This document shows positions 1-64,000 of a DNA stretch of 64,000 nt, piece after piece. The position numbers and the translations under genes are program-made. Numbering within the stretch: the first letter of the stretch is position 1; the number at the start of each line of letters is the position of its first letter. The stretch lies in contig CM059432.1 in assembly GCA_030390025.1 (NCBI GenBank), positions 59,522,001 to 59,586,000 of the forward strand, given 5' to 3'. The notes beneath the pieces are model-generated. The model was not told where the DNA came from. It worked only from the letters and a program-made list of their open reading frames with translations, and ran no database searches. Source of the stretch: Squalus acanthias (taxonomy: Eukaryota).

Positions 1-1290
1 TCTGCTTTCAATCATCAGCAAAGTGATGGAAGATGTCGTCGACAGTGCTATCAAGCGGCACTTACTCACCAATAACCTGCTCACTGATGCTCAGTTTGGG
101 TTCCGCCAGGACCACTCGGCTCCAGGCCTCATTACAGCCTTGGTCCAAACATGGACAAAAGAGCTGAATTCCAGAGGTGAGGTGAGAGTGACTGCCCTTG
201 ACTTCAAGGCAGCATTTGACCGAGTGTGGCATCAAGGAGCCCTAGTAAAATTGAAGTCAATGGGAATCAGGGGCTGGAGTCATATCCAGCACAAAGGAAG
301 ATGGTTGTGGTTGTTGGAGGTCAATCATCTCAGCCCCAGGACATCGCTGCAGGAGTTCCTCAGGGCAGTGTCCTAGGCCCAACCATCTTCAGCTGCTTCA
401 TCAATGACCTTCCCGGCATCATAAGTGGCGATGTTCGCTGATGATTGCACAGTATTCAATTCTATTCACAACTCCTCAGATAATGAAGCAGTCCATGTCC
501 ACATGCAGCAAGACCTGGATGACATTCAGACTTGGGCTGATGTGTGGCGCAAATTTTACTTGCCACTTAAGTGCCAGGCAATTACTATCTTCAACAAGAG
601 AGAGTCTAACCACCGCCCCTTGACATGCAACAGTATTACCATCACCAAATCCTCCACCATCAACATCTGGGGGGCCACCATTGACCAGAAACTTAACTGG
701 ACCAGCCACGTAAATACTGGCCTCAAGAGCAGGTCAGAGGCTGGGTATTCTGCGGCGAGTGTCTCACCTCCTGACTCCCCAAAGCCTTTCCACCATCTAC
801 AAGGCACAAGTCAGGAGTGTGATGGAATACTCTCCACTTGCCTGGATGAGTGCAGTTCCAACAACACTCAAGAAGCTCGACACCATCAAGCCCGCCTGAT
901 TGGCACCCCATCCACCACCTTAAACATTCACTTCCTCCACCACTGGCGCACCGTGGCTGCAGTGTGTACCATCTACAAGATGCACTGCAGCAACTCTCCA
1001 AGGCTTCTTCAACAGCACCTCCCAAACCAGCGACCCCCACCACCTCGAAGGACAAGGGCAGCAGGCGCATGGGAACACCATCACCTCCAAGTTCCCCTCC
1101 AAGTCACGCATCACCCTGACTTGGAAATATATAGGCGTTCCTTCATCGTCGTTGGGTCAAAATCCTGGAACTCCCTACCTAACAGCACTATGGGAGTACC
1201 TTCACCACCACCTTCTCAAGGGCAATTAGGGATGGGCAATAAATGCTGGCCTTCCAGTGACGCCCACATCCCAGGAATGCATAAAAAAAA
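1..1290 (+). mobile_element. Degenerate HER1-type (CR1-clade) LINE, RT to 3' tail
   Basis: Frameshifted RT fragments (LDFKAAFDRVWH, GVPQGSVLGP, FADD) followed by the tail aagggcaattagggatgggcaataaatgctggcc...cccacatccca and an A-run. Confidence 0.9.
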
Positions 1291-1353
1291 AGCTGTGAGC
1301 AGTTTGATGAAAATGAAATGTGCAATAGAAACCAGGAGAAAGTAGTGAGTAAA

Positions 1354-1378
1354 AGACATGATCGCCCTCTAGTGGCAA
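1354..1378 (-). promoter_or_regulatory. Candidate CTCF site 1
   Basis: Minus strand reads GCCACTAGAGGGCGA, matching the CTCF core CCACYAGRKGGC. Confidence 0.55.
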
Positions 1379-1762
1379 AAAAATCAAATAGTACAACATA
1401 AATTAACATAAAAACTATTTCTACAAAAATTAAATGAATATGTAAAACTCCTTCAGTTTGTGTCCTTCTTCAGAGACAAAAATCCAAAGATTTCAGAAAT
1501 CAAACTGAATGTTTTGTTGATGTGATACGAGCAGGAAAGAAAGCAGTAACCACTTATGTAATCCTACACAACAGTGGTGTAAATATAACTTGTGGACTAA
1601 ATAAAATCAAGAAGTTAATGGAAAAAAATGACAACTCTAGAATAGAAACTAACAAAAAAATCAACTCAGGCAGCAAGCTTTCCTCAAATTCCTTCAAACC
1701 AATTATAAAAGTGAATGGTGTACGAAGAAAGAAAAGGCTTAAAGTAAATTGTAAATTTACAC

Positions 1763-1787
1763 AGACATGGTCACCCTCTGGTGGCAA
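1763..1787 (-). promoter_or_regulatory. Candidate CTCF site 2
   Basis: Minus strand reads GCCACCAGAGGGTGA; same orientation as site 1 and 22/25 identical to it. Confidence 0.5.
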
Positions 1788-2439
1788 GAAAAGCCTACAG
1801 CACCTTGGTATAATCCCAGTTTAGTACTAACTAGGCCTGGCTTGGTTATCTTCTAAGATCAGACATATTCAGGATAGTGTGGTTGTAGATGTTTATTAAT
1901 GCTCTTTTCAGTCCATTTAAGCAGTCACTTACTGTACTGTCTTTTTTCTCTCCAACTAATGATCATGGCATAACTTCCTTAGAAAGTTGAGAACTAATTA
2001 TGTAATATATGTTACGGTTATATAGGATTACACCTCAAATTACTGGCAGATTTTTTTCTCAAAACACTAATAAAGTGTCAATTGTTCAGCATACTAGTAT
2101 CTCCCCTGGTAAATAAATCTTTACAACAGACATATAATTTGCCTCAACAGTATTTCTATATTACCTCACTCATGAAGCTCTATTTTCAAACTGAGAAAAC
2201 TGCATTTCAAAAACACACAGGCTCGAGTGATGCATTCTGTACCTCTTCACGGGTTTTTAAAACCATTGCGCCCTGACTTATGCCCTCCATTTGAAAATCA
2301 GCCTAAGATACCAAAAGTAGGTGAAAAGAAAGGACTTCTTAATGATATATAAATTAATTTTATGTCAACAATGACTCAGCATGAGAAAATGAAAGCTATA
2401 TTATGTACTTTTATGGTTTACAACATGTCTAGAAAGAAA

Positions 2440-2820
2440 AAAGAATTTGCATTCATATAGCGCCTTCATGACTTCAATGCATCCCAAAGTGCTTCAAAGG
2501 CAATTAATTACTTTTGAAGGGTAGTCATTGTTGTCATGTAGGGAAATTTTTCAGCCAATTTCAGCACAGCAGGGTCCCACAAACAGCAATAACATTAATT
2601 ACCAGATAATCTTTTTCAGGTGGTGATTAAGGGATAAACATTGGTCAGGATACCAGGAGAAATCCCTCGCTCTTCAAATAGTGCCATGGGACCTGGCACT
2701 TCCAACAGTGCAGTACTGAAGGAATGTTAGCCTAAATTATGTGCTCAAGTCTCTGGAGTGGGGTTTGAACCCAAGACTTTCTGGCTTAGAGACGAGAGTG
2801 CTACCAACTGAGTCAAGGCT
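2440..2820 (-). mobile_element. SacSINE1/DeuSINE-type tRNA-derived SINE
   Basis: Reverse-complement match to the copy at 50470-50890: tRNA-like head (ctcagttggtagcac...gggttcaaaccccac), gcagtactg...gatcccatggcactattt core, ggcgctatatgaatgcaa tail. Confidence 0.8.
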
Positions 2821-2904
2821 AGCACTTGCAGCACATTGACATATCGTTGTCAAAGTTTCCAACATTGCAAGTCCCAGATGTGAAATTTTCAATCAAGTGT
2901 AACT

Positions 2905-3236
2905 TTTTTTTTATTTGTTCATGAGATATGGGCATCATTGGTAATGCCAGCATTTATTGCCCATCCCTACTTGCCCTTGAGAAGGTGGTGGTGAACCGCT
3001 GCAGTCTGTGTGCTCCTGTTGTAGCAGTTTGGTGCAACTCAGAGGGCAGTTAAGAGTCAACCACAATGCTGTGGGTCTGGAGTCACATATAGGCCAGACC
3101 AGGTAAGGACGGCAGATTTCCTTCCCTAAAGGACATTAGTGAACCAAATGGGTTTTTACAACAGTCCGGTAGTTTCATGGTCACCATTACTGATACTTGA
3201 TTACTAGTCCAGAAACATAACCACTGTGCTACCATT
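2905..3236 (-). mobile_element. HE1-type SINE (V-SINE), internally deleted
   Basis: Shares its core with 27740-28135 and its 3' tail (gggatgggcaataaatgctggc) with the HER1-type LINEs. Confidence 0.8.
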
Positions 3237-3344
3237 CCAGGCTTTATGACTTCACATCATAACAAGCACCTTTAAAAGTAGCAAGCTGTGTTTGGCTCAG
3301 GAATTGATTCCGACAGCCTCCAGATCCACCTATCAGCCTTGGGT

Positions 3345-3462
3345 GCCGTGTTTCACACATTACAACAGTAACTACACTTCAAAAACTACTTCATTGGCGG
3401 TTAAGCATTTTGGGACATTCTGAGGTTGTGAAAGGCGCTATATAAATGCAAGTTCTTTCTTT
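3345..3462 (+). mobile_element. SacSINE1-type 3' fragment
   Basis: cattacaacagtaactacacttcaaaa...gaaaggcgctatataaatgcaagttctttc matches the tail of 50470-50890. Confidence 0.7.
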
Positions 3463-3917
3463 CTAAATGATCTGATTGGTTGATACTGACAGCCACCGAT
3501 TCCAATGGAAAAAGTTGATTTTTCTTGCAAATCACGAATGCAGAATAGAAATATTAACAGTCAGCTTGCAACTGGAGGGGTATAAAAATTGTTTAAACTG
3601 CCCCCCTCCCCTTCTTTAAAGAATCTCAGGTAACGTAAATGAATGTGATTATTCAGGACATTAATTTATATGACTACTTATTTTTCGCGTTATTTTAATT
3701 TTTTTACATTTCATTCATGAAATCACTCATCCATCTCACACGTCAGACTGCCATAGCTGGTATGATACACTGCCTTTAATGCTAGGTCTTCACTCACTAA
3801 GAATGCAAAAATCTCTTTACACAGCAATGACATTGATATTGACACTAGCCTGTCAAAGTACAGTTATGATGTTCAAGGTGTTTTTGTTTCCTCATATAAA
3901 GAATAGGCCTTTACATG

Positions 3918-5312
3918 CCTGCATAGCTCCAGAACTAGCCACGTATCTAGCCAAGGTGTTCCAGTACTGCTACAACACTGGCATCTATCCGACAATGTGG
4001 AAAACTGCCCAGATATGTCCTGTCCACAAAAAGCAGGACAAATCCAATCCGGCCCCATCAGTCTACTCTCAATCATCAGCAAAGTGATGGAAGGTGTCAT
4101 CGACAGTGCTATCAAGCGGCAAACATGGACAAAGGAGCTGAATTCCAAAGGTGAGGTGAGAGTGACTGTCCTTGACAGCAAAGCAGCATTTGACCGAGTA
4201 TGGCATCAAGGAGCCCTAGTAAAATTGAAGTCAATGGGAATCGGGGGGAAAACTCTCCACTGGCTGGAGTCATACCTAGCACAAAGGAAGATGGTTGTGG
4301 TGGTTAAAGGTCAATCATCACAGCCCCAGGACATCGCTACAGGAGTTGCTCAGAGCAATGTCCTAGGCCCAACCATCTTCAGCTGCTTCATCAATGACCT
4401 TCCCTCCAACATAAGGTCAGAAATGGGGCTGTTCGCTGATGACTGCGCAGTGTTCAGTGCCATTCACAACTCCTCAGATAATGAAGCAGTCCATGCCCGC
4501 ATGCAACAAGACCTGGATGACGTTCAGGCTTGGGCTGATAAGTGGCAGGTAACATTCGCGCCACAGATGTGCCAGGCAATGACTATTTCCAACAAGTGAG
4601 AGTCTAACCACCGCCCCTTGACATTCAATGGCATTACCATCGCCGAATCCCCCACCATCAACATTCTGGGGGTCACCATTGACCAGAAACTAAACTGGAC
4701 CAGCCACATAAATACTGTGGCAACAAGAGCAGGTCAGAGGCTAGGTATTCTGCGGCGAGTGTCTCACCTCCTGTCTCCCCAAAGCCTTTCCACCATCTAC
4801 AAGGCACAAGTAAGGAGTGTTATGGAATACTCTCCACTTGCCTGGATGAGTGCAGCTCCAACAACACTCAAGAAGCTCGACACCATCCAGGGCAAAGCAG
4901 CCCACTTGATTGGCACCCCATCCACCACCTTAAACATTCACTCCCTCCACTACCGGCATACCGTGGCTGCAGTGTGTATCATCTACAAGATGCAGTATAG
5001 CAACTCGGCAAGGCTTCTTCGGCAGCATCTCCCAAACCCGTGACCTCTTCCACGTAGAAGGACAAGGGCAGCAGGCGCATGGGAACACCACCACCTACAA
5101 GTTCCCCTCCAAGTCACTTAGAAGTATATCACTGATCCTTCATTGTCTCTGGGTCAAAATCCTGGAACTCCCTCTCCAACAGCACTGTGGGAGAACCTTC
5201 ACCACACGGACTGCAGCGGTTCAAGAAGGCAGCTCACCACCACCTTCTCAAGGGCAATTAGGGATGGGCAATAAATGCTGGCCTTGCCAGCGACGCCCAC
5301 ATCCCATAAAAA
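3918..5312 (+). mobile_element. 5'-truncated HER1-type LINE
   Basis: ORFs 3997-4599 and 4618-5043 encode RT (LDSKAAFDRVWH, FADD) and the C-terminus; family 3' tail plus A-run. Confidence 0.9.
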
Positions 5313-5451
5313 AATTTAAGTGTAATGAAATCTTTTATGTATGTGGGCAAAACAATGCTTTCCTATGATGAAACATGGCTCAGCTATGTCAAGCGGTACC
5401 AGCTTTGTTCTCCACAGCCAAAACTGCCTGCACTAAAAACCCAGAGAACAT

Positions 5452-6051
5452 GGGGGAATAATTCGGTTGCTTTGAACCTCCCATTAGCGCCCTGAGGGGG
5501 TGCTAACAGGAGGCGCAAAACAACTAGCGCTCGGGCGCAGCACCACTAACGCCTCCCACAAAATTCAGCAGGAGGTTAGCGGCGGGGTAGCCCCCTGTGG
5601 CACTATGCCTCTGGCGATTACATCATCGCCGTACGCAACATCCTGGCCGCAAACTTGGCTCGTGCCCCCTGACCTACCGCAGGGTCAGGGGGGCGTTCTA
5701 GCGGCCGGAGCGGCGATAATTAAAGGGCAGGTGCCGGGCGGCCATTTTTTTTGGGGTCGCCTGCTAGCACCTGCCCCCTCTGGCCTCCTGTATGCCGGGC
5801 TCTTTTGCTGGTAGGGACCCGGTGAGCGCTGCACTAGGCCCCTCACCTTTAATCAGGGGAGGGAGGCCTGCAGCGCTATGTGCCGGCACGCGTGGCACTG
5901 CTGCACGTAGCGCCGCGATAGTCAATGGGAGCGCCCCAAGAGGGAGGGGGAGCACTTCCAGTCGTGCCCCGCCTCCTGCTTGGGGCGCTACCATTTAATT
6001 TCGGGTGCAGGGGCACTAACTTTTTTGTAGCGCCCCAGCAAAGTTAATCCT
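5452..6051. mobile_element. GC/CpG-rich non-coding insertion, possibly a Harbinger-type MITE
   Basis: Sharply bounded GC-rich block with repeated agcgcc/ggcgct motifs; only weak terminal inverted similarity (ggggaataatt / aagttaatcc). Confidence 0.35.
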
Positions 6052-6330
6052 ACCATGGCAGTTTGAGAATTTAAATTCAGTTTTAAAAATCTGAAAATAA
6101 AAAGTTGGTATCAGTAACCATGAAGCTGTCGGATTGTCATAAAAAAAAAATTGGTTCACTAATATTCTTCAGGGAAGCAAACCTGCTGTCCTTACCCGAT
6201 ATGGTCTATATCTAACAGTCCGACACCAATGTGGCTGACCCTTAACTGCCCTCTTATATTGCCTAGCATGCCACTCAGTTGATGGGCAATAAATGCTGGC
6301 CTAGCCAACGTCAACATCCCGAGAATTAAT
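6052..6330 (+). mobile_element. HE1-type SINE fragment
   Basis: Aligns with 27810-28120 (gaatttaaattcag...ggttcactaat...cttaactgccctc...gatgggcaataaatgctggc). Confidence 0.75.
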
Positions 6331-7267
6331 CAGAAAACAAATTCAGGATCAGCCTGAAGGGCAAGGACAACGCTCCATCCCCCTACCCCATCACGACCAA
6401 CAGTCTGCTAACATCGCGCTCCCACTCTCATCGCAAACATCAATATGAGAGGGGTTCACGGATTTCTTCATTCCCAAGGTTGAGACTATGTGTGCCACTT
6501 CCTCACCTTTCTCTCAACACCAACCCTTGGCTTCCTACCAATCTCTAACCCACTCTAGCCATGAACCCTCATGATTTTGCAGTTTCTCCCCACCTCTACC
6601 TATCTTTTCCAAACTCTTATCTTCCATCAGGTTTCCTTGAACCCCTCCCTACCCAACTCCTGACCACTTAACTTCCTTTCTGTCCCACATGCTAGCTGAC
6701 ATTGTCGCAATTCCCTTTCCTCAGGCACTGTCCCTCTCCCTTTCAAAACTGCCATTACTACCCTCTCTGCAAAAAACATACCCTTGACCTACCCATTTTA
6801 TCCAATAACCAACCTTGAATTAAGAAGGAAGGACCTTCACAGTTGTGTATCTCTTCCTATGACTTTACAACACTGCAGACTCTTTATATTTGCATAGTAC
6901 ACCAAACATGGTAAAAAATAGACTAAGAATTGCTTAAATATAGAAACCAAACCATGCATTGTCAAAAAAAATGCCTGAAAGCAGGTATTTTAAATAAAAC
7001 ATTTGTGTTGCAGCCATCACTTACTAATTGTTATAGATACTCAATCATGGCCTATTTATCCAATACCATATTTATAGAAACCTGTATACTCTATTTAAAT
7101 TACTGTTCTATCCAGAGGTAAACTGCAGTGATTGAATCATCATAACTTAAAATGATGGTTGAACTCCCTTGCATATGGAAAATTTACGATTGTCATTAAC
7201 ATTGAAAAATAAAAAATTGTGATGACTAGCACTATTGCGCATTCTCAGCAAATGTGACTGCACTTAC

Positions 7268-7435
7268 CAATCTTAGGAATCAAATTATTTTGAAAGTAGA
7301 CAATTTTCAGATCTCTGCACCATTTGTCAATGTATTCAATTCTCTCTATTTCTTGCTGATGCAATGAAATTTCTTCGAGTGAAAATATCTCACAGTTATT
7401 ATGTTCTGCTCGTTGCCGTATCAAACTTTCAGTAA
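7268..7435 (-). CDS. DNAAF11: Dynein axonemal assembly factor 11 (LRRC6), coding exon 2
   Basis: 168-nt exon bounded by ttacag| and |gtaagt; translates (I)[55 protein letters not shown], matching the LRRC6 N-terminus as I recall it; phase fits exon 1. Confidence 0.95.
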
Positions 7436-7799
7436 CTGTAAGACAGCAAAATCAGTGAGGTAACAGGGCAGCACAGAACTGCAAAAAAAAAGGATTTCCT
7501 TCTGGTAATTTTTTTAAACAATCATTACTTACTCTAGAAAACAAAACTGCAGTATTTCAATAAAGAAAACTAAATCTAGTTTACATGACATTCTGCACTG
7601 AAAAAGAAAGCTCAAGCAACACGTAACCATCATCTGAACCTGATGATGAGATTTCAGACTTGATATCACGCAAGAATAGATAGTCAATTTTGTGAGGTAA
7701 TTTTATTCATTCAGATGGATTTTTTGCCAACAAGTATCATGGGGTAATCTAATGATGAGTATGTTGTATTACTGGACATCAATATTGAAAGTTTGGCAG

Positions 7800-8524
7800 T
7801 GTCAAGGGAATACACAATAAATGGTAGGATACGGAGAAGTGCAGAGGAACAGAGGGACCTTGGAGTGCATGTCCACAGATCCCTGAAGATAGCAGGACAG
7901 GTAGATAAGGCAGTTAAGAAGGCATACGGGATACTTTCCTTTATTAGCCGAGGCATAGAATAGAGGAGCAGGGAAGTTATGATTGAACTGTATAAAACAC
8001 TAGTTAGACCACAGCTAGAGTACTGCGAACAGTTCTGGTCACCACATTACAGGAAGGATGTGATCGCACTAGAGAGGGTACAGAGGAGATTTATGAGGAT
8101 GTTTCCAGAACCGGAGAATTTTAGCTCTGAGAAAAAGATTGGATAGGCTGGGTTGTTTTCTTTGGAACAGAGGAGGCGTAGAGGAGATTTAATTCCGGTG
8201 CATAAAATTATGAGGGGCCTCGATAGAATGGATAGGAAGGACCTATTTCCTGAGCAGAGAGGACAATAACCAGGGACACAGATTTAAGGTAATTGGTAGA
8301 AGGATTAGAGGGGAATTGAGGAGAATTTTTTTTCACCCAGAGGGTGGTGGGGGGTCTGGAACTCACTGCCTGAAAGGGTGGTAGTGACAGAAACCGAAGA
8401 AAAGTACAAGGCTATGGACCAAGAGCTGGAAAGTGGGATTAGGCTGGATAGCTCTTGTTCAGCTGGCACAGACACAATGGGCCAAATGGCTCCTTCTGTG
8501 CCGTAAATTTCTATGATTCTATGA
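7800..8524 (+). mobile_element. CR1 LINE 3' fragment
   Basis: Decayed ORF2 C-terminus ([19 protein letters not shown]) ending in an atttctatgattctatga tail; same family as 37121-39515. Confidence 0.85.
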
Positions 8525-8614
8525 CTTTACAGCTCTCAGATGAGAGTACCTGATTCGCTATAATGCCGATCCCTTTCTCTTTTATCTGGTCTGCCCCAAC
8601 CAAGGCAACAATTT

Positions 8615-8745
8615 CTTAAGGCTAAAGGGATATGGGGAGAAAGCAGGGACAGGGTACTGAATTTGGAAGATCAGCCATGATCTCATTAAATGGCGGAGCA
8701 GGCTCGAGGGGCCGAATGGCCTACTCCTGCTCCTATCTTCTATGC
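8615..8745 (+). mobile_element. CR1 3' tail fragment
   Basis: gatcagccatgat...ggcggagcaggctcgaggggccgaatggcctactcctgctcctat tail shared with other CR1 copies in the window. Confidence 0.8.
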
Positions 8746-9188
8746 TTAACAATCACCCGCCCGCTAACCCACGTCTTTGGAACTGGCTGATCGGGGGTGT
8801 CCGAGGGATCCGCGGGACGGATCTCCCTCCTCCCCGGTTACTCCCCTGCCTTCTGCCAATTCCCGGCCCCAGGCGGAGCGGCACAGCAGCTCCCTGCACC
8901 CACTCTCACCCAACCGCTTCACCTCAGTAGCGGAGCTGCTGCAACCGGCCAGGCGAGTCTGAGAGGGGAGGGGGCCCGGCCTGCGGACATCCTGCTGGCC
9001 GAGTGCGGCACATAACCCGGGGGGAGAGGAGTAGCTGGGGGCTCGGCGCCCAGTTTGGCGGGGCCGCGGGGATTTCGTTGTTAAATGGTGAGCAGCTGCG
9101 CCTTCGCTCTGTGTTGGACACCGGGTCCCAGGCAGGGGAGAGGAGAAACCGCCGCCGCCGCCGCCCCCCTGTTTCAGGCTCCACTCAC

Positions 9189-9198
9189 TTCGCACCAT
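9189..9198 (-). CDS. DNAAF11: DNAAF11/LRRC6 coding exon 1 (10 nt)
   Basis: ATG GTG CGA A|gtgagt; splicing to 7435 gives in-frame MVRITESLIR (human MGWITEDLIR from memory). Confidence 0.9.
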
Positions 9199-9245
9199 CG
9201 CGGCTTCTTGCTGGAGTTGGTCGGAGTGGAGCTGTTAGCGCCGCT

Positions 9246-9259
9246 GTAACCATGGAAAC
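9246..9259. promoter_or_regulatory. RFX X-box
   Basis: GTAACCATGGAAAC imperfect palindrome ~50 bp upstream of the ATG of a motile-cilia gene. Confidence 0.85.
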
Positions 9260-9919
9260 CGCCCTCCAGGCCCCGGCCCTTCCAACAGCGGCACCAAAAA
9301 CACTTTCCAAACAGTCGCACCGTGCATCTTCCAGAGCTGATTTGTGCAATGCTTTTCACGCATGATAGGTCACTATACTCTTTCTTATTAAATGAACCTT
9401 CCGTAGGTTCTGTTTGTACACTGCACTATTGATAAATTGATCGATATGTTAGCTCCAAAAAGGAGTTTTGAAATATTTTCTCTCTGCCCGCCAGTGGTAA
9501 GCAAAAACTTTAAAATGCGTAAAAGTCAATTACATTTATGTAAAATAAACATCATTAATTATATCTAGGTTTAAAATAAGTTGTCAGCCACATGTGATTC
9601 CCCATTTGCACAAATGGTTGCATACAGGTAAAGCTGGAAAACTGGCAAAAGCTGACACATCCCCCAAAAGCTGGCATGTCAAGAATGGTTCTGATTATAA
9701 TCCAGCCACACACGAAAACAACTTTGTAACTATACGTACATTCCTAAACTTCTTTCGACTACAAAACAGTGGTGACTACTTTTTAAATTAATGAATTAGT
9801 TGTGAAGCACTTAAGGATGTCATGGTATTGTGAAAGATGTTATGTAAATGTCTTTCTTTCACTTGTATTGAAGAAGGGGGTAACATGAAAGCCTGGAGGA
9901 AATCTAAGTGTTGAAGGCA

Positions 9920-12900
9920 AAATACTGCAGATGCTGGAAATCTGAAATAACAACAGAAAATGCTGGAAACACTCAGCAGGTCAGGTAGCATCGTGGAGGG
10001 AGAAACAGTAAAAGTTAAATAACAACAGAAAATGCTGGAAACAGTCAGCAGGTCAGGAAGCATCGAGGAGAGAGAAACAGAGTCAATGTTTCGAGTCGGG
10101 GACCCTTCGTCAGAACTGGAAAAGGTTAGAGAAGAGAGATTTTTAAGCAGGGGCAGGGAGGAGGGGAGGAAAGAACAAAGGGAAGGTCTGTGATAGGATG
10201 GAAGGCAGGAGAGATTGACTGACAAAAGGGATGATGGTGCGAGGCAAAAGGAGAGGTAATGGGACAAGTTAAGAAACAAAAGGTGACTCTAGATGAGGTG
10301 TAAATGATGATGGCAGCATCATTAACAGCTACCATGTGAGAAAACAAGCGAAAAAAATAAAAATATATAAAAAATACAGGGGCCGAGGTTATAGTCTGAA
10401 ATTGTTGAACTCGATGTTAAGTCTAGAAGGCTGTAAAGTGCCTAATAGAAATGCTTACATTGAGCTTCATTGGAACAGTGTAAGAGGCCGAGGACGGAGA
10501 GATCAGAATGGGAGTGGAGGGGAGAATTAAAGTGACAGGCGCCTGGAAGCTTGGGGTCACGCTTGCGGACTGAACGGAGGTGTTCCGCAAAGCGGTCACC
10601 CAATCTGCGTTTGGTCTCCCCAATGTAGAGGAGACCACATCATGAGCAGCGAATACAATATACTAAATTGCAAGAAGTACAAGTAAATCGCTGTTTCACC
10701 TGGAAGGAGTGTTTGGGGCCCTGGACGGTGGGAAGGAAGGAGGTAAAAGGGCAGGTGTTGCATCTCCTGCGCTTGCACGGGAAGGTGCCAGGTGAAGGAG
10801 AAGGGGTGTTGGGGGTGATAGAGGAGTGGACCAGGGTGTCGTGGAGGGAGCGGTCCCTTCGGAATGCTGAAAGGTGGGGGGGGGGAGGGGAAGATGTGTT
10901 TGGTGGCGGGATCACGCTGGAGGTGGCAGAAATGGCGCAGGATGATCCGTTGAATGTGGAGGCTGGTGGGGTGAAAGGTAAGGACAAGGGGAATCCTATC
11001 GTGGTTCTGGAAGGGAGGGGAAGGGGTGAGAGCTTAAGTGCGAGAAATGGAACGGACACGGTCGGGTCATGTCAACCACGGTAGAGGAGAATCCTCGGTT
11101 GAGGAAAAAGGAAGACATGTTGGAAGCACTAGTATGGAAGGTGGTATCGTCAGAACAGATGCAGCGGAGACGGAGAAACTGGGAGAATGGAATAGAGTTC
11201 TTACAGGAAGCGAGGTGGGAGGAAGTGTAGTCCAGGTAGCTGTGGGAGTCAGTGGGCTTATAGTGGATGTTGGTCGATAGCCTATCCCCAGAAATGGAGG
11301 CAGAGAAGTCGAGGAAGGGAAGGGAAGAGTCGGAGATGGACCATGTGAAGGTGAGGGAAGGGTGGAAATTGGAAGCAAAGTGAATGAAATTTGAGAGTTC
11401 AGGGTGAGAGCAGGAAACGGTACCAATACAGTCATCAGTGTACCGGAAAAAGAGGTGAGGGAGGGGACCTGAGTAGGATGGAACAAAGAATGTTCTACAT
11501 ATCCCATGAAAAGGCAGGCATAGCTAGGGCCCATGCGGGTATCCATAGCAACACCTTTAATTTGGAGGAAGTGAGTGGAGTCAAAGGAGAAGTTGTTCAA
11601 TGTGAGAACAAGTTCAGCCAGGCGGAGGAGGGTGGTGGTGGATGGGGACTGGTTGGGCCTCTGTTCAAGGAAGAAGTGGAGCGCCCTCAGGCTGTCGTGG
11701 TGGGGGATGAAGGTGTACAGGGATTGGACATCCATAGTGAAAAGGAGACAGTTGGGACAGGAAACTGGAAACTGTTAAAGTGGCGGAGGGCGTCGGAAAA
11801 GTCGCGAATATAGGCGGGAAGGGACTGGACAAGGGCAGAAAAAATAGAGTCGAGATAGGAAGAAATCAGTTCTGTGGGGCAAGAACAGGCTGAAACAATG
11901 GATCTACCAGGGCAGTCCTGTTTGTGGATCTTGGGAAGGAGTTAGAAGCGGGCTGTGTGGGGTTGGGGGACTATGAGGTTGGCGGCCATGGAGGGAAGAT
12001 CTCCGGAGGAGATGAGGTCAGTGACAGTCTTGGAAACAATGGCTTGATGTTTGGTAGTGGGGTCATGGTACAGGGGGAGGTAGGAGGAGGTGTCAGAGAG
12101 TTCCATTCAGCCTCCTCACGGTAGAGGTCGGTTCACCAAACAACAACAGCACCACCCTTGTCAGCAGGTTTAATGACAATGTTAGGGTTGGATCAGAGAG
12201 AACGGAGTGCTGCAAGTTCAGAAGGAGGTAGGTTGGAGTGAGTGAGGGGAGCAGAGAAATGGAGATGGCCGATGTCAAGCCGGCAGTTAGCAATGAAAAG
12301 ATCTAGAGAGGGTAAGAGACCAAGGGGAGGGGTCCAGGTAGACCGAGAATTCTGAAAGCGGGAGAAAGGGTCTGCTGTGTGGGGGGAAGACTCCTTGCCA
12401 AAGAAGTGGGCACTGAGACGAACATGACGGAAAAAGAGCTTGGCGTCGTGCCGAGCTCGAAATTCATTGAGATGGGGGCGTAGGGGGATGAAGCTCCGAC
12501 CTTTGCAAAGGACTTATCATTCAGGGTCAGAGAGGGGAAGGTCAGAGGGGATAGTGAAAACACGGCAGGTGAGATTGGAAGAAGGGATGGGGTCAGAGGA
12601 GAGTGAAGGGGAGGAAGGTTCCGGTGGGGCGTTGGTGTCCAAGAGTTGTTGAAGCTTGCGATCCTTGAAATCTGAAAGGAATAAAAAAAGTTTTTTGTTG
12701 AAGCGTCGGATGAGTCGAAGGATAAAATGGAACTGTGGACCAGGACAGCTTTGAGATAGAGTGCGTTGGTGCTGCTGAAGAGAGAGGTTGAAAGTGTTCA
12801 TGTGGCGACACATGGCGTTGAGCGTGGATCTCAGGATCCAACGAGAGCAGTAGTTTGAGGAACGCTGAATATCTTGGAAATATCTGTAATCCTGGGTGGA

Positions 12901-13112
12901 TCCGAAACACGAAGGGTGGAATTTCAGTTGGAACCCACGTGGAATAAGTCGGAACTGAAGACAATTGCTGAGGAAAGAGATGTGGCTGTGAAAACGAGTC
13001 TTGGCAGATACCTGATCAAACACGAGAAGGAAAATAGAAAGCAATGAAGATGCTTGTTTCTCTCTCCACAATGCTGCCTGACCTGCTGAGTGTTTCCAGC
13101 ATTTTCTGTTAT
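9920..13112 (-). mobile_element. Near full-length degenerate Penelope-like element (RT + GIY-YIG)
   Basis: RT motifs (MDVQSLYT, QIKGVAM.TRMGPSYACLFMG), GIY-YIG region (CKRRRCNTC...FTCTSCNLVYCIRC); pLTR at 9920-10125 with an inverted partial copy at 13050-13112; 11-bp TSD tgttgaaggca at 9909-9919 and 13113-13123. Confidence 0.92.
10080..10120 (-). ncRNA. Minimal hammerhead ribozyme motif in the Penelope pLTR
   Basis: agtt-CTGACGA-a-gggtc-ccc-gactc-GAAA-ca-TT-gact: conserved core, stem II and stem I present; stem III palindrome mutated (ACAT). Confidence 0.7.
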
Positions 13113-13214
13113 TGTTGAAGGCACAACATTGGTGCTACATTTCTAGAGATATCCAGGGACAAGCTTTCCTCGAAAAATATAGAATTTTTATATTAAAATT
13201 ATTCATTTTGATTT

Positions 13215-16200
13215 ATTTTAAGTACATAATCATCCCAGACAACCACGTTTGCAGTAAATGCCTGCATCTTGAGAAACTTCAGCTCAGAGTTTTTGAGCTG
13301 GAGTCTGAGGTGCAGACATTGCGGGGCATCGGGGATGGGGAGAGTTACCTGGACACTTTGATCCAGGAGGCAGTCACACCCCTTAGGTTAGGTAGTGGTA
13401 TAGGTCTGGTTAGTGGTCAGGGACAGGAGGGTGTGACTGCAACTCAGGCTAGTAAGGGGACCCCAGGTGCAGTGCTGGAGGAGCCTCAGCCTTTGCCCTT
13501 GTCCAACAGGTATGAGGTTCTTGCTGCCTGTGTGGATGAGGGAAAAGGTTGCAGGATGGAGGAGCAAGCTGATCATGGTGCAGGAGGCCATTCAAGTGGG
13601 GGGAGTGAAAGGGAATGTAGTTGTGGTAGGGGACAGTATAATCAGGAGGATAGATACTGTTCTTTGCAGCCGCGACCGAGAGTTCTGAAGGTTGTGTTGC
13701 CCGCCTGGTGCCAGGGTAAAAGACATCTTGTGGCTGGAGAAGAACTTGGGGTGGGAGAGGGAGGATCCAGTTGTCGTGGTCCACATAGGAACCAATGACA
13801 TAGGAATGAGGTTCTGCTGAGGGAGTTTGAGGAGCTAGGATTCAAATTAAAAAGCAGAACCTCAAAGGTAATAATCTCTGGATTGTTACCTGAGCCATGC
13901 GCAAATTGGCATAGGGACAAACAGATTAGAAGTTTAAATGCGTGGCACAAAGAGTGGTGTGGGAGGAAGGGGTTTCAGTTCATGGGGCACTGGCACCAGT
14001 ACCGTTGGGACGGGCTCCACTGGGACCAGTGTCCTGACGAACCGAATAATTAGGGCAGAAAACAGGGCTTTAAACTAAAGAAGGGGGGGGGGGTTGTGGG
14101 AGGATTCAGGAAAGAGTAAATTTAAAAGCAGCGAGAGAAATGTCAAGGCTCTAGAGCAGAGTAGAGTTTTGGGTAAAAATAAGCAGAGTGGATCAGGAAG
14201 GGACAGAGAGAGTAACAAAGGTAATAAGGCATCAGTGACTAAGGTGACATCAGGGAAAAATAGAAATAAGTCAAAGCTAAAGGCACTATATCTGAATGCG
14301 CGAAGCATTCGCAACAAAATAGATAAATTAATAGCGCAGATGGAAATTAACAGGTTTGATTTAATAGCCATAACGGAGACGTGGTTGTAAAGTGGCCAAG
14401 GTTGGGAACAAAATATTCCAGGATACTTAACTTTTAGAAGAGATAGGCAATATGGAAAAGGGGGAGGCATAGCCCTGATAATAAAGGATGGGATAAAGAC
14501 AGTAGAGTGAAAGGATCTTAGCTCCGAAAATCAAGTTGAATCCATTTGGGTGGAGCTAAGAAACAGCCAGGGGCAGAAAACATTGGTGGGAGTTGTTTAT
14601 CGGCCCCCAAACAGTAGTTGTAATGTAGGGCAGAGTATAAATCAGGAAATTAGAGGCGTATGTAACAAGGGTAATACAGTAATCATGGGGACTTTAATCT
14701 ACATATAGATTGGGCAAACCAAATTTGCAGTAATAGTGTGGTGAACAAATTCATGGAATGTATGCAAGATAGTTTTCTTGATCAGTATGTTGAGGAACCA
14801 ACTAGGGAACAGGCTATTTTAGATATAGTATTGTGCAATGAGAAAGGGTTAATTAATAACCTTGTAGTAAAGGGGCCTTTAGGGAAGAGTGACCATAATA
14901 TAATAGAATTTTATATTGAGTTTCAAAGTGATTTAGTTAAATTCAAACTAGGGTCCTAAATCTAAACAAAGCAAACTACATAGGTTTGAGGGGCGAGTTG
15001 GCTAAGGTAGATTGGGAAACTACATTAAAAGGTATGATGGTAGAGAAGCAATTTAAAGAATTAATACATAATTTACAACAAATATACATTCCTTTAAGAC
15101 ACAAAAACCCCACAGGAAAAGTGATCCAACCGTGGCTAACAAGAGAAGTTAAAGGGAGTATTAGATCAAAGGAAGAGGCTTATAATGTTGCCAAAAAGAG
15201 CAGTAAGCCTGAGGATTGGGAGGATTTTAGAATTCAGCAAAGGCATACCAAGAAATTGATAAAGAAAGGGAAAATAGAATATGAAAGTAAATTAGCGAGA
15301 GACATAAAAACAGACTGTAAAAGCTTCTATAGGTATGTAAAAAGGAAAAGATTTGCTAAAGTAAATGTGGGTCCATTACAGGCTGAGACAGGAGAAATAA
15401 TGGGGAATAAGGAAATGGCAGAGAAATTAAACAAATATTTGTGTTTGTCTTCACAGAAGAAGACGCAAAAAGCATCCCGGAAATAGAGGAGAACCAAGGC
15501 TCTAGCGAGAATGAGGAACTGAAAGAAATTAGTATTAGTAAAAAAACAGTATTGGAGAAATTAATGGGACTGAAAGCCGATAAATCCCCTGGACCTGATG
15601 GCCTACTTCCTAGGGTTTTGAAAAAGGTGGCTATACAGATAGTAGATGCATTGGTTGTCAATTTCCAAAATTCCATAGATTCTAGAATGGTTCCCACGGA
15701 TTGGAAGGTAGCAAATGTAACCCCACTATTTAAGAAAGAAGGGAGAGAGAAAATGGGTAACTACAGACCAGTTAGCCCGACATCAGTAGTAGGGAAATGA
15801 TAGAATCTATTAATAAGGACATGGTAACAGGGCACTTAGAAAATAATAATAGGATTGGGCAGAGTCAACACGGATTTATGAAAGGGAAATCGTGTTTGAC
15901 AAATCTGTTAGAATTTTTTGAGGTTGTAACTAGCAGAATTGATAAGGGGGAACCAGTGGATGTGGTGTATTTGGATTTTCAGAAGGCATTCGATAAGGTG
16001 CCGCACAAAAGGTTATTAAACAAAATTAGGGCTCATGGGATTGGGGGTAATATACTAGCATGGATTGAAGATTGGTTAACGGACAGAAAACAGAGAGTAG
16101 GAATAAATGGGTTATTTTCGGGTTGGCGGGCTGCAACTAGTGGGGTACCACAAGGATCAGTGCTTGGGCCTCAGCTATTCACAATCTACATCAATGATTT

Positions 16201-17145
16201 GGATGAGGGGACCAAATGTAATATATCCAAGTTTGCTGATGATACAAAGCTGGGTGGGAATGTAAGTTGTGAGGAGGATGCAAGGAGGCTTCAAGAGGAT
16301 ATAGACAGGCTAAGTGAGTGGGCAAGAACATGGCAAATGGAATATAATGTGGAGAAATGTGAAGTTATCCACTTTGGTAGGAAAAATAGAAAAGCTGAGT
16401 ATTTTTTAAATGGTGAGAGATTGGGAAATGTTGGTGTTCAGACGGACCTGGGTGTCCTTTTACACGAATCACTGAAAGTTAACATGCAGGTACAGTAAGC
16501 AATTAGGAAAGCAAATGGTATGATGGGCTTTATCACAAGAGAATTTGAGTATAAGATTAAAGACATCTTACTGCAATTATATAGGGCCTTGGTGAGACCA
16601 CACCTGGAGTATTGTGTACAGTTTTGGTCTCCTTACCTAAGGAAGATTATACTTGCCATAGAGGAAGTGCAACGAAAGTTCACCAGACTGGTTCCTGGGA
16701 TGGGGGGATTGTCCTATGAGGCCTATATTCTCTAGCGTTTAGAAGAATGAGAGGTGATCTCATTGAAACATACAAAATTCTTACAGGGCTTGACAGGGTA
16801 GATGCAGGGAGGAGGTTTCTCCTGGCTGGGGAGTCTAGAACCAGGGGTCACAGTCTCAGAATAAGGGGTCGGCCATTTAGGACTGAGATGAGGAGAAATG
16901 TCTTCACACAGAGGGTGGTGAATCTTTGGAATTCTCTACCCCAGCGGGCTGTAGAGACTCAGTCGTTGAGTATATTCAAGACAGAGAGCGATAGATTTTT
17001 GATTATTAAGGGAATCAAGGGATTTGCGGATAGTGCAGGAAAGTGGAGATGAGGTAGAAGATCAGCCATGATCTTATTGAATGTCGGAGCAGGCTCGAAG
17101 GGCCAAATGGCCTACTCCTGCTCCTATTTCTTATGTATGTTCTTA
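13215..17145 (+). mobile_element. Near full-length degenerate CR1 LINE (ORF1 + ORF2)
   Basis: ORF1 remnants (HVCSKC, coiled coil, VVGDSII esterase motif), endonuclease (YLNARSI, ITETWL), RT (LDFQKAFD, FADD), CR1 tail; many stops and frameshifts. Confidence 0.92.
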
Positions 17146-17184
17146 TAATACTTCCTAATAGTGGTTTTTTTCTGTTGTAATGAT

Positions 17185-18685
17185 TAAAAATTCCCTGGAT
17201 TCTGGAGAGGTCCCAGCAGACTGGAAAACCACAAATGTAACGCCCCTATTTAAGAAAGGAGGGAGACATAAAGCAGGGAACTATCGACCAGTTAGCCTAA
17301 CATCTGTCATTGGGAAAATGCTGGAGTTCATCATTAAGGAAGTGGTAGCAGGACATTTAGAAAATCATAATATAGTCAAGCAGAGTCAGCATGGTTTTCT
17401 GAAAGGGAAATCATGTTTGACAAATTTGCTGGTGTTCTTTGAGGATGTAACGAGCAGGGTGGATAAAGGTGAACCAGTAGATGTCATGTATTTGGATTTC
17501 CAGAAGGCATTCGACAAGGTGCCACAAAAAAAGTTACTACACAAGATAAGAGCTCACGGGTTTGGGGGTAATATATTAGCATGGATAGAGGATTGGCTAA
17601 CTAACAGAAAACAGAGTCAGGATAAATGGGTCATTTTCAAGGTGGCAAACTGTATCTAGTGGGGTGCCACAGGGATCAGTGCTGGGGCCTCAACTATTTA
17701 CAATCTATATTAATGACTTGGATGAAGGGACCGAATGTAATGTAGCCAAATTTGCAGATGATACAAAGATAGGTGGGAAAGCAAATTGTGTGGAGGACGC
17801 AAAGAATCTCCAAAGGGATATAGATAGGCTAAGTGAGTGGGGAAAAATCTGGCAGATGGAGTTTAATGTGGGAAAATGCGAGGTTATCCACTTTGGTAGG
17901 AAAAATAAAAAAAGCAAATTATTATTTAAATGGGGAGTGATTACAAAATGTTGAGGTACAGAGGGATCTGGGGGTCCTTGTACATGAATCACAAAAAGTT
18001 AGCATGCAGGTACAGCAAGTAATTAGGAAGGGAAATGGAGTGTTGGCCTTTATTGCAAAGGGAATGGAGTATAAAAATAAGAAAGTCCTGTTACAACTGT
18101 ACAGGGCATTGGTGAGACCACACCTGGAGTACTGCATACAGTTTTGATCTCTTTATTTAAGGAAGGATATACTTGCATTGGAGGCAGTTCAGAGAAGGTT
18201 CACGAGGTTGATTCCGGAGATGAAGGGGTTGTCTTATGGAGAAAGGTTGAGCAGGTTGGGCCTATACTCAATGGAGTTTAGAAGAATGAGAGGGGATCTT
18301 ATTGAAACATTTAAGATTCTGAAGGGGCTTGACAAGGTAGATGCAGAGAGGATGTTTCCCCTCGTGGGGGAATCTAGAACTAGGGGGCATAATTTCAGAA
18401 TAAGGGGGCACCCATTTAAATCGGAAATGAGGAGGAATTTCTTCTATTAGAGGGTCGTGAACCTTTGTAATTCTCTTCCCCAGAGAGCTGTGGAGGCTGT
18501 GTCATTGAATATATTTAAGGTGGAAATAGACAGATTTTTGAAAGGTAAGGGAGTCAAGGGTTATGGGGAGCGGGCAGGGAAGTGGAGTTGAGGCCAAGAT
18601 CAGATCAGCCATGATCTTATTGAATGGTGGAGCAGGCTCGAGGGGCCCAATGACCTACTCCTGCTCCTACGTCTTATGTTCTTAT
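17185..18685 (+). mobile_element. 5'-truncated CR1 LINE
   Basis: RT fragments in ORFs 17180-17659, 17664-17954 and 18178-18450, plus CR1 3' tail. Confidence 0.9.
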
Positions 18686-19132
18686 AAGTGACTTTGGGAT
18701 TTTCAACTGACAAACCAGACCATTACATCCCCAAATGTTGGCTGAGCAACACCCCGCATCCAACTACCTTGTCCCTAGTTCACAAAGACACTTTATGCCC
18801 TTTGGACCTAGTTCACAGAGCCAATATCTCCTCCCCTAACCCACTCAGGTCACACTGCACCGTTTCCTCTCTTAAATTGCTTTTTGAGTTAGGTGAAACA
18901 ATGATTAAGTACTATGTTCAGCTCTCTATCTACTTTACACTTCTTGGGATCATTGGCTTATGCTATTTACACTTATTTACATGCTTTTTACACCATTTCT
19001 GTCTATCTCTCTCTCCCCCCTTAACCTCTGCCTTGTCTTTACTGTCCTTCATGTATTTCCATCTCGCTAAACGTCTCCCTCTATCTCCTTCGCTTCTGTC
19101 TGTCTGCTTTTTTCTTCACTTCTATGTCTTTG

Positions 19133-22100
19133 TTTTTTTTTATTCGTTCCTGGGATCTGGGTGTCACTGACAAGACCAGTATTTATTGCCAATCCCTAGT
19201 TGCCCTTGAGAAGGTGGTGGTGAGCCGCCTTCTTGAACCACTGCATTCCGTGTGGTGCAGGGATTCCCATAGTGCTGTTAGAGAGGGAGTTCCAGCGACA
19301 ATGAAGGAATGGCGAAATATTTCCAAGTCAGGATGGTGTGTGACTTGGAGGGGAACTTGGAGGTGGTGGTGTTCCCATGCGCCTGCTGCCCTTGTTCTTC
19401 TAGGTGGTAGAGGTCGTGGGTTTGGGAAGTGCTGTTGAAGAAGTCTTGGCGAGTTGCTGCAGTGCATCTTGTAGATGGTACACACTGCAGCCACAGTGCG
19501 TCGGTGGTGGAGGGAGTGAATGTTTAAGGTGGTGGATGGGGTGCCAGTCAAGCAGGCTGCTTTGTCCTGGATGGTGTCGAGCTTCTTGAATGTTGTTGGA
19601 GCTGCACTCATCCAGGCAAGTGGAGAGTATTCCATGATACTCCTGACTTGTGCCTTGTAGATGGTTGAAAGGCTTTGGGGAGTCAGTAGGTGAGTCCATC
19701 GCTGCAGAATACCCAGCCTCTGACCTGCTCTTGTAGCCACAGTATTTACGTGGCTGGGCCAGTTAAATGTCTGGTCAATGGTAACCCCAGGGCATGGACT
19801 GCTTCATTATCTGAGGAGTTGTGAATGGAACTAAACACTGTGCAATCATCAGCGAACATCCCCACTTCTGACCTTATGATGGAGGGAAGGTCATTGATGA
19901 AGCAGCTGTAGATGGTTGGGCCTAGGACACCGCCCTGAGGAAATCCTGTGGCGATGTCCTGGGGCTGTGATGATTGACCTCCAACCACCACAACCATCTT
20001 GAGAGTAAACTGGCAAGAAACATTAAAACAGCTAGTGAGAGCTTCTAGAAGTATATAAAAAGGAAGAGGGTAGCTAAAGTAAACGTTGGTCCCTTAGAGG
20101 ATGAGACTGGGGAATTAATAATGGGGAACGGGGAAATGGCAGACACTCTGAACAAATATTTTGTATCTGTCTTCACGGTAGAAGACACTAACAACATCCC
20201 AATAATGGATAATCAAGGGGCCACAGGGAGGGGGGGATCTAAAGACAATCACTATCACTAAGGAAATAGTACTTGGTAAAATAATGGGACTAAAAGATGA
20301 CAAGTCCCCTGGACCAGATGGCCTGCATCCCAGGGTCTTAAAAGACATGGCTGCAGAGATAGTGGATGCATTGGTTGCAATATACCAAAATTCCCTGGAC
20401 TCTGGAGAGGTGCCAGCGGATTGGAAAACCGCAAATGTAACACCCTTATTTAAGAAAGGAGGGAGACAGAAAGCAGGAAACTATAGACCAGTTAGCCTAA
20501 CATCTGTCATTGGGAAAATGCTGGAGTCCTTCATTAAGGAAGCAGTAGCAGGGCATTTAGAAAATCATAATGCAGTCAGGTAGAGTCAGCATGGTTTTAT
20601 GAAAGGGAAATCATGTTTAACAAATTTGCTGGAGTTCTTTGAGGAGGTAACGAGCAGGGTGGACAAAGGTGAATCAGTGGATGTGGTGTATTTGGATTTC
20701 CAGAAGGCATTCGATAAGGTGCCAGATAAAAGGTTACTGCATAAGATAAGAGCTCACGGAATTGGGGGTAATATATTAGCATGGATAGAGAATTGGCTAA
20801 CTAACAGAAAGCAGAGAGTTAGGATAATGGGTCATTTTCAGGGTGGCAAACGGTAACTAGTGGGGTGCCACAGGGATCGGTGCTGGAGCCTCAACTATTT
20901 ACAATCTACATTAATGACTTGGATGAAGGGACCGAGTGTAATGTAGCCAAGTTTGCAGATGATACAAAGATGGGTGGGAAAGCAAGTTGTGCAGAGGACT
21001 CAAAGAACATGAAAAGGGATATAGACAGGCTAAGTGAGTGGGCAAACATTTGGCAGATGGAGTATAATGTAGGAAAGTGCAAGGTTATACATTTTGGCAG
21101 GAAAAATAAAAAAGCAAATTATTTAAATGGAGAGAGATTACAAAATGCTACAGTTCAGAGGGACCTGGAGGTCCTTGTGCATGATACACAAAAAGTTAGC
21201 ATGCAGGTACAGCAAGTAATCAAAAAGGCAAATGGAATGTTGGCCTTTATTTCAAAGGGGTTGGAGTATAAAAGCAGGGAAGTCCTGCTACAACTGTACA
21301 GGGTATTGGTGAGACCACACCTTGAGTACTGCATACAGTTTTGGTCTTCTTATTTAAAGAAGGATATACTTGCATTGGAAGCAGTTCAGGGACGATTCAC
21401 TCGGTTAATTCCAGAGATGAAGGGGTTGACTTATGAGGAAAGGTTGAGCAGGCTGGGCCTATACTCATTGGAATTTAGAAGAATGGGAGGTGATCTTATT
21501 GAAACATAAGATTCTGAGTGGGCTTGACAGGGTAGATGCAGAGAGGATGTTTCCTCTCGTGGGGAAATCTAGAACGCAGAGGCACAGTTTTAGAATAAAG
21601 GGTCGCCCTTTTAGAACTGAGATGAGGAGGAATTTCTTCTCTCAGAGGTTTGTAAATCTGTGGAATTGTCTGCCCCAGAGAGCTGTGGAGGCTGGGTCAT
21701 TAAATACATTTAAGGTGGAGATAGACAGATTTTTGCAAAATAAGGGAATGAAGGGTTATGGGGAGCGGGCGGGGAAGTGGCTTTGAGCCCAAGATCAGCC
21801 ATGATCTTATTGAATGGCGGAGCAGGCTCAAGGGGCCAAGTGGCCTATTCCTGCTCCTATTTCTTATGTTCTTATGTTCCTTTGTGCTAGGTATGACTCC
21901 AGCCAGTGGAGAGTTTTCCCCCCGATTCCCATTGACTTCAGTTTGACTAGGGCTCCTTGATGCCACACTCAGTCAAATGCTGCCTTGATGTCAAGGGCAG
22001 TCACTCTCACCTCACCTCTGGAATTCAGTTCCTTTTGTCCATGTTTGGACCAAGGCTGTAATGAGGTTGGGAGCCGAGTGGTCCTGGCAGAACCCAAACT

Positions 22101-22651
22101 GAGCATTGGTGTGCAGGTTATTGGTGAGTAAGTGGCGCTTGATACCACTGTCAACGACACCTTCCATCACTTTGCTGCTGATTGAGAGTAGACTGATGGG
22201 GCAGAAATTGTCTGGATTGGATTTGTCCTACTTTTTGTGGACAGGACATACCCAGGCAGTTTTCCACATTGTCGGATAGATGCTAGTGTTGTAGCTGTAC
22301 TGGAACAGCTTGGCTAGAGGCACGGCTAGTTCTGGAGCACAAGTCTTCAGCACGACAGCCGGGATGCTGTCGGGGCCCATAGCCTTTGCTGTATCCAGTG
22401 CGCTCAGTCGTTTCTTGATATCACGTGGAGCAAATCGAATTGGCTGAAGACTGGCTTCTGTGATGGTGGGGACCTCAGGAGGAGGCCAAGAAGTATTATC
22501 CACTCGGCACTTCTGGCTGAAGATGATTGGAAACGCTTCAGCCTTGTCTTTTGCACTCACGTGCTGGGCTCCATCATTATTGAGGATGGGGTTATTCATG
22601 GAGCCTCCTCCTCCCGTTAGTTGTTTAATGGTCCACCACCATTCACCATGG
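19133..22651 (-). mobile_element. HER1-type LINE interrupted by a CR1
   Basis: ORFs 19183-19740, 19746-19997 and 22228-22677; the two halves rejoin as acaaccatctt|cctttgtgctagg across 20001-21877. Confidence 0.9.
20001..21877 (+). mobile_element. 5'-truncated CR1 nested in the HER1-type LINE
   Basis: RT ORFs between 20284 and 21786, and a ttcttatgttcttatgt tail. Confidence 0.9.
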
Positions 22652-22921
22652 TCCATGAGGCTCCATGGCATGCACAAAAATGGCCCATGAAAATAAAAAG
22701 CTTGGACACTCTTGTTTTAAACAGTCACTCTGCATAGTATGGCTGTGTGAAACTGTCATCTAAATGTTGGAAATACACAGGATATCTGTAGGCATCTGAT
22801 AAAATAGAAGCTAGGTTGATATTTTGGGTGGAAATCTTTTCCCACTACTGAAAAATAAAGGATTGTCTAAAACAAGGAGAGGAGAACAATTTGGTAATAG
22901 TCATGAATGCAGAAATCTAAT

Positions 22922-23668
22922 GGCCTAGAAATTCGGGGATTTAGCACCACCGGTTCCTGCCAGATTCAGGCAAAACAATGGTGGCTGCCGGTCTTCCGCC
23001 AGCTGGTCCCATGGCAGCCACAATTTATGGATGGCCAGCGACGCTGCTGATATCAGTGATCGCGAAAATAATGGAAATGATGTAAATCGTGACAGCAGTG
23101 AGTGTGCAAGGCTCACTTGACGCCCAATCTGTGAGTTTGGAGTTCGCTGTTCAACTTACCGGCTTCCCTCAAGTGCAACCAGCTGAGCAAGCGTTAACAA
23201 GCAGGATGGAGGCTCCAGCTGCGTTATTTAAAGGGATCATCAGCAACAACTTGCAGCTGACATGTTTCTTCAGTTTGACTGACTCTGTGCAAATTTCTGC
23301 AACTCCAGCAGCTTTCTAAACTTCTTTCAAGGTCCTAAGGTAACAGGGCGTGTTGGGGCAAGTGGAGAACACCTTCATTCATATTAAAAGGCTTCTGCTC
23401 ATAACACTTGCTCACAGTCATGGGGGCTCTACTGGCAGTCCCCCTCACGCTCGAGTATCTTCAGGAGAGGGAGGGGAGGCAGCGAAGGAGAGGAGAAGAT
23501 GCGCACAGAGGGAGGAGGAGGAGGGCCAGGAGGGCTCTTAACAGGAGCCCTTACCCATCTAGGGTCTTCTGAGAGCACTTCTCTTATCTCCACTTAAGTG
23601 AGGAGCAGTGTTTTAGGAAGCTCCGCTTCAGCAAGGAAGTGGTCACAGAACTCAGCCACGTCCTGCGT
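22922..23668 (+). mobile_element. PIF/Harbinger DNA transposon, left-end fragment with transposase remnant
   Basis: Begins aat|ggcctagaaattc (same TIR type as the MITEs below); 23540-23666 translates RSPYPSRVF*EHFSYLHLSEEQCFRKLRFSKEVVTELSHVL, resembling Harbinger/HARBI1 N-termini. Confidence 0.65.
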
Positions 23669-25149
23669 GGCTCAAAGAGTGGTGTGGGAGGAAGGGGTTT
23701 CAATTCATGGGGCACTGGCACCAGTACTGGGGAAAGAGGAAGCTGTTCCATTGGGATTGGCTCCACTGACGGGCAAATCAAATAACTCGGGCTGTAGATA
23801 GGGCTTTAAACTAAAAAGCAGCGGTGGGGGGTGCTGGGTTGGGGGCGGGGGGAGGGGTCAGGTATGGGGAAATTCAGAAATCTGATGAGAAAAGTCAAGG
23901 CAATGGAGCAGTGCAGGGATTTGGGTAAAGATAAGCAGAGTGACAGGAAAGGACAGAGTTTAATGGTAAAAGTGCATCAGTGACTAAGGTGAATGCAGGG
24001 AAAAATGGTAAAAAGCTAAAATTAAAGGCTCTTTATCTGAAAGCACGAAGCATTCATAACAGGATAGATGAATTAGTGGCACAAATAGAGATAAATGGGT
24101 TTGATCTAATAGCTATTACAGAGACGTGGTTGCAAGGTGACCAATGTTGGGGATTAAATATTCCAGTGTACTGGACATTTCGAAAAGACAGGCAGAATGG
24201 AAGTGGGGTGGGGGGGGCAGCCCTAATAATAAAGGATGACATAAGGAAAGTAGTGGGAAAGGATCTTGGCTTGGAAGATTAGGAAGCAGAATCAGTACGG
24301 GTGGAGAAAAGAAATAAGAAGGGGCAGAAAACACTGGTGGGAGTAGTTTATCGGCCCCCAAACAGTAGCCACACCATTGGACAGCGTATTAATCAAGCAA
24401 TAACAGGAGCTTGTAACAAAGGTAATACAATAATTGTGGGGGACTTTAATCTTCATATAGACTGGGCAAATCAAATTGGCAAAGGTAGTCTGGAGGATGA
24501 GTTCATGGAATGTATTCAAGACAGTTTTCTAGAACAATACATCATGGAACCAACCAGGGAACAGGGTATTTTAGATCTTGTATTGTGTAATAAGACAGGT
24601 TTAATTAGTAATCTCATAGTAAAGGATCCTCTGGTGAAGAGTGATCATAATATAAGTATTTCATCTGAAACCCAATGCGAAATTCTAAGTCCAAAATGAG
24701 AGTCTTAAACTTAAATAAAGCCAATTACATAGAATATACATTACATTGAGAAATAAAAAGTGGTCCATCCGTGGCTAACTAAAGAAGTTATGGATAGTAT
24801 TAGATTAAAAGAAGAGGCTTATAATGTTGCGAAGAATAGTAGTAAGTCCAAGGATTGGGAGAGCTTTAGAAACCAGCAATGGATAACCAAAAAACTGATA
24901 AAAAGGGAGAAAATAGAATGACAGTAAACTAGCAAGAAATATAAAAACATTGTAAGAGCTTCTACAAGTATGTAAAAAGGAAGAGAGTAGCAAAATTAAG
25001 CATTGGTCCTTTAGAGGCTGAGACAGGAGAAATTATAATGGGGAATAAGGAAATAGCAGGGACTTTAAACAAATATTTTGTATCTGTCTTCACAGTAGAA
25101 GACACAAAAAGCATAACAAAAATATTGGGGAACCAAGGGGTATGGGAGC

Positions 25150-27738
25150 ATAGAACATAAGAACATAAGAAATAGGAGCAGGAGTAGGCCAATCGGCCCC
25201 TCGAGCCTGCTCCGCCATTCAATAAGATCATGGCTGATCTGATCCTAACCGCCAATCTACTATCTATCACAGAACCATCTCCTGCATCTAACAGAATTGC
25301 ACACACGAAATAGGAGCAGAATCAGGCTACACAGTCCCTGGGCCCGCTCCACTACCCACAGGGCCATGACCGATCCGAACCTAGACTCATGTCCAAATTC
25401 CTGCCCGCTCCCCGTAACCCTTAATGCCCTTTACTTCTAGGAAACTGTCTATTTCTGTTTTAAATTTAATTAATGTTGTAGCTTCTACAGCTTTTTGTGG
25501 CAGCATATTCCATGGACCTACCACCCTCTGAGTGAAGTAGTTCCTCCTCATCTCAGTTTTGAAAGAGCAGCCCCTTATTCTAAGACTATGTCCCCTAGTT
25601 CTCGTCTCACCCGTCATCGGGAACATCCTCCCCGCATCCACCCGATCCAACCCCTTCACAATCTTATATGTTTCAATAAGATCGCCTCTCATTCTTCTGA
25701 ACTCCAATGAGTAGAGTCCCAATCTACCCAACCTCTCCTCATATGACCACCCCCTCATCCCCGGGATTAACCGAGTGAACCTTTTTTGCACTGCCTCGAG
25801 AGCAAGGATGTCTTTCCTTAAATAAGGACACCAAAACTGTATGCAGTATTCCAGGTGCGGTCTCACCAATACCTTGTACAACTGAAGCAATACCTCCCTA
25901 TTTTTATATTCTATCCCCCTAGCAATGAAAGCCAACATTCCATTTGCCTTCTTAATCACTTGCTGCACCTGCATACTAACCTTTTGAGTTTCGTGCACCA
26001 GGACCCCCAGATCCCTTTGCACTTCAGTACTCTCCAGTTTCTTGCCATTAAGATAATAAATTGCTCTAGGATTTTTCCTGCCAAAGTGCATCACCTCACA
26101 CTTTCCAGTGTTGTATTCCATCTGCCAAATCTCTGCCCACTTACTTAGCCTGTCTATGTCCCCTTGCAGGTTTTTTATGTCCTCCTCACTCACTACTTTC
26201 CCTCCCATCTTTGTATCATCTGCAAATTTTGATATGTTACACTTGGTCCCTTCCTCCAAATCGTTAATATAGATTGTGAAGAGTTGGGGACCCAGCACTG
26301 ACCCCTGTGGAACACCACTAGTTACTGATTGCCAGTCTGAGAATGAACCATTTATCCCAACTCTTTGCTTTCTGTTAGATAGCCAATCCTCTATCCATGC
26401 CAGAATATTACCCCCAATCCCGTGATTTTTTACCTTAAGCAATAATCTTTTGTGTGGCACCTTGTCAAATGCCTTTTGGAAGTCTAAATACACTACGTCC
26501 ACTGGTTCCCCTTTATCCACTCTATATGTTACTTCCTCAAAGAACTCCAGCAAATTTGTCAAACATGACTTCCCCTTCGTAAAACCATGCTGACTTTGTC
26601 CTATTAAATTATGATTATCCAAATGTCCTGTTACTGTTTCCTTAATAATGGACTCCAAAATTTTACCTACCACAGATGTTAGGCTAACCGGTCTATAGTT
26701 ACCAGCCTTCTGTCTACTGCCCTTTTTAAATAAGGGTGTTACATTAGCAGTTTTCCAGTCTGCCGGGACCTTAGCGGAATCCAGGGAGTTTTGAAAAATT
26801 ATTACCAATGCATCTACAATCCCTACCGCCACTTCCTTCAAGACTCTAGGATGTAAGCCATCAGGTCCAGGTGATTTATCCGCCTTGAGTCCCATTATTT
26901 TACCGAGTACCACTTCCTTAGTGATTTTGATCGTGTTTAACTCCTCTCCCCCTATAGCCCCCTGTTTGTCCAGTGTTGGGATATTCTTAGTGTCCTCTAC
27001 TGTAAAGACTGATACAAAATATTCATTCAGTGTTTTTGCCATCTCCATATTTCCCACCATTAATTTCCCGGTCTCATCCTCTAAGGGACCAACATTTACT
27101 TTAGCCACCCTTTTTCTTTTTATATAACTATAAAAACTCTTACTATCTGTTTTTATATTTTTTGCTAATTTACTTTCATAATCTATCTTCCCTTTCTTAA
27201 TCAATCTTTTTGTTATTTTTTGCTGCCTTTTAAAGTTTTCCCAATCCTCTGTCCTCCCACTAGATTTCGCTACCTTATATGCCCTTGTTTTTAGTCGAAT
27301 ACTATCCTTAATTTCTTTACTTAGCCACGGATGACTGTCCTTTCTTTTACACCCTTTTCTTTTCAGTGGAATATATATTTTTTGGAAGTTGTAAAATAAC
27401 TCCTTGAATGTACACCACTGATCATGTGTCGTCTTACCCTTTAATCTATTTTCCCAATCCACTCTACTCAATTCCGCTCGCATACCTTCATAGTCTCCTT
27501 TATTCAAGCTTAGCACGCTTGTTTGAGATCCAACCTTCTCACCCTCTAATTGAATATGGAATTCAACCATGTTATGGTCACTCATTCCAAGGGGATCCTT
27601 TACTAGGACATTTTTAATTAATCCTGTCTCGTTACACAGGACCAGATCTAAGGTTGCTTGCCCCCTGGTCGGTTCAGTTACATACTGCTCAAGAAACCCA
27701 TCCCTAATACACTCAATGAACTCATCCTCAAGGCAGCC
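25150..27738 (-). mobile_element. Young 5'-truncated CR1 LINE with uninterrupted ORF2
   Basis: ORF 25387-27585 (732 aa, no stops) from the endonuclease end (SDHN) through RT to the C-terminus; (ttcttatg)n tail. Confidence 0.95.
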
Positions 27739-27739
27739 C

Positions 27740-28135
27740 TGTTGTGGTTGTTACTGGACTAGTAATCCTGGGGCCTGGACTAATGATCCGAAGGTGTGAG
27801 TTCAAAATCCGACCATGGCAGCTGGGGAATTTAAATTCAGTTAATTAAATAAATCTGGAATTAAAAAGCTAGTATCAGTAATGATGACCATGAAACTGCC
27901 AGATTGTCGTAAAAACCCATCTGGTTCACTAATGTCCTTTAGGGAAGGAAATCTGCTGTCCTTACCTGGTCTGGCCTATATGTAACTCCAGCCCCACAGC
28001 AATGTGGTTGACTCATAACTGCCCTCTGTGGTTCAAGGCGGCGGCTCACCACCTCCTTCTCAAGGGCAATTAGGGATGGGCAATAAATGCCAGCCTTGCC
28101 AGCGATGCCCACATTCCATGAATGAATAAAAAAAA
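27740..28135 (+). mobile_element. HE1-type SINE, nearly complete
   Basis: tRNA-like head with B box (gagttcaaaatcc), central core, HER1-type tail ending tgaatgaataaaaaaaa. Confidence 0.88.
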
Positions 28136-28614
28136 GTAAGCTTGAGAAACTTAAAGTAACTAATATCAGTAGAGAAAAAGTACTCGAGAAACTAATGGCA
28201 CTAAAAGCCGACAAATCCCCTGGACCTGATGGCCTACATCTGAGAGTTCCAAAAGCGATGGCTGCAGAGATAGTGAATGCATTGGTTGTAATCTTCCAAA
28301 ATTCCCTAAATTCTAGAACGGTCCCAGCAGATTGGAAGGTAGCAAATGTAACCCCGCTATTCAAGAAAGGAGGGAGTGAGAAAACAGGAAACTACAGGCC
28401 AGTTAGCCTGACACCAGTCATCAGGAAAATGCTGGAATCCACTCAGAAAATCATAATTGTCGAAAAATTGCAGTCGGCTGCATAGCTACGGAGTATGCGG
28501 CCGCTCTCCAAAATGAATACGAACTTACCTTGTGCAAGGCTGCACACGTAGGCTTACTGTTTGGTGCTGCAGAGTTGTGCGCAGCGTATTACATCACGGA
28601 AGTCATGTAGGACG

Positions 28615-29604
28615 TGTGAAATTACCCCTCGCTCCGTCCAACAGGTTATAGAGATCGGACTTGAAACTTAGGAGAAATTACACCAGACACACGGTTCTGC
28701 CTTTAACCTTTTATTATTCCTAAGACAGATTCAAAACCACAACCACTATTCGAGCATTACACCAATAATGTTACAAGAAATCATACATACAACCACCTGC
28801 AGATGATCAGTCCAGTGTTGATTGTAGGCCACTTCCTTCCGACTGCAGCTCTTCACCTTCCGACTGCAGCTCTTCACCTTCCGACTGCAGCTCTTCGAGT
28901 TGAGGTGATCAGCCAGGCCCCTCCTTCCAACTGCTGCTCCGATATTTTTCGTCACTGGTTTTTATACAGTTTTCCTTGCCTTTTTCAGTAAATCAATCAT
29001 TCAGAGATTGTGAGATGTTCCTTTAATGTTCGACCTAAGTTGTTTGAGCTGTCAAACTTTCACGCTCACACATCTTGTGTGGCGAACCGTTAGCTGCCTT
29101 TATCAAAGCCCAAAAATGTTAATTCACTCATAAAAGTTTACGAAAGTGGCAGTAAACCACTTGGTCACATTTCACGTGTTACGTTGCCTCCTGTATTTCA
29201 GAACTTCAAAGGTTTGACTCCTCCCTTTTAGCCACCAAAAGTCGTTCTACAAACTTGTGGCCTGTTTTGTTGTAGATGCGAAGTCTGCAAATCTGAGGGG
29301 GTTTGTTTATCTCTGTTGTCTATGACTACCCTTTGCAGTCACAACCATTTGTTCTGTCAATATCTACTATCCGACACCCAGCTCTTGAAATATCTCCATC
29401 ACAAAGCAGCTTGCAAATACAAGTTTTTTTTTTAAAGCACATTTGCTCCCAAATGTTTGCTGCCTTTCAGTAAAGCACATCAAAGCACATTCCATGTCCA
29501 TTTATCAGTGAAAGACTGTCTGTTACAACTTTATTTCACTTTTGGCATGGCAAAGCATTTTAATATATACCAAAATTAAAAATTAAGGGTCTGTGTATAC
29601 TTAC
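28615..29604 (-). mobile_element. Possible solo LTR
   Basis: TG...CA ends, TATA-like motif (~28960) and AATAAA (~28710) in LTR order on the minus strand, internal tandem repeat; no TSD found. Confidence 0.4.
28836..28896. repeat. 21-bp tandem repeat, ~3 copies
   Basis: cttccgactgcagctcttcac x2.9. Confidence 0.95.
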
Positions 29605-29982
29605 AGCCAGGAGCACAGCATACAGTCTATGTACAAGGGAAGGCATGCCCACAAATTCTGTCAAAACTACGGCCACAGAAAGTACTTTCAGTCTCTTGCA
29701 TTGAAATTACATTTTAAAAACTTTTAATTAAACTGGTACTTGAACTTATTTCATGTGTCAGCATTTTGTTAATATTATATTACAACATACCAACATGTTG
29801 ATTTTTGAAATGCACCATCTGTATAAGGTCATAGCCAAAAAACTCCCACTAGGCTTTCAGAAACAAAACATGCTTCGGTGAGAGTGGGTGCAGAAAAGGC
29901 AACTATGTACGGTAACATTTGCCAACTAAACCAAAAAATAGTTGTGTTTTCCCACCTAATCAGTATGAAATTCACATATAAT

Positions 29983-30724
29983 GGCCCAGAAATTAAAGAC
30001 GGAGCCTTCCTGCGGGGGTAAGGCTTCCCCGCGATATCTCACTGCGCGCCTGCCTTTTCCTTCCGAGCTCGCACGAACTTGAGTTTCTAGACAGCAGCTG
30101 TGCAGTGTGTGCGTATCCCACAGACGCAGTTAATTCGTGCGAGCTGTGGGATCACGTGATTCAGTTAGAGCCAATGGCAGCACACCATCTTTCATTCATA
30201 GTTTTCACAGCAAGGGCTGTGAAAGCTATGAATACTATACCCCCCCAAAAGAACAGCTAAACCTCAATTAAATTTTTTTTAAAAACCATCACATTAATAA
30301 AATAAGTATAGTTAAATCAATTAACCACTTTAAACAAAAAATTAAATGTTTGAAAAAATTTAAAATCTTTTTAAAAGTTATAAAAATAAACTTACCTTTC
30401 TTTAAAGTCTCTAAAAAAGATATACCTGTTGAAAAAAATTCAAAATACTTAATTAACTACTTACCTTGTTAAAAGAGGGTCTTACGCCTCCTTTCTTTAT
30501 GTGCAAAATCTTCCATGCTTACCTGCACGTTCAAAGCACTAAGTGCACTGCGTGCGCGCAGCCTGTAGCGCGCACGCGGTTCACTTAGGAACCGCCCCCT
30601 TTTGAAATCACCAAGTGCCGGTTTTCAGCGCATGCGCAGTGCATGCAGAAAACCGACAATTGGAGACAGAATACGCGAGAGTACACAGTGCGTACTCTCG
30701 CGCAGTGAGACTAATTTTTGGGCC
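29983..30724. mobile_element. Harbinger-type MITE, copy 1
   Basis: TIR ggcccagaaatta / taatttttgggcc, 3-bp TSD aat/aat, colinear with 44444-45196. Confidence 0.85.
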
Positions 30725-31374
30725 AATGTACTTGTCACAATGTCTGCTTTCTCGCACAGATATTTATTTAGTTCTATAAAACGTGTGGATATTTGGTATA
30801 TGTGCAATAAACATAATTAAACATTCCATGTGTACATTAAAGCCCCCGGTCTGCCAACAGTATATGAGACACTGGAATATGATAAGGCTTGTTGGTGAAG
30901 AATGCTGATAAAAGCGGTGTGTGTTCAGTACAAGTAGTTTGTTTCTCTGGGTGGTTTTCTGGTAAAAGTATCATTTCAATTTTATTGAAACTTACTGAAC
31001 AATTTGCAGATTTTGCACATTTTAGGGTAAAGGTTCTATTGCTTACAACTATATCCGCTGCTTGCTCTCAATGTTCAATACAAGTGTTTTCCTTTCACAG
31101 TGAAACAGGCTCCTGTGCCTGCTTTCACTAACTGTAAAATTTTCGAACTTAATTGCTGGGCAGTTGCTTGGCAATTAGCCCAAATTTGCGCCAGCAATGA
31201 GTATTTCCCTGTCGGTGCGGATCATCTGTCAAGGCGTACCTTGTTAGATTGCAAGTTCAGGATTTAGCAAAATCTCGAACTTGCGATCTATTCCAAAGAC
31301 GGTATGATGGCGTACTCTCAAGAGTATGCTGTCATACCCACTGCAAAATCTGCCCTAACATGATTAGGCAGAGT

Positions 31375-32671
31375 CACCAATAACCTGCTCACTGATGCCC
31401 AGTTTGGATTCCACCAAGACCACTCGGCTCCCGACCTCATTACAGCCTTGGTCCAAACATGGACAAAGGAGCTGAATTCCAGAGGTGAGGTGAGAGTGGC
31501 TGCCCTTGACATCAAGGCAGCATTTGACCGAGTGTGGCATCAAGGAGCCCTAGTCAAACTGAAGTCAATGGGAATCAGGGGGAAAACGCTCCACTGGCTG
31601 GAGTCATACTTAGCACAAAGGAAGATGGTTGTGGTGGTTGAAGGTCAATCATCACAGCCCCAGGACATCGCTGCAGGAGTTCCGCAGGGCAGTGTCCTAG
31701 GCCCAAACATCTTCAGCTGCTTCATCAATGACCTTCCCTCCAACATAAGTCAGAAATGGGGATGTTCGCTGATGACTGCACAGTGTTCAGCGCCATTCAC
31801 AACTCCACAGATAATGAAGCAATCCATGCCCGCATGCAACAAGACCTGGACGACGTTCAGGCTTGGGCTGATAATTAGCAGGTAACATTCGCGCCACAGA
31901 AGTGCCAGGCAATGACTATCTCCAACAAGCGAGAGTCTAACCACCTCCCCTTGACATTCAATGGCATTACCATCGCTGAATCCCCCACAATCAACATCCT
32001 GGGGGTCACCATTAACCAGAAACTTAACTGGACCAGCCACATAAATACTGTGGCAACAAGAGCAGGTCAGAGGCTAGGTATTCTGCGGCGAGTGTCTCAC
32101 CTCCTGACTCCCCAAAGCCTTTCCACCATCTACAAGGCACAAGTAAGGAGTGTGATGGAATACTCTCCACTTGCCTGGATGAGTGCAGCTCCAACAACAC
32201 TCAAGAAGCTCGACACCATCCAGGACAAAGCAACCCGCTTGATTAGCACCCCATCCACCACCTTAAACATTCACTCCCTCCACCACTGGCGCACCGTGGC
32301 TGCAGTGTGTACCATCTACAAGATGCACTGCAGCAACTCGCCAAGGCCTCTTTGGCAGCACCTCCCAAACCCGCGGCCTCTTTCACCTAGAAGGACAAGG
32401 GCAGCAGGCGCATGTGAACACCACCACCTCCAAGTTCCCCTCCAAGTCACACACCATCCTGACTTAGAAGTATATCGCCGATCCTTCATCGTCGCTGGGT
32501 CAAAATCCTGGAACTCCCTCCCTAACAGCACTGTGGAATTACCATCACCACACGGACTGCAGCGGTTCAAGAAGGCGGCTCACCACCACCTTCTCAAGGG
32601 CAACTAGGGATGGGCAATAAATGCTGGCCTTGCCAGCAGTACCCTGATCCCATAAACGAATAAAAAAAAAA
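31375..32671 (+). mobile_element. 5'-truncated HER1-type LINE
   Basis: ORFs 31448-31885 and 31912-32607, family tail and A-run. Confidence 0.92.
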
Positions 32672-33700
32672 CCTGGTTTTATGAAAGGGAAATCGTGTTT
32701 AACAAATTTATTACAGTTTTTGAGGATGTAACTAGCAGGGTAGATAAAGGGGTACCAATGGATGTAGTATATTTGGATTTCCAAAAGGCATTCGATAAGG
32801 TGCTACGCAAGATAAAGGCTCATGGAGTTGGGGGTAATATATTAGCATGGAGAGAGGATTGGTTAATGGACAGAAAACAGAGAGTAGGGATAAACGGGTC
32901 ATTTTCTAGTGGGTAGGCTGTAACTAGTGAGGTGCCGCAAGGATCAGTGCTTGGGCCTCAGTTATTTACAATCTATATTAATGAATTAGATGAAGGGACC
33001 AAGTGCAATGTATCCAAGTTTGCTGACGATACAAAGCTAGGTGGGAAACTAAGCTGTGAGGAGAACACAAAGAGCCTGCAAAGGGAGAGAGACAGGTTAA
33101 GTGAGTGGGCAATAAGCTCTCCCAATTTTGGCACAAGTCCCCAGGTGTTGGTGAGGGGAACTTTGCAAGGTCGACTGAGCTGGGTGTGCCGTTGTCGTGT
33201 CCGTAGCCGTTGCCGAGGTTGATGCTGGGTGGTCCATCTGGTTTTATTCTTATTATTGTTTTTCGTAGCGGTTTGTTACAACTGAGTGGTTTGCTAGGCC
33301 ATTTCAGAGGACAGTTAAGAGTCAACCACATTGCTGTGGGTCTGGAGTCACATATAGGCCAGACCAGGTAAGGACAGCAGATTTCCTTCCCTAAAGGACA
33401 TTCGTGAACCAGATGGGTTTTTACAACAATCCAATAGTTTCATGGTCACCATTACTGATACTAGCTTTTTATTCCAGATTTATTTTTAATTAACTGAATT
33501 TAAATTCCCCAGCTGCTGTGGATTTGAACTCACGTCTCTGGATCATTAGTCCAGGCCTCTGGATTACTAGTCCAGTAACATAACCACTATGCTACCATTC
33601 TCGATGTTGAGGCCGAAGATCAGCCATGATCTTATTGAATGGCGGAGCAGGCTCGAGGGGCCGAATGGCCTACCCATGCTCCTAATTCTTATGTTCTTAT
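32672..33700 (+). mobile_element. CR1 fragment with an internal deletion at an insertion site
   Basis: RT at 32672-33112 and tail at 33605-33700; the intervening ORF2 C-terminus is replaced by an opposite-strand element. Confidence 0.8.
33113..33598 (-). mobile_element. HE1-type SINE head/core fused to a LINE endonuclease N-terminus
   Basis: A box tagcatagtgg (33584-33594), B box gttcaaatcc (33520-33529), HE1 core, then RPCKVPLTNTWGLVPKLGEL instead of the SINE tail. Confidence 0.75.
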
Positions 33701-33719
33701 GCTAAAACATGTCCAACCA

Positions 33720-34240
33720 ATGCAGAGCAATCAACAAAGCCAACAGAATGTTCAACTACAGGCCAAAACACTTGAGTACAAGTCGTAGGAGGCAGTGATC
33801 AAACTTTATAGTGCTCTGGTTAGACCATACTTTGAATACTATATCCAGGTTTAGTCATCAAGAAACAAGACACATTCAAGCGCTGGAGGTGGTGCAGAGA
33901 AGAGTCATAAAGCTGATCCTTAAATGTCAGGGGTCTGAGTTATGAGGAAATACTGAAGAAACTTGTGAGGCGATGTTATAGTGGTGCATACGTTTGTTAA
34001 GAATATAATAGAAGTTAACCCAGACTATTACTGGGGTAGAACATGGGGACGCAGGTACAAACTAATAAAAAGGTGATTTTAGGACTGATAAAGAAATTCT
34101 TCTTCACACAAAGTGATCAACATGTTGAAAAATGTCCAGGAACAGTAGTGGAGCAAGAAGCCCTGAAATCATTTAAGAAGCAATGGATGCCGTGGATGGA
34201 TGCATTAAATGGGCTGAATGGTCTTCCTCATCCCTAATTA
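33720..34240 (+). mobile_element. Old CR1 3' remnant
   Basis: Decayed LYSALVRPYFEY and FFTQ motifs. Confidence 0.6.
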
Positions 34241-34361
34241 TCTTGTGAAAAATGAGCAAACATTTTGATCAAAAAGTATCAAAGGCCAGGAATTTCCTTG
34301 GCATTGCTCTCACTCCTCCACCGTAACTTCGCCGGTAGTGTGGCAGAAATTCCGTTTCCAA

Positions 34362-34950
34362 CTACTTGCATTTATATATAGTGCCTTTAATGTAGGAAAA
34401 AGGCCCAAGGTGCTTCACAGATGTGTAATCCGATAATAATTGACACATTGTCAAAGAAGGAGATACTGGAGAGGTGACTAAAGAGGTAGGTTTTAAGGAG
34501 GCTCTTAAAGAGGAGAGGTGGAGAGATTTAGTGAGGGAATTTCAGAGTTTCTGGCCTAGATGGCTGAAAGCATCACCACCGATGATGGGGCAGAGTTGTT
34601 GGGCACGTGCAAGAGGCTGGAGTTGAAGGAACAGAAAGTTCTCAGAGGGTTGTAGGGCTGGAGGAGGTTACAGAGATAGGGATGGGTGAGGCCATGAAGG
34701 CAATTGAACACAAGAATAAGAATTTTAAATATGGAGGCATTGGTGGACCAGGAGCCACTATAGTGTCAGTGAGCACAGGGGTGATGGATGAGTAGGACTT
34801 TGTGCGGGTAAGGACACGGGCAGCAGAGTTTTGGATGAGCTTAAGCTTATGGAGGGTTGAAGATAGGAGGCCAGCGAGGCGAGCATTGGAATAGTCAAGT
34901 CTGGAGGTGACAGAAGTATGAATAGGGGTTTCAGCAGCAGATGGGATGTG
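34362..34950 (-). mobile_element. Old LINE 3' fragment (L2-like) sharing the SacSINE1-type tail
   Basis: Minus strand ends aaaggcactatatataaatgcaagt; upstream frame has SRLDYSNA, resembling an L2 C-terminal motif. Confidence 0.55.
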
Positions 34951-36400
34951 GAAATTCCTGACAAAATATTTTCAATTGCTGCAGTGGGGGAAAATGAGGA
35001 CATACAAAACAATCTCCAACAAAAAACAGCTTTTTCTGAGCATTACTCTCTGGACCTACTGCTGAGACTGATGTACTACCCCTATCGGGAAAAAAACAGA
35101 TTCCAAACAAAATGACAACTCTAACCAAGAAGTGTTTGTAGGGTTGTTTGGAGTGGACAGTGTTACATTTCTGCCTCACTCCCAACACTTCTAACTTCAT
35201 GTTCACAGCAAAAAGACAGTTTTGACAAGGAGACCACTGTCTCCTACAAACTTTGGCACATGAATGGAACAGCGTGTTGCAGGATTAAAAATTCCCCTTC
35301 TTTCATCGTATTATGCACCAAGGTAACGTGGGCTGTCCATCACTCAAAGGCAGTAAATATAACAGTCAGCCTGTTGCATTTATGCTGAAACTAGCTACTG
35401 AACTTTTTTTTTTATAAGCAGCTTAATTATACAGAAGCAGAAGCACACAGCAAAACAACTACCAGTACAGACATTGACTTGCTGCATAAACAGTTTTTTT
35501 AAACAATGGAAGTGCTGAATCTTTAGAATTCATTTCCAATAACTTTTGGCAAAATGGTTAATGGACAATTAACACTACAGAACCCTTCTAGGCTACCTCT
35601 GTTGGAAACAAGCAATCAATGCAGCAAGATGACAATCATAGGAATGCTGCCCACATATAGGCTTGTCTTTCTTTGGATGCAAGGTTTCTTTGAACAGATT
35701 ATTTTTCTATAGCAACTCGAATACTAATCATTTATAAACACCCAAGATGTGAATGGTAGATTCTTGGTTGTCTGTTAAGTCATTTGCTCAAGACACCTAA
35801 AATTAATTCTAAACATGTGTTATAATCTGTAAATTGGCATATATTAGAATTTTAAAGACACAAAGGCATAACCAACAAACTTCATCTGAATAGTTTTGAT
35901 CGGGTAGTAACGTGAAAAGAAAAACTGGCCACCTTCCCATAAAACCAATAGCTTTTTCCAAACAGCTCATTATTTTGAACAAAAAGCTCATTTTCTTTCT
36001 CTCTAGACACTGACAAAAGTACTCTGTCTCAGCCACAGCTAAGCAAACTCAATTTTAAAACATATCATTCTTTTTATTCGAGTCATATTTACAAAACAAA
36101 GGTCATACTTAAAAATTTGCACCACAGGTATAGTCAACAATTTAATAATTTCAAATGTGCAAAAATAAAATCAAGCCACATCGGGGTTGAAGTACAATTT
36201 CCATTAAAATGGGTGTGATGGATGTCTTATTAAAAAGAGAGACTTTTTATATGAAATGTGGCAAGTCACTTTAAATGTGTTTTACTGCAGATTTAGTTTC
36301 TCTGGATTAGGGTAGAATCAATATTCCTCATCTGTGAAACATAAACAGAAAATGCTGTAAATACTCAGCAGGTTAGGCAGCATCTATGGAGAGAGAACCA

Positions 36401-36440
36401 GAGTTAACGTTTCAGGTCGGTGACCTTTCGTCAGAGACGG
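36401..36440 (-). ncRNA. Minimal hammerhead ribozyme motif
   Basis: CTGACGA-a-aggtc-acc-gacct-GAAA-cg-TT-aact: perfect stem II and ACGT palindrome; 5' strand of stem I disrupted. Confidence 0.65.
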
Positions 36441-37120
36441 GTTAAAGGGGGGCGGAAGTAGAGAGGTGAGGAAAGAACAAAAGGAAAAATCTATCACAGG
36501 TGGAAGGCAGGAGTGATTAAATGACACAAGGGATGATGGTGCAAGGTCAAAGGGGGTGGTAATGGGACAAGTAAAGAAACAAAAGATGGGTCGAGAGGAA
36601 CTGTAAATGGCAACAGCAGAATCATTCCCAACACCTGCTGTCTTGAAAAAAGGGAGCTGTGGTTATGATCTGAAATTGTTGAACTCAATGTTGAGTCCAG
36701 AAGGTTGCAAAGTGGTTAATCGATCAGTGATGTGCTGTTCCCTGAGCTTCCGTTGAGCTTCATTAGAACAGTGTAGGAGGCTGAGGACAGAGAGGTCAGA
36801 GTGGGAGTGCGGCGGAGAATTAAAATGGCAAGCTGTGGGAAAGGGAGCAAGTGTTGGGGGTGATGGAAGAGTGGAACAGGGTGTTGCAGAGGGAACGGTC
36901 CCTTTGGAATGCTGAAAGGGGAGGGGAAGATGTGTTTGGTGGTGGCATCGCGTTGGAGGTGGCGGATAATGAGTTGTTGAATGTAGATGCTGGCGGGGTC
37001 GAAGGTGAGGACAAGGGAAACCCTATCGTGATTCTGAGAGAGGGGAAAAGGGGTGAGAGCAGAAGTGCGGGAAATGGGACGGACACAGTCGAAGACATTG
37101 TCAACCACGGTGGAGGGGAA

Positions 37121-39515
37121 TCATAGAAATTTACGGCACAGAAGGTGGCCATTCGGCCCATCGTGTCTGTGCTGGGCGAAAAAGAGCTATCCAGCCTGAT
37201 CCTACTTTCCAGTTCTTGGTCCGTAGCCCTGTAGGATACGGCACTTCAAGCGCATATCCAAGTACTTTTTAAATGCAATGATGGTTTTAGCCTCTACCAC
37301 CCTTTCAGGCAGTGAGTTCCAGACCCCCACCACCTTCTGGGTGAAAAAGGTTCTCCTCAACTCCCCTCTAATCCTTCTACCAATTACTTTAAATCTATGT
37401 CCCTGGTTACTGACCTCGCTGCTAAGGGAAATAGGGCCTTCCTATCCACTCTATCTAGGCCCCTCATAATTTTATACATCTCAATTAAGTCTCCCTTCAG
37501 CCTCCTCTGTTCCAAAGAAAACAACCCCAGCCTATCCAATCTTCCCTCATAGCTAAAATTCTTCAGTCCTGGCAACATCCTCGTAAATCTTCCCTGTACT
37601 CTCTCTAGTGCAGTCACATCTTTCCTGTAATGTGGTGACCAGAACTGTACGCAGTACTCTAGCTGTGGCCTAAATAATGTTGTATACAGTTCAAGCATAA
37701 CCTCCCTGCTCTTATATTCTATTCCTCAGCTAATAAAGAAAAGTATCCCATCTGCCTGTCCTGCTACTTTCAGGGATCTGTGGACATGCACTCCAAGGTC
37801 CCTCTTTTCCTCTACACTTCTCAGTATCCTACCATTTATTGTGTATTCCCTTGCCTTGTTAGCCCTCCCCAAATGCATTACCTCACACTTCTCTGGATTG
37901 AATTCCATTTGCCACTTTTCTGCCCACCTGACCCGTCCATTGATATCTTCCTGCAGTCTACAGCTTTCTTCCTCACTATCAACCACACGGCCAATTTTTG
38001 TATCATCTGCAAACTTCTTAATCATGCCCCCTACATTGACGTCTAAATCATTGATTTATAACGCAAAAAGCAAGGGACCCAGTACTGAGCCCTGCAGAAC
38101 AGCCTTCCAGCCACAAAAACATTCGGCGACCATTAACCTTTCCTTCCTGCCACAATCAATTTTGGATCCAACTTGCCACTTTCCCTTGGATCCCATGGGC
38201 TTTTACTTTTTTGACCAACCTGCCATGTGGGACCTTGTCAAAGGCCTTGCTAAAATCCATGGAGACTGCCCTCATTGACCATCCTTGTTACCTCCTCAAA
38301 AATTTCAATCAAGTTAGACAGACATGACCTTCCCTTAACAAATCCCTGCTGACTGTCCTTGATTAATCCGTGAATTTCTAAATGACGCTTAATACTGTCC
38401 CTCAGAATTTTTTCCAATAATTTGCCCACCACCGAGGTTAGGTTGACTGGCCTGTAATTATTCGGTCTATCCCTTTCTCCCTTTTTAAACAATGGTACTT
38501 TAGCAGTCCTCTAGCACCACACCTGTAGCCAGAGAAGATTGAAAATGATGGTCAGAGCCTCCGCTATTTCCTGCCTTGCTTCTCTTAACAACCTGGGATA
38601 CATTTCATCCGGGCCTGGCGATTTATCTACTTTCAAAGATGCTAAACCTATTAATACTTCCTCTTTCACTATGTTTATCTCAATTAATATTTCACACTCC
38701 TCCTCAACTACAATGTCTGCATCGTCCCTCTCTTTTCTGAAGACAGACGCAAAGTATTCATTACGAACCATATCCACATCTTCCGCCTCAACACACAGGT
38801 TACCTTTTTGGTCTCTAATAGGCCCTACTCTTTCTTTAGCTATCCTCTTGCTTTTTATGCATTTCATCGAATCATAGAAATTTACAGCACAGAAGGAGGC
38901 CATTCGGCCCATTGTATATGTAGCGGCCGAAAAAGAGCTATCCAGACTAATCTCACTTTCCAGCACTTGGTCCGTAGCCCTGAAGCATGCAGCACTTCAA
39001 GTGCATATCCAAGTACTTTTTAAATGTGATTGGGGTTTCTGCCTCTACCATCCTTTCAGGCAGTGAGTTATAGACCCCCATCACCCTCTGGGTGAAAAAA
39101 GTTCTCCTCAACTCCCCTCTAATCCTTCTACTAATTACTTTAAATCTATGCCCCCTGGTTATTGTCCTCTCTGCTAAAGGAAATAGGTCCTTCCTATCCA
39201 CTCTATCTAAGCCCCTCATAATTTTATACACCTCAATCAAGTCTCCCTTCAGCCTCCTCTGTTCCAAAGAAAATAACCCCAGCCTATCCAATCTTTCCTC
39301 ATAGCTAAAAATTCTCCAGTCCTGGCAACATCCTTGTAAATCTCCTCTGTACCCTCTCTCATGCAATCACATCCTTCCTGTAATGTGGTCACCAGAACTG
39401 TACGCAGTTTTTGGGTTTTCCTTGATTTTACTTGCCAATATTTTTTCATTCCCTCTCTTTACTTTCCTAATTTCCTTTTCTAATTTCACCCTGTACTTTC
39501 TATACTCCTCTAGGC
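37121..39515 (-). mobile_element. CR1 LINE with a same-family 3' fragment (38870-39405) nested in it
   Basis: RT ORFs between 37384 and 38966; two near-identical 3' ends at 37121 and 38870 (gaatcatagaaattta). Confidence 0.88.
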
Positions 39516-40409
39516 TTGGTTGGGGAAAAAGGAAGGTATATCAGGAGCACTGGTGAGGAAGATGGCGTCATCAGAACAGATGCAATGGAGACGGAGAAAC
39601 TAGGAGAATGGAATAGAGCCCTTAAAGGAAGCGGGGTGGGAGGAAGTGCAATCAAGGTAGCTGTGGGAGTCAGTGGGCTTATAGTAGTCTATCTCCAGAA
39701 ATGGAGATAGAGAAGTCGAGGAAGGGAAGAGTCGAAGTTGGACCATGTGGAGGCGAGGGAGGGGTGGAAATTAGAAGCAAAGTTGATGCAAGAGCATGAA
39801 GCGGCACTGATACAGTCATCAGTGTACTGGGAAAAAGAGGTGAGGGAGGGATCCTGAGTAGGATTGAAACAAAGAATGTTCGATGTAACCCACAAAAAGG
39901 CAGGCATAGCCAGGTCCCATACAGGTTCCCTTGGCAACACCTTTTTAGAGGAAGTGAGAGGAATCAAAGTAGAAGTTGTTCAATGTAAGAATAAGTTCAG
40001 CCAGGCGGAGGAGGGTAGTGGTGGATGGGGATTAGTTGGGCCCCATTCAAGGAAGAAGCGGAGGGCCCACAGGCCATCCTGGTGGGGGATGGAGGTGTAG
40101 AGGGGCTGGGCGTCCATGGTGAAAAGGAGACAGTTAGGGCCTGGAAACTGTTAAAGTGGCAGAGGGCATCAGAAGAGACTGGGCAAGGGGAGAAAAGAAG
40201 AAATAAATTCCATGGGGCAAGAACAGGCTGAAATGATGGGTCTACCAGGGTAGTCCTGTTTGAGGATCTTGGGAAGGAGGTAGAAGTGGACTGTGGGGTT
40301 GGGGGACTATGAGTTTGGAGGCTATGCAGGGAAGATCGCCAAAGAAGATGAGGTCAGTGACCTTGTGGGTGGTTATAAATCACCATTATAAAAAGGAGCC
40401 AGAGACATT

Positions 40410-42046
40410 AGCCTAGAAATTCAAGTAGGCCGGAAACCTGCTCGTAACAGCGCTGGCCAAGGCTAACAGCCGCCCACAGAAAGAGCGCAGGCAGCATCGG
40501 TAATTTACATCAGCAGAGCAAAGAATCTGTGGTGCAACGCGCTCTTTCCGGGCTTACCTGAGCAGGAGGCTGAAGGTCGCGTCTGTTACAGCTTGGATTT
40601 AAGGAGAATGAGGAACAAATGAGTCAACCTGTAGCCCATGTACGGAACAGCTGCCGTATTTATTACAGCAATGTCCCTGCCACCCACTCACCAATCAATG
40701 TTGCAGTATTGCATTCAGCTTTTGTGGAGAAAGCGCGTCGTTTAAAGCGCATCAAAGTGACACAAGCAAAGCTCCGGAACCTACCTATGGAAGTGTAATA
40801 ACTTTTAAATCAGCTCAGGCTCCAGCTCACAAAATTTCTACAGATGGAAAAAGGGTTTGGCAACTTGTTTATTCATTTGTGGGGAGTCTGTCGACTGCGC
40901 CGGGGAAGTCTGTGGTTTAATTGTACGCGGGTTTTATGGGATTGGAGAAGGGCGGAGGGCGTGGATGTAAAACAGGGCAAATTAATTATTTTGTTTCTAC
41001 TGTTGTCTGTACCTCTGATTGCACTGAAGAAGGCATGCAGCATTCAGTGATGTTTAAAGGGAAACCGTTCCCTGTGGACACCATAGCTAAAAGGGAACAC
41101 TGTTCATTTTTTTTGCCATTGAGCCAAGGTGGCCCATTTAATGCTTTCAAGGACTCTCCCCTGTTACTTTACCCACACATCTCATTCAAAAGGAATAGAG
41201 ACTAAGCAAAGCTATTTACTTTAAATGCTTGTTTAAATTTTCATGAAGAAAAAGCTATAGCACAGGAACGATCAAATCCAGTACTTTGTAGCTTTTGAAA
41301 CCATTATACTGTAGTCATAGTTTCATTGATGTGCGGAGGTCACTTTAGTCACTCGCTTAGGAGGGTCTGACAACTGAGGGCTTTTAACGGTTCCATGGTG
41401 AGGAGAGAGTGCTCATAGCTGATAACTTAAAGAATTTGAATTCACACTTCAGAGATCGAAACACTGAACATCCATAGGTGATTCCTAATCCAAACCTCAA
41501 GCTTACTCTTGTAGTCACTCAGAAGTAATCACTTGCAATATTCTGCCTCTTCCCATTTGTTACACATTCAGCATTACAATCTCAGCCAGGACAGTTTCAA
41601 ATAAGCAAACCACCGAAAAAAAATTAAAACTTTACCTACAAATCCCAAGGTTTAGCTATAAAGACCTAGGTTTGCGATTAATATAAAGACTACATTAGCT
41701 ACGTGGAGATAATTCTATCATTACTTCCTGGCTGTCACACATTTGTCACTTGAAGCGTCCTCAGGGAGTTGCTGTGTACGATGGTGAAGCGCCATCAGCG
41801 GCTGCACGCACGGGTGTGCTTTCGAGAGGGGGTAAGAGGAGCTGCGGTCTCCAAAATGTATGAGCGGGCATCAATTTGGTGTTGCACGCCGATCGACATG
41901 TTCCTACTAATTACAATACTTTTGGTGAGCGCAGGCAAATGGCAGTGCTGCCAACCTGTCGAAAATGGCCGCCGCTGCGGGATCTGCCATTTTTCCCCCC
42001 AAAACAGGCCTTAATGGCCAGCGCAAGCACTTCCAATTTCTAGGCC
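40410..42046. mobile_element. 1.6-kb non-autonomous Harbinger-type element
   Basis: TIR (a)gcctagaaatt / aatttctaggcc, TSD att/att, GC-rich subtermini. Confidence 0.7.
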
Positions 42047-43656
42047 ATTGTATTTTTCATATGCAAATATACTGTTTACAAGACTTTATACAGACTCCTT
42101 GCTTGGTCCTGAAACAATCAATTCAAGGTAAATGGCTCCACATACAAATAACTGAAGTAGATGATTGCTATCATCTACTTCAGTTCAGGAAACTATCACA
42201 ACCTTGATGAGCTATTTCAAATGCTATATCCACTTTATTGATTTCCTGTATCCTGATTTTGAATTTCAAAGGATATGAAAGATATATCTCAGGCTGCATG
42301 CTCCCAACTCTTCAGTTCTTCTGAGCCCAAGAAAGAGGTCAAAACCTCAGATATAAGTTAGGGATGATGGTCCAATTTAATATTAAGAGTTAACTGAAAG
42401 AAAGAACATATTTGTATTTATACAGCGCCTTTCATGAGCTCAAGATGTCCCAAAGCTCTTCACAGACAATGATGTGCCATGTCTTATTTTGTACCCCGGA
42501 GGTAGAAGTCAATATATTCTGTTTTCTATAGCATTTATTCTTATGCTATTCAAAGATTAGACAGAAGAGGCCTTGCATCAGATCCAGTAAGCTAAATATA
42601 GTACAAGTGTTTGTCTTCAGTCTCTGGGCAATAGTACATCACCAAATATTATGCATATAAAGTCAAACTTTGGTTCATAGGGAGCAAGGGCTCATGATGG
42701 GAGTGTTCTTTGACAGTGCACATCAAAGAAATAGCTGGTAAAACCTAAAAATGTAAGCAGTATCCATTCATCACTAGCCCTGCAACTTGCCAGAAATCCC
42801 TCAGCTAGAGTTGCAGTGCTCCTATATCAAGTACTTGCTCTCCTTTCATAACTAGCACAGTGTACACACTTCTATCTGTGTACTTGTACTCAAATAAGAA
42901 GACTGTCAGAGAACCTTTGAAAACTCAACTGGTAAGAGTGATGGAGTGTATTGAAATGTTCACTAAAGTCATTCTTAGGTACCATCTTCCATGGTTCTGA
43001 CTGTGCTTGATGCATTGGCAGTTAATCTCGAAGGTGGCAGGTGTGGTGAGGGACAACCACTTGTTTTCCAAAACAAGCGTATCTCAATATTCCTCTGCCA
43101 ACCTGCACAAAGCTCTTTTGTTTAGGTACTTGTGGTAAGGTTTAGACCATTAATAGGATGAGCTGCAATTGAAAACACAGCATTCATTTTGACATAATAG
43201 AATTCTATTTGACAAGCTTGGAGTGTTGAGTGTAGGGAAAATGCCCCATAATTTGCCTAAAATGTGTTCCCTAAATGGACTTTCAACTTAAAGATGTCCA
43301 AGAAAATAATCAATAGGGAAACTGAATGCTGGGAAATCAAAACTAACTAAAATTGAGAAGGCATGTAGAAGTGAACAGAACATTCCTTACTAGTGCTAAG
43401 ATGGCCAACATTAAGTATTGTGCTCAAGAATAGTTCATTGGTGGGATGTAAATATGTCATGCCTTATCAGGTCCTGTATAGGACCCTTTGTTAAAGAAAA
43501 CTGTTTGTGGGGGAGGGGGGGGGGGGAGGGCAGTGTCAGTATCGTCTGCTATGCATGCCTTGTTAACTTGATGCGGAGATGCCGGTGTTGGACTGGAGTG
43601 GACAAAAGTGAGAAGTCGCACAACACCAGGTTATAATCCAACAGCTTTATTTGAAA

Positions 43657-43693
43657 TCACAAGCTTTCGGAGCGCTGCTCCTTCGTCAGGTGA
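43657..43693 (-). ncRNA. Minimal hammerhead ribozyme motif, left arm
   Basis: tcac-CTGACGA-a-ggagc-agc-gctcc-GAAA-gc-TT-gtga. Confidence 0.75.
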
Positions 43694-43881
43694 AGTGAAG
43701 AAATACATATGGGCACAGCATATATAGTCAGAGAACAATGCCAGACGACTACAGTTAATCTTTCTAACTGCCCTTTACAGGTCTATCACAGGTGTGATAA
43801 AGGGCAGTTAGAAAGATTAACTGTAGTCGTCTGGCAGTGTTCTCTGACTATATATGCTGTGCCCATATGTATTTCTTCACT

Positions 43882-43918
43882 TCACCTGATGAAGGAGCAG
43901 TGCTCCGAAAGCTTGTGA
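43882..43918 (+). ncRNA. Minimal hammerhead ribozyme motif, right arm
   Basis: tcac-CTGATGA-a-ggagc-agt-gctcc-GAAA-gc-TT-gtga. Confidence 0.75.
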
Positions 43919-44096
43919 TTTCAAATAAAGCTGTTGGACTATAACCTGGCGTTGTGCGACTTCTCACTTTTGTTAACTTGAGATCAGGAACCCTTGCAAG
44001 GTTGTTAGAAATGACTGACACGTTAGCCAGTTTGTCACTTCAGGTATATAAAAGAGGGTGCTAGGCACACTCCTTCGTAGATTCTCTCACTCCCTT

Positions 44097-44164
44097 AGAT
44101 TCTCTTTTAGTTAGAAGATTCTCTTTTAGTTAGAAGATTCTTTTTTAGTTAGAAGATTCTCTTT
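44097..44164. repeat. 19-bp tandem repeat, ~3.5 copies
   Basis: agattctcttttagttaga repeated. Confidence 0.95.
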
Positions 44165-44443
44165 GTCTCTACAGTCTTCTGCAGTAATTCTTACCTAGCC
44201 AATGTAGAAGGGTACTTTCTGTAGTGACCATGAATAAATTAAAAAATTGGCTCCAGCATGTCTGAAGGAAAAGGAATCTTAACAGGTCATTTGAACACCT
44301 GCCGACTTAACTTGGTTATGTTGTGGATACATTGTAAAAGACCACACAGCAGAGGATAGATCACCACAGCAACAAGAACGAGTCCAGGCCGGCTGGAGAT
44401 CATTTTGAACACCTGCATATGTTACATTGACACTTCACTTAAT

Positions 44444-45196
44444 GGCCCAGAAATTAGACTTCGATGGTTGCCGCGGGGGTAAGGATCCGGCGCGATCTTA
44501 CCTACCGCGCCTGCCTTTATGGTTCGGGCCCACACGAACTTCTGGTCCTGGGCCTCTCCCTGGTGCCGGCGCGCAGTGTGTGCGTGTCCCAGAGGCGCAG
44601 TTAGTTCGATGCGACCTCTGGGATCACGTGGGCCAGTTAGAGCCAATGGCAGCACACCATCTTTCATTCATAGTTTTGACAGGAGAACTGTCAAAACTAT
44701 GAATACAACTTGCCCCCAAAAGAACAGCTAAACCTCAATTAATTTTTTTAAAAAACCCATCACATTAATAAAATAACTATAGTTAAATAAATTAACCACT
44801 TTAAACAAAAATTTAAATTTTTGAAAAGATTTAAATTCTTTTTAAAAGTTATAAAAATAAACTTACCTTTCTTTAAAGTCTCTAAAAACGATAAACCTGT
44901 TGAAAAAAATTTTAAATACTTAATTAACTACTTACCTTGTTAAAAGGGGGTCTTACGCCTCCTTTTTTCATGTGTAAAATCTTCCATACTTACCCTCGTG
45001 TTCAAACCGGGAAAAAAAACCTAAGTGTGCTGCGTGCGCACAGCCTGTAGTGCGCACGTGGTTCACTTAGGAACCGCCCCCTTCGCAATATCGGAAGTGC
45101 CGGTTTCCCACGCATGCGTAGTGCATGCAGGAAACCGGCACTTCGGGACCGAATACGGGTGAGTACACAGTGCGTACTCGGCCGAATTTCTGGGCC
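44444..45196. mobile_element. Harbinger-type MITE, copy 2
   Basis: TIR ggcccagaaatt / aatttctgggcc, TSD aat/aat, colinear with 29983-30724. Confidence 0.88.
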
Positions 45197-46042
45197 AATT
45201 TCTCTCAGTTTGCACAATCAATCATGGATGGTATGGTTGACAAGCCACCACCCCAGAGGTGTGGTTTTGGTTAAAAAGGGCTTTTAAATGCTAGACAGTT
45301 CTAGAGTGAAAAGAGACAACTCCACCACAACTTTTCCAACCTCACCTTTCGCTTCCTGGCAGCTCCACCTCACCTGGTATCTGCATGACTGCTCGCTATC
45401 TCTCAGCTTCACGCCTCGATGCAGGCTTACAGATTGCTTGTGAAGCAGGTGACCTGGCTACAAGAGAAAGCTATGCAACACTACAACTTTATACCTGTTT
45501 GACAAACTCACTCTGGGAGAGAGCGATTAAAGTGACTACTGGGATCAAGCTATTGTGTTTAGTACTCGTGTTTATATAATTGTGTGAGACCCCTGCCTTG
45601 TAGGGAATGATGGCTTGTGACTTTGTACAAAGAGCTGAGACCTGGGCTCTGTAATGTCATTAACTCTAAATAAATTGTTCAATATTTTTAAAAAACACTA
45701 CAACTTTGTCCATTCAAATACATGGAATCTTCCAGACAAGTTTGAGCCAACCATGAGAATAACTTTGGTTATGGGGTTAGTCTAAGGCATTTAATTTCTA
45801 AAAGGTTATGCTTTTTGGAAATTCAGGTGGTGTTGTATTAAGGCAATTCTAATTTGTGTATAAACCCAAGATGTCCTGGCGAATTGAATAACTAGGGCTG
45901 TAGATAGGGCTTTAAACTAAAAAGGCCGGGGGGGCGGGGGGGCAAAGGGTTCAAGTGAGGGGAAATTTATAAATCTAAGGAACAGTCAAGGTCATAGAGC
46001 AGTGCAGTGATTTGGGTAAAGATAAGTGTGACAGGAAGAGAC

Positions 46043-46205
46043 CAATGTTCCCTTTAAGCTGCGCGGCCATGCAGCGCTCTGGAGCTCCCACGCAGTCGGC
46101 TCACCGGCTTTTAAATGGGATAAACCACGCATGTGCGGTATTTTGAATGGGCTGCGCAGCCGCTTAAAGGGGTTGCGCACCCAAAAAAAATTGAGGGGAA
46201 CATTG
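46043..46205. mobile_element. hAT-type MITE (163 bp)
   Basis: TIR caatgttccc / gggaacattg; 8-bp TSD gaagagac / gaaaggac; interrupts CR1 sequence that reads gacaggaaaggacagag at 23942. Confidence 0.8.
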
Positions 46206-47707
46206 GAAAGGACAGAGTTTTTAACGGTAATAGTGCATCAGTGAATAGGGTCAAATCAGGGAAAAATGGTAAAAAGTTAAAATCAAAAGGCGCTGTGTCT
46301 GAATGCACAAAGCATTTGTAACAAGAAGGAAGAATTAATGGCACTAACAAAGATAAATGGGCTTGATCTAATAGCCATTACAGAGACATGGTTGCATGGT
46401 GACCAAGGTAGGGAACCATATATTCCAGGGTACTTGATGTTTCAAAAAGACAGACAAAATGGAAAAGGAGGGGAGATAGCCCTGATAATAAAGGATGACA
46501 GAAGGACACCGGCGAGGAAGGATCTTGGCTCGGAAGAGCAGGAAATAGAATCAGTATGGGTGGAGATAAGTAATAACAAGGGGCAGAAAACACTGGCAGG
46601 AGTAGTTTATACTGTTGGACAGAGTATTAATCAAGAAATAAGAGGAGCTCGTAACAAGAGTATTGCAATAATCATTGGGGATTTTAATCTTCGTGTAGAC
46701 TGGACAAATCAAATTAGCAAAAGTAGTTTGGAGGACAAGTTTAAGATATGTATTCGAGACAGTTTCCAAGAACAATACATCATGGATGTAAAAATTGATA
46801 GAGGGAGAAAATAGAATACCAGAGTAAACTAGCAAGAAATATAAAAACAGATTGTAATAGCTTCTACAAGTATCATAAATGTGGGTCCCTTAGAGGCCGA
46901 GACAGGAGAAATTATAATAGGAAATAAGAATATGGCAGAGACATTAAACAAATATTTTGTTTCCTTCTTCACTGTAGAAGACACAAAAACATACCAGAAA
47001 TATTGGGGAACCAAGGGTCTAATGAGATTGAGGAACGTAAAGTAATTAATATTAATAAAGAAAAAGTACTGGAGAAATTAATGGGACTAAAAGTCAACAA
47101 ATCCCCATTACCTGATGGCCTACCTCCTAGGATTCTAAAAGAGGTGGCTGCAGAGATAGTGGATGCATTGGTTGCGATCTTCCAAAATTCCCTAGATTCT
47201 GGAATGGTCCCAGTGGATTGGAAGGTAACAAATGCAACACCGCTATTCAAGAAAGGAAGGAGAGAGAAAACAGGGAATTACAGGCCTGTTAGCCGGATAT
47301 CTGTTGTCAGGAAAATGCTGGAATTCATTATTAAGAAAGTGGTAACAGGGCACTTAGAAAATCATAACATGATTAGGCAGAGTCAACATGGTTTTATGAA
47401 AAGGGAAAAATCGTGTTTGACAAATTTATCAGAGTTTTTGAGGATGTAACTAGCAGGGTAGTTAATGGGGAACCAGTGGACGTAATATATTTGGATTTCC
47501 AAAAGGCATTCAATAAGGTGTCACATAAAAGGTTGTTAGGCAAGATAAGGTCTCATAGGGTTGAGGGTAATATATTAGCAAGGATAGAGGATTGGTTAAT
47601 GGACAGAAAACAGAGAGCAGGAATAAACAGATCATTTTCAGATTGGCAGGCTGTTACTAGTGGGGTGCGGCAAGCATCAGTGGCTGGGGCCTCAGCTATT
47701 TTTAAAA

Positions 47708-47984
47708 AATTTGTTTCTGGGATTTAGAGGTCGCTGGCAAGGCCAGCAATTATTGCCCATCCCTAATTCCCCTCGAGAAGGTGGTGGTGGTGAGTTGCCT
47801 TCTTGAACCGCTGCAGTCCGTGTGGTGAAGGTACACCCATAGTGCTGTGAGGGAGGTAGTTCCAGGATTTTGACGCAGCAACAATGAAGGAACGCCGACA
47901 TATTTCCAAGTCAGGATGGTGCGTGACTTGGAGGGGAACTTGGAGGTGATGGTGTTCCCATGCGCCTGCTGCCCTTGTCCTTCT
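47708..47984 (-). mobile_element. HER1-type LINE 3' fragment nested in CR1
   Basis: Reverse-complement match to 5055-5305; host CR1 rejoins as cagctattt...aatctata. Confidence 0.85.
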
Positions 47985-48958
47985 AATCTATAATAATGAA
48001 TTAGATGAAAGGACCGAGTGTAATGTATCCAAGTTTGCTGACCATACAAAGCTAGGTGAGAAAATAAGGAGGACACAAAGAGCCTGCAAAGGGATCTAGA
48101 CAGGTTAAGTGAGTGGGCAATACGGTGGCAGATGGAGTATAATGTGGGGAAGTGGGAGGTTGTTCACTTTGGTGGGAAGAATAGAAAAACTTTTTTTTTT
48201 TTTTAAATGGTGAGAAACTGTTAAATGTTGTGTTCAGAGGGATTTGGGTGTACTTGTACATGAAACACAGAAAGTTAACATGCAGGTACAGCAAGCAATT
48301 AGGAAGGCAAATGGCATGTTGGTCTTTATTGCAAAGGGGTTGGAGTACAAGAGTAAGGAAGTCTTACTACAATTGTACAGGGCTTGTGTGAGACCACACC
48401 TGGAGTACTGCGTACACAGTTTTGGTCTCTGTATGTGAGGAAGGATATACTTGCCTTACAGAGGGTGCAACTAGATTGATTCTTGGGCTGAGAAGATTGC
48501 TCTATGAGGAGAGATGGAGTAGAATGGGCCTATACTGTCTGGAGTTTAGAAAAATGAGAGGTGATCTCATTAAAGTATAAAGGATTTGGAGAGGGTTCAA
48601 AATGGTAGATGCTGAGAGGCTGTTTCCCCTGGCTGGAGAGTCTAGAACCAAGAGGCATAGTCTCAGGATAAAGATCAGCCATTTAGGACGAAGAGGAGAA
48701 ATTTCTTCATTCAATGGGTTGTGAATCTTTGGAATTCTCTATCCCAAATGGCTGTGGATGCTCAGTCGTTAGTATATACAAGGCTGAGATCGATATATTT
48801 TTGGACTCTAAGGGAATCAAGGGACATAGGATCGGGCAGGAAAGTGGAGCGGAGGTCAAAGATCAGCCAGGAAAGTGGAGCGGAGGTCAAAGATCAGCCA
48901 TGATCTTATTGAATGGCGGAGCAGTCTCGAAAGGCCGTATGGCCTACTCCTGCTCCTA

Positions 48959-50031
48959 TGTTAAGATATTGTTTAGATTCTAATGTCAATTTTCTAATGT
49001 ATTAATGATAAATTATTTTCTTTCTAAAGCCATGGTTTGTGCCTGGCGTTTCTTGAGGAAAAGGAGCCTCATTATGTAAAATAAAATTAAATTACGTGGA
49101 GATAAAAAGGCAATTCCCCAAATTAAAGTGTAAAATCACTTTGCACCCTTTTGCTCCTACACTTCACAAGTACAAAGTATATCCAGGACAGCGTAATAGG
49201 TTATAGAAATCAAATTGTACAGCTACACCAGCCAATTACAGGCCGAGATAAGTGTGTCACGTAATTGTACATATTTTCCCAAGATGAAGGAAGGCAAGAG
49301 TTAAGCCTAGCTAGCTCAGGTAAGGTTACCAGTGGTTAAGGGGAGTTTATCCAGAATGGAGGATCCAAGTGGAACAGATAACCCCACCACCAAAACAGTT
49401 CATCAACTCGGCACTCCAAAAGCTAGCACCATCGTCCCAGGGGAACAAGATGATCAACTCAACCGTGCTGCTCATGAGAACAGGGTCATACAAGCTCTGG
49501 AAACATTGCTAACCAGCAGCACATAGAATGTACTCTACTCAATAGACTGTCTATCCAATGCTGTTAAGTTGTCAGCTACCTAATGAATTTAATACTAAAT
49601 TAATGTTAGTCTCAGAAACAGATCTCAACTATAATTTGATAATCAGAAATCCAATTAATGCTGACTTATGGTGATACCACTGAAAGGCTTTTACAGCCGC
49701 TGTTATTCATTTCATTAAGTTAACCTATTAATTATTTGTTATTCAAACTGCTAGATAACCCTGTCTACAACTATTTATATCTATTAATTGTTTGTATACT
49801 CAATGTTTAAGTAGTGATAGTTATGATTTAAGTTAATAAATGATTTGTTAGTACATGACTTGCTGTCAGACTTCATTGATGATGTGGCAAAAAAGGGTTA
49901 ATTAATTTACTCAGTAGCTTGTGGGTATCCTAATTGAGAGTTGGAAATGGGAATTCATATTAAATCCAAACTGGGTGATGTTAAGAGTTTGGCAAAGTGA
50001 AGGAGTTAAGGATTCACCTGGTTTCTTGACA
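48959..50031 (+). mobile_element. Probable solo LTR
   Basis: Ends TGTTAAGA...TCTTGACA (7/8 inverted), flanks ccta/tcta (near 4-bp TSD), AATAAA at ~49835. Confidence 0.55.
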
Positions 50032-50469
50032 TCTATTTATCAGGATACCCAAAACCAATGTTATTACATGTCTGTTGTTTGTGATCACTGGAGCAACAGA
50101 CTGAGAGCGAGCGAGAGAGAAAACATATGATGAGTCTCCTCAAGAGATTCAAGCTCAGTTACAACCTTCAGAAACAAAGACAAAAAGTCACCTTGACATG
50201 AAAGGAGTACATGTAATTTTGTGGAGATTTGTATTTATATAGTGCATGACCACATCTCTCGAATGTCTCAAAACACTGCACAATTAATTACTTTGGCAGT
50301 TACTTTCAGGTAGACAGAAGATTAAGATCTAAAAATAAATGAAAGCCCGGATTTGCAGAGAATCATTCAAGGAGTCTCAATATTAGACTACATTCTCTAC
50401 CCATTGGCTACGAATGAGTGGAATCTAGCCCGTTGTGTATCCATCTTGCCTGTAGAATGAGGTTCTCTC

Positions 50470-50890
50470 AGCTGTGGCTCAATTGGTAGCACTCTCACCT
50501 CTAGTCAGAAGGTGTGGGTTCAAGTCCCACTCATGAGACCAGAGCATAAAAAAAGCTAGACTGCCACTCCAGTGCAGTACTGAGAGAGTGCTGCACTGTC
50601 GGAGGTGCCATCTTTCAGATGAGATGTTAAACCAGGTGGATGTAAAAGATCCCATGGCACTACTTTGGAGAAGAACAGAAGAGTTTTCCCCAGTATCCTG
50701 GCCAATATTTATCTCTCAATCAACATCATAAAAAAAATTATCTGTTTGTTATCTCATTGGTGTTTGTGGGAGCTTGCTGCATTTCCATTACAACAGTGAC
50801 TACACTTCAAAAGTAGTTAACTGACTGTACAGTGCTTTGGGATGTCCCAAGGTATTGAAAGGCACTATATAAATGCACGTCTTTCTTTTA
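50470..50890 (+). mobile_element. SacSINE1/DeuSINE-type SINE, near complete
   Basis: A box (tggctcaattgg), B box (ggttcaagtcc), core gtgctgcactgtcggaggtgcc...gatcccatggcacta, tail gaaaggcactatataaatgca. Confidence 0.85.
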
Positions 50891-52055
50891 TCTGTTGCAG
50901 TTATTATCCTGCTATTTTATGGCTTTAGAAATTGCTGGTAACAGCGTACTTAAAAATTACAGGGTGGGAGGGAAGAAACTCGAATTTCTTTAGCAACATC
51001 ATGAAGTGTCAACTTATAGGTTTTGCTCTGCACTTTGCGAAGCAAAAATGCATCGACTTTATGTAGTTTCTGGGAGTGCAACTCACAGCCCATTTGAAAT
51101 ATTATTTCCAGAGATAACTGCACAAATTATTTCAAGACTACTTTGGACTAGCAATTTTAAAGCATAAAACTGAGCAAGGAACCAGTTAATGTGCACTGTT
51201 ACATTTAGAAGTGGGTGGTAGTTCAAAAAGCCCTTTGCATCCATTTTACTGGGAGAACATTTTCAGCAAGTCTGTTCATCAACCTAGTATCAGGAGATTT
51301 CCGCACTCAAATTAGTCAGGTATGAAATAGAAAAAGCTTAAACAGAGACTAGAGGATTTCAGACAAAAGCAGTAAACCTCATGACTCACTTCAGAACATT
51401 TAAATGAGTCTCAAATGGGTTTATTATATTAAATGGTTGTATCTGTTGTAATGTCAATTTGTTCAGTTTACTCATTTCAAGATCATCACAAAAAAACTAG
51501 GTATTCTTATTAATCAGCATTTGTATGTGCCCCAGCAAAAAATCCTATGTCCAGTAGTAAAAACAAGTGTCACCATCAATTTATACATTAATTACCAAGA
51601 TAATGTAATGTGAATACAGTGGCTAAGCAGTAGCCTCGACCCATAACAGTAGTTAAACAGCAATTCTGTATGCTAACAATTGGAGACAAACCTAGTAGAC
51701 TTTTTGATCAAGAATCCAGCACTTGGTATAGAGGATCGTCTTGTCTTGCAAATCACTTGCAATTCGACTACAATTATAGCATTTTGAGGAACAACCCATT
51801 TTACTTCTATTCTTTTGATAATTCAAGCAGTCACTGATAGCTGAGTGATGCACAAGGCACACTTTCAGCAAGATAATTTCTCTCTGTAGGATGTCAGTTC
51901 TATCAGCATACAAAAAAGTTATTAAGTACCTTTACAAGCAAACCATTCATTGCCACAGCACTGATTTTATACATTACAAAAATTATGGCTATTTAGTGCA
52001 AAACAATAGATGTTGAGGTCAGATACTCTGCATCCATGTCATTTGAGTCACAGCA

Positions 52056-53087
<1,032 letters not shown>

Positions 53088-53269
53088 TCAAGGTGACAAC
53101 TGATTTCAAATTAACAGTAATCAATTCAAGCAATGTACTAACTGCAAAATGCAAACATTAGGATTCAAAAGCAATGTTAGACAATTTTACCTGTTCAAAG
53201 GGCAGGTAACTGGGAGGGGGAGAGGGAGACAGAGAGGTAGAGGTAGACATGGAGAGAGAGAGGGGTATA

Positions 53270-54025
53270 TTAGATATATTTTGGACTTGGGCGTGGTGAG
53301 TAAAATATCAAGATTTCCTGATAATACAAAATTAGGGGACGGCGAAAAGCAAAGACCGTGAAAGACTGAAGGACAAACAGGTTAGCGGAATGAGTAAAAT
53401 GGTGGCAGAGCATTTTAATGCAGAGAACTGTATACTAATGCATTTTGGGAGGAAAAACAAGGATTGGGAGTATAAACTCAATGGAAAGATACTGAAAGAT
53501 GCAACGGAACAGTGAACTAGGGGTTCAAATACATAATTCCTTGAAAGTGCATGTGCAGGAAGATAAAACCATAAAAGGCCAATAGCGTTTTACATTTTCT
53601 AAGTAGAGGCGTAGTTTACAAGAGTGAAGAGGTAGTGATAAATTTGTATAAAGCAACTATATTGGCCACAGTTGGAATGCTGAGAGATTTTTTGGGTGTC
53701 CAATTATTGAAAGGAAATTGAAGCTAGAGAGCATAGAGTGCCCATACATAAGAATACTGGAGATGGGAAATTAGTTATGATGAAGGTTACTGGGACTATT
53801 TCCACTGGTTCAGAAAAAAGTTAAAAGGAGAAATTATGAAAGGGTGACCAACCCATTACCTCTGGTTAGGAGCTAGTGACAAGGGATCATCAATTTAAAC
53901 TCGTCACTAAGAGTGAGGAGAAAGGGTAGGAGAATCACAAAGTTAAGAGCCTAGAATGTTTTGCGTCAGAGTAATTGAGGCAGAGACCATTGCATCTTTT
54001 AAGGGAAAGGTAGATAAACATTTGA
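53270..54025 (+). mobile_element. Old CR1 remnant in a GAREM1 intron
   Basis: Decayed ISRFPDNTKLG and MHFGRKN motifs. Confidence 0.65.
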
Positions 54026-55577
54026 AACTTGTTATTTATATTCACTTGGCCCTCATCATTTATTGGAATGTACTTTTCTGCCTGTCTGGTTCAAATTGGA
54101 GTCTTCACAGAGCGATAGTCAGGCTAGATAGATTCCACGGACAGCGAGAAGAAAAACTACAATATTCTTAGTCTAGTGCAAGTGTTGCAACTATGCTGTT
54201 TCCTACTTATTAGAGAGATAGTTGAGCATAAAAACTACAGTAAAATCTAGTGTGCGATTGCAACAGCTCATTTAGGCTTTAACTGCCAAACAAATTTATT
54301 AAGCAGTCAAATAGGTCATAGTCTAGTACAGCGTTATTCTGCTGCCTTCCAAAGACAAGAAAGATAATGCGAGGGCATGTGATAAAACCAGTAAGCTGAA
54401 ACAAAGGGAAGAGGGAGCTTTGTTGCCTGTGTACGCTACAAATTTATTTACATACCTAGGCAAATGAAAGCACTCTCTGGGACACAGAAGCAGGGACTCA
54501 CTTACGGAAGAGGTCAGAGATGTGGAAACCCTCAGAAAAGTATCTAAAATAAAAAATCTCCGCAAAAACATAACAGCTGCATTATTAGTAGGTGTTTGCA
54601 CAGAAAGCTTTTATTTATACTGGTTCTGCAATTGATATTTATAAAAGGGAAGCCCTTTTAATATCAGCATACTTACATAAATGTAAACTGAAAAAAAACT
54701 TTAAATACTAATTACAATTTGCAACTTCATTTCTTCCACACTGGCTTTCAGCTTTGTAAGATTAGCAATAGGTTGGATGGCATTTTGGCAGTGCTGGACT
54801 GTTAACAGATGTAGGATTGGGATAACAATTTTCCAAACATTAACTTCTTAACCCCACTGTGCCATTGGAAGGTGCTCACAAGAGAAGGAAAATATTGGGA
54901 AGCTCAGTTTTGTTCTTGCATAACCTCTTAGAATCAAGATGGAAAGCAAACTGAGCTCTGAGCAGGTCACTAACTCAGCCACAGATAGTGTGCAGAGGTT
55001 CCCCAAAAGGAGAGAAAACGCATTAAAATCTCCATTTTAAAAGTAACAGCTATATATTAATTCCTGCGGAAATGAAAAGGAACATGAAATAAAATGGCAG
55101 GTTGGAGTAGGCAATTATTAACTCTCCAATTTCAAACTTCCATTTCATGGCAAGATGTTTCATTGCATTTTCAAAAGGGGCACCAAGTGTACCACAGTAT
55201 GATATGCCAGCATAATGGACATTATTTGAATCAAAAGATTTACATTGTCTTCATATTAAAACAAGTCTGCAGAATTTGCACAGTGGTATGTTATGCTGGA
55301 GATTACCTACTTTTTCTAATAAAATGACTTCAGAAAATGGTTCAGATTGCACAGACTATAATATGTAATATTCCAAATTTCTTTTACTTGTTTTGCAAAG
55401 TTTAAAGCTTTCGAACAGGACAATCACCAACAGGGAGCATGCCATATCTCATCACATGATCCACAATCACAATAATTTCAACATACATTTTTCCAGTCCT
55501 TCCAAATCCAATGCTCAAAGCTGAAGTCAGATTGTCAAGCTGTCATCTTACATAATACACCTGGTAATAATTTCTTA

Positions 55578-55754
<177 letters not shown>

Positions 55755-56788
55755 CTATACTGAACAAATACTAATAAATTTGTAAAAAAGGAGCTTACAG
55801 AATCTATTAACATTTTAGAACCAGAATTAAGTTGAATGGTTTGAAGTTGTAGAGAAACTCAATTACCAGCATTTCGGAAAAGGGGTAACTGATGCAATTT
55901 GTAGTGAATCAAGTACATACTTTATCATAACCAAGCTGAAGTTTTATACTTTCCAAAGTAGAAGCTGTAGCATTACATCGGGTTAACATGTACAATATTT
56001 GAATTTTTGCATACTGCCTTTAAGCTACCGCAGCAGACTAAACCACAGAATTATTGTAGTCGTCTGGTGAACTGGAGCATGAAGTGATGAGATATAGGTT
56101 TACATCCATGATTCCCTACACAAGTTCCCAATTTCAGCTACATTTGTGCCAAGTAAGCACCAAATATAAAGTCGTTGTTCCCCACCCACCTGCCCCAAAA
56201 AGAGAAAATCAACTGGCCTACTCTAATTTCATAGTGGCTGATTTGAGAGCAATGGGACTGAACCGAGAGCAAGCGACTCACCTAGTTGGCTGTGGATGGC
56301 AAGTGGAAACTCACCAGGGAAAGAAAATAACTTTGAACTAGGAAATGCAAAATTAAACTTTCCCGGAATGACATCACATGAGCTTCTAAACAGTTCCAAT
56401 AGAACCCAGTGAAGTTAAGTTTTCTAATGGTAGAGATCACCTCTTTGTAGATTTTCAATTGAAGGGATTACCAGGAGAGAGGGAAGAGCTGTAACATTAT
56501 TTTATTTTTAAATCCAAAAGTATTAGGATAGCTGGGAGCCCAGTCAAACGCGGAGAACAGTTCATTTCCACTCAACATATCTAACCCATCGAGTAAATAC
56601 AGTGCAGCACACTGGCACTTAACTCTTCTCCTGCTAATCACCATTTGTTCTCTACCAGCTACGAGAGACTAACCAATCCCCCAAGCTGCTCAGCTGTCCC
56701 CACTCCCTCAGTTTGTTCTTTCAGCTGTCACTCATTCTTCCAACTACCAAGTCTGATTAGCAGACATTACTTACCCAATAATCACACT

Positions 56789-57513
56789 GGACTGGAATGT
56801 GCGGTCGGGATGGCGGCGAACTGGCAGCGTTCGCCGCCATTCACCATTGAAACGGATTGCAACTTTGCGATTTGGTGCATGCGCCTGAAGTTGCAGTCAG
56901 TCCGACACAGGCTGCGCTGTGCCCCCACCCACAGAGCCGGCAATCTGTGCAATCAGCCAAGTCAGCTTTTCCGCAGTAAGTACAGTACGCGGTTAAATTT
57001 CCCACTAAGTTAGACCTCAAGGGATTAGGTGTAACTGGGGATTTGACAGCATTATTACTGCTAAACAAATGTTAAGGGCCTGGAAAACTAATTTCAATTT
57101 TGTGCAGTGCGAAATTTGTCCATTTTAATAAAAACTAAAATTAAGCAACTTTTCAAAAAAAGTTTTACTTTTTTTTAAAGTTTGTTCATCTTTATTTCAG
57201 GCTTGCCTTTTCCCCATGTGAGCCCCAATTTTTCTTTTGCTCTCTCTAACTATTATAAAAAGTTAGAATTTTAAGGGCTTACTCACTTCCTTGTTCACTG
57301 ACTGAAAATTCTGCATTTTGATTGGCTGCTTAGACAGCCTGCTGACGACACAGCAGCTCGCACAAGGAATTCCCAATTAACTTCCATTGATTTTAATTGA
57401 AGTTCGGAAAACCCAAAGTTCTCGACACAGGGACCACGAGATCTTTGCACAAAGCGTACTTCGGGGCCAGCAGCGAATGCCTTCGATTCATTGCTGATCG
57501 CAAATTCTAGGCC
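56789..57513. mobile_element. Harbinger-type MITE in a GAREM1 intron
   Basis: Imperfect TIR ggactggaatgtgcggtc / gatcgcaaattctaggcc (14/18), flanks act/att. Confidence 0.6.
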
Positions 57514-57838
57514 ATTGAATTAATCATAAGCAGCTCGGTTCCCATAGTACAGATAAATGAAGGATCCACACCTGAATCGATAATTTGTCTGTTCTCTTCA
57601 TAGATGCTGCCTGAAACATTCCTATATAAAATCAATTACTGAACATATCAGCCCAAGGAAGCACTGCAAGAAAAATTAATATTTTGCAACTCATGGTATT
57701 GAAAGAATGAGTTATAACCTGGCGTTATGTCTTAGTTTTGAAGTATTGGGAGAATACACACCCTTACAACTTTCGAAAAATGGTTAAGCACTATGATTGC
57801 ACAGCATTTAGCAAATTTGCCCTAAGACAAGGACTTAC

Positions 57839-59017
57839 AGCTTCAGACTTCGGAGGCACTGGAGGTGGAGGTAGAGAAATATCAGATGATGGTTTAACTG
57901 TAGACAAAGGACCTGGAGAAGAAAGGGCTGAAGAAGCCGGACACTTAGAGTGGATGGAACCTCTCTGACTACCAGATTTCAATCTCTCCCCCAAAGAGGA
58001 AAGGTCTTGTCCACCCCGTTTCCCTGTTCCCTCATCTAACCAGAGCTCTTCGTAGGGAAGTTCTGACCGTGACTGGATTCCAGCAGATTCTTCAGTCACA
58101 TCAGGCAGCAAATAATCACTCCCACTGTCTCCTGAATCTTGAGATGGGAGGGTTTCGTGAGAAAAGAGAGTCCACTCACTGCTTGGATCTCTGCAGCCAT
58201 GCAGATTAACTTCACTATTTCCGTGCAAATTATTTCCATAAACACATACTGAAAGCCGATGGAAAGACTGCGTCAGTTCTTCACGAGCATAACTAAGGGA
58301 GTTAGGTATGTGACTGTGCCCAGTACATCTGGTCTTCTTTGGGCTTTTACAATCTTCATTCCAGTCAGTCTTCACATCCCGAACTGCTCGTGAATATTCT
58401 TCAATGTCGAACTGCTCCTGACAAATGCTGAACGAGTGCTGAACTGTGTTCTCGTACCACATCTCTCCCTTAAGGAGACCTTCAGCTAAGGTAAACTTTG
58501 GCACAACTAAATGAAGTGGAAAGTGCACTGGAATCATTTTGTTGTTGCGAAGTACGCAGCACACAACAACAGTCTTAGTTTGGATATTAACAAATTTATA
58601 GCGATGGCCCTCCCGAATGAAGTGTAGATCATAGGGGTTTCGTGGAGGAGCAGACGGCACAACAACATTTACTGGTAACCTAGTCTTTTCAACAATGTTG
58701 CGAATAGTGTGCTCACCCTCTTGCATTTGTATCTCAAGGGGACTACGTGTACTGAATCGACCTTTACACTGGAAGGGAAGGCTAATGCTTTCATTGGTCC
58801 GGTGATTCATACAAATAAGGCAAGGCATCTTTCCTCGTCCAAACTTGCTGATGGAATTTAGTTTTCCAATTTTCTTAAAAATAGTGTTAAGTCGTGACTT
58901 TTCCTTCGATGTTTTGGCATAAAGGATTTCTGCTTGCCCCATTAGAGTAAGTTCATCCCCAGTGCTCAAAGCGATGTTGTACACTTCTGTATCTTCGTTG
59001 CACTCTCCAGAGGCTAC
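57839..59017 (-). CDS. GAREM1: GAREM1 large internal exon (CABIT region to PPPPVPPK)
   Basis: 1179 nt, ctatag| ... |gtaagt, phase 0/0; VASGECNEDTEVYNIALSTGDELTLMGQAEILYAK...LPPPPVPPKSEA. Confidence 0.97.
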
Positions 59018-59349
59018 CTATAGAGGAAGGGCAAATCATTAGCCATAATAAAACTTGGAATTACTTATAAAGTAGTAGAACTTTTCCTGTGGCTTCAATG
59101 ATTCCAGTCTATAACTTACTATTTTCAGAGACACTAAGCAAAAACATCAGTTTAACACTCCATTTCACATTATACGATGGGATATCATTTTCATGCGATT
59201 TCACAACTAATAACCACCTTCATCATAAACCTGGGCTGTCGGCAATTTCTGCATGCCACCATAAATTTACCTTCAATGCTACTCATTTAGACACCTAAAA
59301 TTTTACACTGGAAAGGAAGGCTAATGCTTTCATTGGTTGAGCAGAGCTT

Positions 59350-60080
59350 GGTGAGGACAGAGTTAAGTGAACCTCATTATTGCAAACAGGACTTTAAAAA
59401 TGGGAATTTGGCGAAAGTAGTAAGTAGGACAGAACGTGTGTTATCAAATTGAAATTTAACTTAGTTTTGTACAAGAGGGATGGATTGCACCTCAACAGGG
59501 CTGGGACCAATGTCCTCGCACGGAAATTAACGAGCATTGTAGGGGAGAGTTTAAAGTATTTTGACAGGGGGAGGGACACCAGGATGAAGCATTAGAGAGG
59601 AGATACAAGACACAGAGAGGACTGGGAGAGACAAACAGCATTAGAATAAATAGTGCAGAAATAGGAGGGTTCAGACGGGGGAAATGCGAGGCAGATTAAG
59701 GTCTGGAGTGCATGTGCATAAATGCATGGAGCATTGTTGATGAGCTGCAGGCACAAGTAGCCACATGGGATTATGATATAGTGGCAATAACAGGAACCTG
59801 GCTCAAAAAGGGGAGGAATGGGCACTTAATATTCCTAGCTACAAAGTATTCAGGAAAGATAGAGCAGGAAAAAAAGGAGGGGAGGGGTGACAGTATTGAA
59901 CAAAGATACTGTTACAGCACTAGAAAGGGATGTACTTGAGGGTTCAAAAACAGAATCTATTTGGTTACAATTATAGAACAATAGAGGAGTTATTACACTG
60001 CTGGGTGTATACTATAGGCCACCAAATAGTGTGAAGGAGATTGAGGGGCAAATTTGAAGGCAAATTGCAGAAAGATGCAA
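59350..60080 (+). mobile_element. CR1 fragment (ORF1 end and endonuclease start)
   Basis: DGLHLNRAGTNVL, CINAWSI, AITGTWL, YYRPPNS. Confidence 0.8.
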
Positions 60081-63000
60081 TGACGAAGGAGTGGCGTCAC
60101 AATTCAAAGGTGTCGCTGGCACAAGGGAGCTGAGAGGTGAGTATAATGAGAGTATTTGTGGTAAGTTTTTTTTTGTTCTGTTTTGAGTATATTTCTGCTA
60201 AGTAGTTCATAGCCTATCTAATAGAGGGAAGTGCTGATTGGTGGGTAGCTGTTGAGTGTTTCTTGTTAAGTTTTAAGTTTATTTCTGCTAAATTACCTCT
60301 AGTCTGGTAAATAGAGGCTTGGCAGGGCAGCTCAGTCCCGTGATTTGCACATCCTGTGCCATGTGGGATATCCTGGACGCTTCTTGTGGCCTGGACGACC
60401 ACGTGTGCAGGAAGTGTCGCCAACTGCAGCAACTCGAGCTCCGTGTTTCGGAGCTTGAGCGGCAGCTGGAGTCACTACAGTGCATCCGTGAGGCTGAGAA
60501 ATACTTGGAAAGCACGTTTCTAGAAGCGGTCACCCCGCAGCCTCAGAATGTGCAGGCAGAGAGGGAATGGGTGACCACCAGGCAGAGGAGGAGGAGGACC
60601 AGGCAGGTAGGGCAGGAATCCCCAGAGTGCATCTCGCTCACTAACAGGTTCACAGCTCTGCAAACTGGTGGGGGTGATGGTTCCTCTGGGGAGAGCAGCC
60701 AGAGCCAAGGCCACGGCACCACAGGTGGCTCAGCTGCACAGGGGGGGGGGGGGAGGAAGAAGAGTGGAAGAACAATAGTGATAGGGGATTCATTAGTTAG
60801 GGGAACAGATAGGCGTTTCTGTGGACGCAGACGTGACTCCAGGATGGTATGTTGCCTCCCTGGTGCCAGGGTCAAGGATGTCACTGAGCGGCTGCAGGAC
60901 ACTCTGATGGGGGAGGGTGAAAGGCCAGAGGTCGTTGTCTGTGACGGTACCAACGACATAGGTAGAATGAGGGATGAGGTCCTGCAGGCAGACTATAGGG
61001 ATCTAGGAAAGAGATTAAAAAGCAGGACCTCAAAAAGGTAGTAATCTCCGGATTACTCCTGGTGCCACTTGCTAGTGAGTACAGGAATAGGAGGATAGAA
61101 CAGAAGAATGCGTGGCTGGAGAGATGGTGCAGGAGGGAGGGCTTTAGATTCCTGAGGCATTGGGAATGTTTCTGGGGAAGGTGGGACCTGTACAAGCCAG
61201 ATGGGTTACGCCTCAACAGAGCTGGGACCAATATTCTCGTGGGAAGGTTTGCTAGTACTGTTGGGGAGGGTTTAAACTAGCTTGGCAGGAGGATGGGCAC
61301 CAGCATATAGGAGTAGAAAAGAGGAATAGGTGCATAAAAGAGTGAGTGTGTTGGATAGTACTAGAGAAGAAAGTCGTACTAGAGGCAGAAGTAGTAACAT
61401 ATTAGATAGGAGCAGACTAAGAAAAATTCCAAAATGGGTTTAGAATGCATGTACGTAAATGCACAAAGTGTGGTGAATAAGGTTGGTGAGCTACAAGCAC
61501 AATTAGCCGTGTGGCAATATGATGTGGCAATAACGGAAATGTGGCTTAAAAACGGTGAGGACTGGGCACTTAATATTCAAGGGTACAAGGTATTCAGAAA
61601 AGATAGGGAAGGAAAAAAGGGAGGTGGGGTGGCAGTGCTGATTAAGGAAGACATTGTAGTGTTGGAAAGGGAGGATGTTCTTGAGGGGACAAGGACAGAA
61701 TACATTTGGTTAGAGCTGAGGAGCAAAAAGGGTATGATCACGCTATTGAGAGTATTCTACAGGCCTCCAAATAGTGAGGGGGAAGTAGAGGAGCAAATCT
61801 GCAGGGAAATCGCAGAGATATGCAAGAGCTACAGAGTGGTGATATTGGGGGACTTTAATTACCCGAGTATTGATGGGATAATGCTAGGGTAAAGGGAAAG
61901 GAGGGGGAGGAATTTCGGAAATGTGCTCAGGAGAATTTCCTTGACCAATATGTTCTTGGCTCAACTAGGAAGGAGACATTGCTGGATCTGGTGCTGGGGA
62001 ATGAGGTGGGCCAGGTCGACCAAATGTCTGTGGGAGAACACTTGGGTACGAGTGATCGTCGTATCATAAGATTTAGATTAGCAATGGAGAGGAGCAAGGA
62101 ACAATCTAAAGTGGAACTTCTAAACTGGAATAGGGCTAACTTCAATGGGGTGCGAAAGGATCTAGCCAGGGTAAAATGAAACCAAAGACCGACAGCAAAA
62201 ACTGTAACGGAACAATGGGTGATCTTTAAGGAGGAGATGTTCCAAGTACAGGCTAGGTACATTCCAACAAGAGGGAAGAGTAAGGGAACCAAAGCAAGGG
62301 ATCCTTGGATGAAGAGTGAGATAGAGAAGATGATGAAACAAAAAGAGGGCGTATGATGAATGTCAGGTGAATTCTTCAAGGGAGAACCAGACCAAATACA
62401 ATAAGTTGAGAGGGGAAGTGAAGATGAAAATAAGATTGGCAAAGAGAGAATATGAGAGTAGAATGGCAGTTAACATAAAAGGGAACCCAAAAAATCTTCT
62501 ACCGGCATGTAAACAGTAAGCGAGTAGTAAGAGGCGGGGTGGGGCCTATTAGGGACAAATAAGGTGATATATGCTTAGAGGTGCAGGGCAAGGCTAGAAT
62601 AGTCAATGAGTACTTTGTATCGGTGTTTACTAAGGAGGTGGATGCTGACAAAATATCGGTAGAAATGGAAAAGGTAGAAGCAATGGAAGGGGCGAAAATT
62701 GATAGACAGGATGTACTAGAAAGGCTGGGTATTAGTGGATAGGTCACCTGGTCCAGATGGCTTGCATCCCAGATTGCTAAGGGAATTGGGGGAGGAGATA
62801 GCAGAAGGGCTTGCCATAATTTTCCAATCTTCCCTAGATGCGGGGGAGGTGCCCGAGGATTGGAAAGTGGCAAATGTGACACCATCGTTCAAGAAAGGGT
62901 GTAAGGACAATCCTAGTAACTACAGGCCGGTCAGTTTAACATCAGTGGTGGGTAAAGTTTTAGAAACAATAATCAAGGAAAAAATTAATGGGCAATTGGA

Positions 63001-64000
63001 GAGGTTTAAGCTAATTAAGGAGAGCCAACACGGATTTGTAAAAGGCAGATCATGTTTGACTAATCTAATTGAATTTTTTGATGAAGTAACAGGGAGGATT
63101 GATGAAGGGAATACAATGGATGTTGTCCACATGGATTTTAGGCAGGCGTTTGACACAAAGTACCACATAGAAGGCTGGTTAACTAAATTGAGTATCATGG
63201 AATAGGTGGGTTAGAGGCAGCTTGGATAAGGAATTGGCTTATGGACAGAAAACAGCGAGTTGTGGTAAGTGGCTGTTTTTCAGACTGGTGGATGGTAGAC
63301 AGTGGTGTTCCCCAAGGGTCAGTGCTGGGGCCACTGCTTTTTTTGATATGAGACCTGGATATTGGAATACAGAGTAGAATTTCTAAATTTGCCAATGACA
63401 CCAAACTTGGGGATGTGGCAAACAGTGAGGATGATACCAATCGACTGCAACAGGACATGGAAAGGCTAGCAGAATGGGCAGACAAGTGGCAGATGGAATT
63501 TAATAGAGAAGTGAGGTGATGCATTTTGGCAGAAGGAACAGGGAGAGGCAATATACACTTAATGGCACAGTTTTAAAGAGTGCAGGGACAGAGGGACCTG
63601 GGAGTTAATGTACATAGGTCTCCGAAGGTGGCAGGACATATTGAGAGAGTGGTTAGCAAAGCATATGGGATCTTGGGCTTCATAAATAGGAGGTATTGAG
63701 TACAAAAGTAGAGAGGTTATGCTGAACCTTTATAAAGCGCTGGTTAGGCCACAACTGGAGTACTGCGTCCAGTTCTGGTCACCACACTTTAGGAAGGATG
63801 TGAAGGCCCTGGAGAGGGTGCAGAGGAGATTTACCAGAATGGTTCCGGGGATGGGAGATCTTAGCTAAAGGACAGGTTGGAGAAGCTGGATTTGTTTTCA
63901 TTAGAGCAGGAGGTTGAGGGGTGATCTGATAGAGGTGTACAAGATTATAACGGGTTTGTATAGGCTAGACGGGGAAAGGCTGTTCCCACTAGTTGATGGT
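60081..64000 (+). mobile_element. Near full-length degenerate CR1 LINE running off the window
   Basis: ORF1 60319-61041 (CTSC..W, HVCRKC, coiled coil, VIGDSLVRG/GTND esterase motifs), endonuclease 61434-61892, RT from 62735. Confidence 0.92.

What the first reader, a model, noticed from the sequence alone, without database searches (positions are those of the whole stretch)
33113..33598. tRNA-headed SINE body running straight into a LINE endonuclease
Seen: on the minus strand, a head with A and B boxes and the same core as the HE1-type SINEs at 2905, 6052 and 27740. Where those copies switch to the HER1-type tail, this one continues ~180 bp into a frame reading RPCKVPLTNTWGLVPKLGEL, which resembles the first AP-endonuclease motif (N-I-x-G-L). 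Established: HE1 SINEs share their 3' tail with HER1 LINEs. Inference: the partner LINE may use the SINE head as its own 5' end, lack ORF1 and possibly be Pol III-driven. The SINE would then be an internal-deletion derivative of the LINE, or the LINE captured a SINE as its promoter.
Basis: partly seen in the sequence, partly recalled or inferred. Interest (0 to 1): 0.75.

Follow-up and report, generated by a model that had tools for sequence, protein, structure and literature searches.

The report
Shark LINE start with SINE head
This is the cut-off front end of an abundant shark jumping gene that codes for its own copying enzymes yet begins with the tRNA-like promoter head normally found only on short non-coding SINEs, so it may be read by RNA polymerase III, which the sequence fits but does not prove.

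Summary
The structure is real; the family names are wrong. 33600-33115 (minus) holds A and B boxes, a body shared with three SINE-like copies (77-93%), about 130 further bases and a frame resembling endonuclease motif I. It is cut off inside a CR1 copy. The three SINEs end in the tail of the LINE at 31374-32670, not in the window's CR1-type tail; no V, Deu, CORE or UCON3 motif was found in them. That LINE's reverse transcriptase groups apart from CR1, with single-ORF-sized relatives and a moth element (CR1-Zenon-like, inferred). The junction is not unique: about 120 contigs in each of two organisms cover the endonuclease start, and one spans body to motif. Most carry the letters that give N-I-x-G-L, as in those relatives. 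I could not bridge motif I to the rest of the ORF. The sense strand has no TTTT in 2,291 bases (P 0.04-0.08), which fits Pol III weakly. The scan already noted what appears to be this family many times elsewhere in this genome. New variant of a known kind; Pol III use untested.

The parts
33521..33600 (-). tRNA-like head; 5' end at about 33600-33602; A box 33594-33584, B box 33529-33521; two similar hairpins between the boxes
   Evidence: same start as the copy at 3237
33305..33520 (-). body shared by the LINE 5' end and the three SINE-like copies
33174..33304 (-). rest of the 5' leader; SINE copies carry it only in part (to 33279, or 33283-33266)
   Evidence: 126 contigs in each of two runs differ from the window at 33210
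33115..33173 (-). start of the endonuclease frame (motif I-like), cut off at 33115
32670..33114 (+). host CR1 copy, reverse-transcriptase part; about 760 nt of CR1 missing beyond it
   Evidence: matches 47385-48122
33606..33701 (+). host CR1 3' tail
31374..32670 (+). 5'-truncated copy of the tail-donor LINE (RT, 3' tail, poly-A), inserted in the same CR1 copy in the opposite orientation to the finding
   Evidence: joints 31375-32670 show the CR1 without it
19133..22650 (-). longest copy of the tail-donor LINE in the window (linker, RT, tail), split by a CR1 inserted at 20001-21873
1..1319 (+). tail-donor LINE copy, cut by the window start
3893..5310 (+). tail-donor LINE copy
47709..47985 (-). 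short 3' fragment of the tail-donor LINE inside another CR1
27744..28135 (+). SINE-like copy: 33587-33305 joined to the tail from 32564
2904..3237 (-). SINE-like copy: head without B box, body, 18 nt like 33283-33266, then tail from about 32549
6058..6325 (+). SINE-like copy without head: 33516-33279 joined to the tail from 32609

Best explanation
The finding is the surviving 5' 486 bases of a full-length copy of an abundant elasmobranch LINE, the family whose truncated 3' ends lie at five places in the window. The element is most likely single-ORF (endonuclease plus reverse transcriptase) and CR1-Zenon-like. Its 5' leader begins with a tRNA-derived A/B-box head. It inserted near the 3' end of a CR1 copy, and one deletion later removed the rest of it and about 760 nt of the CR1. 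The matching SINEs are this LINE's head and leader joined to its tail, so they are transcribed from the same head and copied by the same enzyme. SHOWN: shared body, shared tail, several joins, high copy of the endonuclease start in two organisms, endonuclease-linker-RT pieces in shark gene models, no room for ORF1 in this copy. INFERRED: that motif I runs on into that ORF, that most full-length copies carry the head, the Zenon name, and the deletion. How it is transcribed is a separate question: I put Pol III from the head at about 0.4, and Pol II (internal promoter or read-through, head vestigial or helper) at about 0.6.
For: 3 of 3 SINE copies join the finding's body to the tail of 31374-32670, each at a different point. 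Contigs show a further join, 33277 to 32597, in 4 and 11 contigs of two runs; 4 raw reads of a third organism show leader-like letters before 32597. At 33145, 121 and 120 contigs (counted up to 128) carry another letter, 99% and 98% of summed depth; with it and the majority letter at 33157 the motif reads N-I-x-G-L behind a hydrophobic strand. With those letters the ten-mer scores 23.2 against a window maximum of 16.2 among 77,758. 5 of 5 relatives in the RT clade that keep motif I have N-I-x-G-L (15 clade rows inspected), whereas 4 of 4 CR1 starts in the window have [NK]-A-[RQ]-S-[IV]. A 318-nt contig of organism D spans 33117-33375 with 45 differences and 59 further letters that are not the window's CR1 (record 16). 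Shark proteins P0187, P0188 (PF14529, 30.2 bits over a cut-off of 27.4), P0181 and P0182 carry endonuclease or linker pieces together with stretches 62-91% identical to window copies in their best matches. Relatives of 941-1195 aa lie on contigs of 3.4-4.3 kb. No run of four T in 2,291 nt of sense strand, against 29 in 7,292 nt of CR1.
Against: No sequence I hold bridges the end of the peptide (about residue 41 of relative P0016) to the first shark endonuclease piece (residue 71). Head-to-motif continuity is seen in this one copy only; record 16 lacks the head. The peptide as written is not significant. The majority-letter score uses a profile of five sequences that I chose. The tree is the quick one, with no named reference elements. 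Short contigs of relatives may be broken, and bivalve CR1-Zenon consensus sequences average 5.2 kb (PMC10294476). The T-run result is marginal (P 0.038 and 0.080), and 26 of the 30 TTTT-free 1,280-nt windows on the plus strand lie outside this family. No in-frame ATG lies between the last stop and the motif in this copy. Contig depth is not a copy number.
Confidence: 0.85

Rival explanations
1. Bipartite model: the LINE's true 5' end starts after the head (about 33520). The tRNA head was added only to a deleted, non-autonomous copy, giving the SINE, and this copy is a rare SINE-LINE recombinant through the shared body.
For: This is the published route for RTE and Vingi SINEs (PMC5786205), and Zenon makes head-less internally deleted elements (PMC6740152). 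Contigs do not link head to motif.
Against: The only LINE 5' end in the window has the head (1 of 1), which is unlikely if such copies are rare. Earlier scan notes report the head on most long copies (not tested here).
Confidence: 0.07
2. One-off chimera: a SINE lying next to an unrelated fragment, with a chance peptide.
For: The peptide as written ranks only 20th in the window and fails profile searches; 33115-33304 has no second full copy in the window.
Against: More than 100 contigs per run cover 33145-33210 in two organisms, and one spans the junction. The majority letters improve the motif.
Confidence: 0.03
3. One reading: an HE1 V-SINE head on the HER1 (CR1-type) LINE.
For: HE1 and HER1 are a published shark SINE-LINE pair (PMC3747384 table), and the finding touches a CR1 tail at 33606.
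Against: That CR1 tail is on the opposite strand and belongs to the host element. The SINE tails match a LINE whose RT is 37% identical to the window's CR1 and lies on another branch. A V-SINE primer motif has no match in any copy. I could not see the HE1 or HER1 sequences.
Confidence: 0.04
4. On transcription only: the structure is as in the best explanation, but the coding RNA is made by Pol II, and Pol III makes only the short SINE RNAs.
For: LINEs are described as Pol II transcripts and Pol III products as length-limited (PMC10886601). Pol III RNA lacks a normal cap (established knowledge). The T-run test is marginal.
Against: TT is the only depleted homo-dinucleotide in the family (observed/expected 0.86, against 1.17 in CR1), and TTC outnumbers TTT 18 to 6 in four reading-frame pieces of related copies (the copies are not independent).
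Confidence: 0.55

Closest known systems
Zenon (CR1-Zenon) of Lepidoptera and its internally deleted element Persaeus (PMC6740152; parts 2-3 of 5 and passages read)
   Same: 3.1-3.7 kb elements; the paper notes that lepidopteran CR1 may have a single endonuclease-RT ORF; poly-A tail; repeated birth of 5'+3' deletion derivatives with variable breakpoints. A moth protein (P0041, Loxostege) falls in the same RT clade. CR1-Zenon-like LINEs are reported in whale shark (10.1101/443036, passages).
   Different: Persaeus has no tRNA homology and no Pol III promoter; here both the LINE 5' end and the short copies carry an A/B-box head.
tRNA-SINEs built on bipartite LINEs (Bov-tA/BovB, CoeSINE4, SINE2_Gav, SINE2-1_ACar/Vingi-2; PMC5786205 parts 2-4 of 5, PMC4494074 passages)
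   Same: SINE made of a head, the partner's 5' part and the partner's 3' part.
   Different: In those cases the head is added to the deleted copy and the autonomous LINE lacks it; only RTE and Vingi were found to contribute. Here the head sits in front of the coding frame.
RTE-1_DAn and relatives (one sentence in PMC5786205)
   Same: An autonomous-type LINE holding a tRNA-like sequence.
   Different: RTE clade; the passage gives neither its position nor a promoter role.
HE1 (V-SINE) and HER1 of sharks and rays (listed in PMC3747384 and PMC4824008; original papers not seen)
   Same: Same animal group; tRNA head; tail shared with a LINE.
   Different: No V-SINE primer motif found; the tail is not the window's CR1-type tail.
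SacSINE1 (Deu-SINE) and CmiSINEs (CORE) with L2-2_CM (PMC5499810, parts 1-3 of 6)
   Same: Cartilaginous-fish tRNA-SINEs sharing a tail with a LINE.
   Different: A SacSINE1-like copy with both Deu motifs lies at 50468-50880 and shares neither head, body nor tail with the finding; no CORE motif in the window.

Membership tests
HE1 / V-SINE | 80-bp V domain in the body | tested here: inconclusive
   A 17-nt motif from a bivalve V-SINE primer (its place in the V domain is recalled) has no match in the finding or the SINE copies at 3 mismatches, and 1 chance-level hit elsewhere.
HE1 / V-SINE | 3' tail shared with HER1 | not testable with these tools
   HER1 sequence not held. The SINE tails do not carry the window's CR1-type tail motif (0 of 3), which by recall is the HER1 type.
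SacSINE1 / Deu-SINE | Deu domain | tested here: not met
   Two Deu motifs hit only 50605 and 50643.
CORE-SINE (CmiSINE) or UCON3-SINE | CORE or UCON3 domain | tested here: inconclusive
   One short motif each, 0 matches in the window at 3 mismatches; CORE is very variable.
tRNA-derived SINE2 head | A and B boxes in a tRNA-like 5' end | tested here: met
   Boxes at 33594 and 33529, 54 nt apart. The Rfam tRNA match is below threshold (18.6 of 29 bits).
Vertebrate CR1 of this window | RT in the same clade; motif I of type N-A-x-S; CR1 tail | tested here: not met
   Separate starred branches in the quick tree; different motif I and tail.
CR1-Zenon | RT groups with named Zenon elements | tested here: inconclusive
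   No named Zenon sequence held; a lepidopteran RT lies in the same 34-row clade, SH-aLRT 97.
CR1-Zenon (lepidopteran type) | single APE-RT ORF in about 3.3 kb | tested here: inconclusive
   No room for ORF1 in 451 nt; endonuclease, linker and RT pieces are seen in shark proteins; no full-length copy held.
Pol III transcription unit | no run of four or more T on the sense strand | tested here: met
   0 in 2,291 nt covered; the endonuclease and part of the linker are not covered. One of the five 3' copies tested has one run.
Pol III transcription unit | transcript starts at the head and depends on Pol III | not testable with these tools
   No shark RNA run was offered; the six RNA rows were metagenomes with shares of 0.04-0.18.

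The most novel reading that the evidence does not exclude
An abundant vertebrate LINE is transcribed end to end by RNA polymerase III from a tRNA-derived internal promoter, keeps its coding strand free of terminators, is translated without a cap, and spawns SINEs by simple internal deletion.
Probability: 0.4. Interest if true: 0.85.

Novelty: new variant of a known kind. Interest (0 to 1): 0.55.

Why it matters
SINE and LINE are separated by promoter type: short non-coding Pol III elements against coding Pol II elements. A high-copy LINE that starts with a SINE head shows a direct route from LINE to SINE in one deletion and gives a named origin for one SINE body, an open question (PMC5786205). 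If Pol III really makes the coding RNA, it would be a natural protein-coding Pol III transcript of about 3 kb that can be tested in a standard retrotransposition reporter. This copy itself is a dead 486-base remnant; the interest lies in the family, which the scan had already noted on better copies.

Tried and rejected
No genome was held, so copies could not be collected directly. The 54-aa peptide found nothing among longer proteins (1 candidate, 0 scored) or in the Atlas (top score 0.83, recognition below the useful level). Its only Pfam hit, GPR15L, is below cut-off. DNA pattern scans: viral contigs 0 in three scans; metagenome contigs 0, then 1 chance hit in a bacterial-looking contig with no similarity to the window (L001); prokaryote genomes 0. 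Related loci in viral contigs: 27 pattern hits, 0 confirmed. Of 4 runs laid (24 listed), X22 gave 0 reads and X21 only 174; most loose ends and joints were not shown. My own first guess that the body was the Deu domain of SacSINE1 was rejected. A twin-priming inversion linking 31374-32670 with the finding was considered and dropped, because the inverted piece lies behind the poly-A tail with 440 nt of CR1 between. The careful tree did not finish. Ten paper searches showed no report of a tRNA-headed shark LINE. Repbase, Dfam and most subscription papers are not searched. Supplements of PMC5499810 and PMC3531059, file 1 of PMC4824008 and those of the bioRxiv preprint could not be seen and may hold the consensus. 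Sequence look-ups in the scan's notes returned nothing, nor did the look-up of nearby notes.

Full report
Setting. No genome was held. The window is cartilaginous-fish DNA by inference: the closest named proteins to its repeats come from Rhincodon, Heterodontus, Heptranchias, Pristiophorus and Mobula.

Anatomy. On the minus strand the element starts at about 33600, the same start as the copy at 3237. An A box at 33594-33584 and a B box at 33529-33521 are 54 nt apart (box patterns recalled), with two similar hairpins between them. Rfam gives tRNA at 18.6 bits, E 0.56, below threshold; ARAGORN finds none. The body matches 27744-28028 (89.6%), 3213-3039 (92.6%) and 6058-6281 (77.0%). The quoted peptide lies at 33173-33114 in a frame open from 33275, with no in-frame ATG after the last stop. 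The element ends at 33115. It sits in a plus-strand CR1 copy (32670-33114, tail 33606-33701) that lacks about 760 nt compared with the copy at 48122-48883. One deletion that took the rest of the insert and part of the host explains both ends (inference). A 5'-truncated copy of the same LINE family lies 440 nt away in the same CR1 in the opposite orientation; the inverted pair may have favoured the deletion (inference).

Which LINE. All three SINE-like copies end in the tail of the LINE at 31374-32670 (86.8% over 106 nt, 85.4% over 96 nt, 96.3% over 27 nt). That tail motif occurs 8 times in the window, on five LINE and three SINE copies, against 0.03 by chance. The CR1-type tail motif also occurs 8 times, in none of the SINEs. 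The tail-donor RT is 37% identical to the window's CR1 ORF. In a quick tree of 108 rows (4 window pieces and 104 of 107 database rows; careful search unfinished) it falls in a 34-row clade (SH-aLRT 97) away from CR1. That clade holds a moth protein (P0041) and ORFs of 941-1195 aa on contigs of 3.4-4.3 kb. Lepidopteran Zenon elements are 3.1-3.7 kb (PMC6740152, parts 2-3 of 5 and passages); two Heliconius Zenon ORFs span 172-3333 and 590-3517 (PMC4016481, passages); CR1-Zenon-like LINEs are reported in whale shark (10.1101/443036, passages). I therefore call the family CR1-Zenon-like by inference; no named reference was in the tree, and bivalve CR1-Zenon averages 5.2 kb (PMC10294476, passages).

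Which SINE. HE1 is listed as a V-SINE with partner HER1 (PMC3747384 and PMC4824008, passages); I did not see either sequence. A V-SINE primer motif has no match in the copies (weak). Deu motifs from a supplement (PMC7245038, passages and supplement 1) hit only a separate element at 50468-50880 whose head matches SacSINE1 as printed in the supplement of PMC5786205. CORE and UCON3 motifs have 0 matches. PMC5499810 (parts 1-3 of 6) describes SacSINE1 and CmiSINEs with an L2 tail and, in the parts read, no headed LINE.

Is the junction unique? No. I laid 4 of 24 listed runs on 31300-33720. In X1 (organism A, possibly the window's own species) and X9 (organism D), 121 and 120 contigs carry another letter at 33145, 110 and 114 at 33157, and 126 each at 33210 (counted up to 128). 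Record 16 of X9 (318 nt) covers 33117-33375 with 45 differences and has 59 more letters that are not the window's CR1. Summed depth at 33145 is about 0.46 and 0.39 million, against 1.0-1.9 million at 31408-31499 in the RT, as 5' truncation would give; the tool warns that this is no copy number. X21 gave 174 reads and X22 none.

Is the peptide an endonuclease start? As written it is not significant: i-E 5.3 against a motif-I profile, rank 20 of 77,758 ten-mers, nothing useful. The majority letters change two residues so that the motif reads N-I-x-G-L after a hydrophobic strand; that version scores 23.2 against a window maximum of 16.2. Of 15 clade rows inspected, 5 keep motif I and all 5 read N-I-x-G-L; 4 of 4 CR1 starts in the window read [NK]-A-[RQ]-S-[IV]. 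Shark gene models tile the rest against relative P0016: P0187 at residues 71-101, P0188 at 132-226 (PF14529 above cut-off), P0181 at 250-570, then window copies at 381-587 and 553-958. About 30 residues between the peptide and P0187 remain unbridged. [quoted passage not shown]

SINE origin. The joins differ: 33305 to 32564; a deletion, then 33283-33266 and a short spacer to about 32549; 33279 to 32609; and 33277 to 32597 in 4 and 11 contigs. This resembles Persaeus, which arose from Zenon several times with variable breakpoints but has no tRNA head. Secondary deletions of one longer SINE would give the same picture. Whether the LINE first captured the head from an older SINE cannot be told here. 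The published model adds the head to the deleted copy, not to the LINE, and found only RTE and Vingi contributing (PMC5786205, parts 2-4 of 5; PMC4494074, passages). [quoted passage not shown]

Pol III. I tested this before reading the scan's notes. The sense strand has no run of four T in 2,291 nt (expected 3.4 and 2.1; P 0.038 and 0.080 by mono- and dinucleotide shuffles), against 29 in 7,292 nt of CR1. TT observed/expected is 0.86 against 1.17. One of five 3' copies tested has one run. The test was one of many run counts, and 26 of 30 TTTT-free plus-strand windows lie in two other regions. The result is a necessary condition met, not proof. A Pol III RNA would need cap-independent translation (established knowledge), and PMC10886601 (passages) describes LINEs as Pol II transcripts.

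Earlier notes. The scan holds many notes on a 3.3-kb tRNA-headed, single-ORF LINE elsewhere in this genome (83 notes fit the word look-up, 8 shown). They fit my reading by description; look-ups by sequence returned nothing, so identity with this family is inferred. They are not independent evidence. Some name Deu-SINEs or L2 elements as closest; my tests point away from Deu and towards a Zenon-like lineage.

Other papers seen only as passages and not decisive: PMC1845163, PMC11481361 (plus supplement search and file 4), PMC5753468, PMC3531059. Ten searches showed no description of this element; Repbase and Dfam were not searchable.

Verdict. A real, family-level structure under the wrong names: new variant of a known kind. 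Interest 0.55; 0.85 if Pol III transcription (probability about 0.4) is shown.

Noticed in passing
window 50468-50880 (+) and about 2815-2435 (-): SacSINE1-like Deu-SINE copies, with a head, body and tail different from the finding's family.
   Followed up: partly
window 33331-33115 (-): An ATG in the frame next to the endonuclease frame opens 72 codons up to the cut and overlaps the motif across an A-rich stretch; a one-base frameshift or re-initiation could be how the ORF is entered (idea only).
   Followed up: no
window 33577-33533 (-): The head holds two similar hairpins in tandem, and contigs show a further 40-nt duplication here (joint 33575 to 33536 in 3 and 4 contigs).
   Followed up: partly
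window 19133-22650, 31356-33701, 47385-48958: Mutual nesting: a CR1 inside a tail-donor LINE copy, and tail-donor copies inside two CR1 copies, so both families were active over overlapping times.
   Followed up: partly
window 25390-27750 (-): A CR1 ORF2 stretch of 787 codons without a stop, ending next to the SINE copy at 27744.
   Followed up: no
window 37120-38650 (-), 38860-39400 (-), 59700-64000 (+): A second CR1 subfamily with a different tail variant.
   Followed up: no
window 30012-30697 and 44473-45179; 43597-43978: A 700-nt repeat with internal palindromes, and a 181-nt inverted repeat at 96% with a 20-nt loop; both look like non-autonomous DNA transposons.
   Followed up: no
proteins P0009, P0014, P0180, P0183, P0184, P0186, P0188, P0189, P0190: Public shark and ray gene models with pieces of this LINE built in as exons, probably annotation artefacts.
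   Followed up: no
window 10201-12700 and 60301-62800 (+): Long stretches without a run of four T that do not belong to the tail-donor family.
   Followed up: no

Follow-up and report, generated by a model that had tools for sequence, protein, structure and literature searches.

A short head-to-head insertion of a Penelope-like element, one among thousands in the Squalus acanthias genome

A stretch of 64,000 nucleotides from Squalus acanthias (contig CM059432.1, positions 59,522,001 to 59,586,000; hereafter the window) contains a non-coding sequence of about 400 bp that is almost entirely one inverted repeat and carries a hammerhead motif on both strands. The question raised by this locus is whether such a sequence moves as a unit of its own or has been left behind by the activity of another element. 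The first-pass annotation, made from the letters of the window, had offered both answers, an extreme truncation-inversion product of a Penelope-like element (PLE) or a member of a non-autonomous, retrozyme-like family. We conclude that it is an ordinary short head-to-head PLE insertion, one among thousands. More specifically, we assign a probability of about 0.88 to the reading that a single insertion brought in the end of an autonomous, endonuclease-bearing PLE as two 5'-truncated copies in head-to-head arrangement, likely as a one-off with no hairpin master behind it. Published systems are compared below as they appear in excerpts of the cited papers.

The physical description of the unit proved accurate. 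The inverted repeat extends over 43597-43777 and 43798-43978, with arms of 181 nt that are 96% complementary, and the 12-bp TSD reported at its ends is the direct repeat TTGTTAACTTGA. On folding, the whole unit (43560-43981) forms one rod of -337.7 kcal/mol (z = -35). The limits of the TSD are ambiguous, as its last three and first four bases also match the element (Table 1), but a length of 12 bp is credible because this is the family mode, found exactly in 20 of 49 sister copies with an inverted arm. An assembly artefact is ruled out by the differences between the arms (5 of about 175 positions), by the TSD and by the recurrence of the same plan at sister loci. A reading as a miRNA or MITE is likewise ruled out, the arms being PLE pLTR sequence, the ends asymmetric and the TSD about 12 bp long.

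Table 1. Coordinates of the unit's features within the window, in order of their first position.
Feature	Position	Strand	Remarks
TSD, left copy	43560..43571	.	direct repeat; last 3 bases overlap the element's start; family mode 12 bp
Tail, extension of about 33 nt on the left arm only	43569..43601	-	in the parent reaches the ORF start codon
Tail-bearing arm (pLTR; the element's terminal 209 nt)	43569..43777	-	92% identity to ORF-linked copy L132
Minimal type I hammerhead motif, left arm	43657..43693	-	cut predicted from sequence between 43661 and 43660 (U17)
Predicted promoter, left arm	43694..43726	-	from sequence: TATATATG (43726-43719), 20 nt, TCACT (43698-43694); layout as in Pen2a_Av; sister-copy arm ends cluster here
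Copy-specific junction, 12 nt	43778..43789	.	sequence and genome search
Tail-less arm, same pLTR in opposite orientation	43790..43973	+	95% identity to L132
Predicted promoter, right arm (mirror)	43849..43881	+	from sequence: TATATATG (43849-43856), TCACT (43877-43881)
Minimal type I hammerhead motif, right arm (mirror)	43882..43918	+	cut predicted from sequence between 43914 and 43915
TSD, right copy	43970..43981	.	direct repeat; first 4 bases are shared with the element's continuation

The hammerheads, too, are as first described, with a CUGANGA...GAAA core, a 5-bp stem II, a 4-bp stem I and AGCU in both arms. Both are of the minimal type I, with an extra A before stem II and U17 at the cut. 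A scan of the window against Rfam at E <= 1 returned no hammerhead family, only three weak miRNA-hairpin matches that stem from the inverted repeat. Of 188 arms of sister copies, 151 have an intact core and a paired stem II. When two hammerhead units were folded by energy, an intermolecular stem II duplex was predicted rather than an active dimer; such folding is uninformative on activity. The minimal hammerheads of metazoan PLEs, as presented in the excerpts of PMC4209133, share the core, the extra base before stem II, the short stem I and the palindromic AGCU that replaces stem III; the hammerhead described here, known from its sequence, has a stem II of 5 bp versus 7-8 bp in the Schistosoma examples. 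The same excerpts describe pairs of minimal hammerheads on opposite strands, 100-700 bp apart, ascribe most motifs to truncated PLEs and give the in vitro activity of such motifs as low.

The arms correspond to the terminal ~210 nt of an abundant PLE. In longer copies the arm is followed by the 3' UTR and then by a frame with a GIY-YIG-type domain at its end. The subfamily of the window's copy is marked by an 18-nt deletion, and a 35-mer diagnostic of it matches the 3.7 Gb genome at 807 sites; the matches listed include pairs on opposite strands separated by 35 bp to 3.1 kb. One subfamily member, L132, has a frame of 673 aa with an RVT_1 match (E 5e-8) and a DKG motif; its GIY-YIG-type C-terminus was read from the translation and gave no Pfam match. 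A CX4CX2C linker precedes the GIY-YIG-type domain in L039, L060 and L133, with the first Cys altered in L132. This agrees with the CX2-5CxxC linker that, together with a GIY-YIG domain containing a CCHH motif, defines the Neptune and Nematis clades according to the excerpts of PMC8557442, and it differs from Penelope/Poseidon, which have no such linker. The parent is likely a Neptune-type, autonomous, endonuclease-bearing element. An intact full-length parent was not among the copies retrieved, and its 5' and 3' parts come from two different broken ones (L181 and L132). The tail ends at the start of the ORF: many copies continue into ATGGC(C/T)A (1,714 exact matches), and the same N-terminal reading frame continues beyond this heptamer in 3 of 30 such loci.

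The window itself also contains two decayed Penelope-like copies with coding sequence (10493-12351 and 39567-40285, both on the minus strand), and a hammerhead motif with a different stem II, near 10118 (-), belongs to one of them. That the unit is distinct from both had been pointed out before, and it holds: neither has a DNA match to the unit, and they are only 29-41% identical in protein sequence to its parent. Much of the window is occupied by LINE-type elements, among them a 787-aa frame with RVT_1 at 25387-27750 (-) and a fragment with an endonuclease/exonuclease/phosphatase domain at 61410-61892 (+). Two frames, at 52056-53087 and 57791-59017 (-), are presumably exons of a GAREM-like gene, the stub being some 8 kb downstream. 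They show a CABIT domain (E 1e-33) and, below the cut-off, a weak match to SAM. Immediately to the right of the stub, roughly four to five 19-bp units are repeated in tandem (44074-44164), and a small GC-rich hairpin at 45093-45145 is part of a repeat with a second copy at about 29979-30697.

Whether the unit has been copied as such was addressed through its junction. With up to 2 mismatches allowed, a 36-mer across the junction has a single genomic match, and uniqueness is precisely the result that the first-pass annotation had itself named as speaking against a propagating unit. A search with the whole unit gave 2,245 candidates, of which the best 40 were scored by similarity to the query, and nearly all of these are full-length fold-backs. 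The 30 loci returned reduce to 25 places in the genome that differ in their flanks, and these 25 best look-alikes have 24 different junctions. The only junction in common is that of L003 and L023, two copies that differ in the subfamily markers of both arms. A small propagating subfamily could be missed in a similarity-ranked set of this kind (40 of 2,245 scored).

Because the look-alikes are biased toward the query, a second sample was drawn by the tail alone. A tail 49-mer has 6,017 exact matches, and the first 70 listed (contig C1, in chromosome order) were examined; the sample favours young copies and includes two non-independent pairs, the near-duplicates L033/L034 and the overlapping L057/L058. 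It comprises 44 contiguous fold-backs, 5 fold-backs with a spacer and 21 copies without an inverted arm inside 1.5 kb. The fold-backs range from 160 to 1316 nt in length and have copy-specific junctions. Of the 49 sister copies with an inverted arm, 43 have a short arm beginning at 29-46, and both arms end at 195-260, as in the window's unit, in only 1 of the 70. An exhaustive search for a fold-back pattern at the same spot, with a spacer of 3-15 nt that is too short to take in the window's own unit, found 25 loci genome-wide with one repeated spacer, shared by a pair on C13 and C27. This pair was rejected as a propagating junction, as the two are in opposite orientation relative to the tail and have different arm types. 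Two further pairs (L134/L135 and L145/L146) show an identical element structure at matching offsets and are likely segmental or assembly duplicates rather than new insertions.

The positions at which arms end provide information on the template. In each arm of the unit a TATA-like box is followed, after 20 nt, by TCACT, which resembles an initiator. In the unselected sample 118 arm ends were counted, leaving aside the second arms of four loci, which belong to other insertions. Measured from the tail end, 47 of the 118 fall at 120-129, 12 at 130-139 and a single one at 140-149, and position 127-128 is the A of TCACT, 20 nt after TATATATG. We infer from this pile-up at the predicted start that most stubs copy in full the short 5' end of a transcript that begins at TCACT, and that the window's copy, which reaches about 80 nt upstream of that start, was templated by the 3' pLTR of a longer RNA. 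The predicted ribozyme cut (88-96) accounts for only 2 of the 118 ends, and ribozyme-cut RNA was rejected as the template on this ground; the scarcity of such ends is consistent with the excerpts of PMC11167929, in which reverse transcription in vitro relies mainly on uncleaved RNA.

An inverted truncated copy, a one-sided tail and a TSD are together the published signature of endonuclease-bearing (EN+) PLEs. All elements of the EN+ PLE structure with inverted pLTR are present, namely an RT/GIY-YIG parent, a truncated head-to-head copy, a tail on one side, a TSD and a hammerhead motif. Published insertions of this structure (Pen2a_Av and others, as excerpted from PMC3846280; PMC8557442, Fig. 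2) likewise have an adjacent, inverted, 5'-truncated copy in head-to-head arrangement. The Pen2a_Av type further shares the tail of 30-40 nt at one end only and a pLTR with TATA, 20 nt and TCACT, and its TSDs are 8-10 bp long versus the modal 12 bp here (PMC3846280, same excerpts). Unlike those units, both copies here are too short for any ORF, and such stubs are the majority of the copies sampled. A literature search, with Repbase, Dfam and subscription journals (which may catalogue the family) outside its scope, found no shark hairpin family of this kind described. The truncation-inversion alternative of the first-pass annotation is supported by the pLTR arms, the coding parent and the unique junction.

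How might such a structure arise? We consider it fairly probable that two cDNAs are primed at one target. The GIY-YIG nuclease of the element would make a staggered cut of about 12 nt, and each 3' end would then prime a separate cDNA with uncleaved RNA of the element as template, one starting at about the ORF start codon and the other some 30-45 nt upstream. Both cDNAs would halt early, and their 3' ends would be joined via microhomology or a short filler; the hammerheads would be passengers inherited from the pLTR. This is reminiscent of Poseidon_Ac of Anolis, which shares a tail bounded by two RT start sites, AT-rich targets and uncleaved RNA as the main template. In the excerpts of PMC11167929, the Anolis protein extends both target strands in vitro, two internal RT starts bound the tail and a dimer is predicted. 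The outer RT start is located 92 nt beyond the predicted ribozyme cut in the present element and 85-92 nt beyond it in Poseidon_Ac, as computed from the figures in that material. A difference is the ORF start, which in Poseidon_Ac lies inside the ribozyme and here at the end of the tail.

A doubtful alternative, in our view, is that the first cDNA folds back on itself, or primes on an antisense template, and is copied until about 35 nt short of the tail. Self-priming has been suggested for rotifer Penelope (PMC3846280, in the excerpted part), and the last six bases of the window's junction pair with GTGATA of the right arm over a 4-nt loop, giving a mini-hairpin TATCAC-AGGT-GTGATA that looks like brief self-priming and counts as a point against twin priming. 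The arms are also highly concordant at subfamily markers, with discordance at site 77 in 6 of 69 cases versus 34.8 expected under independence. Such concordance fits a single source locus, and it also fits snap-back copying or later gene conversion. What speaks against snap-back is mainly arm length. A copy cannot outgrow its template, yet among 44 pLTR fold-backs (14 of 46 before L060 and L116 were removed, their second arm being an internal ORF inversion) the tail-less arm is the longer one in 12, with a maximum excess of 523 nt (601 vs 78; another pair has 908 vs 461), the shorter one in 13 and within 5 nt of the other in 19, the last of these speaking for snap-back. A longer tail-less arm also occurs in several copies of the window's own subfamily (L078, 800 vs 279; L080, 452 vs 299). 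Each arm then has sequence absent from the other, a finding in favour of two cDNAs with separate priming; alternatively, the tail-less arm could have become the longer one after insertion through uneven deletion at the unstable centre of the palindrome.

Sequence differences between arms point the same way. Loop II of the hammerhead has an insertion in one arm and not in its partner in 12 of 31 unselected pairs, the other subfamily markers being mostly concordant, which suggests a recurrent copying error at the small loop II hairpin. Loop II corresponds to 43671-43677 and 43897-43903 of the window, and examples with differing arms are L037, L043, L049 and L112. In L182 (G000:C13:62646050-62646900) the arms are of different deletion types, the 18-nt deletion being present in one only, and this locus is a candidate for copying from two distinct templates within a single insertion, or for slippage.

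A separate matter is whether a copy such as the window's, once inserted, could act as a secondary donor. It retains TATA/initiator, hammerhead and RT-start region, and its outward transcripts could be mobilised in trans and seed stubs of about 128 nt. The predicted promoter is intact in both arms, and rotifer pLTR sequences sufficed for mobilisation in trans (PMC3846280, excerpts). We nevertheless regard this as improbable: many stubs pass through the tail into the ORF start, at the frequencies given above, and must have been templated on ORF-linked RNA, beyond anything the window's copy could supply. Mobilisation in Anolis also required the ORF's first 172 nt, although in that system they take in the ribozyme-to-tail region (PMC11167929, excerpts).

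It is very improbable that a non-autonomous fold-back family, with a retrozyme-like or SINE-like master, has been copied as an entire unit of about 400 nt: at least 25 distinct loci with their own flanks are of near-equal length and 89-96% identical across the unit, and one junction recurs, but these loci were chosen by query similarity, junctions are copy-specific in both samples and unique in the window, which largely refutes this reading, the recurrent junction joins arms with different markers, mismatches at the recurrent site 188 go in both directions between arms, and tandem arrays were not seen among the copies examined. The non-LTR retrozymes (10.64898/2026.07.22.740005, as excerpted) resemble the unit in being non-coding, in their type I hammerhead and in their PLE pLTR origin; they are head-to-tail tandem units with a ribozyme per unit on one strand, whereas here the arrangement is head-to-head with one hammerhead motif per strand and, instead of a fixed unit, a unique junction and variable breakpoints. 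The designation as a mobile unit or retrozyme-like family therefore has to be given up, given breakpoints that vary continuously in sister copies, a coding parent and a head-to-head rather than tandem structure.

The unit is thus a by-product of a known and here very frequent kind, likely a dead end and not a self-copying ribozyme element. The suggestion that a transcript from either strand would be a double-stranded rod applies to read-through from outside, which across such stubs is predicted to yield long double-stranded RNA. It does not apply to the start sites predicted in the arms; these point outwards and would give RNA without an antisense partner. Assembled contigs of 4 of 24 listed runs from other organisms, possibly RNA, cover the repeat and not its adjacent unique flanks, and so bear neither on this locus nor on start sites or cleavage.

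The value of these stubs is as data, since thousands of them in one genome permit breakpoint statistics, which can discriminate between twin priming and snap-back, place the start site and show whether ribozyme-cut RNA serves as a template. At odds slightly better than even, we interpret them as an in vivo record of twin target-primed reverse transcription (TPRT) by a dimeric Penelope protein, in which the two cut DNA ends are primers of their own at two fixed sites about 35 nt apart on uncleaved RNA, with most cDNAs reaching the transcript's 5' end at the pLTR initiator before being joined head-to-head. The origin of the inverted repeats and tails of PLEs is given as still undefined in the excerpts of PMC8557442; if this interpretation is true, twin TPRT would account for the long-unexplained structure of an inverted pLTR plus tail.
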